Assembly (NCBI GenBank): GCA_950097015.1
Contig: CATNEN010000001.1
Coordinates: forward strand, 8,990,001 to 9,054,000
DNA from: Macrostomum hystrix
Lineage: Eukaryota > Animalia > Platyhelminthes
Direction: 5' to 3'
Length of the DNA stretch: 64,000 bases
Shown here: positions 1 through 64,000 of the stretch, piece after piece
How positions within the stretch are numbered: the stretch's first letter is position 1
Layout: each line of letters begins with the position of its first letter
Made by a program: the position numbers and the translations under genes
The notes under the pieces: generated by a model
The model's input: the letters and a program-made list of their open reading frames with translations, nothing else
Database searches by the model: none
Told to the model about the DNA's origin: nothing

Positions 1-1033
1 CAAAATGCGTTTGTCACACTACAATGCTAATGCAATATTACAACGTAGCAAAATGTACTCACATTCAATATGATTGTAGCCATAATGTCATATGTCGTGT
101 CTTGTCGTGTTTATGTTTAACCAGAAAATTGCATGATCCATCCTTCAAGCTTTATAGCAAGTTTATCTGCAAATTTAAAGAAGCAGATGGCAACTGCGTA
201 CGAAGATAACCCCTCACTCCACCTTCATGCTGTCCAATAACGAGCTGCTAACACAAATCGAAACCTCCCACTTCGTCATTTCAGACGCATTTCGTCGATT
301 CGCTGATTGATCAGCGATTGATTCTGATTGATCAGAATATTAGAAATAGTGAGCCAGTGTGATAAAGACCTGGTAAAATAAAGTTGATAAATAAATAGTC
401 ATTATAAGGAAATTTCATAGCAAAGTTATATACCTGTACCAGACCAAATAACTCTAGTGTACACTGGGATCAATTGTTATTGCTTTGCAGGAGCTAACCA
501 ACAATTTTGGGTTGGGTATCTAGCAAACACTTTACAACAAATGATTAGCCAAGCCTTACCAGTTCTCAGATGCCAGCCTGAAGATAGCAAGCAAAGCCAC
601 CATTCCAGCTTGTGTGATAAGGACCAGTTAAGATGTACTAAGCCTCACTGCAGTTTGCTAAGTTTTTACCATCCTTTTAACTGCTTTCACTTTCTTAAAT
701 CCTTAATTCCTTTCAGGCTCTTCAATTATTTGTAGCCACATTTTACTTTTCTTTCAAGCTTTCAGCTGAATTGCCTCTGACATCATCCATGAGCAATGAG
801 CTGCAGCTCAGGAGCATATTGAGCTAAAAGCTAGGCTTCTCTTGCTATTGACACCAAGCTATACACTTTTACCATCCTTTTTACTACCTTAACTCCATTG
901 GAACATTTTAAACACCTTTTAAAAACACTTATTTTACTCATATTCACTTCGACTTTTGCAATACCTTTACTTTTACTTATTTACTTTTCAATTTTCAGAG
1001 AATTCGGAGAATTTCGCAGCAGTTATGGATAAT

Positions 1034-1079
<46 letters not shown>

Positions 1080-1087
1080 CGCAGCCG
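1034..1087 (+). repeat. (CAG)n microsatellite
   Basis: Direct CAG run; homologous to the expanded CAG/PKSE repeat at 28043-28238. Confidence 0.95.
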
Positions 1088-1908
1088 AACAATAGCCCTT
1101 GAAAGCTGCTGCCCACCACAGTGGACCAGGGGAAGGTCCAGTGGTGGAAGGAGAAGGGAGGGGCCGGGGCGGCCACCACTTTCACGCCGCCGAGGCCCCG
1201 GTGCCCTCCCTCACCGGGCAAGAAATAAAAATGTTTGTCTAAGCTACCTATATGTGATACCTTTATTCCTTAATTCTTAATCCTTAATCGTTAATTCTTT
1301 AAATAAGCGCTATAGTAGTAAAATTATACCCGTTTGCAGGTGTAAGTTTTCATTGACTCTGGTAAAACAATATTTTCTTTTAGCCATTATAGCACCATTT
1401 ATCAAAATGCGATTGTCACACTACAATGCTAATGCAATATTACAAGGTCGCAAAATGTACTCACATTCCATATGATTGTAGCCATAATGTCATATGTCGT
1501 GTCTTGTCGTGTTCGTGTTTAACCAGAAAATTGCATGAGCTAGTCATTCTCCAAGCTTTATAGCAAGTTTATCTGCAAATTTAAAGAAGCAGATGGCAAC
1601 TGCGTACGAAGATAACCCCTCACTCCACCTTCATGCTGTCCAATAACGAGCTGCTAACACAAATCGAAATCTCCCACTTCGTCATTTCAGATCACGCAAC
1701 TGATTAGATCATGCATTTGAATTCAAAGACACTTTGAATATTTTGGAATACATCTTTGCTTGTTGTCTTCCTTTATTTCACCCATATTTATTTATTAGCC
1801 TGATGCACAGCCTAAATGTTTAGCTTCTTAGCTTTAGCTTAGCATGATTACCAACATATTTATCGAGCACTCCTTGCTTCGTGTTCCTGCACTTGCTCAC
1901 TTGCTTTG

Positions 1909-2490
1909 TGTTATGTAGTGAACGAAGGGAACAACGGATTTGTTGGCAGATTCCAAATTGAGCAGTTATCCTTTTTGTGATAGCTTTGTGTCCGTATATT
2001 TATAGGTAGCTGATATGTTAAATCGAAAGTTCTAGAAAACACGGACTATAGAAGGTTCTAGAATATTCTGGCTATTCTGGCTACAGAAGGTTCTAGAAAC
2101 TACTAGCTTCCTCACTGCACTACTCATAGTGGCAGTATGCGTAAATTAGCATTCAGTCAGTCAATACACAACATCTTCCCCCTCTCCGCAAAATCAGTCA
2201 GTCAGAAGCCATAACGCTGCACAGGTCGCCTCGGCCGACCGGATCGTCGTACCGGCGGGGTCGCTAGTCCCTGTGCTGGATCCGGTGCAGGCAAGGGATC
2301 TCCGCCTCCATCGTCCGGAACCGTGTGCTGTCCTTGAAAGTCGATGAGCGGGTCGAGCTCGTCAGGCACCGGTGTCTCGGGGCTCAGGCGCATCGATGTT
2401 GGTACGAGTGCCTGCTGATTCCAGGTGCTGCCGTCGGTCAGTCGGCAAGCAGCGCCCATCGTTTTGACGATCCGAAGCGGCGCCGAGAGC
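1909..2490 (-). mobile_element. 3' end of a Gypsy-like LTR retrotransposon: integrase C-terminal tail, PPT and 265-bp 3' LTR (1909-2173)
   Basis: TGTT...AACA termini; minus-strand PPT GGAGAGGGGGAAGA at 2174-2187; ORF 2202..2459(-) ends PPVRRSGRPRRPVQRYGF, a typical Gypsy IN tail; homology with the sister CACTA copy breaks exactly at 1908. Confidence 0.8.
1996..2098 (-). promoter_or_regulatory. LTR promoter: TATA box plus three heat-shock elements
   Basis: TATAAATA on the minus strand at ~1998-2005; nGAAnnTTCnnGAAn arrays at 2025-2037, 2051-2068 and 2086-2098, all upstream in element orientation. Confidence 0.7.
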
Positions 2491-2657
2491 CGAGATATGC
2501 TTCGAATTTAATTTACCCTGCTCCCCCACCCACCACCGCGGGGCGCCGGTGGGCCACCACCGAGGCGTTTGGCCAAACCGTACGCCCCCCCACCGGTGAC
2601 TGGTGGGGCGCGCATAGTGGGGCGTACAGAGGGGCGTATAGTAAATGTCCCACCGGG

Positions 2658-2916
2658 GGGTGGCCGGCCGAGATTCAACGCGGATTCGCCAATGAAGAAA
2701 GGGCCACCAGACGGGAGATGGTCCACGAGGCGGCGGCCACGAGGCGGCGGCCACGAGGCGGCGGCCAGAGGTGTTGGTCGGTGGACCGGCACCGGCACCA
2801 TACCTACTGTTAGCCCGTTTCGGACAAGCGGTGGTAGAATTAGTGGAGAGTTGGTGGCTACCGGAGGCTTTAATGAGAATGGCTCAGAACCCATGAACTT
2901 TGAACCCCCTTTTTAG
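2658..2916 (+). pseudogene. C-terminal part of the conserved small ORF upstream of AlkB-LINE copy 1, truncated by the CACTA insertion
   Basis: GWPAEIQRGFANEERATRREMVHEAAA aligns with GWPAAAQRAFMEEQRATRQDMLHEAAA in ORF 14546..14935. Confidence 0.6.
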
Positions 2917-3139
2917 CGCCACTGCAGGAATGTTTTTACCATGGTTACCCAGGATGCGCCATTGTTGACCAAATGGTCTCTTTTATTCAGCTCACGGACT
3001 ATTTGACTATTATTATTCGCTGACTGATGTTTAACAAGTTGCCTTGTTCTTGTTGTTTAGTGGTATCCTATTTGTTCTTGTAGTTTGTGTTCTTTTTTCG
3101 TTAAAAAGTAAATAAAAAGGACATACCTGTTTTGGATTT

Positions 3140-3541
3140 ACGTGCGGCTGACGGCCAGCCGGTGTTGACCGTCATCCTTTAGCTGGAGGAGAGTGATCTG
3201 CTGTAGACTACTGAGCAGCCTCCAGGCAATCTGTGAGTCAGGCTGTCCTAGGTCTGTGGGAGGGCTGGTGTGTAGGTAGTTTGTGGTTCCCGTGCACATT
3301 CACCTCCGCTCGCCACCCCCTCCTCTTTCTCTCTCTCGTTCCAGCTCTGTCTGCGCACTGAGTCACATTGCAAGCCATGGTGCAATCGCTTCGGTTCGGA
3401 AGAAGACTGGCAGAATATCGCTCAAATGCTCCTACTATAAGTAGAGCACAGTCTGACGAATACGCTGGGTTGTGTTAGCTTTATGGTTGCACAACTTCTC
3501 TACTTTGATGGCACTGTGTGGACTGAAATTTCTTCGTGCGT
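3140..3541 (+). other. Conserved non-coding module upstream of the AlkB-LINE ORF1
   Basis: Homologous to 15232-15518; parts recur at ~14065-14185 and ~11714-11790. Confidence 0.7.
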
Positions 3542-4497
3542 GCCGGATCCTTCCGAATTAGAGGACCTTACAGTCCAGTGAGCGGAAAAATCCAGATAGA
3601 ACCGTATCCAAGCCAGAGTAACACATTTCTGGTACGGTTTTAGGGGCCGCTCAGTTAGCACTCTTACCTCTCTAAGGGGTAACCCTCTATAGTCGACCTA
3701 GGTTAGGCTAGTTCTCTCCTCTCCTTGCCTCCTCTCTAAGAGGAAGCGCCTTATTTCCCTCTCCCCCTGCCTCCTCTCTAAGAGGAGGGCCTTCTCCCTT
3801 TCCCCCTTCCTGCTCCTCCTCCTCTCCCCTTCCTCTCCTCCTCCCCCTGCTACCCTCTCAAAGAGGCTAGCCCCTGTCCCTCTCCTCTGCCCCTGTCCTC
3901 TGCTCCCTGCTACCCTCTTTAGAGGTTAGCCCCTGTTCCTGTCCCTGCCCCTGCTCCCGTCCTCTCGCTTCTCTCTTGCTTCTTTTCTTATTTGTGCATT
4001 ATTTATATTACTTTTAGTTTTATTACAGTTTTAATTGCTGTTTTACTTCACTTTTACTTCATTTATACTGTTTTACTCAATTCAATTTACAGTTTTACAA
4101 TTTATTTGCTCTACTTTTACTGAATTTAATTTGCATTGCTTTATACTACTTTAATCATCATATTTGCATTTACACTACTTTTATTGAATTGAATTAATTT
4201 GCTTTATACTACTTTTATCATCATATTGCATTATATTACTTTTATTGAATTTAAATTGCATTGTTATTTGAATTTAACTGCATTTATACTACTTTTACGT
4301 CAATTGAATTTAATTCGCTTTTATACTACTTATACATTTAATTGCTTACTTTACATTTTACTTTACAGGTTTAATTTACAGGTTTTACTATTATTTACTT
4401 TACTTACTACTTTCATTACTTATCTCACCCTCGTCCCCAGGATTCGGTACCACTTTAAATTTAGCTTAGTTTTTTATTAAATTAGTAAATAGCAACA

Positions 4498-6740
4498 ATG
4501 TCGACTAAACCTAAGCAACCAAAAGACCCAAAGACGACCAAGCCACAGCAGCCACCACCGACTCAGACCAAGCGCAACCTCCGACAATCTACCGACGCAG
4601 TCGCCCAAGCCGCAGCAACCGACAAGAAGCAACGACGCCAATCCGCAGCTCCAACACAAGCCAGCAGCAACACCACTGAGGACACTGAGATGCTTTCTCC
4701 CCCCGCATCCAGTACATCCTCTCCCAACAACACCATCGTCCAAGTCCAAGCCCAAACCCAAGTCCAAGCCCAAGTCCCAGCCCAAATCCAAGCCCAAGCC
4801 CAAGTCCAATTCCAAGCCCAAGCCCAAGCCGACAAGCCGAGCCCAATCAGCAGTCCGAGCGACTCCAATGCTGGTTCAACAACGGCGAGTGCACGCAACT
4901 CCAAAGGTAGTAACTCTTCTTCTTGCACTTCCACATCGTCCAAAAGCCTTGACTTGCTTGCCATCAACAGTCTTGGGTGCTACACCAAATTTCTTATCCT
5001 TGACACCTGTCCAGTCGACTTTTATCCGAACGCCTTCACCAATCTTGCCGATGACCTCCTAAAAACGATCCAGGATGAAATTCTTCTTCTTGCGATCACG
5101 CACCGCTCTCAAGGTCGTCCGGAACTGAGACAAATTGTCTTGTACGGACCTTCTTACTCTTACTCCGGAGAAACCATCCAGGCAAACAACAACTGGCATC
5201 CGATCATCCGCAATCTTGCTCAACTCCTGTCGTCTCGACTTGACTTACCGGCCTTCAATTCTTGTCTTGTCAACGTCTACCGAACCGGCAACGACTTCGT
5301 AGGTTTCCACTCCGACAACGAGCCCGAACTTGGGCGAAATCCAGTCATCGCTTCTCGTTCTCTTGGCGCCACGCGACAATTCTGATTCCGAGCCATCTCC
5401 AACCGAGCAACTCTTCATTCCGAACCTCTTTATCACGGTAGTCGAATCGTCATGCGAGGAGACCCAGTCACTCTGCCAGCACTCCATCATCCAGGACGCC
5501 CGTGTCAAAGGCATGCGAATCAATCTTACCTTCCGAGTCACTTCTCCAGCCATTCAGGACATCAATGACTTTAACCAAGCTCCATCCAAGCCGTCCAATC
5601 CTCTTGACTCTTCCGTCTATGAAGTCGTCGAGGTATGTGACAAAACCATCGTCGAAGAAGACTCTTCTCCTTCTACTTCGCAACGAAAAGGTAATTCTTC
5701 TGTCCATAACAGCCAATTTCCGGATCAGCCTCCTTCAACTTCTACTTCTCAGCCGAAAGGTAACTCCAAGGTCGCTCCTGTACTCTTCCTCATTCCGAAA
5801 TCGACTCTTGACGAGCTTAGGTTCGAGAGGTTTCTTAAGGACAACTTCCCGACCGTTCGCATCAAGTCCGTCCAACGATGCTTCTACTCTTCTGGCTTCA
5901 AGGTCTTTGCTCTTGACTTCCAAGGTTACCAGCATCTTTCTTCCGACGATCTTAAGCATCCAACCATCGATGGCATCGAGGTAGAACGCCGCCTTCCCAT
6001 TCGACGTGAGGACGCCCAGGTCAACTCCAGACGTCTTCCGACCAACATCACGACTCCAAAAGCCTTGTCTTTCATCATCCGTCAGGTATCTCTTGCAACG
6101 GATCTTAAGGACCTTCTCTTGAGAATCCAGACGGTCGAGCCCAACATCTCAGGCATTTTCCGGATCATCTCCTCCTCTTCCAATGAGCCAACTCAATTTG
6201 TCCGAGCCTTCACGACAGACTTAGGTACGCAAGCCCGATGCATTTCCAAAGGCATCCACATCGGGTTCTTCCACTTCCGATGCGAGGCCAGCAGGTCACC
6301 TCCTCCACTAATGGCAACTCAGTGTGGTCATTGGCAGGCATTCGGCCACCATTCCAAGCAATGTGATCGTCGACCTGACGTCCGAGTGCGACAGCGTTAG
6401 TATCCCAGATTTATACATCCGATGCGCCAACTGCAAAGGTCCACACCAGTCAACTGATAAGGCATGTCCGGCACGACGAGCAGCCAACAATCGAGTCCAG
6501 GCATGGGCATCCAAAAATCTTCCTCCTCAGGTCCAACGTCTTCCTCCTCCGATGAGCTACGCCGCAGCTCTAGCTCCTCCTCCACAACAACGCCAAGCTA
6601 TTCCTCCTCTCATGCAAATTCCAACACTGCCGAACAACGACTCCAGCGAGGACTTTCCTTCTCTTCCAAACTCTTTGGTACCAAGGCAACCTTCGGTAAA
6701 CCAGGTTTCTTGCCTTCTCCAAAACGAAGCACTCACACTT
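4498..6740 (+). pseudogene. Non-LTR retrotransposon ORF1 with an N-terminal AlkB (ALKBH2/3-like 2OG-Fe(II) dioxygenase) domain and C-terminal gag-like zinc knuckles; copy 1, disrupted
   Basis: AlkB motifs FNSCLVNVYRTGNDFVGFHSDNEPELG, HGSRIVMRG, QHS and RINLTFR; knuckles QCGHWQAFGHHSKQC and CANCKGPHQSTDKAC; TGA at 5383-5385, frameshifts near 5460 and 6380. Confidence 0.88.
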
Positions 6741-6774
6741 AGACTCACATGGACTGGTAGAAAAGCTTCCTCAT

Positions 6775-7045
6775 CCAAAGGCTGGACAATTCCCGGCTAC
6801 AAATATTGCGGGCCTTTGAATTCGCTTGAAATACAGCTAGATAAAAACAATAATCCAAATCCTGGGCATGAGCCTGTGAACGAGCTAGACTCTGTCTGCA
6901 TGTGGCATGATATCAAGTATAGGGATTTTCCAGAGAAGAATCGCTGGGACAAAGAAATGCTCAGAATGCTAGACAATATGGGGACTTCAAGCGGGTGGAG
7001 GGAATCGATCGCTCGGAAGCTAGTTAAAGCTGTTATTTTTGGTGA
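6775..7045 (+). pseudogene. Parvoviral-type phospholipase A2 fragment (Polinton/adintovirus PLA2-like)
   Basis: GWTIPGYKYCGPLN (Ca-binding loop) and EPVNELDSVCMWHDIKY (catalytic HD); near-identical inverted copy at ~52712-52980. Confidence 0.8.
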
Positions 7046-7476
7046 CTCATTTTACCCCCTCTTATATCAAAAAACTGCTTCGATTCTTCAAATTTGCAAC
7101 CAACTACCCGCTGCTGCTCTACACTGGGTACTCGTTCGAGACTGATGCATCATAAGAAGCATATCGAAGATGAAATGGATCGAGACGAGAACTTCCGGTG
7201 CAAGCTGGCCATAAAGCCAACAGTAATCTACGAGTATGAAACGGAGGCGGCGCTGTGTGAGAAGATGGAAGAAGATCTGTTCAACGATAATGTGTGATTT
7301 GCATAGCTAACCTAAATTAGAACCTTCCTAACATTTTTTTCTGGCTGCCGCTCGTACCATTTTTCGCTAATTGCTTCTTTTCCGGTTTTTTTATTTCTGT
7401 ATTTCTGTATTTCTGTATTTTTAATATCAACTCAAACACACTAGACTTTCCTATCGAGTGAATATTCATTCGATAG

Positions 7477-9790
7477 TGAAATCGGTGGGCCTTTTACAAG
7501 CGCTGACCTGCACTCATGAGAGAAGATTCTTAAGGCGGGCGACAGAGTCCACTTAGATGACCGCTTAGCTACACGCGAGATTTCGCGGAAAGAGAGATGA
7601 GATGAAGGGAGGTTCAGCGGATGCAGGGAGTGGTCCTATCGGCCTCAGACTGGCCAGTCCCACTCGTCCCATAGGCCACAGGCGTGACAGCCGTGCCTAC
7701 CCCAAGCAGTGCTCGAAACCGGCTAAAAGTCTAAGAAGAGAGTCGGACTATCCGTAATCAGACAGGACAGGGCTAGAGAGCCTACTGCCGTCAGTAGCGT
7801 GTAAGTAACTGACTCCTAACCTTGGTAGCGGTGGTCGAAACGGCCCAGGCTCTTGTCACAGAAATGCGGAAAGGCTATTGGCAAAGCGGAAAATGATCTC
7901 AGGTAGCGCCACCACCCAATGCGCCTACGTTGCCACCGCAGACATTTGGGAACTTGGGTCCCCGGAGTACACAGCTCCTAGTTTATCACGCAGATCTAGA
8001 CAAGCCGAAAAAATAGGGCATTCTGCAACTTCCGTTTTAGACTGAGGTGAGAACCCCAGAATGGATCGAGACACGCCTCAAAAGGGGATTCCTGAATTCG
8101 CGCTACAGGGGTCTAGAAAGGTGGTACTCAGAACTCGAATGAAAATCCATAGCCGGAATCCTACTCGTGAAACATCAGGCACATTCTTTACATTAGACTG
8201 CAGCCTACACATTGGGTAACTAACAAATCCGAATCTGTGTGAGATGAGGAAATCAGAGGCAGGAGAGATTAGACAGAACACTGGCTGAGTGGTTACGCAA
8301 GCGCAAGATCATTAGATCATCACTCTCGCTCCCGTGGCGGCAGTCGCGAAAGGGGAATAGGGGAAAACTCCATTGGAAAGGGAGTTCGAACGTACACCTT
8401 GAACCCGCCGGAGAGGTAGAAGGAAAGCCCGCCAAGGATTCCCCCGACCTCCTAGGAAGAAATGCACGTCCTACACTCCGCATTTTGCTCGCAAATCCCT
8501 AGCTCCTTATTACTCTTATGCGCGCTTACAGTTGCCTTCCTGCCGCAGCCTTCGGCTCGGCATCACCAGAACCCGCCCCCCTAGGCGATTAGCCACTCAT
8601 GACCGAGGGCTGTCTAACGATAAAATAACGGTAAAAAGGAGGCATAGTAAAAGAAATTAAGTTGTTGTAAAATTAAGCCCAATAAGTTAAAAGTGCTTTA
8701 GATTAGATAGTTTATTAGGCTAGACAATTCCCTAACTCCCCTCCCACTAAATGCCGCCTAACTAAAGGTAAATTGTCCCTTAGGATTAACAATAATAAAC
8801 CGCTGCGCGGATTACTTAGCTGAACCTCGCTTGGCCGCGTGCTGCAGTCCCGTTGTTCTCGGGGAGAAAGGATGGGCAAAACAGTAAGGCAGAGAAAGGA
8901 AACTTCTGCGAGTTGGCAGGGGCCAACGCACTGGGAGCTCAGAGGCTCAATTTAGAGCTCACCTAAGGAGGTGGCTTGCGCTTAAGGGAATGGAATCAGG
9001 CAATTGGCCTGTACTATCTGCTCGGAGCTCAAGGCTCAAGGGTCTAAGCCCTACGTGGGTCCGGAATAGTGCTCTGGGTCCGGTGGGAGTCCGGCCCGGC
9101 AAAGGGATAGGTCCGGGGAAAGGTAAGGTAGGTCTCCCGGAACGGCCAGGTTGTCCTAGGGGCAGCGCAGCGCGCTTTCTTAAATAGTCCTGCAGCACGC
9201 CAACCCCGACATCCATCAAAGCAACCCACATTCGCGCCAGCCTGTCAACGGGGAATCGAAGCGGCGATGGCCGCCCCGATTACCCAATGAACCGACGGCG
9301 GGAAACGACAGATGTTCTGCTCGAACAGCCGTCGGCAGTCGGCCAATGATTGTTACTCCGCCAGGACAATGGGAAGCGCAGGCGCCGACCTGCCTACAGT
9401 GACATTTACATGTATCTAAAAGAGGGAGGTCATAAAGTCGAGCTGGGCTCGAATACTGTAAAGAAGTGGGAACATGAAGAATTAATGATCACTCATAATG
9501 CCCGAGTGATTCCCAATATCTGATCGCGGTTTGGAGGAGAATTATGACCTAAACTACTCATACAATAAAAGCTATGGCCGCGATCAGTCATTCCTACAGG
9601 GGTCTAGACAGATCCAGGGAGAAGGGATTCGACGGCTACTTAATTCACCGCCGCCCCAAACCCGGCCCTAAGATTAATGATCGTGTTTGCGGCCAGCTGC
9701 TATGTGGGTCGCAATTATTAGGTGCTTAAAAATTTGAAAAATTATGCTGGCTCACATTCCCACTCGATTCCCGCAGCACACTCCACATCA
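7477..9790 (+). mobile_element. ~2.3-kb solo LTR (family X), copy 1
   Basis: TGAAAT...ACATCA termini; 4-bp TSD ATAG (7473-7476 and 9791-9794); no long ORF; TATA-like TTAAATAG ~9180 and AATAAA ~9564; orientation inferred from these motifs. Confidence 0.82.
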
Positions 9791-10008
9791 ATAGGACAAA
9801 ATACACTACGAAAACACACTAGACTTTTCTATCGAGTGAATATTCATTCGATAGGACAAAATACACTACAAAAACACACTAGAGTTTCCTATCGAGTGAA
9901 TATTCATTCGATAGGACAAAATACACTACGAAAACACACTAGACTTTCCTATCGAGTGAATATTCATTCGATAGGACAAAATACACTACGAAAACACACT
10001 TCCTATCG
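9791..10008 (+). repeat. 60-bp tandem repeat (~3.6 copies), interrupted by solo LTR copy 1
   Basis: Unit ATAGGACAAAATACACTACGAAAACACACTAGACTTTCCTATCGAGTGAATATTCATTCG; a partial unit lies at 7434-7476. Confidence 0.9.
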
Positions 10009-10119
10009 AATCTCCATAGTTACTCGCTTGCTAAAGCGTTTGTGTGTCTGTTTTATCTAACGCGTTAGATTTTTTCTGCATATTTGAGTATAGTCTAAAA
10101 CGCTCGAAAAAATAATTAT

Positions 10120-10422
10120 GCAGGCGGTCTGTTCTTAGCACCCAATATCGCAGACATTGTAAAGGGTTTGAATATTCTAATCAGAAGTAATCTCAGTCTT
10201 GATTGGGTATTTAAAGGAAAGCGAACGAATATTTTGTACAACATCTCAAACTCTGTTGCTGGAGGATAGATGCTGGTAGAGAAACCAAATTCAGTGAAAA
10301 GAGTTGTGCTAAGTAATAAGGAGATTCACGAGATTGTGCTGCAGTTTGAGACGGAAGATGGTTTTGGTGTTGATTTCAACGGTGAAGAGTTTGTATTGAC
10401 GTTGATCATTCAGAGAATGTAA
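10120..10422 (+). pseudogene. Polinton/Maverick-like minor capsid (penton) C-terminal fragment
   Basis: Manual translation: NILIRSNLSLDWVFKGKRTNILYNISNSVAGG*MLVEKP...IHEIVLQFETEDGFGVDFNGEEFVLTLIIQRM*; resembles the penton C-terminal D-x-G-x-x-VDFNGE-x-x-LTL motif; one internal stop. Confidence 0.6.
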
Positions 10423-10766
10423 GCTGCTTAATGATTTCTGCAAAGTTATAGTAGCTGTCATAGTCCTTTATAATTACTCCATACTTATGAAACCAGTGAC
10501 TTTTAACTGCTAGATTAATATTAGGGACATTGATATCGACGTTGGGCCAATATTTTCTCATGTACTCGGTGCATTCTAGTTTGCATCGGTATTTACTCTT
10601 GTAATTAGGATTGGGAGCATTTTTAATGAGAATATAATTTTTTTCGGAGGATGAGCACCCTAGGTTTGGGATCTTGAGTTTGGGGATTGGGAATCTGGGT
10701 GTTAGTTTGATTGTCTTGGCACGCTTTTTGCAGGTTCACTATTTTTTCCTGATCTATTCGGGAGTA

Positions 10767-11369
10767 CGAGGGGCGATCAAAAAGTTCTGCAACCAACTGT
10801 TCTATAGCCACTTCTGCTGCACCAAATAAAGTGAATTCCGTGACCGAGGCATCAGTGGCCCGCGCGGACACAATTGTGCCCGAGGATTGCGGTGTGACAC
10901 TGAGATTCCTTGCCTACGAGTTCGGTGTCAACTATGGAAGCGCCCACACCATCATGCATGAGCAGCTGGGCCGCTCCAAGACCTACGCCCGCTGGGTGCC
11001 GCACCTGCTCACAGTGGCACAGTGCGCTGAGCGCGTTCGAATCTGCCGCCTGTGGCTGGAGCTGTTCGAACCAAATGGTCCAAGAAGGCTGCCTGACGTC
11101 GTGACAGGAGACGAATGTTGGATTTCCTTCTTCACGATGAAGGACAAGCAGTCCAACATGGTCTTTTCTCGCATTCAGGACCAAATCAGAACTCGAGAGA
11201 CTACCAACATCAGAGTACCTCAGCTGCTTCCAGGCCTGGCGGATGCGAATGCAACGGTGCACTGAAGCTGAGGGGAAGTACTTTGAGGGAATGCAACACT
11301 GAATGTGTGCTCCAGTTTTCTCAGGACTTTGTAATAACGCAGCTTGCAAAACTTTTTTATCGCCCCTCG
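10767..11369 (+). mobile_element. Internally deleted mariner element
   Basis: TIRs CGAGGGGCGATCAAAAAGTT...AACTTTTTTATCGCCCCTCG with TA on both sides; transposase motifs ARWVPHLLT and VTGDECWI. Confidence 0.9.
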
Positions 11370-12147
11370 TATTAAGGTGGCTGCGATAATTTTCTTGTCC
11401 AAGTTCATAAACTGGAAAGTCGAGAATATGGAGACGGATTTTTATTGGCGGGGACTCTTTTTCCTTCGGGAAGAATAAAGGTAATGGTTTGTGCATTATG
11501 GAGGCTGCGATAATTTTTGTCCTAGATATGCAACTCACAAACTGATGTGGAATATTAAAAGTAGAGAATTTAGAATATAGAGACGGAGTTTTCACGAGAG
11601 AGGCGGGGACCCCTTTTTCCTGATCTCTTCTGGAAGAATAAAGGTAATGGTTTGTACATTATGGAGGCTGCGATAATTTTTGTCCTAGAAGCCCCCTCTT
11701 GCATACTACTAACACCGGATGGTGTTAGCATTATGGCAGCACACATTCTCTACTTTGATGGCACTGTTAGGACTGTTTTTCTTCATGCGTTTTCGTTTTC
11801 GTTTGCCTTTTGCGCTTGCGTTAGCATCAGAGTTAGAAACTGCATTTGAAGCATAGCTTCTAACTTCTTCCTTTTATTGTGTCCAAGTCACCAAGACTAA
11901 GGTACGCTATTTCACTAAGTTGAAAACTCTTCCACACTTAGAGGATCCCCGTGTTCCAAAGTAAGGCCCCGTAACGAGAAGACTACCCAATCTTTAGCCT
12001 GACTACCAGGTTGTTTCCACTGCAAGGAAGCACCAGTGTTGAGGCCGGTGAAATACTCTGAGTCTGGCGTTCCTGTCTTGGTTATTTTCACCAATTGTGT
12101 GTGCCACGCTACCGCAGGTACAACAATACTATTTATACTAAACGATC

Positions 12148-12483
12148 ATGCCTTCACAAGGAGAGGTCCTCCTTCTCTACAAAGAAGCAACAAAGAAAGT
12201 AGAGCACTTTTACGACGAAATCGCTGTTTGGCGTGACACTCTGTTGAAGACGATAGATATCAACGATTTAAGGAAGATACCTAGCAACTACAAGTTTACA
12301 AAGGAACGGGACCTTTTCGATCTTCTAGACAATTGGAACGCTGCAAGAAGCCAGGAAGCCGCGGCTGCTGCAACAAAGCAAATAGGGCTCAAAGCCAGTC
12401 GAAAAAGAAAATTGGAGGAGAAGAAGAGCGAAATATTTTCTAACGTTGTTACCCGAACACAATCGCAAGAGTTGTCTTCTTGA
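12148..12483 (+). CDS. Unknown short ORF downstream of a third copy of the conserved 5' module
   Basis: 111-aa helical, basic ORF; 11714-11790 matches the module found upstream of both AlkB ORF1s. Confidence 0.3.
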   Translation: MPSQGEVLLLYKEATKKVEHFYDEIAVWRDTLLKTIDINDLRKIPSNYKFTKERDLFDLLDNWNAARSQEAAAAATKQIGLKASRKRKLEEKKSEIFSNVVTRTQSQELSS

Positions 12484-13189
12484 CTATTTATTTTTTAAAG
12501 TTGTAAGCGCGTAGTTATGACGCTATAGGCCGCCTGTTCGAATATTCGTACATTGGTGAAGGGCTGTCATTATCAAAAAATATACCGATGAAGTCCATAC
12601 ATTCCTATTATGTTTGATGTCCGTGAGTAACAAGCGAGAAAAAATACAATTGCTTCATGGTTTCAGCAAAGTTATAGTAGCTGTCGTAATCTTATAATTA
12701 CTCCATACTTGTGATACCAGTAGAGAACTAGAGTTTGCATCGGTATTTACTCTTGTAATTAGGCTCGTCCGCTTTGTAATAAGATCCTGGAGAGACGATT
12801 GGAAACATTTTTATTGAGAATTAATTTTTCCAGAGGATGAGCACCCTAGGTTTGGGATCTTGAGTTTTGGGAATCTAGGTGTTAGTTTTATGGATTTTGA
12901 ATCAGAAAGAGAGAAGACTGCTTTCGTCTGGGGGAATCCTCTGATTTGCGGATAAAGAATTTCAAAAGGAGGCGGGGGTTTCCATGATCTCTTCGGGAAT
13001 AATAAGAATACTGGTTTCTGCATTATGGCGACTACGTAAACGTTGTGTCCCAGGATACTATACTCACAGAATACAACTCACAAACTAATCAGGAATATTA
13101 AAAGTAGAGAATTTAGAATATGGAGACCGATTTTTGAGAGAGAGGCGGGAACCTTTTTCCTGATCTCTTGGAGAATAATAAAGTTAATA

Positions 13190-13856
13190 ATAAGGATCTT
13201 TTTTCAAGCTAGCCATTTGACACTGCAGCAGATCGTCGACTACATCTACTGGTGGTCTGTGAGAGTCCGCTTGGACGAAATCTAACGCCAGTGTCGCATC
13301 TCGTCGCGCAATGCTGTTGCCGACTGGAGTAACTTCTGTCGAGACATTTGTGCCCAGTACCTGCTGGATCACTTTGTCGAGCTGGGCGGCCCTGGCCGAG
13401 ATGTCGAAGTAGACGAGTCCGAGTTTTTTCATCGCAAATGTTGGAGCCTACCGCAAAGGCCATTGGGTACTGGGAATGGTGGAGCGCGGCACTCAAAAGT
13501 GTATGATAGTGGTCGTCGAAGATCGACAAGCTGCGACACTACTGCCTGTGATCCAACGTTACGTGCTTCCCGGAACAAGAATCATCACGGATGGTTGGGC
13601 TGCGTACAACGAACGCACTGCCAAATCACGCGTCTGTAAACCACCGGCTCCATTTTGTGGACCCCAGGACCCAACGGTTCATACGAACACTATCGAGGGA
13701 ACGTGGGCGCATTGCAGGGCGAAGTTTCGCAACATGTACGGGACGAGTGACGGTCTATTCGAAACTCGTCTGCAGGAATTTCTGTGGCGCCGTCTATATC
13801 CACGGAATGTGTTTGGCAACTTTCTCTACTGGGTGTCACATTATTATCCCCTCTAA
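13190..13856 (+). pseudogene. Merlin/IS1595-family (ISXO2-like DDE) transposase, frameshifted
   Basis: SHLTLQQIVDYIYWWS; VEVDES; WVLGMVER; TLLPVIQRYVLPGTRIITDGWAAY; HTNTIEGTW; QEFLWRR. Confidence 0.9.
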
Positions 13857-14451
13857 TTATCTTTCTCGTGACTTCGAACTCTAATTTGAACTTTTTTGGT
13901 GGTGGGTTATCTTTTCTGAACTTCTCTGACTACGGTTTGACGTAATCTCTAATAACTTGTCGCTTTTTTTAATTAAAATAATATAACGAAAAAAACATAG
14001 CTATGCCGACAAACTCTATATACAGATTAGTGCAGTACATACGGCCGCTAAAGAAAGCGAATATTATGTGCTGTAGTCTGCTGAGCAGCCTCCAGGCCAT
14101 CTGTGGAGTCAGCGCTGCCCTAGTGCTGTGGGAGGGCTTGGGAGTAGGAAGTCTGCGGTTAACCATGCACACTCACCTCCGCTCCGTTTGTTTCAATAAA
14201 TTGAATTAAAAAATAAATAAAATGTGATTTAAGGGCGATTTTTACATCGTTTACAGCAGGCGGTCAAGCGCCCTGCTGGTACTTCATCCGGGCCGGCACA
14301 TAAAAGACAGCACACGGCTGTGCAGGTGGTGCCTGACACCGCAAACGCCTGCGTACAGGCACGGAGACCAATGATAAGCAGCAGCAGCAGTGGCTCAAAC
14401 GAGGCCCAAGCAGATCCGGATGAGGATCTCTAGGCCGAGTTGCAGTAGGGC

Positions 14452-14935
14452 ATGTCTTCAGACGATGAAGGTATGTCTGATCCTGACTCGGACCAGGAAC
14501 CGGAGAAGTATTTAGAGGCGGAAGGTCCTGCGGCGCCTCCGACGTTTGATTTACCTCTGCCGCAAAGCTCATCATCCAGTGAGGATGCGGAGGAGCCAGG
14601 ACGGCACAGACGGAGGCGCCCAGAGGCGCGCCCAGTGGGGCCTGCGAGCTCCAGAACGGGTGGCGGCCACCCAGGCGGTGGCTGAATCCCTGGCTCGGGC
14701 CGCACGGGGACAGCTGGACGAGGGCTGGCCGGCTGCTGCGCAGCGCGCATTCATGGAGGAGCAGCGGGCAACGCGGCAAGATATGCTTCATGAGGCGGCG
14801 GCTCGAGCAGAGCAGATGGTCGGAGGCCCGGCCAGGACACCAAAGCATCTGGTGGCCCGTTATGGGCAAGCGGTAGTAGAGTTATTAGAGGGGGCGTGGT
14901 ACCCCGAGCCCCTCGTGAGGATGTCAAGATTTTGA
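14452..14935 (+). pseudogene. Conserved small ORF (acidic N-terminus, helical C-terminus) upstream of AlkB-LINE copy 2; probably one frameshift
   Basis: ORFs 14452..14685 and 14546..14935 overlap; the C-terminal part is homologous to 2658-2770. Confidence 0.5.
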
Positions 14936-16174
14936 AGGGTCCGAGGGTTGCCGTCTGACGTTCCGACAGGTCATGAATGTTGTAGTATGTTCTGGCGCCT
15001 CCTTTAGGAATTGCTTACTTATCATGACTGTTGTAGTGTGTTTCTGTTTGTTTTGTTCCTTGTTTTAGGAGTTGTATACTTATTCAGATGAATACGAAGT
15101 AGTTGATTTGTTCTCCTTTCCTTTGTAGTATAAACTTGTTCTGTAGTATCGATCCTTTTGTGAAATATTGTTTTTGAAGAATGGAATTTCTGGTTTAAAT
15201 ATAAGGAAGGAAAGTTACGTGAGTTTTGATCATGTGCGGCTGACGGCCAGCCGGTGTTGACCGTCATCCTTTAGCTCGAGGAGAATGATGTGCTGTAGTC
15301 TGCTGAGCAGCCTCCAGACAATCTGTGGAGTCAGCGCTGCCCTAGTTCTGTGGGAGGGCTTGGGAGTAGGAAGTCTGCAGTTTCCCGTGCACACAATCGC
15401 TCAAATGCTCCTACTATAAGTAGAGCAGAGTCTGACAAATACACCGGATGGTGTTAGCATTGTGGCAGCACACTTTCTCTACTTAGATGGCACATCTAGG
15501 ACTGTTTTTCTTCATGCGTATATTACGTCAGTTTTCGAACCTCTGACCTTTCTCACTTTAGGTGCACGTCCAAGCACAGTGTGTCAAGAAATATCCAGAC
15601 AGAACCGTCTCCAAGCTTGACAAGCTAGTTTATACTCTTGTGAGTAACCCACCCTTAGGGCCTTAGGCTAGGTAGCTTTCCTCCTCCTCCTCCTTTTATT
15701 AGGAGGCTTTTTCTCTCCTCATTAGAGGAGCTCTCTCCCTGCGCCTTGCCGCGCCCCTTGCCCCTTTGCCCCTGCGCCTTAATGCGCCCCTTGCCCGTGC
15801 CCCGCTGCGCCTTGCTGCGCCTGTGCCCCCCCGTCCCCTTGCCTGTGCCCTCTGCCCCCCTTGCCTGTCCGTGCCCCCTTGTCTGTGGACTACGCTTTCC
15901 CACGCGTAACTCCGCTGCGTTAGTCAACCCGTCACCTGTGCTTGGTCCCCTCTCTTCTTTCTCTATCCTTACTCTAGTACCTCTCTCCTGTTCACCTGTA
16001 TCTTGCATCACTCTTCACTCTCTGCTCTACCGACGCGACATCTAGCATTTAGAAATAAAGTTTTAAGGCATTTATGTGCAGTTTTGCGTTTTAATAAATA
16101 AATAAGTAGTATATACAGTTTTATACAGTTTTATTTTAATTAATTTATAAACAATTAGAATAGATAGAATAGAC

Positions 16175-17756
16175 ATGCAGCAAAACAACAACAATAAGAA
16201 AACCCAACACCAAAATCAACAACAACAACAAAAGGACAAGCGCCAACGCCAATCGACCAATGCGACGACCAAGGCTGTCCAAGAACCTGATGACAAAAAA
16301 GCTAGAAGACAATCCAGCCAATCCAGCATACCGAAGCCAATTCAGGCTGAAGCTAGCACAATTCCAAAATCAGCCGACAAAGTAAGTCCAATGGACACCT
16401 CCAGTAATTCCTCCAGTAGGCCTTCTTCAGTAGAACAGGCACAGCCGTCTGAAGGTGTTCCATCTCAATCTCAACCTCAATCTAGCAACTACGATCATCC
16501 TCTTATCTCAACAAAAGGCTTCTTCTCCAAACTCATCATCGGCAACACCTGTCCAATCTCATACTATCCGCACGCATTCAAGGATATCGCCAACGACCTT
16601 CTTACCACTCTTACTGCTGAAATTCTGCCTCTTGACTCACGCCATCACACCAACGGACGAGCTGAACCTCGCAAAATCTTTTGGTATGGCCCGCCTTATA
16701 TGTACTCTGGTGAAACGATCCAGGGCAACTCTAACTGGCATCCGATAGTATCCAATCTTGCTAATCTCCTACACACTCAACTAGGACTTCCAGCCTTCAA
16801 CTCTTGTCTACTAAATTTCTATGAAAATGGCAACGAGTCTATTGGTTACCACTCAGACGACGAACCTGAGTTGGGCCAAAATCCAACAATTGCATCAATC
16901 TCTATCAGAGCACCACGTGAATTTCGCATCCGCTCAAAAGAATCTGGTCTCTCTCTCTCTTCACACAAACTCTTGCACACGGATCGCTTCTCATAATGAA
17001 AGGCGACACCCAAACTCACACACAGCACGCTCTTCCTCGTGATCCATCAATCAAAGATCTCCGCATCAATCTTACCTTCCGCGTCACAAATCCAGCAATT
17101 CACGACATCACAATTCTCCAAGGTCAAGGCAACTCTGACCCTGAGTCAGCTCCTCCAATTCCAAGTCCAAGCAATGATCCAGCCAGCTTCGCTGCTGCTA
17201 CTGCAACATCTGATGGTTACTCCTTTCACTCTGTTGCCGGTTCTCGCCACTCATCACCACGCAACCAATCTCAACCACAAGCCAAGACAGCACCCATACT
17301 TTTCACCTTCACGAACGTTCTCCCGGGGACGAGCTCCGCTTTGAGAAATTCATGAAAGAGAACTTTCCAAATATCCGGATCCGCTCCGTCCAACGGTGTT
17401 ATCTGACAAATGGCTATAAGGTTTTCGCCGTCGACCACCAGGGAGCACATCACCTTCTGACTGATGTGCTCAAAACCAACACCATTGAAGGTCAGGGTGT
17501 TGAGCGCCGCCTGCCCTTGCGCAAGCCGGATGCTCCACCGAACTCAAAGCCACGCCTTCCGACAGCCAGCCACGCGGTCGCCTGTATGCTGGTCCACTTC
17601 GCATATGCCAGTCCTGGGCAGCGAAGCGTGGCTAGCCTAGTTGAGACTGCGGCCAAGCTTGTTGAGGCCATCACCGGCTGGTCATCGCCGGAGCTAACGA
17701 CAGCTGTCATTGCGGAGAGGTGTGAAAAACTTAAAGATGATTTATTAAATTTGTAA
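16175..17756 (+). pseudogene. Non-LTR retrotransposon ORF1 with AlkB domain; copy 2, frameshifted, zinc-knuckle region absent
   Basis: FNSCLLNFYENGNESIGYHSDDEPELGQNPTIASIS, HGSLLIMKGDTQ...QHALP and RINLTFR; downstream ENFPNIRIRSVQRC...GYKVFA...VERRLP aligns with copy 1. Confidence 0.88.
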
Positions 17757-17892
17757 ATTCTTTCGGACAATTGCCGTAGCAAAGCCAAAAATGAAAATAA
17801 AGACTCCCTCCCACTCCCACAAAAAACTAGAAAGGCGAGAGTAACAACAATAACAATTTCAAAGTAGAAGAACTTACCATTCTCCACCTAAA

Positions 17893-19365
17893 TTGCAACA
17901 GTATTCTCAACAAAATCTGGAACTCAATGACTTCTTGAGAGGTCAATACATTGATATAGCCCTCTTCTCAGAGACGGTCCTCACCAGCTCGAACATAATC
18001 TTTTTCCCGGCTACTCCACCATTCGGTTGGACATGCCACACTGTAGCCGAGGTCTCCTCGTGGCCTATAGAGAGTATATCAAACTGTCAGAAGTTAAAGT
18101 CTCGTACTACAATGTCAACCATGAAATTATTTCTTTAAAAGTCCAGACCAGTGACCCATAGCTTGACTTTCTAAACGTCACGCTTATATACAGAAACCCA
18201 AGACATGACAACCTCAACCTCACCCTCCTTGGTTCTCTCCTAACCAATCCCCATAGTCTAATTCTTGGGGACCTCAACTGCCGCTTCAGTGCCCTTGAAG
18301 GCCACAGCAGTGAAAACTATGCAGGGAGACAACTCCTTAGATGGCTAGCCAACCACGACAGCGCGCCAATCATTTTAAATGAACCAGGCGTCCCCACCCG
18401 ATACCTCAGTAGATCTGGCACCCTTACAGGCAATATTCTAGACCTAGGTCTTTGCTCACCAGACTTAGCACCTTTTATCACCGACTTCCAAATCCTAGAC
18501 GATCTTGGCAGTGACCACCTCCCCCTAGTAACCAAAATCGCTGTCAAACCCAAAAATAAACAACCAATTAAACCACCCAGATGTTATAATAAAACTGACT
18601 GGGAACAGTTCCACCTCACACTTGATGACAACATCTCAGCCATCTGGGACAACAACTTCAACCCAAAAACCCCTGCCGAAATTGACAACTCCATTGAAAT
18701 GCTAAACGATATAATTCATCTCACTATAGACAAAGTGGTCCCAAGGTCCTCTCCTAGAGAGACCCTCCCACCCAACATAGTCCAACTCATAAAAGCCCGC
18801 AGAAGGTTTAGAAAATTATTCTACACCACCCGAATTGATGACTTCCGACTACAGGCCAATAAAATGGTAACCCAAATTAGAAACGAAATATGGCACTTTC
18901 GCAACCAAAAATTTAACACCTTATGTGAGAAAATTGCAGACCTTAGTTTAAACCCCAGCAACTCCAAATTCTGGAAAGACATAAAAATTATCATGGGCAC
19001 TAAAACCTAAATCACCCAATTCCCTTCTCTCACCTATCTCAACAAAACTGTCATCACTGATAAGGACAAAGCCAACTTGTTGGCTGAAGCCCTATCAGAC
19101 AAAATGAAACCCAAACCCAGTTCAAACAACAGACTCAGAACCAAGATAGCCAAACACATCACAAATCATCCAAATTTCAAACCTCTAAATCACCTTGAAA
19201 CTCCCAACATCAATGACTCTATCTCACTGCGCCCATCCAAATCGCTGATGTCACCTGGGAACTCGCCCACCTTAGATCAGGAGGAGCCCAAGGTCCAGAC
19301 AACATACCTAACATAGTACTCAAACGGGGCTTGAGCCCCACTACAATAATCTTTCTCACCAAAAG
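17893..19365 (+). pseudogene. Non-LTR ORF2: APE endonuclease and start of RT, decayed and 3'-truncated
   Basis: IDIALFSET, LILGDLNC, NEPGVPTR, ILDLGL, DLGSDHLP (APE); AQGPDNIPNIVLK (pre-RT GPD motif). Confidence 0.85.
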
Positions 19366-20069
19366 TTTAATAAAATATATACTCTTTGAGGGCCCAATTG
19401 ATTAATAACCCCGGTGGGACAGCTTTTTGGGGCGCAGAGTGGGGCGCCGTGCGCCCCGCTATACGCCCAGCCGGCGCCGGGGCGCATGGTGATTTTCCTA
19501 TACGCCTCCCGCCGCCTGGGCGCATAGTGATTTTCCTATACGCCCTTGCTATACACCTCCCGCCGCCTGGGCGCACGGTTTTGTAAACATCACTTTTTAC
19601 GCGGTTTTTTTTCTTTTCGTGTAGTACACGTGACTTATGGTTGCAGAAAAATATTATTTCACCTTTAACATGTCTAGTTGCTCTTAAATTTGGAAATATT
19701 GTTTGCATCATCTTCGAAATTTTCTACTAAATTTTCCAACTTTTTTTTCGTATGCGAAAATATTTGGAGGAAGATTAATTCGCCATGTGCTACTATTAGT
19801 AGAAACGATAGGATACTGTTTCAGTCATATCCTATAGCTCATTCTTTCCGAAAGACCTGCTCATGTAGACTGAAATTATATGACTCTGCATGACAACTTA
19901 GTATAATAGCTAGCTAGTATATAAATTAACATGGTTGCTTCTAATTTTCAATTTCCTCTACATTTATCATAGAGCATAGGGACTCAAAATTCGTCGAGAT
20001 CAATCTGGATTAAGGCAGGTCCCAAAATCGATTCCGTGCCTTCCCTAGAATCCCTAGATTCCCTAGATT

Positions 20070-20290
20070 AGTAGGGTGAGAGGGAGATCAGTAGGGTGAG
20101 ATGGAGAGCAGGTATGGTGAAAGGGGGATCATGTAGGGTGAGAGGGAGAGCAGTAGGCTGAGAGTAAGTGTGGTAGTAATATGCAGTAGAGTGAGAGGAA
20201 GTGGGATAGTGAGATGCAGTAGAGTGAGAGGAAGTGTGGTAGTGAGATGCAGTAGAGTGAGGGGAAGTGGGGTAGTGAGATGTAGTAGAA
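20070..20290 (+). repeat. Degenerate GTAGAGTGAG-rich minisatellite
   Basis: Repeated GTAG(A/G)GTGAG(A/G)GG units. Confidence 0.7.
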
Positions 20291-21479
20291 TGTTTAAATT
20301 TTAATTACGATTAATTTCATTAATGCCATTAATGGCATGAGAAGTCAGAAAGAGATCAAAGAAAATATTTGAGACAGAAAGAGTTTAAATTTTTAGTTTC
20401 GCATTAGTTGATTTCTCTCGTAGGCACCAGTTAAGTTTGGCATGCTTAGTCACTCTTCAAACTGACCATATATTTATAGACATATATTTGTTTTAAGATT
20501 TGTATTAGTTAATTAAAATGTTTGAAACAACGAAATGAACTAAGCCTTCATCCCGCATGTGTTCAGTCGGTATACAACAAGTAAAAATTTAAAGCTCAGT
20601 TTAATGACAACCCAGATCCTCAGTTTGGTGACAATCCCAGATCCTTAATGTGCCAACGAGACACTGCTCTAGAGTTCTGGTGAGCTTTAAAACTGTGACT
20701 GTACGTCACTTTTCGCTGCTTTCTAAATAGCTTTATTGCCAACATGTACATGCGTGAACGCATGTCTTTCCTTTACATTTTCGGTGCTAGAAAACGTCTC
20801 TATCCCTGCTCCGCTGATTTCCGTTCTAGAAACTTCTTATCAGTCCTAGCTGTCATGCTCAGCTCGAACGGCAATTCCCAGCTCTGTTTGTTCATGTGCT
20901 GCTCTAAAAATAGCACTGGGAAAGTCGCATGCATGCAATATCCCATTGCTCATAGAGCCCGGGATTTTCTAGGTGACTTTCCAGGTTAATAAGTTCGAGT
21001 GGAAATCATTTAAAATCATGAAACCAACTCAGTCGTGTAGGAAATCATTTCTAGATAGATTTTCAATTGAATCCGACTCGATAAACTGTGCTCAAATCTA
21101 TTGGGACACCGACGACAGCCATATAGTACTGACATAGTCAGAGTCAAGATAAAATTTTCTAGGTGACTTTCCAGGTTAATAAGTTCGAGTGGAAATCATT
21201 TGAGAATAGAAACCAACTCAGTCGTGTAGGAAATCATTTCTAGATAGATTTTCAATTGAATCCGACCCGATAAAGTTTGGCATGCTTATAGTCACTCTTT
21301 AACTGAGCATATATTCCGATAAGCTTCTAAGTCTAAGCTTCCGATATGGGCGGCACCGGCCGCCTCCTCGCTGCGTCCGTCATGGAGGCTCCCTGCCGCT
21401 AAGTCAAGTAAGTCAAGAGCATATATTTATTTAATTATTGATTTATTTAATGGTTTGTATTAGTTAATTAAAAAAATTT

Positions 21480-24310
21480 AAGCAATTAAATGAACTAAGT
21501 CTTGATACAACACTGATACAACACAACAACAATGATACAACATTGATACGATACAACGATACAATGATACAACAATATATAAACATTTAAAGCTCAGTTC
21601 AATGACAATCCCAGATCCTCAGTTTGGTTACAATCCCAGATTGGTGATAATCCCCCAGATAAAAAGTTTTAAACAATGAAATGAACTAAGCATTGATACA
21701 ACACTGATACAACACAACAACAATGATACAACATTGATACGATACAACGATACAATGATACAACAATTTATAAAAATTTAAAGCTCAGTTTAATGACAAT
21801 TATCCCAGATCCTCAGTTTGGTGACAATCCCAGAACCTCTGTTTGGTGACAATCCCAGATCCTCTGTTTGGGACAATCCCAGATCCTCAGTTTGGTGACA
21901 ATCCCAGATCCTCAGTTTGGGACAATCCCAGATCCTCAGTTTAATGACAATTATCCCAGATCCTCCGTTTGGTTACAATCCCAGATCCTCTGTTTGGTGA
22001 CGATCCCAGATCCTCAGTTTGGGACAATCCCAGATTGGTGATAATCCCCCAGATAAAAAGTTTCAAACAATGAAATGAACTAAGCATTGATACAACACTG
22101 ATACAACACAACAACAAGGATACAACATTGATACGATACAACGATGCAATGATACAACAATATATAAAAATTTAAAGCTCAGTTTAATGACAATTATCCC
22201 AGATCCTCAGTTCGGTTACAATCCCAGATTGGTGATAATCCCCCAGATAAAAAGTTTTAAACAATGAAATGAACTAAGCATTGATACAACACTGATACAA
22301 CACAACAACAATGATACAACATTGATACGATACAACGATACAATGATACAACAATATATAAACATTTAAAGCTCAGTTTAATGACAATTATCCCAGATCC
22401 TCAGTTTGGTTACAATCCCAGATTGGTGATAATCCCCCAGATAAAAAGTTTTAAACAATGAAATGAACTAAGCATTGATACAACACTGATACAACACAAC
22501 AACAATGATACAACATTGATACGATACAACGATACAATGATACAACAATATATAAACATTTAAAGCTCAGTTTAATGACAATTATCCCAGATCCTCAGTT
22601 TGGTGACAATCCCAGATCCTCAGTTTGGTGACAATCCCAGATCCTCAGTTTGGGACAATCCCAGATCCTCAGTTTGGTGACAATCCCAGATCCTCAGTTT
22701 GGGACAATCCAAGATCCTCAGTTTAATGACAATTATCCCAGATCCTCAGTTTGTTGACAATCCCAGATCCTCAGTTTGGTGACAATCCCAGATTCTTAGT
22801 TTCGTGACAATCCCAGATCCTTAGTTTGGTGACAATCCCAGATCCTCAGTTTAATGACAATTATCCCAGATCCTCAGTTTGGTTACAATCCCAGATCCTC
22901 AGTTTAGTGACAACCCCAGATTCTCAGTTTCGTGACAACCCCAGATCCTCAGTTTCGGGACAATCCTAGATCCTCAGGTTAATGACAATTATCCCAGATC
23001 CTCAGTTTGGTGACAATCCCAGATTGGTGATAATCCCAGATTCTTAGTTTCGTGACAATCCCAGATCCTCAGTTTGGTGACAATCCCAGATCCTCAGTTT
23101 GGTTACAATCCCAGATCCTCAGTTTGGTTACAATCCCAGATCCTCTGTTTGGTGACGATCCCAGATCCTCAGTTTGGGACAATCCCAGATTGGTGATAAT
23201 CCCCCAGATAAAAAGTTTCAAACAATGAAATGAACTAAGCATTGATACAACACTGATACAACACAACAACAATGATACAACATTGATACGATACAACGAT
23301 ACAATGATACAACAATATATAAACATTTAAAGCTCAGTTTAATGACAATTATCCCAGATCCTCAGTTTGGTTACAATCCCAGATTGGTGATAATCCCCCA
23401 GATAAAAAGTTTTAAACAATGAAATGAACTAAGCATTGATACAACACTGATACAACACAACAACAATGATACAACATGGATACGATACAACGATACAATG
23501 ATACAACAATATATAAACATTTAAAGCTCAGTTTAATGACAATTATCCCAGATCCTCAGTTTGGTGACAATCCCAGAACCTCAGTTTGGTGACAATCCAA
23601 GATCCTCTGTTTGGGACAATCCCAGATCCTCAGTTTGGTGACAATCCCAGATCCTCAGTTTGGGACAATCCCAGATCCTCAGTTTAATGACAATTATCCC
23701 AGATCCTCAGTTTGGTGACAATCCCAGATCCTCAGTTTGGTGACAATCCCAGATTCTTAGTTTCGTGACAATCCCAGATCCTTAGTTTGGTGACAATCCC
23801 AGATCCTCAGTTTAATGACAATTATCCCAGATCCTCAGTTTGGTTACAATCCCAGATCCTCAGTTTAGTGACAACCCCAGATTCTCAGTTTCGTGACAAC
23901 CCCAGATCCTCAGTTTCGGGACAATCCTAGATCCTCAGTTTAATGACAATTATCCCAGATCCTCAGTTTGGTGACAATCCCAGATTCTTAGTTTCGTGAC
24001 AATCCCAGATCCTCAGTTTGGTGACAATCCCAGATCCTCAGTTTAATGACAATTATCCCAGATCCTCAGTTTGGTTACAATCCCAGATCCTCAGTTTAGT
24101 GACAACCCCAGATTCTCAGTTTCGTGACGACCCCAGATCCTCAGTTTCGGGACAATCCTAGATCCTCAGTTTAATGACAATTATCCCAGATCCTCAGTTT
24201 GGTGACAATCCCAGATCCTCAGTTTGGTGACAATCCCAGATTCTCAGTTTCGTGACAATCCCAGATCCTCAGTTTCGTGACAATCCCAGATCCTCAGTTT
24301 GGGGACAATC
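21480..24310 (+). repeat. Composite satellite: 25-bp TGACAATCCCAGATCCTCAGTTTGG units interspersed with a ~130-bp GATACAAC-rich unit
   Basis: Dozens of 25-bp units in higher-order blocks; the 130-bp unit recurs about 7 times; a short precursor lies at ~20520-20645. Confidence 0.92.
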
Positions 24311-24398
24311 AGTCCATGACAACTAAATAAAAAAACGACGAAACTAATTCACTAAGTTGACTTATGCTGGAATGCCGGATGCTGTTGCCAGGGGCCGG

Positions 24399-24767
24399 TT
24401 ACCAAGGACGCCACACAGGCTGGGCTCCCTCCTGGTCCATCGACTGGCTAGATTCTTCGTCAGTAGACAAAGCCGACACCGTTGATGAGGCCGAAGACTT
24501 GCAGCAGAAGCTCATGGCCGTAGATTGAGTCTTGGCTGAGCCATTCAGCAGCAGCTCCACAGTCAGCTCCAGGATGTCGGCCTTCTCTAGGCGCTTAATC
24601 CGGTACGGTTTTATCACCTTGTTGGCCTGCAGCAGCTCTTTGAGTCTGTCCAAGCTGGCATTAATTCTGGCTCTGCGCTGCTGCTCCATCACCTGCTTGC
24701 TGATTCTCCTATGCTCCATCAACTCTACTAGGCGCGTGGTTCGTGTTTTGTTAATTCGGAGCTCCAT
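24399..24767 (-). CDS. hes: Intronless Hes/E(spl)-like bHLH repressor with C-terminal WRPW and no Orange domain
   Basis: RRISKQVMEQQRRARINASLDRLKELL...RLEKADILELTV (Hes-type bHLH) and terminal VWRPW*; intact ORF. Confidence 0.9.
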   Translation of the reverse strand: MELRINKTRTTRLVELMEHRRISKQVMEQQRRARINASLDRLKELLQANKVIKPYRIKRLEKADILELTVELLLNGSAKTQSTAMSFCCKSSASSTVSALSTDEESSQSMDQEGAQPVWRPW

Positions 24768-24798
24768 CGAAATTTCGAAATCGACCGGCCGTTTATAA

Positions 24799-24899
24799 TT
24801 TTATAAGTACCCCCGGCACCGCCAACCCCCTGTTTCCTTTCATCTATCCCCGCTTCACTCGTGAAATGAATTCCGTTCCAGAATGTTCTAGAATGTTCT
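24799..24899 (-). promoter_or_regulatory. Hes promoter: TATA box, N-box and 5-unit heat-shock element
   Basis: TATAAAA (minus) at 24799-24805; CACGAG (minus) at 24858-24863; TTCcaGAAtgTTCtaGAAtgTTC at 24876-24898. Confidence 0.72.
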
Positions 24900-26889
24900 G
24901 CAGTTTTAGCTGTCATGTTCAGCCTAGATTCTCCCAAATGTGCCTTATCTAAAAACAAACTTCATAAGCAAACAATTAGATAGATCATCTTCGTTGCAAC
25001 GAGCGTGTGAATTAAAAAATGACTGTCAACACAGGTGGACAGGCGGCTTATTCTGAAGTTCTGACGGGCTTTAAGTTCTCTGAGTCGTTGTTCCCTTTGA
25101 GAAAGCAAACTTCAGAATTTTTAGATAAGGGTCAGCATGGCGTAACCCAGTCCATGGACTGAACACTTCTGCAGCCAGCAGCTTGATCTTCGTAAAAATA
25201 TTTTGTTTTATAAAGTTAAAAAGCGAGAAAACCAAAACCGAATTGATATTTAGAACTGCAGCAGCATTACAGTTGTAGTTAGAATTTTCATAATGTACAG
25301 CGCTAATTTCCTACGGCATTGTCAGTCTTGACGCCACTTTGGCTTAACAACAGCCAGTGAAAAAGTGTTTTTGTCCTTCAAAAAGCCAGTCACACAGCAA
25401 TAGTTAGAAAATCATAAACATATTTCATATATCACATATTTCTCAAACGTAGAATTTGAGAATTCACATTTATTTTGGCTTGAGCAAATCACTTTTTAAG
25501 CTGCAATGCATTGCAAACCTTTGTTTTCACTTTCACTTTCACTTCTCCGTTAATCTAATGCACGTGTGAAATTTCAAACCGATAAACATAAGTTGACACT
25601 GAAATTAATTAGACAAGACGAAATAAATACAAAGACTCATGAGATTTTTTCCTGCCATTTCTTCACGAAAGATAGGGAAAGTTTATTTTGCAAAGCTAAT
25701 TATTATTTCAAGCATTTAATTGCTAGGAATTTCAGCCATGTCATAATTATTTGAGTTGGCATTTGTATTTAGAGTATGTTATATGAATACAGCAGCAAAG
25801 TGTGTTCTTATGAAGTTTGTGTATAGGTTCGGAAATATTTATGCACTGTAGCTACAGTTTTTACAGAAGGCACATTTTTACCATTTTACCTTGAAGTCTC
25901 TTATAGCAGCTCAAGTTCTGTGTTTATCTATATTAGCAAATTTTGAAATGTCAACTAGGGATAAAAAGAGGGCCTCAGTTTAATCAATATTCATAAAGGC
26001 ATTCAGAACAAGATTAGTTTATTCACAGTTAGTCAATCATGTCTTTTTGGTTGGCACTCAACAGGCTGTTGTTGATTGTTGGCCATTCAGCTTCAACACC
26101 AGACTCATATTCTTGGGACTCCTTGTCCTGTTAGATAGGCTCTCCTTGTCCTGTTAGGTGTGAGAGGTGAGACAGTTGGTTTGCTGTTTGTATTTAGATC
26201 TATAGCTAGGCAAGAAGGGGCAGAAGGCTGATAAGAGCTTATAAAGGATTGTTAGCTATATTAGGTTGAATAGGACCACAATTGAGGTAATTATACAGGG
26301 CTGGTATGAACTGTGTATGGGGCTTGAGCATAAATGTACAAGATCTGATAGCTCAAGTGTACACTCTGTACATCAGATAACTCAGTAAAGATAGCTAGCA
26401 ATGCCACAATTCTAGCTAGTGTTATAAAGACCTGGGGAAAATAGTGTTCATAAATAAATAGTCACTAGCTAGAGGAATTTCATAAACAGCAGTTTCAAGG
26501 CAAACAACTGCTCATGCAGTATCAAAACCAATAGCTCAAGGCAAACTGCTGTGCGTGCATTATCAAAACTGAGAGCTCAAGCAACCAGCAAAAAATTTGT
26601 GTGTTGGGTATCATGGGCTGGATTGGGCAAACACTGAGAAATGATTATGTACTCAAGCACTTACCATAGCCTTTAATCATATGTGATTAGTTCTCATATG
26701 CCCTTAGCTATACCATGAGAGTGAAGACAACCAGATGCCACAATTCCAGCTAGTTAGCCAGTGTGATAAAGACCTGGTAAAATAAAGTTGATAAATAAAT
26801 AGTCATTATAATGAATTTTCAGAGCAAAGTTATATACCTGTACAAGACCAAATAACTCTAGTGTACACTAGGATCACTTATATTGCTTG

Positions 26890-27075
26890 TAGAAACAAGA
26901 AGAGAAGAGGAGAATAAAGGCAGGAGAGAAGAGGAGAGGAAAGAAGAGCAGAGGAAAGGAGGGGAGAGGGGGAGAGGAGGGGAAAGAAAGAGGAAAGAAA
27001 AGCAGAGGAAAGGAGGGGAGAGGGGGAGAGGAGAGGAGAAGAGGAGGGGGAGAGGAGAAGAGAAGAGGAGAGAAT
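26890..27075 (+). repeat. Polypurine low-complexity tract
   Basis: Almost pure A/G. Confidence 0.85.
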
Positions 27076-28033
27076 TTGATAAACAGCAGTTTTAAGGCAA
27101 ACTACTGCTCATGCAGTCTCAAAACCAATAGCTCAAGGCAAACTACTGTGCATGCATTATCAAAACTAAGAGCTCAAGCAACCAGCAATTGTGTGTTGGT
27201 ATCTTGGGCTGGGTTGGGCTACCACTAAAAATGATTATTTACTTAAGCACTTACCATAGCCTTTGATCCTATGTGATTAGTTCTCATATGCCCTTAGCTA
27301 TGCCATGAGAGTGAAGACAGCCAGATGCCACAGTTCCAGCTAGTGAGCCAGTGTGATAAAGACCTGGTAAAATAAAGTTGATAAATAAATAGTCATTATA
27401 AGGAAATTTCATAGCAAAGTTATTTACCTGTACCAGACCAAATAACTCTAGTGTACACTGGGATCAATTGTTATTGCTTTGCAGGAGCTAACCAACAATT
27501 TTGGGTTGGGTATCTAGCAAACACTTTACAACAAATGATTAGCCAAGCCTTACCAGTTCTCAGATGCCAGCCTGAAGATAGCAAGCAAAGCCACCATTCC
27601 AGCTTGTGTGATAAGGACCTGTTAAGATGTACTATCCCTCACTGCAGTTTGCTAAGTTTTTACCATCCTTTTAACAGCTTTCACTTTCTTGAATCCTTAA
27701 TTCCTTTCAGGCTCTTCAATTATTTGTAGCCACATTTCACTTTTCTTTTAAGCTTTTAGCTGAAATGGCTCTGACATCATCCATGAGCAATGAGCTGCAG
27801 CTCAGGAGCATTGAGCTAAAAGCTAGGTTTCTCTAGCTAGTGAAACCAAGCTATACACTTTTACCATCCTTTTAACTACCTTAAATCCATTGGAACATTT
27901 AAAACACCCTTGATACACTTATTTTACTCTTATTTACTTCTACTTTTGCAATACCTTTACTTTTACTTATTTACTTTTCAATTTTCAGATTTTCAATTTT
28001 CAATAATACTATTTTTAATACGATAATAATACG

Positions 28034-28372
28034 ATGGATTATCAGCAGCAGCAGCAGCAGCAGCCGAAGAGCGAGCCGAAGAGCGAGATTCAGGAACAGC
28101 AGCAGCCGCAGCCGAAGAGCGAGCCGAAGAGCGAGATTCAGGAACAGCAGCAGCAGCAGCCGAAGAGCGAGCCGAAGAGCGAGATTCAGGAACAGCAGCA
28201 GCCGCAGCCGAAGAGCGAGCCGAAGAGCGAGATTCAGGCGAGCCCTTGGAAGCTGCTGCCCACGACAGTGGACCAGGGGAAGGTAGTGGTGGAAAGAAAA
28301 GGGAGGGGCCGGGGCGGCCACCAATTTCACGCCGCCGAAGGTGCCCCGGTGCCCTCCCTCATAGGCGAATAA
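28034..28372 (+). CDS. Small polyQ/PKSE-repeat ORF inside the CACTA element; function unknown
   Basis: Four QQQ-PKSEPKSEIQE repeats, AATAAA directly after the stop; the homolog at 1026-1228 has a stop codon. Confidence 0.3.
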   Translation: MDYQQQQQQQPKSEPKSEIQEQQQPQPKSEPKSEIQEQQQQQPKSEPKSEIQEQQQPQPKSEPKSEIQASPWKLLPTTVDQGKVVVERKGRGRGGHQFHAAEGAPVPSLIGE

Positions 28373-28629
28373 ATAAATAAGGTTTGTCTAAGCTACCTAT
28401 ATGTGATACCTTTATTCCTTAATTCTTAATCCTTAATCGTTAATTCTTTAAATAAGCGCTATAGTAGTAAAATTATACCCGTTTGCAGGTGTAAGTTTTC
28501 ATTGACTCTGGTAAAACAATATTTACTTTTAGCCATTATAGCACAATTTATAAAAATGCGATTGTCACACTACAATGCTAATGCAATATTACTGTTGTGG
28601 GTTTCGTTACGATAATTCCGTAAATAGTT

Positions 28630-28756
28630 TTCTAGAACTTTCTACCACTTGTTATAACACTCTGTTGTTTCAAGAATCTTCTCTGCGCCTCCCCCGCGGG
28701 CTATCTATGAGAACTTTCTAGAAAGTTCTCCCACTCGCTCCCCAGGCTATAAATAG
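28630..28756 (+). promoter_or_regulatory. Gypsy LTR promoter with three HSEs and a TATA box (repeated in the 3' LTR)
   Basis: TTCtaGAActTTC 28630-28642; TTCaaGAAtcTTC ~28669-28681; GAActTTCtaGAAagTTC 28711-28728; TATAAATA ~28748. Confidence 0.72.
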
Positions 28757-29025
28757 AAACCCCCGCGCGGTGCACACACTCAAAAAACCCTTTCCAGTAT
28801 TTAATAATACTGCTGTTACAAATACACGCTTATCCAGTCGACTGCCGAGTGCTCCTTCGGCGCTATACTTACATTTACCGACACTACAATTGGAATCTCT
28901 GTATTCGTTACTTCAAGAATACAACAGGGATTTTCTGGCGTCGCAAGCAGGATCTTGATCAACTTCGAGGACGTCTAATCTACAACGACTGTCACTATTG
29001 ACCGAAGGATCAAGCTACTACAATC

Positions 29026-32000
29026 ATGCCCGAAACGATGCAAGACGAGGATATAATCAGCCTCCTACGGCAGCAGATGGAAGAAGAGCGCCAACAGCGG
29101 AACGCTGACCGGCAGATGATGCTCGACCTCATTCGGTCTCTAAAGCCTGCAGCGGACCAGTCCCAGGCTGCAGCTTTGCCGACGCATGTGACGACGTCGA
29201 CTCCGAGTTTCTCGCCATTCGACGCCACGTCCGAGCTCTGGCCCGACTACTTGGCCAGATTCTGCACCTTCACGGGCGCGAACTCCATACCCGACGACAA
29301 GAAGGCTCAGGTGTTCCTGACGAACCAGTCTCCGTCTGTCTACAAGCTTCTCTCAAACTTGGCAGCGCAGCAGACGCCGCGGAAGGAGATCAACAAGCTC
29401 ACTATGGACGAGATTGAGAAGTTCATGGAAGAACAGTATGACACCAAGCGCTTCATCGTGCGGGAGCGTTTCCGGTTCTGGAGCGACATGCGGCGGAAAC
29501 CGGGTGAGACGATCCAGGAAATGGCTGCGAGAATCCGCCAGGATGCAACCACCTGCGATTTCTCTTCCATCAAAGATCCACTGGACGAGGCGCTGCGCAC
29601 GCGTTTCATCTGCTCAGTGAGGAACGAAGCAATACTCAAAGCTTTGTTCAAATTAAAGGTGGAAGAGCTCACGTTCGCCCGGGCTGTCGAGATCGCCATC
29701 GAGACAGAGGAAGCCGCCCGAGTCGCCAAGGAGACGGTTTACGGCGACAAATCCAGCCCCGTTAACAAGGTTAAGCAGAAGGTTCGGCGACCCGGAGCCA
29801 CTTCGGCGAAATTTACGACAGATTCTACTGCTTCCAGGTCTACTACTGACTCTGCGTCTGGTTCGTGCTACCGCTGCGGAGCGAAGAACCATCGGGCAAA
29901 CGATTGCCGATTCAAAGACGCGACCTGCCGGCACTGCAAAAAGGTGGGTCACCTAGAACCTGTCTGCCGTTCCAAGGCCAAAGGATCTGCCCCTGCGGCG
30001 AACTTCAAGAAGCCAGTGAAACAGGTCGAGGAGCATGTGCTTGTACATGCTGTAGCCCGAACCGAGGACGACCTGCCTAAGCTGGAAGTGTCGATCCACA
30101 TCCAAGGCAAGGCTCTCGCCATCGAGGTCGACACTGCGACAAACGGCAACTTCATCACAGAGTCATTCTGGAAGAAGCTGGGGACGCCGCCGCTCGAAGT
30201 AGCGATGTCACGCTACGAGTCCGCCAGCCGACACGACTTACCTGTACTAGGTACCTTCGTCGGGAAAACGACATTGCCTGGCTCAGCTCATGAGCACGAC
30301 ATCCAGTACATCGTCACACAGGTGCCCGGCTTGAATCTACTCGGCCGGACCGCCACGAAGCTGTTGGGAATCTCCGTCGACAAACTGCTCGGCGCTGCCA
30401 GCGCCATTCAAGAAGTCAACGCAGTGTTTGACCACCTGCCGCTGGACGAGGCTCTTCAAAAGGCCTGCCGAAATCTTTGCGACGAATTCCCGGACCTGTG
30501 GAAGGACGAGCTGGGTTGCCTCAAGGACTTCAAGCTCGAGTTGCAGTTTAACCCGGATGCAAAGCCGGTGTTCCGGAAGGCTAGGCCTGTCCCCTTCGCC
30601 ATCCGCGAGGAGCTCGAGCGCGCCTACGACGAGGGCATCAGGAGAGGCATCTGGGAGCCTACTGACTTCAATGACTACGGGACGCCCGTGGTCCCCGTGC
30701 GAAAGCCCTCGACCGGCTCAGAGCAGCCGAAACTGCGAGTCTGCGGAGACTACTCGTGCACTATCAACCCGCAGCTGGAAGACAACCGTCACCCGCTGCC
30801 CCTCCCAGAGGAACTGCTACAGAAGCTGGGAGGCAGCTACTGCTTCTCAAAGGTAGATCTGGCCGACGCCTACAACCAGATCGAGTTGGGACCGATGAGT
30901 CAGAGGCGCCTGGCACTGAGCACCCACCGGGGTGTGCTTCTTCAGAAGCGGCTCGCTTTCGGCCCGAAGTCTGCAGTGGGTGAGTTCCAGTTCATCATGG
31001 AAATGGTAGCCGGTGATCTGCCCGGAGTCGTTTTCTACTTGGACGACTACCTGGTCGGCGGCGCGACCGCTGATGAGCATCTCGCAAACCTACGCCGGCT
31101 TTTCCAACGCCTTTCTGACAAGGGACTTCGCTGCCGACGGGAGAAGTGCAAATTCGCCATGCCCAGCATCGAGTACCTTGGCTATGTACTGTCAAAAGAA
31201 GGCATCGCCAAGGGAACCAAGGTGGACGCTGTCCGCGAAATGCCTCCACCAAAGGACGTGTCCAGCCTCCGGTCATTCCTCGGCTCGGTCCAGTTCTACG
31301 CGAAGTTTCTGCCGCCAAGCATGGCCACGATCTCCGAGCCGCTGTACCGGCTCACCAGGAGGGACACACCGTGGACCTGGAAAGACGCAGAGCAGCGGGC
31401 CTTCGACCAGATCAAGGAGGAGCTCTCGTCGGACAACGTGCTGGTCCACTACAATGCCGACCTCCCTCTCGGGCTCTCCTGCGACGCATCCAACGTCGGG
31501 ATCGGCGCCGTCCTGTTCCACCGCTACCCGGATGGTAGCGAGCGGCCGATCGCCAACGCTTCAAAGTCTCTGACGGATGCTCAGCGCCGCTATCCTCAGA
31601 TTCAGAAGGAAGCCCTTTCAATCATCTTCGGCCTATAGAAGTTTTTCCAATACTTGTTCAACCGCAAGTTCATCCTGGTCACGGACCATAAGCCGTTGAT
31701 TTCTCTATTTGGGCCCGAGAAGGAGACACCAGTGATGGCGGCAAACCGGCTGGCACGGTGGGCTAACCTGCTCCACAACTTCACCTACGAAGTCGAGTAC
31801 CGCCAGACCAAGAGTCACGGAAACGCGGATGCCCTGAGTCGCCTGCCAATGGGAGACGACCCAGATTTCGACGGGGAGGAGAGCGCAGCCGACTTCGACA
31901 CGGTCTGCGCGATCAAGGTCCTAAGCTTGCAAATCCAGCCGGCTGACGCCTCAGCCGTGGCCAAAGAATCATCGAGGGACCCGGTGATCTCCACCGTCAT

Positions 32001-33288
32001 GCGCTACTGTCGAGAAGGATGGCCACCAGACAGGCGAGACGAAGACGCCGAGGTGGCCCGCTTACGGAAGGTCAAAGATTCGCTCTCCTGCGGCAACGGG
32101 TGTCTTCTGCATGGCTGTCGTCTTGTGATTCCTCGGAACCTCCGGAATGAGGTGCTGAAAATCCTCCACCTCGGACACTTTGGAATACAGAGGATGAAGC
32201 AGCTGGCTCGATCGGCAGTCTACTGGCCGAACATCGACGACGACGTCGAGCACCTGTGCCACGGCTGCCACAGCTGTGCTGAGCACCAAAATCATCCGCC
32301 AAAGGCCGCCGTCCATCCGTGGATGATGCCTGAGAAGCCTTGGAGTCGCCTACATCTGGATCACGCAGTCAACTTCCTCGGCACCAACTGGCTAGTGCTC
32401 ACGGACGCCTACTCGAAGTACCCGTGCATACACCCGACGCAATCCATGTCAACGCGGGCAACGATCGAGCTTCTGGAAGAAGACTTTGCCCACTTCGGCT
32501 ACCCTCACGCCATCGTCACTGACAATGCAGCGGCATTCATGGCTGAGGAGTTTCAAGCTTGGTGTCGCGAACACGGCATCGCGCACCTCACAGGAGCTCC
32601 GTATCATCCTGCAACAAACGGAGCGGCCGAACGACTGGTTCAGACCTTCAAGAAGGCCCTGAAGAAATCCAGCCTGCCACCTGCCAGGGCGCTACAGCAG
32701 TTCCTGATGCAGTACCGACGGACTCCTGCGGTCAACGGCTACTCTCCGAGCGAACTCCTAAATGGCCGGCAGATCAGGACGCAGATTGATACTCTGCTGC
32801 CATCTCCAGCCCATCTCGCCCAGGATCGCCAAGTCAAGCAGGCCGAAGAGTCCAGAGCTCGGAAAAAGGTGTCTCGCGTCCGAGAAGGCTACAACGTCGG
32901 AGATCCGGTCTACGCTCGCTACTACGGACCACGCCGCGAGAAGGAAGGCCGCTGGGTTCCGGCAGTGGTCACCAAGCGGCACGGCAGCCGCAGCGTCAAC
33001 GTCAAGGTTGTCCCAAGCGGCCCAGTGTGGCGACGGCACTTCGACCAGCTTCAACCGCGACACATGTCCGCGGAAGACAGCGAGCCAGGATCACTGCCGA
33101 CTCAACAAAACGAAACGGCCGGCCACCTGATGCTGCCGGCCACACCAGCGGTGGCACATCCAGGATCTCGACCCAGGCCTCCAGGATGGCGAGCGCCGGA
33201 CCAAGTCCAACACCCGCCGCCCTACGGACCAGATAATCCACGACGGTCGGCTAGGCAGCGAAAGCCACGGCTACAAATGGACTTATAG
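29026..33288 (+). CDS. Gag-Pol polyprotein (two CCHC knuckles, protease, RT, RNase H, integrase) with one in-frame TAG at 31636-31638
   Basis: CYRCGAKNHRANDC and CRHCKKVGHLEPVC; IEVDTA; YLDD; CDASNVGIGAVL; HLGHFG...CHSC; IVTDN; NGAAERLVQTFK; both ORF parts are in the same frame. Confidence 0.95.
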
Positions 33289-34466
33289 ACTTTCTATCAG
33301 CTGTACTCACAGTTTTGGTGGGGAGGTGTTGTGGGTTTCGTTACGATAATTCCGTAAATAGTTTTCTAGAACTTTCTACCACTTGTTATAACACTCTGTT
33401 GTTTCCAGAATCTTCTCTGCGCCTCCCCCGCGGGCTATCTATGAGAACTTTCTAGAAAGTTCTCCCACTCGCTCCCCAGGCTATAAATAGAAACCCCCGC
33501 GCGGTGCACACACTCAAAAAACCCTTTCCAGTATTTAATAATACTGCTGTTACAAATACACGCTTATCCAGTCGACTGCCGAGTGCTCCTTCGGCGCTAT
33601 ACTTACATTTACCGACACTACAATTGGAATCTCTGTATTCGTTACTTCAAGAATACAACAATTACAACGTCGCAAAATGTACTCACATTCAATATGATTG
33701 TAGCCATAATGTCATATGTCGTGTCGTGTCGTGTTCGTGTTTAACCAGAAAATTGCATGAGCCATCCTCCAAGCTTTATAGCAAGTTTATCTGCAAATTT
33801 TAAGAAGCAGATAGCAACTGCGTACGAAGACGAAGACAACCCCTCACTCCACCTTCATGCTGTCCAATAACGAGCTGCTAACACACCTCGAAATATCCCA
33901 CTTCGTCATTTCAGATCGCGCATTTGATTTTGTTCGCATTTTGGCATTTTGGAAGTTGAATATTTTGGAATACATCTTTGCTTGTTGTCTTCCTTTATTT
34001 CACTCATATTTATTTATTAGCTTGATGCACAGCCTAAATTTTTAGCTTCTTAGCTTTAGCTTAGCATGATAACCAACATATTTATCGAGCACTCCTTGCT
34101 TCGTGTTCCTGCACTTGCTCACTTGCTTTGCTTGCCTGCTTTGCTACAATTCGTAGCAAAAGTACATTTTTTCATTTTTACTAACATTTATACTAAGCTG
34201 CTACTAACATTTACACTCCGACCCTTAAGCTGGCTAACACTTAAAAGATTCGCATGCTTACCATCTGACCTCTGTGTCCCTGTAGCTAAGAGCTCAAGTT
34301 CCCACTATTTGCTCCTTATCTCTCCTCACGTCGATAAGGGCGCAAACCTGTCCTGAACAATTTGCAAAGTTTCCTGTTTGCTAAACCCAAATCCAAGTTT
34401 AGAGTTGTGTAGAGTAGATAAGAAAATTTATGAACATGTGGCACTCGTAGAAGGGGATAAACAAGG

Positions 34467-36411
34467 CTAGCTTTCCTGTCCCGTTAGCGGAATGACGTAA
34501 AAAAAGTCGTCATTTTGGGCCGGTCTACTAAGAGCTTTCGGAAGCAGCCAACATTTTTGCCCTGGGCGGCCAGTTGCGATTTCGGATGTTAGGCGGTAAA
34601 CTCCAATCCCAAGTGCCAGAGAGTCGTAAGGATAGTTGTAGACATTGTCGAATTCCTGGAGCACTCTGCCACTTACCATGCCGTCCGGTTTAACTTCATC
34701 AATATGAATGCATGTCGTCCCAACGAAGCAGCAATTGTCACCCTTCTTCGTGCTGAATTCTATAGTTGTTTCTGCTGGCTGGCTGAGGTACATATTTCGT
34801 ACTTGTAGTACTTGACATACTGAATGAGCGGCGACATGCCTGGTGACTTTGACCCTTCTCTTGATTGCTCCCAGATAGCTTTCGAATGGAAATGTACTAA
34901 AATTATTTAAGTTACCTAGCCTTCTAACAAACTGGTCGAGGTGAAGAAGTGCATGAATATTGTAGCTAATTGATTTTTGGCCAAATAAATATCTTTGACA
35001 TCTGTTCGACGAATACCTCGATGCAGCTTTTCGCTGAATCCCATAGATTAGCATACCTTTCCGTGGAATAGCAGTATACGGCGAAGTGCAGTAGGAGAAA
35101 ATTTTTGTAAAACTGTTCCTTAACATATCCCTTAAAAATTATTGGTCCCAGGTAAAGAATAATTTGTCTGAACTCTGTCGCCTTAAAATGGTTAAGACAC
35201 TTATCTATGCGGCGAGGTCTTCTCTGGAAATTAGACGGAGTCCAGCTGGCAATACCGGCAATGATGTCAGACAAAGACTTCATATTCCTGCGACTAAAGC
35301 GGCAGCCTCCTTCTCCAAAATACAAGTGCATTAACCTCCTTACTGCTCCCAGACAAACGGCATGTTGAAAATCCAGAGGAAAACAGTTGACGAAGTCAAT
35401 GTTGGGCAGGTCCAACAGTGGTGACTTGATGACCGCTCCTGTGGCGTCTTTTTTCTGGTTGTTCTCTACTAGGGATCGGTACGCTTCCCCACATCTATTC
35501 TGGCCAGCAGTTACGGAAAATGATACTCCGCTTTCAGCACGCAAGCCCACAGCTCGACAGTAACTGCATCCTAAGTAGCTTGTGTGACCCAGAGTGCACA
35601 TTAAAAAACTGCGGGCAGGGGTGTCGCAGACAAAATAAATAGTGGAGAACATGATGCTGATTTTCTCACTGATTTTGACTGGACCAGACAGAAAGTTTTT
35701 TGCCTCTTGGCAAAACTGTTGCAGGTACTCCTGTACTGGTGGCTTTCCAGTGCCGGCCCAAACAGCCACTGGAAAAGGCTTAGCGAATGCGGATTTAATT
35801 TTCATTAGGAGTGGCCATAGACTAATCGTACTGGATCGATAGAGGGGAAGTCCGTCACTGTTTAGAAATGCGTCGAACTTGTAACACTTGGTTGAACCTT
35901 CATGCAGCAAATTTTCTGGTCGCAGTGTCAACAAATTCTTCGAAAGTAGTTGCTGCAGATTCTCCAGAATAGAAATATAACGAAAGTGCCCGTCTCCCAT
36001 GGCCACCAAGTCACCAGTAGGACAGTTTTCTCTGGCCAGGCGTTCAAATGCTTTGTAAGATTTTGTGACAGGCAAACCAATGTCGCGTAAACCCGCAAGT
36101 AGGAAAGCCATGGCGTCACGGGGAATGTTGTATGTAGAAAAGAACAAAACAAGGAGTGCCTGTAGCCTTACCTCCAAGGGCCGATTGTCTTCATCCTCTT
36201 CGCTGTCCATGTCGTCATCGCTTTGAGTTTCCTGCTCAAACTCGTCGAATTCTACCCTACTAAAATCTTCTTCCGTCTCCATTTCCACATCGCCTTGACT
36301 TGCCGACTGCCCTCCAACCTGGACACTTCTGGGCCCCTCAGCTTCTTCTCTGAACATGGCCAACAAACTCTTGTTTGTCAGTCTCCTAATATTCCTAGAC
36401 GTAGAGGACAT
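34467..36411 (-). pseudogene. EnSpm/CACTA-type transposase with a single frameshift
   Basis: SDGLPLYRSS...LWPLL, CDTPARSF...GHTSYLGCSYC, LDFQHAVCLG, FKATEFRQIILYLGP, YNIHALLHL, FPFESYLG; a 4-bp duplication (AAATAAAT, 34983-34990) shifts the frame. Confidence 0.9.
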
Positions 36412-36803
36412 GCTGTAAATGTTTACTACTGTCTGTACGTCTGTAGTAATTAATATGTAATAGTAAAAGTATGTAATAGTGTAATATTTGTCAACTCTTA
36501 GTCGTAGTTTTAGTCGTGCTCTTAGTCTTGCAACGCACTTTCAATAGCTACACTACAAAGATCCTCCAAAACAAACTGACTCCACTCTCCATAGTCGGCA
36601 CCAATGGCACAATCGGTAGCTAGCGGATAGTGGGTTTACAGGATTTTTCATAACTAACCAATGAGCGCGCGACAAGCCTTCCCACTGTCTAGGCCGTGCA
36701 GTTTGATCTGACATATAAGTAAAGCTTTAGCTTATCTTCGCTCCCCTAACCTCCTGTCGTTCTCAAATTTTCTCAAATCTCAATTCTCAAATATTCTGCA
36801 GAC

Positions 36804-39800
36804 ATGAAGTTTTTAGTCGTATTTGAAGCCGACAGGCAGGTTATTGAAGCTATTGAGAGTGATGTAGGTGAATGTGAGTTAAAAAATCGGACAGTTTCTG
36901 AATTGTCACTGTTAAAGGACAGTGAAGAGAGGTGGCGCTGCACGGCCAAATATGCAGGCAGAGTCTACGCAGCTGAAGTCCTCCAGGTGAGATCTAATGC
37001 ACATTTTTGCTTTTTTTTACGATATATGCCGCATATATATGTCAGTGACAGGTGGAGTGTATGGCAGAGTGAGAGGTGGAGTGAAAGGTAGTGAGACGTG
37101 GAGTGAGAGGTAGTGCGAGGTGGAGTGAGAGGTGGAGTGAGGTGGAGTGAGAAAAATGTCTGTCAGTTAAGTCAGTTTGTCTGACAATTTGGTTCAATTC
37201 TTTCTCTACAAGATCTTTTCTAAAAATGACCAATTTAGGTATACCTGGATGACTCTCTGGAGCCGCCCAGCCTACGCTTCGTCCGCAACATGATCGAAAA
37301 AAGACGGTCAATTGTCGATATAATTCGGCAATTGAAACCGAGGGTTCTCTGCGCTGAAGATATGCGGCAGGCGCGACGCAAGTTTCAGTGTGGTGTAAGT
37401 TACAATCTGTTTGTCTGTCCACTCTATATCTCTCTCTCTCACGCACACACATTTAGATATCTCAGTACAATTAATCACCTCAGTAAATTATCAGTTGAAA
37501 TAGCTGCGGGTTTGCAATCCGATGATCTGTCCTCGTGAAGGAAAGGAGTGTGGGGATGGCGATAGAGTCAGAAGTCGTACCGCAAAGTCTCGCGAGTTGC
37601 CGCGGAAAGAGGGATGAAGGGAGAGATGAAGGGAGAGACAGTGGATGCAGGGAGTGGTCCTCTCGGCCTCAGGCTGGCCAGTCCCAATCAACCCATAGGC
37701 CACAGGCATGACTGCCGTGCCTACCCCAAGCAGTGCTCGAAACCGGCTAAAAGTCTAAATAGATGTCGGACTACCCGCAGACGGATAGGACAGGGCTATG
37801 CAGCCTACTGTCATCATTAGCATGTTCGTAACTGACCCCTAAACTCGGTAGCAGTGGTCGACTCGGCCTAGGCTCTTGTCTTAGAAATGCGGAAAGGCTA
37901 TCGGCAAAGCGGAAAATGATCTAGGGTAGCGCCACCACCCAATGCGCCTACGTTGCCACCGCAGACATTTGGGAACTTGGGTTCCCGGAGCTCGCAGCTC
38001 CTAGTTTGTCACGCAGATTTTAGACAAGCCGAAAAATAGAGCCTTCTGTAACTTCCGTTTTAGACTAGGGCGAAGACCCCAGAATGGATCGAGACACGCC
38101 TCAACAGGGGATTCCTGAAACTGCGCTACAGTGGTCTAGAGAGGTGGTACTCCGAACTCGAATGAGAAACCCATAGCTAGAATCCTACTCATGGGACATC
38201 AGACACATTCTGTACATTTAGACTGCAGCCTACACATTAGATAACTAGCAATCCGAGTCTGTGTGAGTTGAGGAAAACAGAGGCAGGAGAGATTAAGCTG
38301 AACACTGGCTGAGTGATTATGCGAGCGTAAGATTAAAAGATCATCACCCCCCACTTCCTTGGCGGTGGAAGCGAGAGGGGGAACGGAAGGGAAACTCAAT
38401 TGGCAGAGGAGCTTGACACGCACTCCCAGTTCCGCCAGGAAACGAGGAAAACCCGCCAAGGAATTCCCCACCCCTGGGCAGAAAGACAACACGTGCTACA
38501 CCCCGCATTTTACTTGCAAATCCCTAGCTCCATATTGCTCTCATACGCGCTTACAATTTCCTTCCTGCCGCAGCTTTCAGCTCGGCTGTGCCAGAGCCCA
38601 TTCCCCTAATAGATTAGCCACTCATGGTAGAGGGCTGTCTAAGGTTAAAATAAATGTGAAAAGGAGACATAATAAAAGAAGTTAAGTTGTTATAAAGTTA
38701 AGCCCAATAAGTTAAAAGTGCTTAGATTGGATAGTTTATTAGGCGAAAAAGTTCCTAGCTTCCCTCCCACTAAATGCCGCCTAACTAATAGAAAGCCCCT
38801 TAGGAGCAATAATTGCAAACCGCTGCGCGGATTACTTATCTGGACGCTTCGGCCGCGTGCTGCAATCCCGTTGTTCTCGGGGAAGAGGATGGGGTAAGAT
38901 AGTAAAAGCCGGGAAGGGAAAGATGCTGCGAGTCGGCAGGGGGCCAACACGCTTGGAGCTCAAGGCTCAATTTAACAGCTCACCTAAAGAGGTGGCTCGC
39001 GCTCAGGGGGAATGGGGACAGGCAATGGGCCTGCGCTAACTGTGGAGCTATGAGCTCTAGGGTCTATGCCCTAAGTGGGTCCGGGAAGGTGCTCTGGGTC
39101 CGGTGGGAGTCCGGCCCGGCAAAAGTAAGTCCGGCGGGGGAGAAGGGGAAGAGCCGGTGGGAGAAAAGAGGTCCTCGAGGGAGCAGCGCAGCGCGCTTGC
39201 TTAAATAGGCCTTGCAGCACGCCAACCCCGACATCCATCAAAGCAACCCACATTCGCGACCGCCTGTCAACGGGGAATCGAAGCGACGACAGGCCGCCCC
39301 AATTGCCCAATGAACCGGCGGCGGGAAACGACAGGTGCTCATCGAGAGCAGCCATCGGCAGACGGCCAACAATTGTTACTCCGCCGGGACAATGGAAGCG
39401 CAGGCGCCGACCTGCCTACAGTGATATTTACATGTATCTAAATGAAGGAGGTCATAAAGTCGAGCTGGGCTCGAATACTGTAAAGAAGCGGGGACATGAA
39501 GAATTTTATGATCACTCATAACGCGTGAGTGAGCCCCTATATCTGATCGCGGTTTGGAGGGGAATTATGACCTAAACTAGTTCATACAGTAACATTATGG
39601 CCGCGATCAGTCATTCCTACGGGGAGTCTAGACAACTCCGGAGAGAGGGGATTCGGCAGCTACTTGATTCACCGCCGCCCCAAACCCGGCCCTAAGATTA
39701 ATGATCTTGTTTTGTGGCCAGCTGCTATGTGGGTCGCAATTATTAGTTACTTAAAATTTGAAAAATTATGCTGGCTCACATTCCCACTCGATTCCCGCAG

Positions 39801-41804
39801 CACACTCCACATCACAGTCAACATCATCAATTATCAATCACTAACAACGATTGTCCATCAAAAATATATTATCGAATGTTTATCAACATTTTCGATAATC
39901 AATTACTGTTATTCAATGTCAATCATCCGAATCGATAATCAATCACTGTTATTCAATGTCAATCATCCGAATCGATAATCAATCACTGTTATTCAATGTC
40001 AATCATCCGAATCGATAATCAATCACTGTTATTCAATGTCAATCATTCGAATCGATAATCAATCACTGTTATCCAATGTCAATCATCCGAATCGATAATC
40101 AATCACTGTTATCCAATGTCAATCATCCGAATCGATAATCAATCACTGTTATCCAATGTCAATCATCCGAATCGATAATCAATCACTGTTATCCAATGTC
40201 AATCATCCGAATCGATAATCAATCACTGTTATTCAATGTCAATCATCCGAATCGATAATCAATCACTGTTATTCAATGTCAATCATTCGAATCGATAATC
40301 AATCACTGTTATTCAATTTCAATCATTCGAATCGATAATCAATCACTGTTATTCAATGTCAATCATTCGAATCGATAATCAATCACTGTTATCCAATGCT
40401 AGTAACCCCAACATTTTCCTCACTTACTTATCCCCTAACTTATCCGACCTAACAGAACATCTCGACTGGTTCTGCGTCCGACACGGACGATTTTTTCGTC
40501 TGTCCGGAGGAGCAAGCGGAATCCGAAGCGCAGCTACTAAAGCTTCCCTGCGTAGACGTGCCGCTGACTTTAGCAAAACTGGTGCCACTGCCATCAACGA
40601 TTCCGAAGTCTGCGGCCACAGAAGCTGCAAAAGCCGCGGCAGCTAAGGCGGCAGCTGCAAAAGCAGCAGCTGCGGCAGCTGCGGCAGCAGCGGAAGCAGC
40701 AGCGGCAGCAGCGGCAGCAGAAGCAGCAGCGGAAGCAGAGGCAGCAGCTGAAGCAGAGGCAGCAGCGGAAGCAGAGGCAGCAGCGGAAGCAGAGGCAGCA
40801 GCTGAAGCAGAGGCAGATGCAGAGGATACCGGACTGACATCAGCAGGTTTCCGAAGCTTCCAGGGCATCTCCATCGGACGACTGGAGCAGCAAATACAGT
40901 CGGGGGTGGATTTCCCATTAGAAAGCAATCGCGGCATTCTCTACGTCGCCCTGTTCGCAGTACGCGAGAGTACCCGATTGTTCAATAAGATGGAAGCAAC
41001 ACAGCAGAAACTAGCCACCGAGCTGGCCTCTGTTAAGGAGGAAGTGCAGCAACTGCGCCTGTCATTAACGAAGGACCAGCAACCAGTGCAACAGCTCCAA
41101 TTCTGGCCCATCGACTCCTGGCAGAGGTATGTCCACTACGCGGAGAACACGCCTGCAGAGTGGACGTACCAGTTGAAACAAGCCCTGCCCAACAGAAAAA
41201 TGGCGACTGTCGGAGCCACCATCCGGGTGTGGTTGGACACCTGCTTGACACCTGAGATGCAGACGAAGGTGAATTATAGCGGTGCAGGCCTACGCCAGAA
41301 ATGCATCCAGGACGGTGTCGAAACGCAGTTTTCCGACGCATGCCTTGGCTTCAAGGCCGTTTTATTGCGACACGTCCAAGGTACGAAATGTTCAGGAATC
41401 TGATTGGTACTTTCACATTTCCTATCCGACAAACTTTACCTGTACTTCTCAATCTACCTACCTCTCACTCTACCTCTAATCTAGATGCCGCCACCAGCAT
41501 CTACGGCACGACAACCGGACAACAATTGACCGCCACGTACGTCGGTAGCCGATTATGCGACATGCTCCATCGAGGCAAGGACCGTCAAACGAGCAGACCG
41601 CATCGACGCCTGTCAGCCTCTGGTGCATCAGGAGCATCTGCCACACCTTCGCCAGCCGGCGCTAAGAGACCTGGCTCGCAGCTGGTCAGCCATGCCTCGC
41701 GAAAAAGGCATTCTTTGCAGCCGCATCACAGTCGAGCAGAGCTGCTGGAGTGCTCCGATGAGGACGCTGATGGCCTGATGAGCGAGATGACTGAGGAGGA
41801 TTAA
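36804..41804 (+). CDS. Spliced CACTA accessory gene (DUF4806/BEN-like C-terminus, Ala/Glu-rich linker), divergent from the transposase
   Basis: Exon 1 36804-36986 (GT at 36987); probable exon ~37213-37394; exon 40456-41380 (AG/GT); exon 41485-41804 in phase; TVGATIRVWLDTCLTPEMQTKVNYSG...LCDMLHRGKDR resembles DUF4806; middle exon boundaries uncertain. Confidence 0.6.
37496..39814 (+). mobile_element. ~2.3-kb solo LTR (family X), copy 2, in an intron of the accessory gene
   Basis: TGAAAT...ACATCA; TSD CAGT (37492-37495 and 39815-39818). Confidence 0.85.
39901..40398 (+). repeat. 40-bp tandem repeat (~12.5 copies)
   Basis: Unit AATCACTGTTATTCAATGTCAATCATCCGAATCGATAATC. Confidence 0.95.
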
Positions 41805-41988
41805 ACTCGGTAGAGATCCGACCGAGTGCTCCTATATGACAAGGCTTCCGGCGGAACAGGAAAGATAAGTGGCTTTTAAATATCTTTACTGCCTACTACG
41901 AGTACAAGTACTAGGAATTTGCACTGCTTATTTCTGCAACTCTTGCTCGTCGTATAGTCGATGAAAAACACAAAAAATTACTATCCAC

Positions 41989-44304
41989 TGAAATAGCTGC
42001 GGGTTTGCAATCCGATGATCTGTCCTCGTGAAGGAAAAGGAGTGTGGGGATGGCGATAGAGTCAGAAGTCGTACCGCAAAGTCTCGCGAGTTGCCGCGGA
42101 AAGAGGGATGAAGGGAGAGATGAAGGGAGAGACAGTGGATGCAGGGAGTGGTCCTCTCGGCCTCAGGCTGGCCAGTCCCACTCAACCCATAGGCCACAGG
42201 CATGACTGCCGTGCCTACCCCAAGCAGTGCTCGAAACCGGCTAAAAGTCTAAATAGATGTCGGACTACCCGCAAGCGGATAGGACAGGGCTATGTAGCCT
42301 ACTGTCATCAGTAGCATGTTCGTAACTGACCCCTAACCTTGGTAGCAGTGGTCGACTCGGCCTAGGCTCTTGTCTTAGAAATGCGGAAAGGCTATCGGCA
42401 AAGCGGAAACTGATCTAGGGTAGCGCCACCACCCAATGCGCCTACGTTGCCACCGCAGACATTTGGGAACTTGGGTCCCCGGAGCTCGCAGCTCCTAGTT
42501 TGTCACGCAGATTTTAGACAAGCCGAAAAATAGAGCCTTCTGTAACTTCCGTTTTAGACTAGGGTGAAGACCCCAGAATGGATCGAGACACGCCTCACCA
42601 GGGGATTCCTGAATTTGCGCTACAGTGGTCTAGAAAGGTGGTACTCAGAACTCGAATGAAGATCCATAGCCGGAATCCTACTCATGAAACATCAGGCACA
42701 TTCCTTACATTAGATTACAGCCTACTCATTAATTAACTAGCAAATCCGAATCTGTGTGAGATGAGGAAATCAGAGGCAGGAGAGATTAGGCAGAACACTG
42801 GCTGAGTGATTATGCAAGCGAAGATTAATTGATCATCGCCCTCGCTTCCGTGGCGGCAGTTGCGAAAGGCGGGGAACAGAAAGGAAACTCAATTGGCAGG
42901 GGAGTTTGACACGTACTCCTTGATCCGCCAGGAAGAGAGGAAAAACCCGCCAAGGAATTCCCCACCCCTAGCAGAGAAACACATGCTACACTCCGCATTT
43001 TACTCGCAAATCCCTAGCTCCTTATTACTCTCATGCGCGCTCACAGTTGTCTTCCTGCCGCAGCTTTCAGCTCGGCATCACCAGAGCCCACCCCCCTAAT
43101 GAGTTAGCCACTCATGATCGAGGGCTGTCTAACGATAAAATAAAGGTGAAAAAGAGACATAGTAAAATAATTAGGTTGATGTTAAAAATTAGCCCAATAA
43201 GTTAAAGGTGCTTTAGATTAAGTGGTTTTATTAGGCTGAAAACTTCCCTAACTCCCCTCCCACTAAGTGCCGCCTAACTTAAGGTAAATTGTCCCTTAGG
43301 ATTAACAATACCAAACCGCTGCGCGGATTACTTAGCTGAACCTCGCTTGGCCGCGTGCTGCAGTCCCGTTGTTCTCGGGGGAAAGGATGGGCAAAGCAGT
43401 AAGACAGAGAAAGGAGACTTCTGCGAGTTGGCAGGGGCCAACGCACTGGGAGCTCAGAGGCTCAATTTAGAGCTCACCTAAAGAGGTGGCTTGCGCTTAG
43501 GGAATGGAAGCAGGCAATTGGCCTGCACTATCTGCTCGGAGCTCAAGGCTCAGGGGTCTATGCCCTACGTGGGTCCGGAAAGGTGCTCTGGGTCCGGTGG
43601 GAGTCCGGCCCGGCAAAAGTAAGTCCGGCAGGCGGGAAGGGGAAGAGCCGGCGGGAGAAAATGGTTTTGAGGGAGCAGCGCAGCGCGCTTGCTTAAATAG
43701 GCCTTGCAGCACGCCAACCCCGACATCCATCAAAGCAACCCACATTCGCGCCAGCCTGTCAACGAGGAATTGAAGCGGCGATTGCCGCCCCAATTGCCCA
43801 ATGAACCGGCGGCGAGAAACGACAGATGTTCTGCTCGAACAGCCGTCGGCAGTCAGCCAGCGATTGTTACTCCGCCGGGACAATGGGAAGCGCAGGCGCC
43901 GACCTGCCTACAGTGACATTTACATGTATCTAAAGGAGGGAGGTCATAAAGTCGAGCTGGGCTCGAATACTGTAAAGAAGTGGGGACATGAAGAATTAAT
44001 GATCACTCATAACGCCCGAGTGATCCCCTATATCTGATCGCGGTTTGGAGGAGAATTATGACCTAAACTACTCATACAATAAAAGCTATGGCCGCGATCA
44101 GTCATTCCTACAGGGGTCTAGACAGATCCAGGGAGAAGGGATTCGACGGCTACTTAATTCACCGCCGCCCAAAACCCGGCCCTAAGATTAATGATCGTGT
44201 TTGCGGCCAGCTGCTACGTGGGTCGCAATTATTAGACACTTAAAAATTTGAAAAATTATGCTGGCTCACACTCCCACTCGATTCCCGCAGCACACTCCAC
44301 ATCA
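41989..44304 (+). mobile_element. ~2.3-kb solo LTR (family X), copy 3
   Basis: TGAAAT...ACATCA; flanks CCAC and CTAC (TSD with one mismatch). Confidence 0.8.
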
Positions 44305-45696
44305 CTACATGCCTACACGTCGTCTTTATACCCGGACATCTTGTTCGTGCCTGCAACTCTTGCTCATCGCATCCTGTAATCAAAAACACTAAAATTCGCT
44401 ATTTACATGCCTGCAGCTCTTACTCAAGTCTGCAACTCAATTGCTTATCGTATCTAATAATTGAACAAACACACAAAAAATTATTTGTACATTCTACTAT
44501 TAGCAGTACAAAAAGCAGTGAATTTTTTATTTCGAACTAAGTTTACAGAAGCACTAGTTTTTTTGCATGAATTACATAATGAATATTTCTTTCCAGTTCT
44601 ACCATGGTGCCGGACGTCTACCAGTTGCCGGACCTGGTTGACTTGTTATAAAAGATAAGTAGCGTTTAAAATTTAAGTTTTTTATGGTTAATCTTATGCT
44701 CGATCTTGTACTTCATCTCATTCTGAATCTCATGTCTGATCTTATTCTAATATTTCCGCTTATTAAGAATCTTTGCTTCATCTCGTTTGCAATCTCAAAT
44801 GTCGTGTACCTCATTCCATATACATCTGGATTCTATCTCACTGGATCTCTATTATCTGCATTGCTGTACAGTGTATGTAAACAAGTAATTTTACAGTAAA
44901 CCTTGCACACACAAATAAATCGTGGATACTTTCCAATTTCTCCAGAAAACCAGTCAGCCGGTTACGGGACGACATGGTCGACTGGCGGAGGTGGCGTGGC
45001 ACGGACGACTCGCAGAGGTGGCACAACGAGGACGACTGACTGGCGCGCAGTGCAGGGCTTGACAGGGAGGATTGGCAGAGCTGGCATGGCAGGGACAAAA
45101 TGTGGACTAATTTTCGTGCTTTGTATTTACTTAAACCGTACTGTCTTCGCTTGATGATACTGTAAAACATTCTTTACTCTTCTTTTCAATCATGGCTTGC
45201 ATATTCGCTTTGAAATTGATAATAAATTTGTACCTTTAGCTGCGTAAGAATTTAATTATAACATTATAATTATAAGATTAACAAAATCGCGCAGTGCAGG
45301 GCTTGACAGGAAGGATTGGCAGAGCTGGCATGGCAGGGACAAAATGTGGACTAATTTTTGTACTTTGTAATCACTTATACCGTACTGTCTTTGCTTGATG
45401 ATACTGTAAAACATTCTTTACTTTTCTTTTCAATCATGGCTTGCATATTCGCTTTGAAATTGATAATAAATTTGTACCTTTAGCAGCGTCAAAAGTATTT
45501 AATGAGACTAGAATGAACATATTCGTAAACCATTTATAGCGGTGACGAATAGAAAAATTACATGAGCATGTTCAATTTTATTTATTTAAAGTGACTTTAA
45601 ATTCAAAGTAAAGCTTTATATATACGGCATGCATACAAAAAAATGAAACATACGTATGAAAAGTACATGGTCAGGAGGGAGGGGGCAGCGTGGCGA

Positions 45697-45840
45697 GCGG
45701 AGCTGCTGGGGCAGGAGCGGAGCTGCTGGGGCAGGAGCGGAGCTGCTGGGGCAGTAGCGGAGCTGCTGGGGCAGGAGCGGAGCTGCTGGGGCAGGAGCGG
45801 AGCTGCTGGGGCAGTAGCGGAGCTGCTGGGTAGGAGCGGA
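45697..45840 (+). repeat. GC-rich 20-bp subterminal minisatellite (GCGGAGCTGCTGGGGCAGGA)
   Basis: About 7 tandem units near the CACTA right end. Confidence 0.9.
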
Positions 45841-46437
45841 CCTTTTAAAAAGCTAGGCTTTTTACGGCGCTCAATAATACTGCACAGCCTACTAACAGTA
45901 GACTTTGAGGATATGCGCCGAATTTTATTTACACTGCACCCCCACCCCCCTCCACCTACCCTGCGCCCGGCGCCGGGCGGGGCGCTGTCGCGGGCGCGCG
46001 GACATTCTATACGCCCGGGCGCACAGCGCCCGGCGGGAGGCGCAGGGTGGGGCGTACAGAGGGGGCGTATAGTAATGTCCCACCGGGACATTTCTGGGCC
46101 TCTCAGGCTAAGAACATGGTTTGAATTATAAGATCGCATTGGTTATGGTATTGTGGCATGTGGTTATAATATGTTTTCTAATTTGGCTGTCTCGCTAAAT
46201 TGTATCAATCTGAATTCTTGAATATGTTATGTTTGTCGCCAGTATCCTATTTTCAATGTGGCAGTGGTTGAACTAATCCCATCTGACTTCTGTAGGGCCT
46301 GGTGTCCTTTCTTTAGACTTTAGACGAGACATAAACCACAAACACACCACCAAATACTCATACGTATAACCTACGCCCTCGGTAAATTACTCGTTTATTG
46401 TTCCCTGTGTAGTGACCGGGATTAAGAATAGCACTAC

Positions 46438-48718
46438 TGAAATGGTCGGGTCTTTTTGCAAGCCGATGATCGCCCTCGTGAAAGATAGGAGTGTGGAGAA
46501 TTGGCGATAGAGTCGGAGGTCGATCACGTAGCTGCCCGCGAGTTGTCGCGGAGAGGGATGAGACGAAGGGAGAGATGAGGAGGTACAAAGGATGCAGGGA
46601 GTGGTCCTATTGGCCTCAGGCTGGCCAGTCCCACTCGTCCCATAGGCCACAGGCATGACTGCCGTGCCTACCCCTAGCAATGCTCGAAACCGGCTAAAAG
46701 TCTAAAGTGAGGTGTCGGACTATCCGTAAACAGATAGGACAGGGCTAGAGAGCCTACTGTCATCAGTAGCATGTAAATAACTGACTCCTAACCTTGGTAG
46801 CGGTGGTCGAATCGGCCCAGGCTCTTGTCACAGAAATGCGGAAAGGCTATTGGCAAAGCGGAAAATGATCTAGGGTAGCGCCGACACCCAATGCGCCTAC
46901 GTTGCCAACGCAGACATTTGGGAACTTGGGTCCCCGGAGTACACAGCTCCCAGTTCATCACACAGATCTAGACAAGCTGAAAAATAGGGCATTCTGCAAC
47001 TTTCGTTTTAGACTGGGGTGAGAGCCCCAGAATGGATCGAGACACGCCTCAACAGGGGATTCCTGAATTCGCGCTACAGGGGTCTAGAAAGGTGGTACTA
47101 AGAACTCGAATGAGAATCCATAGCCGGAATCCTACTCATGAAAACATCAGGCACATTCCTTACATTAGATTGCAGCCTACACATTAAGTAACTAACAAAC
47201 CGAATCTGTGGGAGTTTAGGAAATCAGAGGCTGGAGAGATTAAGCAGAACACGGACTGAGTGATTACGCAAGCGATGATTATTAGATCACACCTCTCGCT
47301 CCCATGGCCGCGGCTACGAGAGGCGGGGAATAGAAGGAGAATTCAATTGGCAAAGGAATTTGACGCGCACACTGGAATCCGCCAGTGAGCGAGGAAAGCC
47401 GGCAAAGGAGTCCCCCGCCCCTAGGCAGCAATGCACACGCTACGTTCCGCATTTTACTCGCGAATCCCTAGCTCCTTATTACTCCTGTGCGCGCTCACAG
47501 TTGTCTTCCTGCCGCAGCCTTCAGCTCGGCCTCGCCAGAGCCCACCCCCTAAGAGTTTAGCCACTCATAGCTGAGGGCTGTCTAACAGATAAAATGAACA
47601 TTGAGGCGGACACAAAATGAAAAGGATTCAATTGTAATTAAAGGTTGCCTAAAGTAAAGTTAATGGCTAGAGTTGTACTAGTTTATTAGGCTAGAAATTC
47701 CTAGTGCCCTTTCCCACTAAAGTGCCGCCTAGTTAAAGAACGGTCCCTTAGGTATAACAATTAGAAAACCGCTGCGCGGGTTACTTATCGGAGTGCCGGT
47801 TGCGTGCCACAGGCCTGTCGTTCTCGCGGGAGGGCAGGGAAAAATAGCAAAGGCAGAGAAGGGAAAAAGCTAATTATGAGCTGGCAGGGGCCAACACACT
47901 AGTGGATCGCTAATGCTCAATTTGAGCTCACCTAGAGGTGGCTTTTTGCTACTGGAGCTTATAGGCAGGCAATTAGCCTGTGAGCGCTAGATGAGCTTTG
48001 AGCTCAGGGGTCAGTGGGGGAATTGGGTCCGGAGTAAGTCCGGGGAGAGGTGAGTTTCCCGAAGGAAAAGGTAACGGTCCTAGAGGGAGCAGCGCAGCGC
48101 GCTTGCTTAAATAGTCCTGCAGCACGCCAACCTCGACATCCATCAAAATAACCCACATTCGCGCCAGCCTGTCAACGGGGAATCGAAGCGGCGATGTGCC
48201 GCCCCGATTACCCAATGAACCGACGGCGAGAAACGACAGATGCTCCTCGAGAGCAGCTGCCGGCAGACGGCCAATGATTGTTACACCGCCGGGACAATGG
48301 GAAGCGCAGGCGCCGACCTGCCTACAGTGACATTTACATGTATCTAAGAGGGGAGGTCATGAAGTCGAGCTGGGCTCGAATACTGTAAAGAAGTGGGGAC
48401 ATGCAGAATTAATGATCACTCATAATGCCCGAGCGATTTCCGACATCTGATCGCGGTTTGGAGGGGAATTATAACCTAAACTACTCATACAATAAAAGTT
48501 ATGGCCGCGATCAGTCATTCCTACAGGGGTCTAGACAGATCCAGGGAAAAGGGATTCGACGGCTACTTAATTCACCGCCGCCCCAAACCCGGCCCTAAGA
48601 TTAATGATCTTGTTTGCGGCCAGCTGCTATGTGGGTCGCAATTATTAGATACTTAAAAAAATTAAAAAATTATGCTGGCTCACATTCCCACTCGACTCCC
48701 GCAGCACACTCCACATCA
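46438..48718 (+). mobile_element. ~2.3-kb solo LTR (family X), copy 4
   Basis: TGAAAT...ACATCA; TSD CTAC (46434-46437 and 48719-48722). Confidence 0.85.
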
Positions 48719-48800
48719 CTACAGCTTCTCAAGCTTGTCGTAAAAGGCGACTAAACCTCTGCTGTCTGCAAACGCCCACACAATTTTCGCAAACACTACC

Positions 48801-49449
48801 ATGGACTGTCCTGTCTGTCTTGAAGAATTTTCATGTAAACTACCATGTATATGTGTCAATAAACACCATGTTTGCGGTTCTTGCTTAAGCCTGCACACTA
48901 CAAAAAACCATTAAAAATAGTCCTCTGTGCCGTGGAAATCTCCGCCAATGTATGATATGTAACTCATGGCGAACTGTACAATACTGTCAAAACCAACATT
49001 TTATGTGTCCGCAATGCATGAAGAAGTTTGCCTATCGAGTCATTTTCCAATGTCCTGTTTGCAATAATACCCCACTATTCATGATTTGTAACAAACTCGT
49101 GCGTATTAAACAAAATTATGGTTGCCAACTTCATCCATTAACCTATACTCTTTTTTCCTCTAACAAGATAATTCAACTTTTAAAAGCATGGCCTATCCCA
49201 CGAATTGCCCACAAAACGCGTATAAACATTGTACGATACTCATTGCAATACGGCCCTCAGCTTAGACAATTGTCCATACATGATATTGCACAAAAACTGT
49301 TTAATCTTGTCGATGACATGAATCCTCATCCCTGTCCCATTTTCTGTACAATTCTCCGCACACTGATTTTGCGAAATAAAGAATTATCGTATCTACTGCC
49401 ACCACACGAATCATATCAATATGTTAGTTCCGATCAAGAAGTCGATTAA
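48801..49449 (+). pseudogene. Double-RING (C3HC4, Sina-like spacing) protein, paralog A, frameshifted near 48910
   Basis: MDCPVCLEEF...CVNKHHVCGSC...PLCR, then CMIC...CQNQHFMCPQC...CPVC. Confidence 0.72.
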
Positions 49450-49470
49450 AAAAACCGCCCACAGACAAAA

Positions 49471-50094
49471 ATGCAAGACTGCCCTATTTGTTTAGAAGAA
49501 CAGACCGCTCTAATGCCCATGTGCGAAGTCGGACATGGGACATGCCAACAATGCGAGACAGCCGCGGCGCAAACTGGCAACCCAATACGCACCTGCCCAA
49601 TCTGCCGTCGAGACAGGGTCCACTGTCTCATTTGCGGTAACCAACCGCAAATACAAATCTGTGACAATAGACACTGGAGCTGCCTCGCCTGCCCAGAGAC
49701 ACTCGGCAGTCGAAATATCGACAAATGCCCCGATTGCTTCCTACGGCTGCGGGAGGAACCCTTGGCTACGGTACGATTAACACCTGTAGCAGTGGACCTA
49801 CTGCTCATGAATATGAATGACATGGAGCCTTATGAATTACTAACGGCAATAAAGACGTGGCCGACACCACTGCGATGCCAACAACATCGGCGATATTTAC
49901 TTCAACTGGGCGAGTACCTGACACGCCGAGCCGAAATTATGACAGATACAGAGGCCTACCTCTATATCCTCGAGCATACTGAGGATCCGGCCTACCTACA
50001 ACTATATAAATTATTTTGGCCAATAGCCATACTAACGGTCAAAATTCAAGCCCAAGTACATGAATTTATCCGGCAACAATTCAGCCTTGAATGA
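49471..50094 (+). CDS. Double-RING protein, paralog B (intact, intronless; putative E3 ligase)
   Basis: CPICLEE...CEVGHGTCQQC...CPICR and CLIC...CDNRHWSCLAC...CPDC; shares the LLxAxKxWPxP region with paralog A. Confidence 0.8.
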   Translation: MQDCPICLEEQTALMPMCEVGHGTCQQCETAAAQTGNPIRTCPICRRDRVHCLICGNQPQIQICDNRHWSCLACPETLGSRNIDKCPDCFLRLREEPLATVRLTPVAVDLLLMNMNDMEPYELLTAIKTWPTPLRCQQHRRYLLQLGEYLTRRAEIMTDTEAYLYILEHTEDPAYLQLYKLFWPIAILTVKIQAQVHEFIRQQFSLE

Positions 50095-50479
50095 GTAACA
50101 ATTTTGATCGCATAAACTAGTAAAACAAACAGACCATTTATTCATTGCTTATTTAAAATAATTACACCTCCCGGATTACTTAGATTACTTAAACAACCGG
50201 ATTATGTTCATCAATCCCTATGTTAACCAATACAATGCCAAAATTGCTACGCATCTCTTCTCAAACTGTTAATTCCTTTTCACGAACATTTTATCAACTA
50301 CTCACGCCAATTATATAATCCATTTGTGTTTTATGTCTACCCATACGTAACTATACCAATTTTAACTAGTCCTGATACTGCCAATACATGATGTTATCTT
50401 ATTATTGTTATGCAGTCATTTTCTTTTCCTCTTAATAATTAAAATTCGGGACGATTTTTTTCGTAAAAAAGGGAGATAT

Positions 50480-52363
50480 TGTAGAGAGTAGTAAAATATT
50501 CCATTTGTTTAAACGCGCTACTTAAAATAATATCACAAGGATAACAGCTTTTAATCTATTTTTAGGAATGAGTCATGCGCTATATTTAGAAACAAAGTCA
50601 TGTGACATGAAACCGTAGAACCGGTTCTCGACAGCTGTATTTGCTTGAATTCCAAATATGGTAATGTTCACCTGAAAAACCCCCAAAACGCAGCTGAACA
50701 AACAAGTTTGACCTCACTGTGCAAACATGTATGCCCAATGTAAACACCCGGTCCTAAACCGGTTTGCCCCAAAATTTTACTATAAATATAAGCCAAAATC
50801 CGAGCTGAAAATTCAGACTCGGTGCGGTCCACCGGACTTCAAAACAGCTTTACGAAGAAGAGGACTCATCTCTGAGGGAAAGACAAGTGGTAAGCGCTTT
50901 ACTAGACAGAGTTATTTATTGCTAGCAATAGTTGTTGAGTTGAACTAAGCTTACGAGAGCCACATATCGTCGATACATTTGAGAAAGGCCTCCTTGTTTC
51001 ATAGGATACATTCCTAGAGGATTATTGATTGATTTGATTTAAGTTATCCGTTATCTTTCGGAGGTAACGAAGAAGACGCCCTTCAGGAGGACCTATTGGA
51101 GATATACAAGAGAGATTTCCATTGTTCACTAGGGCGCACGCTTCTATTGTGAATTCCGAGCTCGAGGAAACCGACAACTGATTCGCTCTCGTCATTTATT
51201 GGCCAACAGATAAAGTCAAGCAGCTGCCAAGATGACAAAGAATGAGCAACTAGAAATCGACTCATATGAAGTATCGAAACTCAGGCTTAGGATTAGGCTA
51301 GGGACCCTTACAAAACTTTGGTTTCAGCAAGAGGCACCTGGCGAGGCATCTGGCGAGGCTATGAACTAACACGGAGAACGGCAACGGCAGTTCACGAACG
51401 AGTCGACGGCGAAGACATGTGCCGAAATTAAGCTTCAGCCAACCGCCAGAGTTCAACCGCACTTAGAGGCAACGCAGGCCAAGCTCGGAGGCCTATGCCG
51501 CGAGATAAGACAGCTCGGCAACATTGGAACGGCGAGCGCAAAGGGCGGTAACTATTGAAATAAGACACCAACGAAGTTAGTTTAAGACAACCAAGACTTA
51601 GACTTAGAGTCGGAAGCCAAATCCTTAACAGCTTGATTGTAACAACTAACCGAGAGCCGCTTTCATCTTTCATTTGACTTCCTATCTCACCCCGGTAGAG
51701 GAGCGACCAACTGTTGAGCCGCCTGAGAAGCAGTTTAGCTCTGAAATAATATCACACGCGTAACATATAAGCGGATAAAATAGCTTATAGAAGACAAGAC
51801 TACAAAGACTCAAGAAACACAGACTCGAAACCTCACTGTCGACCAGAATAAGAAGAACAATGACTACAAGGACCCAGAAGACTAGAAACTACTTAAGGAA
51901 TAAGAAGCAATTGCAGTAAGTGTCACGTGACTGTTATAAATTCCTAGGCAATTGTTCCCTATTGTCTAGAAGTGGGAGTTTCGTGTGTCAGATTAACACG
52001 CAAAACTCTTCACCACGACAAAAGCGCTTGCATTCAGTTTTAAGAAATCAGAGTCAGAAGTGTGTTCAAGATATAAAAAGAGTGCCTTGTAAAAGAAGTA
52101 TATTGTGTTATTCATTTTAAGAGATGAGAATGTTGAGAAACATACTCAGAATCATACTAAGAACCATACCAAGAACTATACTAAGAACTCTACTAAGAAC
52201 TATACTAAGAATTGTACCTAGAATTATACTAAGAATTGTACCTAGAATTATAGTCAGATTAATACCAAGAATATTACTAAAAGGGAACTGCTATATTCTT
52301 ATCTCTGGGACGCCTAATTGACTGGAGACATACATTTGCCTAATTTACCGCTCGTGCGATACA
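50480..52363 (+). mobile_element. Putative ~1.9-kb 3' LTR preceded by a PPT
   Basis: AAAAAAGGGAGATAT (50465-50479) directly followed by TGTAG; candidate end ...GATACA at 52363; TATA-like CATATAAG ~51764; no partner LTR in the window. Confidence 0.5.
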
Positions 52364-52711
52364 GACGCTACCAGATTGAAGAGTTAAACGGCCCATTTAA
52401 GGACCGCCAGTTTAAAACATCCACCAAATTGAGATAACAGCAGTGAGATCAGTTATTAAATAAAGGCCTATTACAACTTTGGTGTCATTCGGTAGGATTT
52501 AATTACACCTGCAACAACTTTTGTAACAGCAGTAGGATTTTCTCATAAAGGCCTGTATTATTTAATTTAGCCCTACAACAACTTTGGTGTCAGCGATAGG
52601 ATCTTGATTATTAATAATATAGCCCTGGGGACACTTGGAACATGCAATATAAAGCCGATTTCGACTCCTTCCCCCTAACAGTCGCCTATCCCCAACCCCA
52701 ACTTTGTCTTA

Positions 52712-53038
52712 CCAAAAATAACAGCTTTAACTAGCTTCCGAGCGATCGATTCCCTCCACCCGCTTGAAGTCCCCATATTGTCTAGCATTCTGAGCATTTC
52801 TTTGTCCCAGCGAGTCTTCTCTGGAAAATCCATATACTTAATGTCGTTCCAGATGCAGACAGTCTAGCTCGTTCACAGGCTCATGCCCAGGATTTGAATT
52901 ATTGTTTTTATCTAGCTGTGTTTCAAGCGGATTCAAAGGCCTGCAATATTTATAGCCGGGAATTGTACAGCCTTTGTTTAGATTTATTATCGACGACACT
53001 GCCCCATCGTTATAACTCGCAGCCGCCTCCATCTTCAT
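52712..53038 (-). pseudogene. Second parvoviral-type PLA2 fragment (Polinton/adintovirus-like)
   Basis: KGCTIPGYKYCRPLNPLETQLDKNNNSNPGHEPVNELD; reverse-complement homolog of 6775-7045. Confidence 0.8.
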
Positions 53039-53591
53039 CTCCGTTCTGCCGTATGCCTACTTTTTGTGAGCTTGCAGCAGCTCTCGAAGTGGGCGAGTCG
53101 GACTGCCAGCAGGTTGACTCAAACCCCATCTTAACCGCCTTTCGGATTTGAGCAGTCACTCGCTTATTATGTCGCTTTGATGTAGCTTTGTAAATGCTAT
53201 TTCGAAGTCCTCATTATCCGACTTGGACCCAGCATCCTCGAAGACACCGACTCAAATGGCAACACGGATGTGCACCTGGCCGCAGGATCAGGCATGGCTG
53301 CAGGCCGTTCGATGAGCTGTGGGTGGCAACGACTGCTTGTACAAGAAAGGGCAATTCGAACGCACCGCAATTCACTGCATTCGCAGCAATAAATAAATCC
53401 GGCAACTCCGCACTTGAGTATATGGAGGATATTAGTGGGCCAGAGGACCCAAATGCGAGAGAAATATGTGGCAACACACTTAGTGTAAGTGGCCGCGGTG
53501 TTTCAGGGCTCCGATTCCATGCAGCTCTTTAAGTTGCTTCTAAGTCACGACTGCTTCCAACACAAAGGGAATTTTGAACGCACAGCAATTT

Positions 53592-53985
53592 ATACGAGGG
53601 TCAGTCAAAAAGCGGTCAGCAGCGAAGGTCTTGGCGACTGTGTTCTGGGATGCCGAGGGAGTTGTGATGGTTGACTTTCTAGAAAGCCAGAAAACCATCA
53701 ATGCCATCTACTACGAGTCGCTTTTGCAAAAGCTCCGCACCGAACTGGCCAAAAAGCGACCTGGCAAGCTGCACCGTGGAGTGCTCTTCCACCACGACAA
53801 TGCACCAGCCCACACTTCTCGACTGTGCCGGGAGGCTCTGCGAGATTTCCGCTGGGAAATACTTCAGCATCCTCCGTACAGCCCTGATTTGGCTCTTTCA
53901 GACTTTTTTTTGTTTCCAAAGCTGAAGGAGGCGATCAAGGGAATTCGACATCACAGCAAGGAGGCTGCCAAGAAGGCTACAAGGA
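53592..53985 (+). pseudogene. Mariner fragment: left-TIR remnant fused to the catalytic domain
   Basis: TACGAGGGTCAGTCAAAAAG; KVLATVFWD, HHDNAPAH, HPPYSPDLALSDFFLFPKLK. Confidence 0.92.
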
Positions 53986-54003
53986 ACGGACCCCGAATCC
54001 TAA

Positions 54004-56265
54004 ACTTCATATACGAAACTTGACTTGCGCAGCTCTAGGTTTGCAACCAAACCTACGATTTGCCACTTCTGACACGAAATTACCGCAATGTATACTTGGG
54101 TGGTCAAGAAGAACACCAACATCGGGTTTGTGGTGTTTCTGACAATTGCCTGCTGTTTGGCCAATGCAGCACCTGTTATGCCTGTGGAGCAAATCAAGAC
54201 ACTCCCCAACAAAGTGGCCCATGTCACACTAATTGGTAAAGACGGAGACTGGCTTGTTGCAGGAGTGACATCCCTGCTCACTCTGCTGAGTCTGCTAGCA
54301 CCCTGCTGTGTGTGCAAAGGGAAGAGAGACAGGACCAGGTACAGAATGAAAAAAGAACATCGGAAGCTGGCAGTTCTCCGAGGTGTGGGCAACGCTAAAG
54401 GGAAGACTGTCTGTGAGTGTGGTTGTGACCACACCTCCTGTGCAGGTCATATTGTCTACGAATCGAGGATGAAGATGGTGTTGAAAGCTCTGAACGGGAC
54501 TAGGCACGAGTACAGACCTGGAGCCATTGTCATCATCTGTCTGGCCTCTTCCTCCATGGCAGTTCAAGGTCAGCTCATACTTCCTGTGCAGACTGTTGAG
54601 GTAGTGTCTCATTCCGGAGTGAACCGTCTGATCATGGACCTGATGGAGCCTGACATGAGTCTGGTAGTCAGGGAGAAGAACCTCTTCCACCGCATGGGGT
54701 GTCAGGATTTGATGGCAATCAGTATCAAGAGTGACTACAGCTGTGGCAGCAGTGGGTACGACAACAGCACAGAGCTCAAAGTCATGAACACTCGCATTCA
54801 GGTCCCCAACAACATGGGTTCAATGAAATGGTCGAAATACCACTACGACTGCATGGGTGTCATCAGGTCAGTCAACGGGACCACACATACAGAATGCTGT
54901 ATTGATATTCGGCACATCGAGAAGTCTGAAATCTCGGCACTTATCTCGAAGGTGTACGAGGAAGAATCCCAGGCCAAAATTGCTCAGGTTGGTGACCTCT
55001 CCTGCATCTCAGGTTCCAGAGTGCCTGGAAACTGGTGGGATCACATCGATCTGGATGAAGCATTTGAACCCAAGTGTGCAGGCTTCTGGGTGGTGGCCTA
55101 CTTTTCTGACTGCGGCCCGCAGCTTGTCAGACTCTGGCAAACACCACAGCTCTGGCATTGCTGACTGAAAGTGTTTTTGTGCAGGGAGTGGACAGCCTTG
55201 GAGAATGCAGAGTGAGGCGCTGCATGGCAAGCTACTTTGACGAAAAGAGTCACGGGCGCACCAAACGTGCAGCTCAAAATTCCAGACTCTTCAAGTCACA
55301 CCACTGGGGCTCGGGATGGGTGGCCAATGTTGTGGATGTAGATGACGGATTCTCTGTGACTGATGCCGTCTCTGAGTGCTGTCTGTGGTGACCGGATGTG
55401 CCCAGGAGCTTTCAGATTCCTGTCTCGGTCTATTGCGTCTGTAAGCTCTCTGAGTTCAACCAAATATGCCCTGAACACCACCTGCAGGGTAGTGAAGGGA
55501 GGAGTTGTCATAGGGGCACCAGTGCCACACAAGCCTGTGTTCAAACAGAGCTTCGTCTACATCAGCCCAGCACTCAAGTTGGTCGGGGACTGTAAGGGCG
55601 GGACCTGCAAGAAGTGCATCATTCAGTCACAGAAGGAATGGAAGGCCAATTCCTCTCTGACAGTTGATGAGGGTGACCTGACAGTGGTGTACAGCCCTCT
55701 AAACATCAGCACCTGCACAGAGGTTGGAGGGTTCAAGTCATATCAGGTCAAATACGGCTCTTCCTGCATCACTCTTACTCTAGACATGCTGAGAGAGAAT
55801 TACTGCACGAAAGTCTCGTCAAACATCCTTCCTGCTGTCTCTTATGTTCAGCCAGTGAGGCTGACCACAGACTACATGGTGCCCATCAGGATCAACCTCA
55901 CTAACTCCGGGTGGGCAGATGTCCGTGATCACCTGACGTCGGCGAAGCAGCAGATGGACAGAGCTGTTATGGAGTTCGAGAGAGGGTACTCAGAGAATGC
56001 CCTCCACGTGACACAGAGCTGTAGAAACCACGGCAGATGTGGGTGTTGTTAGGGTGCTGGTATACACAAACTTCACTATGACCTGCCTTCTGCTACTCAT
56101 GCTCATAATGTGGGGCATCTACAAGGCTGCATCGGGAAAGAGGAAAGACAACACCATGCCATATGACCGGTCAGAGGCAATCAACACAATGAGAGTGTAC
56201 GATGAGGAGGTCACCTCTCACAAGCTGGTCAGACTCAGGTGCCTGAGGTCCGATGGCGGATGCAG
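54004..56265 (+). pseudogene. Endogenous viral-type glycoprotein polyprotein (several TM segments, Cys-rich ectodomain), three frameshifts
   Basis: Consecutive ORFs 54088..55164, 55158..55391, 55363..56052 and 56039..56350; hydrophobic segments GFVVFLTIACCLANA, LVAGVTSLLTLLSLLAPCCVC, AIVIICLASSSMA, TCLLLLMLIMWGIY; many N-x-S/T sequons; RTKR furin-like site; no introns evident. Confidence 0.65.
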
Positions 56266-56652
56266 CAGAGTCCATGTTTTCCCTCTACGAGCCGGAGACC
56301 AAAACCCAGAGCTTGCAGTGAAAGCGCCCCTGATGAACCCACTCCGCTGAAGGCCAAGACGGTGCCATCGATGAAGAAGCGGATGGGCACCCTCTTCTGG
56401 GATCGTCAAGGAGTGCTGCCAATTGAGTGGCTGCCTGAGAAGCGGACAGTCACAGGTGACTCCTGTTGCGACGTTGCGCTAGCTGAAGGAGGCGATCAAG
56501 GAGAAGAGGCGTGGCAAGGTCACTAGGGGTGTCTGGCTGCTCCATGACAATGCTTCAGCCCACACCTGTCACAAGGCGCAGGCCGCCATCCGTGAGCTGG
56601 GGTTCGAGCAGCTCCCTCCCCTGCTCATCCGCCAGACCTGGCCCCCTCGGAC
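56266..56652 (+). pseudogene. Mariner transposase fragment
   Basis: ESMFSLYEPETKTQS; KAKTVPSMKKRMGTLFWDRQGV; LLHDNASAH; PDLAPSD. Confidence 0.85.
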
Positions 56653-57753
56653 CGCGTACAACACTGGTCTGATCAATCACGTGACAGTGAATCATTCACT
56701 GCACTTCCGTGACCCCAACAACCTAGAGATGCATACGAACAGTTTTACCACTGTAGTGAGCCGTAGCTTAGGTGGCTCCCTTTTCCCGGCACTGAGTGGC
56801 TGTCCGGCCCGCCCTCTCTGGCGCTGTCCGGTCTGCCCTCTTTGTCCTCCCTTTCCCACGGCAGCGCTTGCACTTAGAGTGTGTTGTCTCTCCCCCAGGG
56901 ATGAGTCATCACCTCTTTGTCCCGCGCTGGCCAGTCCCTTTCTTTGTGTGCGCGTTTGTCTGCACTCAGTCAGCGCATGATTCTCCTCATGTGACTGGCC
57001 TCTCTCTTTGTCTCCTAAAGTGCACGTAAACATGTTTACTGCACTTGGGGCTTTGATTATGGGACAGGAGTCTACGTAGGAGTGACGTTTTGGCGCCACT
57101 GACGTCAGTTGCTATTTTTAGAAACCACGTGAGCCCATCACGTGCTTTCTAACGTAGCACTGACCCTATGGGAGGCCCCTGCCTATAAAAGAAAGGCCCC
57201 GCTCCTCTGGTTCTCTAACCCTTCTATCCCTTGTTTAAACCTTCTCTTGATAACCGTCGTTCTTAACTTGTTCTCTGTGCCATCAGTGTCTAAGTTTCCT
57301 ACTTCAGTCTCTGCATGTGACTGCTCGTAAGCTCAGTTCTGGCTAAGTCCCGAAACTAACTTAGCCTTCCACCCCACCATCCGAGCTACGCAGGACACTG
57401 ACAGCCTGTAATTGCAACTGGAACTCTGCACTGTGTGCTTCTCGAGACTTTGTGACTTCGTTTCTTTCGGGCCAAGGATCCTTCACCTCACCGAAGGCAG
57501 AAGTCCTGACGCCCTGGTGGCAGCGCTACTACTACACTACCTGATATTCTTGGACTTCATATTGGAGTCCGCCGGATCCTCATTGTTAGCAGGACGACCG
57601 GTACAACACCACGCCCTTACTGCAAGTCTAAGTTTCGAGCCATGCATGGAACGTCAGATGCCTTGTTCGGCACGTATCTCCAAGAGTTCATGTGGCGCCT
57701 TCCCCACCAATCAGTTCGGCAATATCCTATACTGGATAGCTCACTACTTCTGA
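56653..57753 (+). pseudogene. Merlin/IS1595 transposase C-terminal fragment split by a solo LTR
   Basis: TVNHSLHFRDPNNLEMHTN before the insertion; YLQEFMWR and NQFGNILYWIAHYF after it. Confidence 0.7.
56752..57608 (+). mobile_element. 857-bp solo LTR
   Basis: TGTAG...CAACA; 4-bp TSD CCAC (56748-56751 and 57609-57612); TATAAAAG ~57184. Confidence 0.78.
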
Positions 57754-57877
57754 CTTACTAACTGACTGACTGACTATTACTGACTGCTCACAGGGTTTAA
57801 TGCAAGTTGTTTCATGTTCTGGTGGGCTGAAATGAGCGTAAATGCAGAAAAATAATTAAAAGCTAGAATCTTAAAGA

Positions 57878-58146
57878 TCGCCCCTCGGACTTCTGGCTGT
57901 TTCCAGCGCTGAAAAATTCGCTTCGTGGCCACCACTGGGCTTCTCCGACTGCTCTAGCATCCTCGGTGAACCAGTGGTGCAAACACCAGGGTGAAGAATG
58001 GTATGCTGAACGCAATAAGCTACCAGAGCGCTGGGCCAAGTGTGTCACTGCGTGGGAACTTTGTTTAGAAGGTTCAGGATGATTAACAGTTACTTTATTT
58101 CTCTAGTTTCTAGTTAATAAAGTGACAACTTTTTGATTGTCCCTCG
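57878..58146 (+). mobile_element. Mariner 3' end with right TIR
   Basis: PSDFWLFPALKNSLRG...LPERWAKCV; ends AACTTTTTGATTGTCCCTCG followed by TA. Confidence 0.8.
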
Positions 58147-60084
58147 TAGTATGGCCAGGCACTTTAAAAACAAGACTGTCCAAGGTTTCAATTGTGCCCT
58201 CTTTGAGGGGTCTGTTCACGAAGAAACAGTACTTCCTAATTCAGGAGCTTCAGGCAGCGGACTCTACACAACATGGATGGTGCGCGAGCTGCGGGCATTG
58301 ATAAGACACATTTGCACCTCCTTGAAAAGGTGCCCAAGGAAATTCTACCTAATGTGCTTGAGCTTTTTAAGCATAGCTTGCACAATGAAGACTGTCCACG
58401 AAATTGGAGGACTGTGCAAAGGATTAAGTAGTTCCACTGCTAAAAAGTTGCAAGGACCTAGCTAAAGTAAGTTTGTACTGGCCTATCAGCCCAATTGCCA
58501 GCTTTAGTAAATGGATGGGGAGAATACTGGCCAGCCATGTCAAAGATATTAAGAATTGATATTAGTTCAAATTTGAACTGGCGATATCAAATTTTGTTAT
58601 TTAGCCTATAGAACAGAGAATCAATGGATCTGGAAGGTTTTTTAATTTTTAGCATCCAATTTTTTTGACCTGATCAGAAGCTGTTAGGAAACCTACATTC
58701 ATCAAACTACTCATATATAGATTCTGTGCACTAAGATGCTTATAAAACTTAAAAACCTCAATCAATACAACTAAAACTTAAAAATAATTAAATGACAGCA
58801 ACCTATTGACAAAGTAGCAAACAAAAGAGTATTGCGGCTACAGGCTCAAATGCCTCACTATTAGACAGTTAATTGCAAGGAAAATTGCAGTAGCTTGAAA
58901 GTGATGAAGGTCAATGTCTGACATGTTTGTAAAAAAGGATATCACATGCAATATCTGTGACCACTGGCATTGTTCTTGCCTTCTTGGTGCTATGCTGCTC
59001 TTCCTATTGAAGATGCTAACATACCAAAACTGCAAGGCCTTTGCTTGATCCTTTCTTCTTCAATGGAAAAAAAGGCTTAAAGGCTTTGCCAAGTCAAAGC
59101 ACTATCCAAACCATTGATGTAAAGTTAACTGGCAAAGAGAAACCTCGCCTTTGTGCTTTGCTGGTTTGACTGGTGAATGAGCAAGATGACCAAGACAAGG
59201 GTGTCATCTTGCAATAGTTACCAACTTTGTAATAATGCCACTTTCAGCCAATTATGGATTGATTATGACCTTACCCAAAAGCAGAGTGACTTCAATCAGG
59301 GTTACTGAAAAACCGAAGAACGAGTAAGTCAGTAAGCCCTTTCGTACCAGTAAGCCAGAGACTAGAGAGAAAGTAAAGTTTCTAGAGAAAAAGTAAGGAA
59401 GCTTATATGTGCCTCACTGATACTGCGATTGGACACAAATGAAAAGTTGCAGCTGAATTGGAATTGAAGACTGCCCCAGGTAGATTATAAGTCAGGAATT
59501 TATTTGTATAGAATTCATTTGTATAGTATTGAACTTTTTAATTCAGCAAGCAAGGTGCTCCCAGCTGAACCAAATGCTTTCAAGAATAGGAATGGGAAAA
59601 ATTCAATGGCTATTTTTTCTTTTTTACCAGAAAATTTTTAGATCAGACACTGCCAAAGATAGCGTTGGACAATGCTTTCGATGCAGTTTTTATAATATAT
59701 GACTTTTGATGCTGTTTTTGATGCAGTTTTTAATGCAGTATATATACCACTTTCGATGCGGTGTTTATATATCACTTTTGATGCAGTATTTACTGCACTG
59801 TTTAACGAACCTCATTTTAGGCTTGGACTATGCGGAATTTGCCCCACTGTTTAAATAACCTCATTTTAGGCTTTGAATATTCAGTGGACTATGCAGTGGA
59901 CTGTGTCGAATTTACTGGACTGTTTAAAGAACATGGGTCATTCCATGAGAAAAGGACACAATAGGAAAAAAATTAAAACTGATGTAGAAGCACCAAACTT
60001 GCTTAAAGTGCTTACTAAGAGTCTGTAGTTTATGTTTTTATTGAATATGAATGAAGGTATGGCATTTATGTTTTTTCTACTTCA

Positions 60085-60462
60085 TGATCCGGACTATGGA
60101 GCCCGCGACCAGGTCCACATCGCGAGACAGACTGCCATTGACTGGCACCAATTTCTGTGCGACATATGCCAGCAGTATCTCATTGACCACCCAATAGAGC
60201 TGGGTGGACCTGGTCACACAGTCGAGGTTGACGAGTCCAAGTTTATACACTGGAAATATAATCTGACCTGAACAATCCAATGGTGCACACAAACCGCATC
60301 AAGAACATCTGGGCCCTTGCCAAGAGGTGCCTGTGCGCAATGCACGGTACAAGTGATAAACTCTTTGAGGGTCATCTTGAAGAGTATATCTGGCACTGCC
60401 TGTGCCCGAACAATGCATTCGGTGCCATGCTTTACTGGGCTTCTGTGTATTACCCAGTTTAA
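60085..60462 (+). pseudogene. Merlin/IS1595 transposase fragment, internally deleted
   Basis: QTAIDWHQFLCDIC...LGGPGHTVEVDESKF joined to VHTNRIKNIW...HLEEYIW. Confidence 0.85.
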
Positions 60463-63062
60463 GTGACTTGGCAACTTCAACTGACTGTTTTTCTGACTTA
60501 AGCTGGAACCTGGAAAGTGACAAAAACAAGGTGAAATAATTTCGTAAAAGGCAAAATAATATCGCGAAGTAAACTAGAACTATGCCTAGAAGTTTTTCTG
60601 TCAGAACATATCCTTAACACAAAATACACAAATAACAGTTTGCTTAAGAGATTCATTATTGAATATCATCCCAATTTATAACTAATAAGTACATACTATG
60701 CTCAAATCAATCAGCCTGAATAAACAATTTTGGCCACACAATTTGGTATAGGCCTATCAGTAAAGCAAAAGCATCACTTTGCTTGGCTTCCCATTGGCCC
60801 TTGCTAGCACACCACAGACCTACAGGCTGCAATTACTAGCTAGTTTACTAAATACAAAGAGCATTTTTATTTCTTTTGCTCCTTAAGAAGCCTATTAATA
60901 GATTGTTAGGCCCTTTCAAATTATTTATAACTTCCAATTTCATTTGTGTTCCATGTCCATCATAAAAAAAATATTCATACACAAATCTTAGAATAAACGA
61001 AAGCAAAATTCACTTGTTAGAAGCTTGACCTCGGAAGGCAAAGCCTTGAAACCAATGGTTATTCTTACTTACCCTTAAATGTTATTACCAGCGAAGCACT
61101 TCTGTTAGGCATAGTGATGGCTAATTAAAATGTTCACATTTAAAATTGAGGAACTCGGCCATAAACAGGCTAAGTTTCTTTTTACCTATTTATTTTAAAC
61201 TAGCTAAGACTATAATCAATAAAATTGTTCAGAAAAATCAGCCTACCAATGTTTCGGCAAGGACCAATATAGAATTATTCTTCTAGTGGTCCTTGTGTTG
61301 TGTTTCTAGCAGCAGCACTAGTAGGAAGTCTAGTCGATTTAAAAAAACATTTTTTTAACAAAGCATAACAAATTGTATACTAAGATCACTTTACAGATAC
61401 CATTTATGGCTGCTTTAGCCTTCATTTTATATTTTTATGATTGCACTGATCATTAATTTTTTACTGATTGTACAAAGTAATGGTAAGCGCAAAAAGCGAA
61501 TCAGCCTTATTTAAGAGTTTGGGTTTTAAATAACGTCATTAAAAGTCAAGAAAAAAATGTATTTGTCGCTAATTGTTCGCGTTTTCCTTCCTTGTTTGTC
61601 TCTGCTTCGCAGGTCTCGCGACACCTCTCCATAAAGAGGTGTTCGTTTTACATAAATTCTGTGCATCATCTGCTTTCGATTATCATTTTGACATTTTCCT
61701 CCAGCTGGTTTGATCTACCGAACATATTTTGTTGTTTTCTTCCGATCTTAACTTTTTACTCAGGACTTCACTGTGTATACTGGCATTGTGAATGCCTGCT
61801 CATTCTATTATGATAGCCGCTTTCTTTTTCGAAATGCATTAGGTGTAGCATGGGATGGTGCTCAACCAATTAATCCTACTGCCTGCTTGACAAAGTCGGG
61901 AATGGGGCCTCTTCATCGTGTTCATCATAACCAAAGGCATTGTTTTATGTCATTTGAGAAAACTTATCTTACGCCCTCACTACTGAATCAAATCAAATAG
62001 TGTACCATAATTACCCATGGGTCACGATATAAAAAATCAAGAATGCCATTCTGCCGCTAGGGTTGGCCGTCTACATAAATTATGCACGATGGGCGTTCCA
62101 TTGTGTGTCAGAGCAAGCGTCACAACACTTGGACCATTTTTCTATCGTAAATATACATTATTTTACCTCACGAATCGCTGGCGACACTGCCGTCCCAATG
62201 CAATCACGATCTCTTCCCCTCCAACTGAGAATCGGCAACACAGAATCACAGCTAGGAGCCGCAATCCGATCTGACTCATCATTGGCAGCGGTAGCCACTC
62301 CGCTCTTGCGTTGGGTTTAATGATTCAACTCTGCGCGGGCAGAGTTTGTAATAGAGGTCTACGTAGTTAGCATTCGTTCAGCCAATCTCATTAGCCCAGG
62401 TATTTTTAGCAGAACAGAACCTTGACCCATAGAAAATTGCAGTCTATATAGATTTAGATGAAAAAAGACGCGATACGATAGTCTACGAGTAGTAATTGAT
62501 TAAAATGTACGAACGAGTTAGAAGCCAGGTACAAGTGGCGGTTAGAATGCCATTTTTACTTAATCCACTTAGTGTAGAAGCTGTATAAGCTGTCGAATCC
62601 GCTTTAAAAAATCTCAGTAGCCAACCACCAATTTATCTGATTCCGAAAACCCGTGGACAAAAACAGACGAAAGGAGATAGAAAAAGAGAGAGAGAGAACA
62701 AAACGAGAGACGCAAGTGTAAAAATGCACAGGTTCTCGCATATTTATTAACTATTTCTGCCTACTGAGAATTGACGGAGACTCTTTAAAAAAGCGAGAGA
62801 ATAGACAAACACTCGGACCAGCCCTGGATACTGTTGAGCGCACTCGTCTGTCTAAAAGCCAATAGGAATTTAGTTTTCCAGTCTGTTTCGAAATTCTAGT
62901 CTCAGTTGCACAGCCAGTCAAAAACTCAACAAAAAGCAGAGCGAGGCAGTGAAGAGCGACAGAGTGAAAAAAGTGGGACTAAAAGAGCAGCTAGGAGCCG
63001 TTCATCTTCAGCCGGTCTGACTAGTCACAGAAACCATCGGAGTCAAGGCCAAGAAGACGGAG

Positions 63063-64000
63063 ATGTCCTCTCCAATGACGGTGACGACAATCAGCGTGCT
63101 GTCGAACTTTTCTAACTCGCGCGCACCCGAAGAGTACCCAGTGGATTCTGCCACCACGGCTGGGGACCTGGTGAAGGCCGTGCTTGCTAGGCACAGCATG
63201 CTTTCAAAGGACCCGCATTTGCTCTACGTGACTCTGGACACACTGGGAGACCGGGGCTTCGTCCAGTCTGTTGAACTGGGAGACAATGCCCGGCTGCTGC
63301 AGCGACTTCGTTCAGCCCGCCTGACGTCTAATCCAGCGCAGAGCCAGGTCTTTGTCATGCACATGCGCTCCGGGGGTCTACTAAAGATACATGACTCGTG
63401 CATTATGCCTGGCAGCTTCTACAACTCACTTTATGTTTCCATGGAGACAACAACAAGCCAGGTGATTGCTTTGCTTCTAGCCTCTTATGGTTCACGCGAG
63501 CAGGCGAACAACTTTCAACTTGTAGCAAAGGACGCAAAAGGTCGCGAAGTTCGTCGACTGACACCTGGCGAGTATCCGCTGGCCGTCCAGCAGCAGTTTC
63601 AGTCGCGTCAGTCTCGAGCAAGCGGTGGAGAGCTAAGCATTCACTTGAAGCGTGCTGGTGATTTGATTCGATCGCCAACGTTTCAGAGACAACCGTCTGA
63701 AGAAGTGGAGTCTGGCGGCAACGATGGAGCTGGCACTGGAGGCGACGGCGGTGGAGAAGTTTTGAGTCGGTCGGAAACTCTCGCTCGACTACAAGCGAGT
63801 TTTCGCGAGCTACAGCGCCTAAGAGAACAAAATCCTGGTCTTTACGACAAGATTTTGGTGGCTGGACAGCAAGCGAAGGGAAAGCAGGCAGCATCGTCAG
63901 GAAAACCGCAGCCAGCGCTAACAGCAAAGCCAAACCGGCACGATGGGAAGAGGGGCTCCCTGTCAGCTAGGCAGCACTCCATTCGACTAGGCTCGTCTCG
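63063..64000 (+). CDS. Probable host gene with tandem Ras-association (ubiquitin-like) domains; 3'-partial and absent from the ORF track
   Basis: Open frame from ATG 63063 to the window end: EEYPVDSATTAGDLVKAVLARH...DPHLLYV; GLLKIHDSCIMPGSFYNSLYVSMETTTSQVIALLLASYG...NFQLV...RRLTPGEYPLAVQ. Confidence 0.75.
   Translation, partial: MSSPMTVTTISVLSNFSNSRAPEEYPVDSATTAGDLVKAVLARHSMLSKDPHLLYVTLDTLGDRGFVQSVELGDNARLLQRLRSARLTSNPAQSQVFVMHMRSGGLLKIHDSCIMPGSFYNSLYVSMETTTSQVIALLLASYGSREQANNFQLVAKDAKGREVRRLTPGEYPLAVQQQFQSRQSRASGGELSIHLKRAGDLIRSPTFQRQPSEEVESGGNDGAGTGGDGGGEVLSRSETLARLQASFRELQRLREQNPGLYDKILVAGQQAKGKQAASSGKPQPALTAKPNRHDGKRGSLSARQHSIRLGSS

What the first reader, a model, noticed from the sequence alone, without database searches (positions are those of the whole stretch)
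4498..19365. Non-LTR retrotransposon family with an AlkB demethylase fused into ORF1
Seen: two divergent copies (4498-6740 and 16175-17756) place an ALKBH2/3-type domain between a disordered N-terminus and the gag-like region. Copy 1 keeps two zinc knuckles and copy 2 is followed by an APE/RT ORF2. Both retain the HxD...H iron triad and RxxxxxR (HSD, QH, RINLTFR) while flanking sequence has diverged, which suggests past selection for catalysis. Established: ALKBH2/3 remove m1A/m3C, these lesions block reverse transcriptase, and some plant RNA virus replicases carry AlkB. Inference: ORF1p coats the element RNA and repairs or demethylates it before target-primed reverse transcription, or counters host RNA modification. 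I do not recognise this as a standard LINE ORF1 domain, but cannot confirm it is undescribed.
Basis: partly seen in the sequence, partly recalled or inferred. Interest (0 to 1): 0.92.

Follow-up and report, generated by a model that had tools for sequence, protein, structure and literature searches.

The report
LINE coat protein carrying AlkB demethylase
The window holds two dead copies of flatworm jumping genes (LINEs) whose RNA-binding ORF1 protein carries a complete ALKBH3-type nucleic-acid demethylase, and intact, selected copies elsewhere in the genome show the enzyme belongs to the element, a pairing I could not find described for LINEs.

Summary
Observation confirmed. Both window copies have a Pfam AlkB domain (2OG-FeII_Oxy_2), but both are dead. 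Copy 1 (3194-6734) has a stop, two frameshifts and no ORF2. Copy 2 (about 15215-19369) has frameshifts, a deletion that removed RRM2 and the zinc knuckles, and an ORF2 cut at the start of the RT.

The genome holds at least 74 AlkB matches. Full-length elements of at least seven families have an unbroken ORF1 (779-1091 aa) followed by an APE+RT ORF2. In six of them (group A) ORF1 reads: disordered N-terminus, AlkB, two RRMs, three CCHC knuckles.

The iron and 2-oxoglutarate ligands are invariant in intact copies. dN/dS on the AlkB domain is 0.03-0.13. The domain is ALKBH3-type by PDB profile (E 2e-43) and by model (TM 0.87-0.90).

AlkB also heads ORF1 of a second LINE clade with about 25% RT identity. 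It also heads an R2-type single-ORF element from an unnamed public assembly.

The nearest named proteins are uncharacterised Macrostomum lignano entries. I found no paper on AlkB in LINEs; the closest precedents are an orchid Ty3/Gypsy AlkB and plant RNA-virus AlkB.

The proposed function, clearing m1A/m3C-type methyl bases from the ORF1p-bound template, is inference. Expression was not shown.

This scan had already noted the same fusion on other DNA of this genome.

The parts
3194..4497 (+). Copy 1, 5'UTR
   Evidence: blastn to the intact element: L032 positions 427-4010 match window 3194-6734 at 85% identity. L032/L033 homology begins at L032:423.
4498..4971 (+). Copy 1, low-complexity (disordered-looking) N-terminus of ORF1
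   Evidence: ORF 4498-5385. tblastn places L032 ORF1 aa 1-336 at 4498-5475.
4972..5551 (+). Copy 1, AlkB (ALKBH3-type) domain, broken by a TGA at 5386-5388 and a frameshift at about 5459-5475
   Evidence: Pfam E 5.8e-14. tblastn 4972-5475 plus 5459-5551. Motif positions.
5768..6322 (+). Copy 1, two tandem RRM domains of ORF1
   Evidence: Motifs KVAPVLF at 5768 and FIIRQVS at 6071. Homologous L031 region modelled as two beta-alpha-beta-beta-alpha-beta units. Foldseek matches tandem-RRM proteins.
6323..6467 (+). Copy 1, CCHC knuckle region: knuckle 1 mutated (C to W), frameshift at about 6375-6388, knuckle 3 intact
   Evidence: and the alignment with intact ORF1s.
6468..6734 (+). Copy 1, part of the ORF1 C-terminal region. 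Homology ends at 6734 (aa 768 of 891). There is no ORF2.
15215..16174 (+). Copy 2, 5'UTR
   Evidence: blastn: L031rc 74-2180 matches window 15535-17563, and L033 655-827 matches window 15215-15392.
16175..16516 (+). Copy 2, low-complexity N-terminus of ORF1
   Evidence: ORF 16175-16996. tblastn.
16517..17097 (+). Copy 2, AlkB domain, split by a frameshift at about 16951-16978
   Evidence: Pfam E 1.8e-15. tblastn 16517-16978 plus 16954-17097. Motifs.
17290..17576 (+). Copy 2, RRM1, after a second frameshift at about 17325
   Evidence: tblastn places L031 ORF1 aa 391-473 at 17328-17576. Motif at 17290.
17571..17750 (+). Copy 2, ORF1 C-terminus, directly after a deletion of about 750 bp that removed RRM2 and all three knuckles (aa 474-718)
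17831..19369 (+). Copy 2, ORF2 remnant: APE domain and the first RT residues, with three frame changes and two stops. It is truncated at aa 516 of 950.
   Evidence: tblastn with L031 ORF2. Translation. Pfam on the intact homologue gives Exo_endo_phos plus RVT_1.

Best explanation
The window holds two decayed copies of two related families of APE-type non-LTR retrotransposons from a Macrostomum-like flatworm.

In the live elements ORF1 encodes one polypeptide: a low-complexity N-terminus, a complete ALKBH3-type Fe(II)/2-oxoglutarate dioxygenase, a linker, two RRMs, three CCHC knuckles and a C-terminal tail. ORF2 encodes APE and RT. This much is shown.

The rest is inferred. ORF1p binds the element's single-stranded RNA, and possibly the nascent cDNA or the nicked target, through its RRMs and knuckles. 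That places the tethered AlkB domain on its preferred single-stranded substrate. There it would oxidatively remove N1-methyladenine and N3-methylcytosine-type methyl groups. These block Watson-Crick pairing and stall or derail reverse transcriptases, so their removal would let target-primed reverse transcription copy the full template faithfully.
For: Architecture
- At least 74 AlkB matches in the genome, many inside open frames of 781-1123 aa.
- Seven full-length elements were inspected. Each has an intact ORF1 with a full Pfam AlkB hit (E 1e-18 to 1e-29) and an ORF2 with Exo_endo_phos plus RVT_1.
- Independent assemblies from two studies carry 2.1-2.4 kb contigs spanning AlkB, RRMs and CCHC contiguously.

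Catalytic competence
- NxY, HxD, the distal H and R..R are invariant across families that are only 34-63% identical. The single exception is one decayed copy.

Selection
- dN/dS on the AlkB domain is 0.03-0.13 in 12 within-family pairs, with dS 0.14-0.93.

Subfamily
- PDB profile search: ALKBH3 151 bits (E 2e-43), ALKBH2 97 bits, E. coli AlkB 34 bits.
- AF2 model pLDDT 94. The top Foldseek hits are human ALKBH3 bound to ssDNA, TM 0.87-0.90.

RNA-binding part
- Model pLDDT 80.6 with two RRM folds, and tandem-RRM proteins as top hits.

Recurrence
- AlkB also sits at the N-terminus of ORF1 in a second LINE clade (L038 family, RT about 25% identical).
- It also sits at the N-terminus of an R2-type single-ORF element, P0085.

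Established knowledge (from memory and as cited in PMC9246332)
- ALKBH3 repairs 1-meA and 3-meC in single-stranded DNA and RNA.
- These lesions block base pairing.
- AlkB treatment is used to let RTs read through m1A/m3C in tRNA sequencing.
Against: - No enzymatic, expression or retrotransposition data. No run on record as RNA held the element.
- The substrate (RNA or ssDNA; m1A/m3C or another mark) is not determined by sequence.
- About 36 other intact LINE ORF2s in the same genome, at 32% or lower RT identity to the query, have no AlkB hit within 6 kb (one search compared). The function is therefore not generally needed for LINE mobility.
- Two ORF2-intact relatives (C37:439239, C31:2481891) have no AlkB hit upstream. 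I could not inspect them.
- Sense-strand A+C richness (0.54-0.61 against 0.52 for the window) is only weakly suggestive and was not compared with AlkB-less LINEs.
Confidence: 0.55

Rival explanations
1. Counter-defence or epitranscriptomic erasure. The AlkB domain removes a host-installed regulatory mark (m1A, m3C or m6A) that would otherwise target the LINE RNA for decay, sequestration or silencing. In this reading it does not repair RT-blocking damage.
For: - The orchid Ty3/Gypsy AlkB is an active m6A RNA demethylase, and its authors propose exactly this role (PMC9289625).
- m6A affects L1 mobility in mammals (PMC7873242).
- The selection and catalytic conservation fit this reading as well as repair.
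Against: - The domain is ALKBH3-type, not ALKBH5/9/10- or FTO-type, and ALKBH3's best-established substrates are m1A and m3C.
- No evidence that this host marks TE RNA in this way.
Confidence: 0.2
2. The enzyme acts on something other than the element's own RNA. Candidates are the DNA target or ssDNA intermediates, for example 3mC made as a by-product of DNMTs in methylated TE or rDNA chromatin. Host RNAs at the insertion loci (rRNA, 5S, U5 snRNA) are another candidate.
For: - ALKBH3 works on ssDNA (structures 8JNK/8JNR are the top hits).
- DNMTs create 3mC, and Macrostomum keeps DNMT1/3 and ALKB2 (PMC9246332).
- Several AlkB-LINE families sit in multicopy RNA-gene arrays: U5, the 5S spacer and the rDNA spacer.
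Against: - The two window families and the L038 family are not visibly tied to RNA genes. No Rfam or tRNA hit in the window, and none in L032, L033, L034 or L038.
- Fusion to an RNA-binding ORF1p argues for RNA or a nascent hybrid as the substrate.
Confidence: 0.12
3. The AlkB fold is kept as a non-catalytic nucleic-acid-binding or assembly module of ORF1p.
For: None specific. Many captured domains lose their activity.
Against: All metal and 2OG ligands are invariant in intact copies across families at 34-63% identity. They are lost only in a decayed copy, L005, where H became L. dN/dS is about 0.1.
Confidence: 0.04

Closest known systems
Type I ORF1p of APE-type LINEs (RRM(s) immediately upstream of CCHC knuckles; I, Jockey, R1, Tad1, plant L1 and some L2/CR1; Khazina & Weichenrieder typology as summarised in PMC4120745)
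   Same: Two RRMs followed by three gag-like CCHC knuckles, upstream of an APE+RT ORF2. The ORF2 C-terminal region resembles Jockey-type elements by eye; that comparison is from memory and was not tested.
   Different: A complete enzymatic AlkB domain lies N-terminal of the RRMs. The typology lists RRM, CCHC, coiled coil/CTD, PHD and esterase, but no dioxygenase.
Orchid (Phalaenopsis) Ty3/Gypsy Ogre-like elements encoding an AlkB protein (PMC9289625)
   Same: A retrotransposon that has fixed an AlkB-family 2OG dioxygenase. That protein binds RNA and is catalytically active in vitro, and a proposed role is action on the element's own RNA.
   Different: That element is an LTR element in a plant. 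Its AlkB sits at the C-terminus of a separate extra ORF and resembles the AlkB proteins that demethylate m6A in RNA. Here the element is a non-LTR element in a flatworm, the AlkB is fused in-frame to the RNA-binding ORF1p, and it is ALKBH3-type.
AlkB domains in replicases of plant RNA viruses (Alpha-/Betaflexiviridae, Closteroviridae; cited in PMC9289625)
   Same: A selfish RNA-templated replicator carries an AlkB domain. It removes methyl lesions from RNA in vitro and is thought to keep the template intact.
   Different: Those are RNA viruses with an RdRp, and the AlkB is embedded in the replicase polyprotein. Here the AlkB domains group with eukaryotic ALKBH3-like sequences.
Human ALKBH3 (PDB 2IUW, 8JNK, 8JNR)
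   Same: Best sequence and structure match: 34-36% identity, TM 0.87-0.90, with the same Fe and 2OG ligands.
   Different: ALKBH3 is a stand-alone cellular repair enzyme. From memory, it relies on the ASCC3 helicase for single-stranded substrate. Here the domain is tethered to RRMs and knuckles of a transposon protein.
Esterase (SGNH) domain of CR1/L2 ORF1p (PMC3905857)
   Same: The only other well-described enzymatic-type accessory domain in a LINE ORF1.
   Different: It has a different fold and chemistry (lipid or ester hydrolase-like) and is not a nucleic-acid-modifying enzyme.

Membership tests
AlkB family, ALKBH3 subfamily, of Fe(II)/2-oxoglutarate dioxygenases | Pfam 2OG-FeII_Oxy_2 match above the gathering score | tested here: met
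   The window pieces score 53 and 58 bits against a cut-off of 31.2. Intact ORF1s score 68-105 bits.
AlkB family, ALKBH3 subfamily, of Fe(II)/2-oxoglutarate dioxygenases | HxD...H iron triad, plus the 2OG-binding NxY and RxxxxxR motifs | tested here: met
   Invariant in all intact copies. Present, but separated by frameshifts, in both window copies.
AlkB family, ALKBH3 subfamily, of Fe(II)/2-oxoglutarate dioxygenases | Double-stranded beta-helix fold with a nucleotide-recognition lid, closest to ALKBH3 | tested here: met
   AF2 model pLDDT 94.2. Foldseek top hits are ALKBH3 at TM 0.87-0.90, then ALKBH2 with a similar TM score but lower sequence identity and a weaker E-value, then AlkB at about 0.71. 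HMM scores are 151, 97 and 34 bits respectively.
AlkB family, ALKBH3 subfamily, of Fe(II)/2-oxoglutarate dioxygenases | Oxidative demethylation of 1-meA/3-meC in ssDNA or RNA | not testable with these tools
   Needs a biochemical assay.
APE-type non-LTR retrotransposon (LINE) | ORF2 with an apurinic-like endonuclease followed by a reverse transcriptase | tested here: met
   Exo_endo_phos(_2) plus RVT_1 in six full-length elements. An APE and RT-start remnant follows copy 2.
APE-type non-LTR retrotransposon (LINE) | Multicopy and dispersed, with intact and degraded copies and no LTRs | tested here: met
   At least 74 AlkB matches and 109 RT matches on many contigs, with identical and decayed copies. 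No LTR-like repeats appear in self-comparisons of L035 and L037 beyond the host array units.
APE-type non-LTR retrotransposon (LINE) | Target-site duplication and a defined 3' end | tested here: inconclusive
   An 18-bp overlap of the 5S spacer unit flanks the L035 element. A conserved 3' module ends the elements without a poly(A) tail. The window copies are 3'-truncated, so they have no ends to check.
APE-type non-LTR retrotransposon (LINE) | Assignment to a named clade (Jockey, R1, CR1 and so on) by RT phylogeny | not tested
   No reference RT set (Repbase/RTclass1) was available. Only internal comparison was possible: group A families share 40-87% ORF2 identity, and the L038 family shares about 25% with them.
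Type I LINE ORF1p | At least one RRM immediately upstream of CCHC zinc knuckle(s) | tested here: met
   Two RRM folds followed by three CCHC motifs. Definition taken from PMC4120745.
Orchid Ty3/Gypsy AlkB elements | LTR retrotransposon with AlkB in a separate additional ORF, of the kind that demethylates m6A in RNA | tested here: not met
   There are no LTRs. The AlkB is fused in-frame in ORF1 of a LINE and is ALKBH3-type.

The most novel reading that the evidence does not exclude
Base methylation of single-stranded nucleic acid (m1A/m3C, whether damage or host-installed) is a natural barrier to target-primed reverse transcription. At least three structurally different LINE lineages have answered it by fusing an ALKBH3-type eraser to their RNA-coating or RT protein: type-I-ORF1 elements, the L038 type, and an R2-type single-ORF element. 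The eraser would then be required for their mobility. That would be the first transposon-encoded nucleic-acid repair or demethylation activity in non-LTR elements.
Probability: 0.35. Interest if true: 0.85.

Novelty: new variant of a known kind. Interest (0 to 1): 0.74.

Why it matters
LINE ORF1 proteins are regarded as RNA chaperones or packaging proteins. The only described enzyme-like accessory domain is an esterase.

A conserved, selected nucleic-acid demethylase tethered to ORF1p implies that methylated bases on the template or intermediates limit LINE copying in at least some hosts. Plant RNA viruses and one orchid LTR element arrived at the same solution.

The hypothesis is directly testable with young, intact elements in a flatworm genus whose model species, M. 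lignano, can be cultured and made transgenic:
- an in vitro demethylation assay;
- a catalytic-dead retrotransposition assay;
- m1A/m3C mapping on LINE RNA.

The elements are also a natural source of an RRM-tethered ALKBH3-type enzyme.

Tried and rejected
Tools that gave nothing or were unavailable
The source organisms of the unnamed Logan proteins P0002, P0008, P0011, P0014 and P0085 are therefore unknown.
I could not inspect two ORF2-intact relatives without an AlkB hit (C37:439239, C31:2481891), nor the flanks of the L038-family copies.
- The word-indexed protein searches returned only one hit each, and the ESM Atlas gave nothing usable. Given those tools' limits, these blanks say little.

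Expression
- The eight runs that hold the element are recorded as DNA or of unknown kind. Only contigs were available. This gives no verdict on transcription.

Origin of the domain
- The trees place all type-I-ORF1 LINE AlkBs in one clade (SH-aLRT 97-98) and the L038 group in another. Both lie within a eukaryotic ALKBH3-like assemblage.
- An AU test does not reject a single clade (p 0.31). One capture versus two is unresolved. The careful tree did not finish, so only quick trees are reported.
- Host AlkB-like genes (L043, L044) were used exon by exon.

Other ideas
- Sense-strand A+C richness as a sign of vulnerability to m1A/m3C: values of 0.54-0.61 are not distinctive without AlkB-less controls. 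I dropped it as evidence.
- The conserved 3'UTR module gave only a sub-threshold Rfam hit (RAGATH-11, 27 bits against 79) and one covarying pair. I do not claim it as a known RNA family.
- LINE clade naming was not possible without reference RTs.

Rejected readings
- Host-gene exon or assembly artefact: rejected by multicopy intact ORF1+ORF2 elements and by independent contigs.
- ALKBH5/FTO-type m6A eraser: rejected by the profile and fold ranking.

Full report
**What is in the window**

The region holds two same-strand remnants of non-LTR retrotransposons. Pfam finds 2OG-FeII_Oxy_2 (AlkB) in ORF pieces 4498-5385 (E 5.8e-14) and 16175-16996 (E 1.8e-15). The NxY, HxD, distal-His and RxxxxxR motifs lie at the positions listed.

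I compared the window with intact relatives found elsewhere in the genome.
- Copy 1 is window 3194-6734. It matches L032 positions 427-4010 at 85% identity. It has a 1.3-kb 5'UTR, one stop (TGA at 5386-5388) and two frameshifts (about 5459-5475 and about 6375-6388). It ends inside ORF1 at residue 768 of 891, and no ORF2 follows.
- Copy 2 is window about 15215-19369. It matches L031 at 75-82% identity. Its ORF1 has two frameshifts and a deletion of about 750 bp that removed RRM2 and all three knuckles (aa 474-718). Its ORF2 has two stops and three frame changes and is cut at residue 516, just as the RT begins.

The two copies belong to different families, about 66% identical in DNA over the AlkB region. 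Both are dead. The interesting object is the family rather than these copies.

**Intact elements**

A six-frame search of the whole assembly (220 Mb, 42 contigs) with the copy-2 AlkB segment gave 74 matches. Many lie in open frames of 781-1123 aa. I fetched eleven loci.

Seven full-length elements have an unbroken ORF1 of 779-1091 aa with a full-length AlkB hit (E 1e-18 to 1e-29). Six of these seven were scanned for ORF2 domains, and each has an ORF2 of 950-1153 aa with Exo_endo_phos and RVT_1.
- L032 and L033 are the family of copy 1.
- L031 is the family of copy 2.
- L034, L035 and L037 are further families with the same layout.
- L038 is a different kind (see 'Breadth and origin').

Contigs from independent public runs in two studies span AlkB, RRM and CCHC contiguously, 2.1-2.4 kb at about 98% identity. 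The fusion is therefore not an artefact of this assembly.

**Anatomy of ORF1**

The alignment of the seven ORF1s shows this order:
- a low-complexity N-terminus;
- the AlkB domain;
- a variable linker rich in Ala, Ser and Gln;
- a conserved block of about 250 residues;
- a variable tail.

An AlphaFold model of the conserved block has mean pLDDT 80.6. It shows two beta-alpha-beta-beta-alpha-beta units followed by three CCHC motifs. Foldseek matches tandem-RRM proteins such as Pub1, U2AF65 and HuR with probability 1.00. This is the Type I ORF1p layout, an RRM directly upstream of CCHC, as defined in the typology summarised by PMC4120745. The AlkB domain is added at the front.

**The AlkB domain is catalytically complete, ALKBH3-like and under selection**

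Across ten AlkB domains that are 34-93% identical, N-x-Y, H-x-D, the distal H and both Arg of RxxxxxR are invariant. The one exception is a decayed copy, L005, where H became L. The same positions are invariant when 31 cellular homologues are added.

A profile of the LINE domains scores human ALKBH3 at 151 bits (E 2e-43), ALKBH2 at 97 bits and E. coli AlkB at 34 bits. The AF2 model has pLDDT 94.2 and pTM 0.90. It superposes on human ALKBH3-ssDNA complexes at TM 0.87-0.90 with 34-36% identity.

Nei-Gojobori dN/dS on the AlkB domain:
- 0.06-0.13 among four copy-1-family members (dS 0.33-0.56);
- 0.10-0.11 among three copy-2-family members (dS 0.74-0.93);
- 0.03-0.09 in the L037 family.

Along L032 against L033, the values are 0.09 for AlkB, 0.04 or less for the RRMs and knuckles, and 0.36-0.37 for the linker and tail. 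Both fail to refute.

**Breadth and origin**

The L038 family has at least five copies with identical scores on five contigs. It carries AlkB at the N-terminus of an ORF1 that lacks recognisable RRM/CCHC. Its ORF2 is only about 25% identical to the others and ends in a CCHC motif, so it belongs to a different LINE clade.

A full HMMER scan of 1.84 billion representative proteins found 15,970 AlkB relatives.
- The top scorers are 350-960-aa proteins with an N-terminal AlkB.
- The named ones are uncharacterised Macrostomum lignano proteins ('Fe2OG dioxygenase domain-containing protein').
- Four unnamed Logan proteins (P0002, P0008, P0011, P0014) carry AlkB plus the RRM/CCHC block at 30-36% identity.
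- A 1787-aa Logan protein, P0085, has an N-terminal AlkB, C2H2 fingers, an RT, a CCHC motif and a PD-(D/E)xK-like tail. That is an R2-type single-ORF LINE. It has no close relative in this genome.

In quick maximum-likelihood trees, all type-I-ORF1 AlkBs form one clade (SH-aLRT 97-98) and the L038 group forms another (98-99). Both lie within an assemblage that holds animal ALKBH3 (emu, a nemertean) and this genome's own spliced AlkB-like genes. That assemblage has 92-94 support and is separate from the roughly 200-aa sequences that look bacterial. An AU test does not reject a single LINE clade (p 0.31). One capture versus several remains unresolved.

AlkB is not general to LINEs in this genome. 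An RT search shows a tier at 42% identity or higher, which consists of the AlkB-bearing group, and then a gap to 32% or lower. In that lower tier about 36 intact ORF2s have no AlkB hit within 6 kb (one search compared).

A host exon (L043) is 81% identical to an M. lignano protein, and the L037 ORF1 is 61% identical to M. lignano P0005/P0153. The genome is therefore a Macrostomum relative rather than M. lignano itself, and the fusion predates their split.

**Mechanism**

Shown:
- one polypeptide joins a catalytically complete ALKBH3-type domain to the RNA-binding modules of a LINE ORF1p;
- the domain is under purifying selection in several lineages.

Established, from memory and from PMC9246332:
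- ALKBH3 removes 1-meA and 3-meC from single-stranded DNA and RNA;
- these adducts block pairing and polymerases.

Inferred: ORF1p coats its own RNA in cis and holds the eraser on the single-stranded template, or on nascent cDNA or the target flap. This would keep the template readable for target-primed reverse transcription.

Rivals:
- erasure of a host regulatory mark, as proposed for the orchid Gypsy AlkB (PMC9289625);
- action on DNA or on host RNAs at the insertion loci;
- a non-catalytic role, which is unlikely given the invariant ligands.

No expression evidence was obtained.

**Novelty**

Five full-text searches and the 448-element ORF1 survey gave no report of AlkB in a non-LTR element.

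The closest precedents are an orchid Ty3/Gypsy lineage with a separate AlkB ORF active on m6A, and plant RNA-virus replicases. Repbase and Dfam could not be queried. The M. lignano proteins are public but carry only automatic names.

I class this as a new variant of a known kind: accessory-domain capture by retroelements, and AlkB in selfish RNA-templated replicators.

Earlier notes of this scan describe the same fusion on other pieces of this genome. My tests agree with them.

**Limits**

- The careful tree did not finish.
- Host genes were compared exon by exon without a joined model.
- Broken window ORFs were searched as separate pieces.
- The parvovirus-like PLA2 fragment was only observed.

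Noticed in passing
window 6777-7028 (+), directly after copy 1 ends at 6734: Parvovirus-type phospholipase A2 motif (Pfam Phospholip_A2_4, E 2.8e-13; YKYCGP at 6798, WHDIKY at 6903). It lies by chance in the same frame as the LINE remnant. It looks like a short endogenous densovirus-like VP1 fragment. I observed it only.
   Followed up: partly
L037 (G000:C12:3676000-3685999); also C29:3.90-3.93 Mb and C1:13.53-13.54 Mb: One AlkB-LINE family stands in head-to-tail arrays with a 6512-bp period. The first element follows a complete U5 snRNA gene (Rfam U5 at L037:2144-2262). The repeat unit restarts inside U5, at position 49. This is consistent with repeated insertion at a U5 site with a long target duplication.
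   Followed up: partly
L035 (G000:C39:12720000-12729999): Another AlkB-LINE family is inserted in the spacer of a 5S rDNA array (unit 926 bp; 5S genes at 174-292, 1100-1218, 8915-9033 and 9842-9960). An 18-bp overlap of the unit lies at the two junctions. A second copy lies 10.6 kb further along the same array.
   Followed up: partly
L031 (G000:C17:35000-44999): The only intact member of the copy-2 family lies about 3 kb upstream of the 5' end of an 18S rRNA gene (Rfam SSU at L031:1-380, minus strand), in the same orientation, on a 130-kb contig. This is probably the rDNA spacer. A duplicate lies on C42.
   Followed up: no
L055:1501-1706, L061, L066 and nine other loci (3' ends of elements): A 3'UTR module of about 125-190 nt is 82-97% conserved between LINE families whose proteins are only 40-60% identical. 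RNAalifold predicts a long-range helix plus three hairpins, with only one covarying pair. The only Rfam hit is sub-threshold (RAGATH-11, 27 bits against 79, minus strand). It may be the RT recognition element. The elements have no poly(A) tail.
   Followed up: partly
L038 (G000:C1:8051000-8060999); identical-scoring copies on C9, C11, C38 and C39: A young LINE of a different clade (RT about 25% identical to the others; ORF2 of 1153 aa ending in a CCHC motif). It also starts its ORF1 with AlkB, but the rest of ORF1 has no recognisable RRM/CCHC.
   Followed up: partly
protein P0085 (Logan assembly, organism unknown): A single 1787-aa ORF with an N-terminal AlkB (all ligands present), C2H2 fingers, RVT_1, a CCHC motif and a PD-(D/E)xK-like tail. 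This is an R2-type LINE carrying AlkB. It has no close relative in this genome.
   Followed up: partly
window 8300-9792, 38323-39814, 42817-44304, 47277-48718: Four copies (77-94% identity) of a 1.5-kb repeat that also lies directly upstream of the L034 element (L034:1-1494). The repeat was not identified.
   Followed up: no
L039 (G000:C10:304-308 kb) and C41:369-372 kb: Tandem intronless ORFs of 360-421 aa with an N-terminal C2H2-like zinc finger and a C-terminal AlkB domain (Pfam E 1.9e-13). No RT lies nearby. Their relatives are M. lignano 'C2H2-type domain-containing' proteins. They may be host genes or domesticated pieces.
   Followed up: no
L032 against L033 ORF1: Synonymous divergence is about 0.42 over the N-terminus, AlkB and linker, but only 0.05-0.10 over the RRMs and knuckles. 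This suggests recombination between subfamilies within ORF1.
   Followed up: no
window 14062-14184: An isolated fragment of about 120 bp, 80-84% identical to the first bases of the copy-1-family 5'UTR (L032:425-533). It lies 1 kb upstream of copy 2.
   Followed up: no
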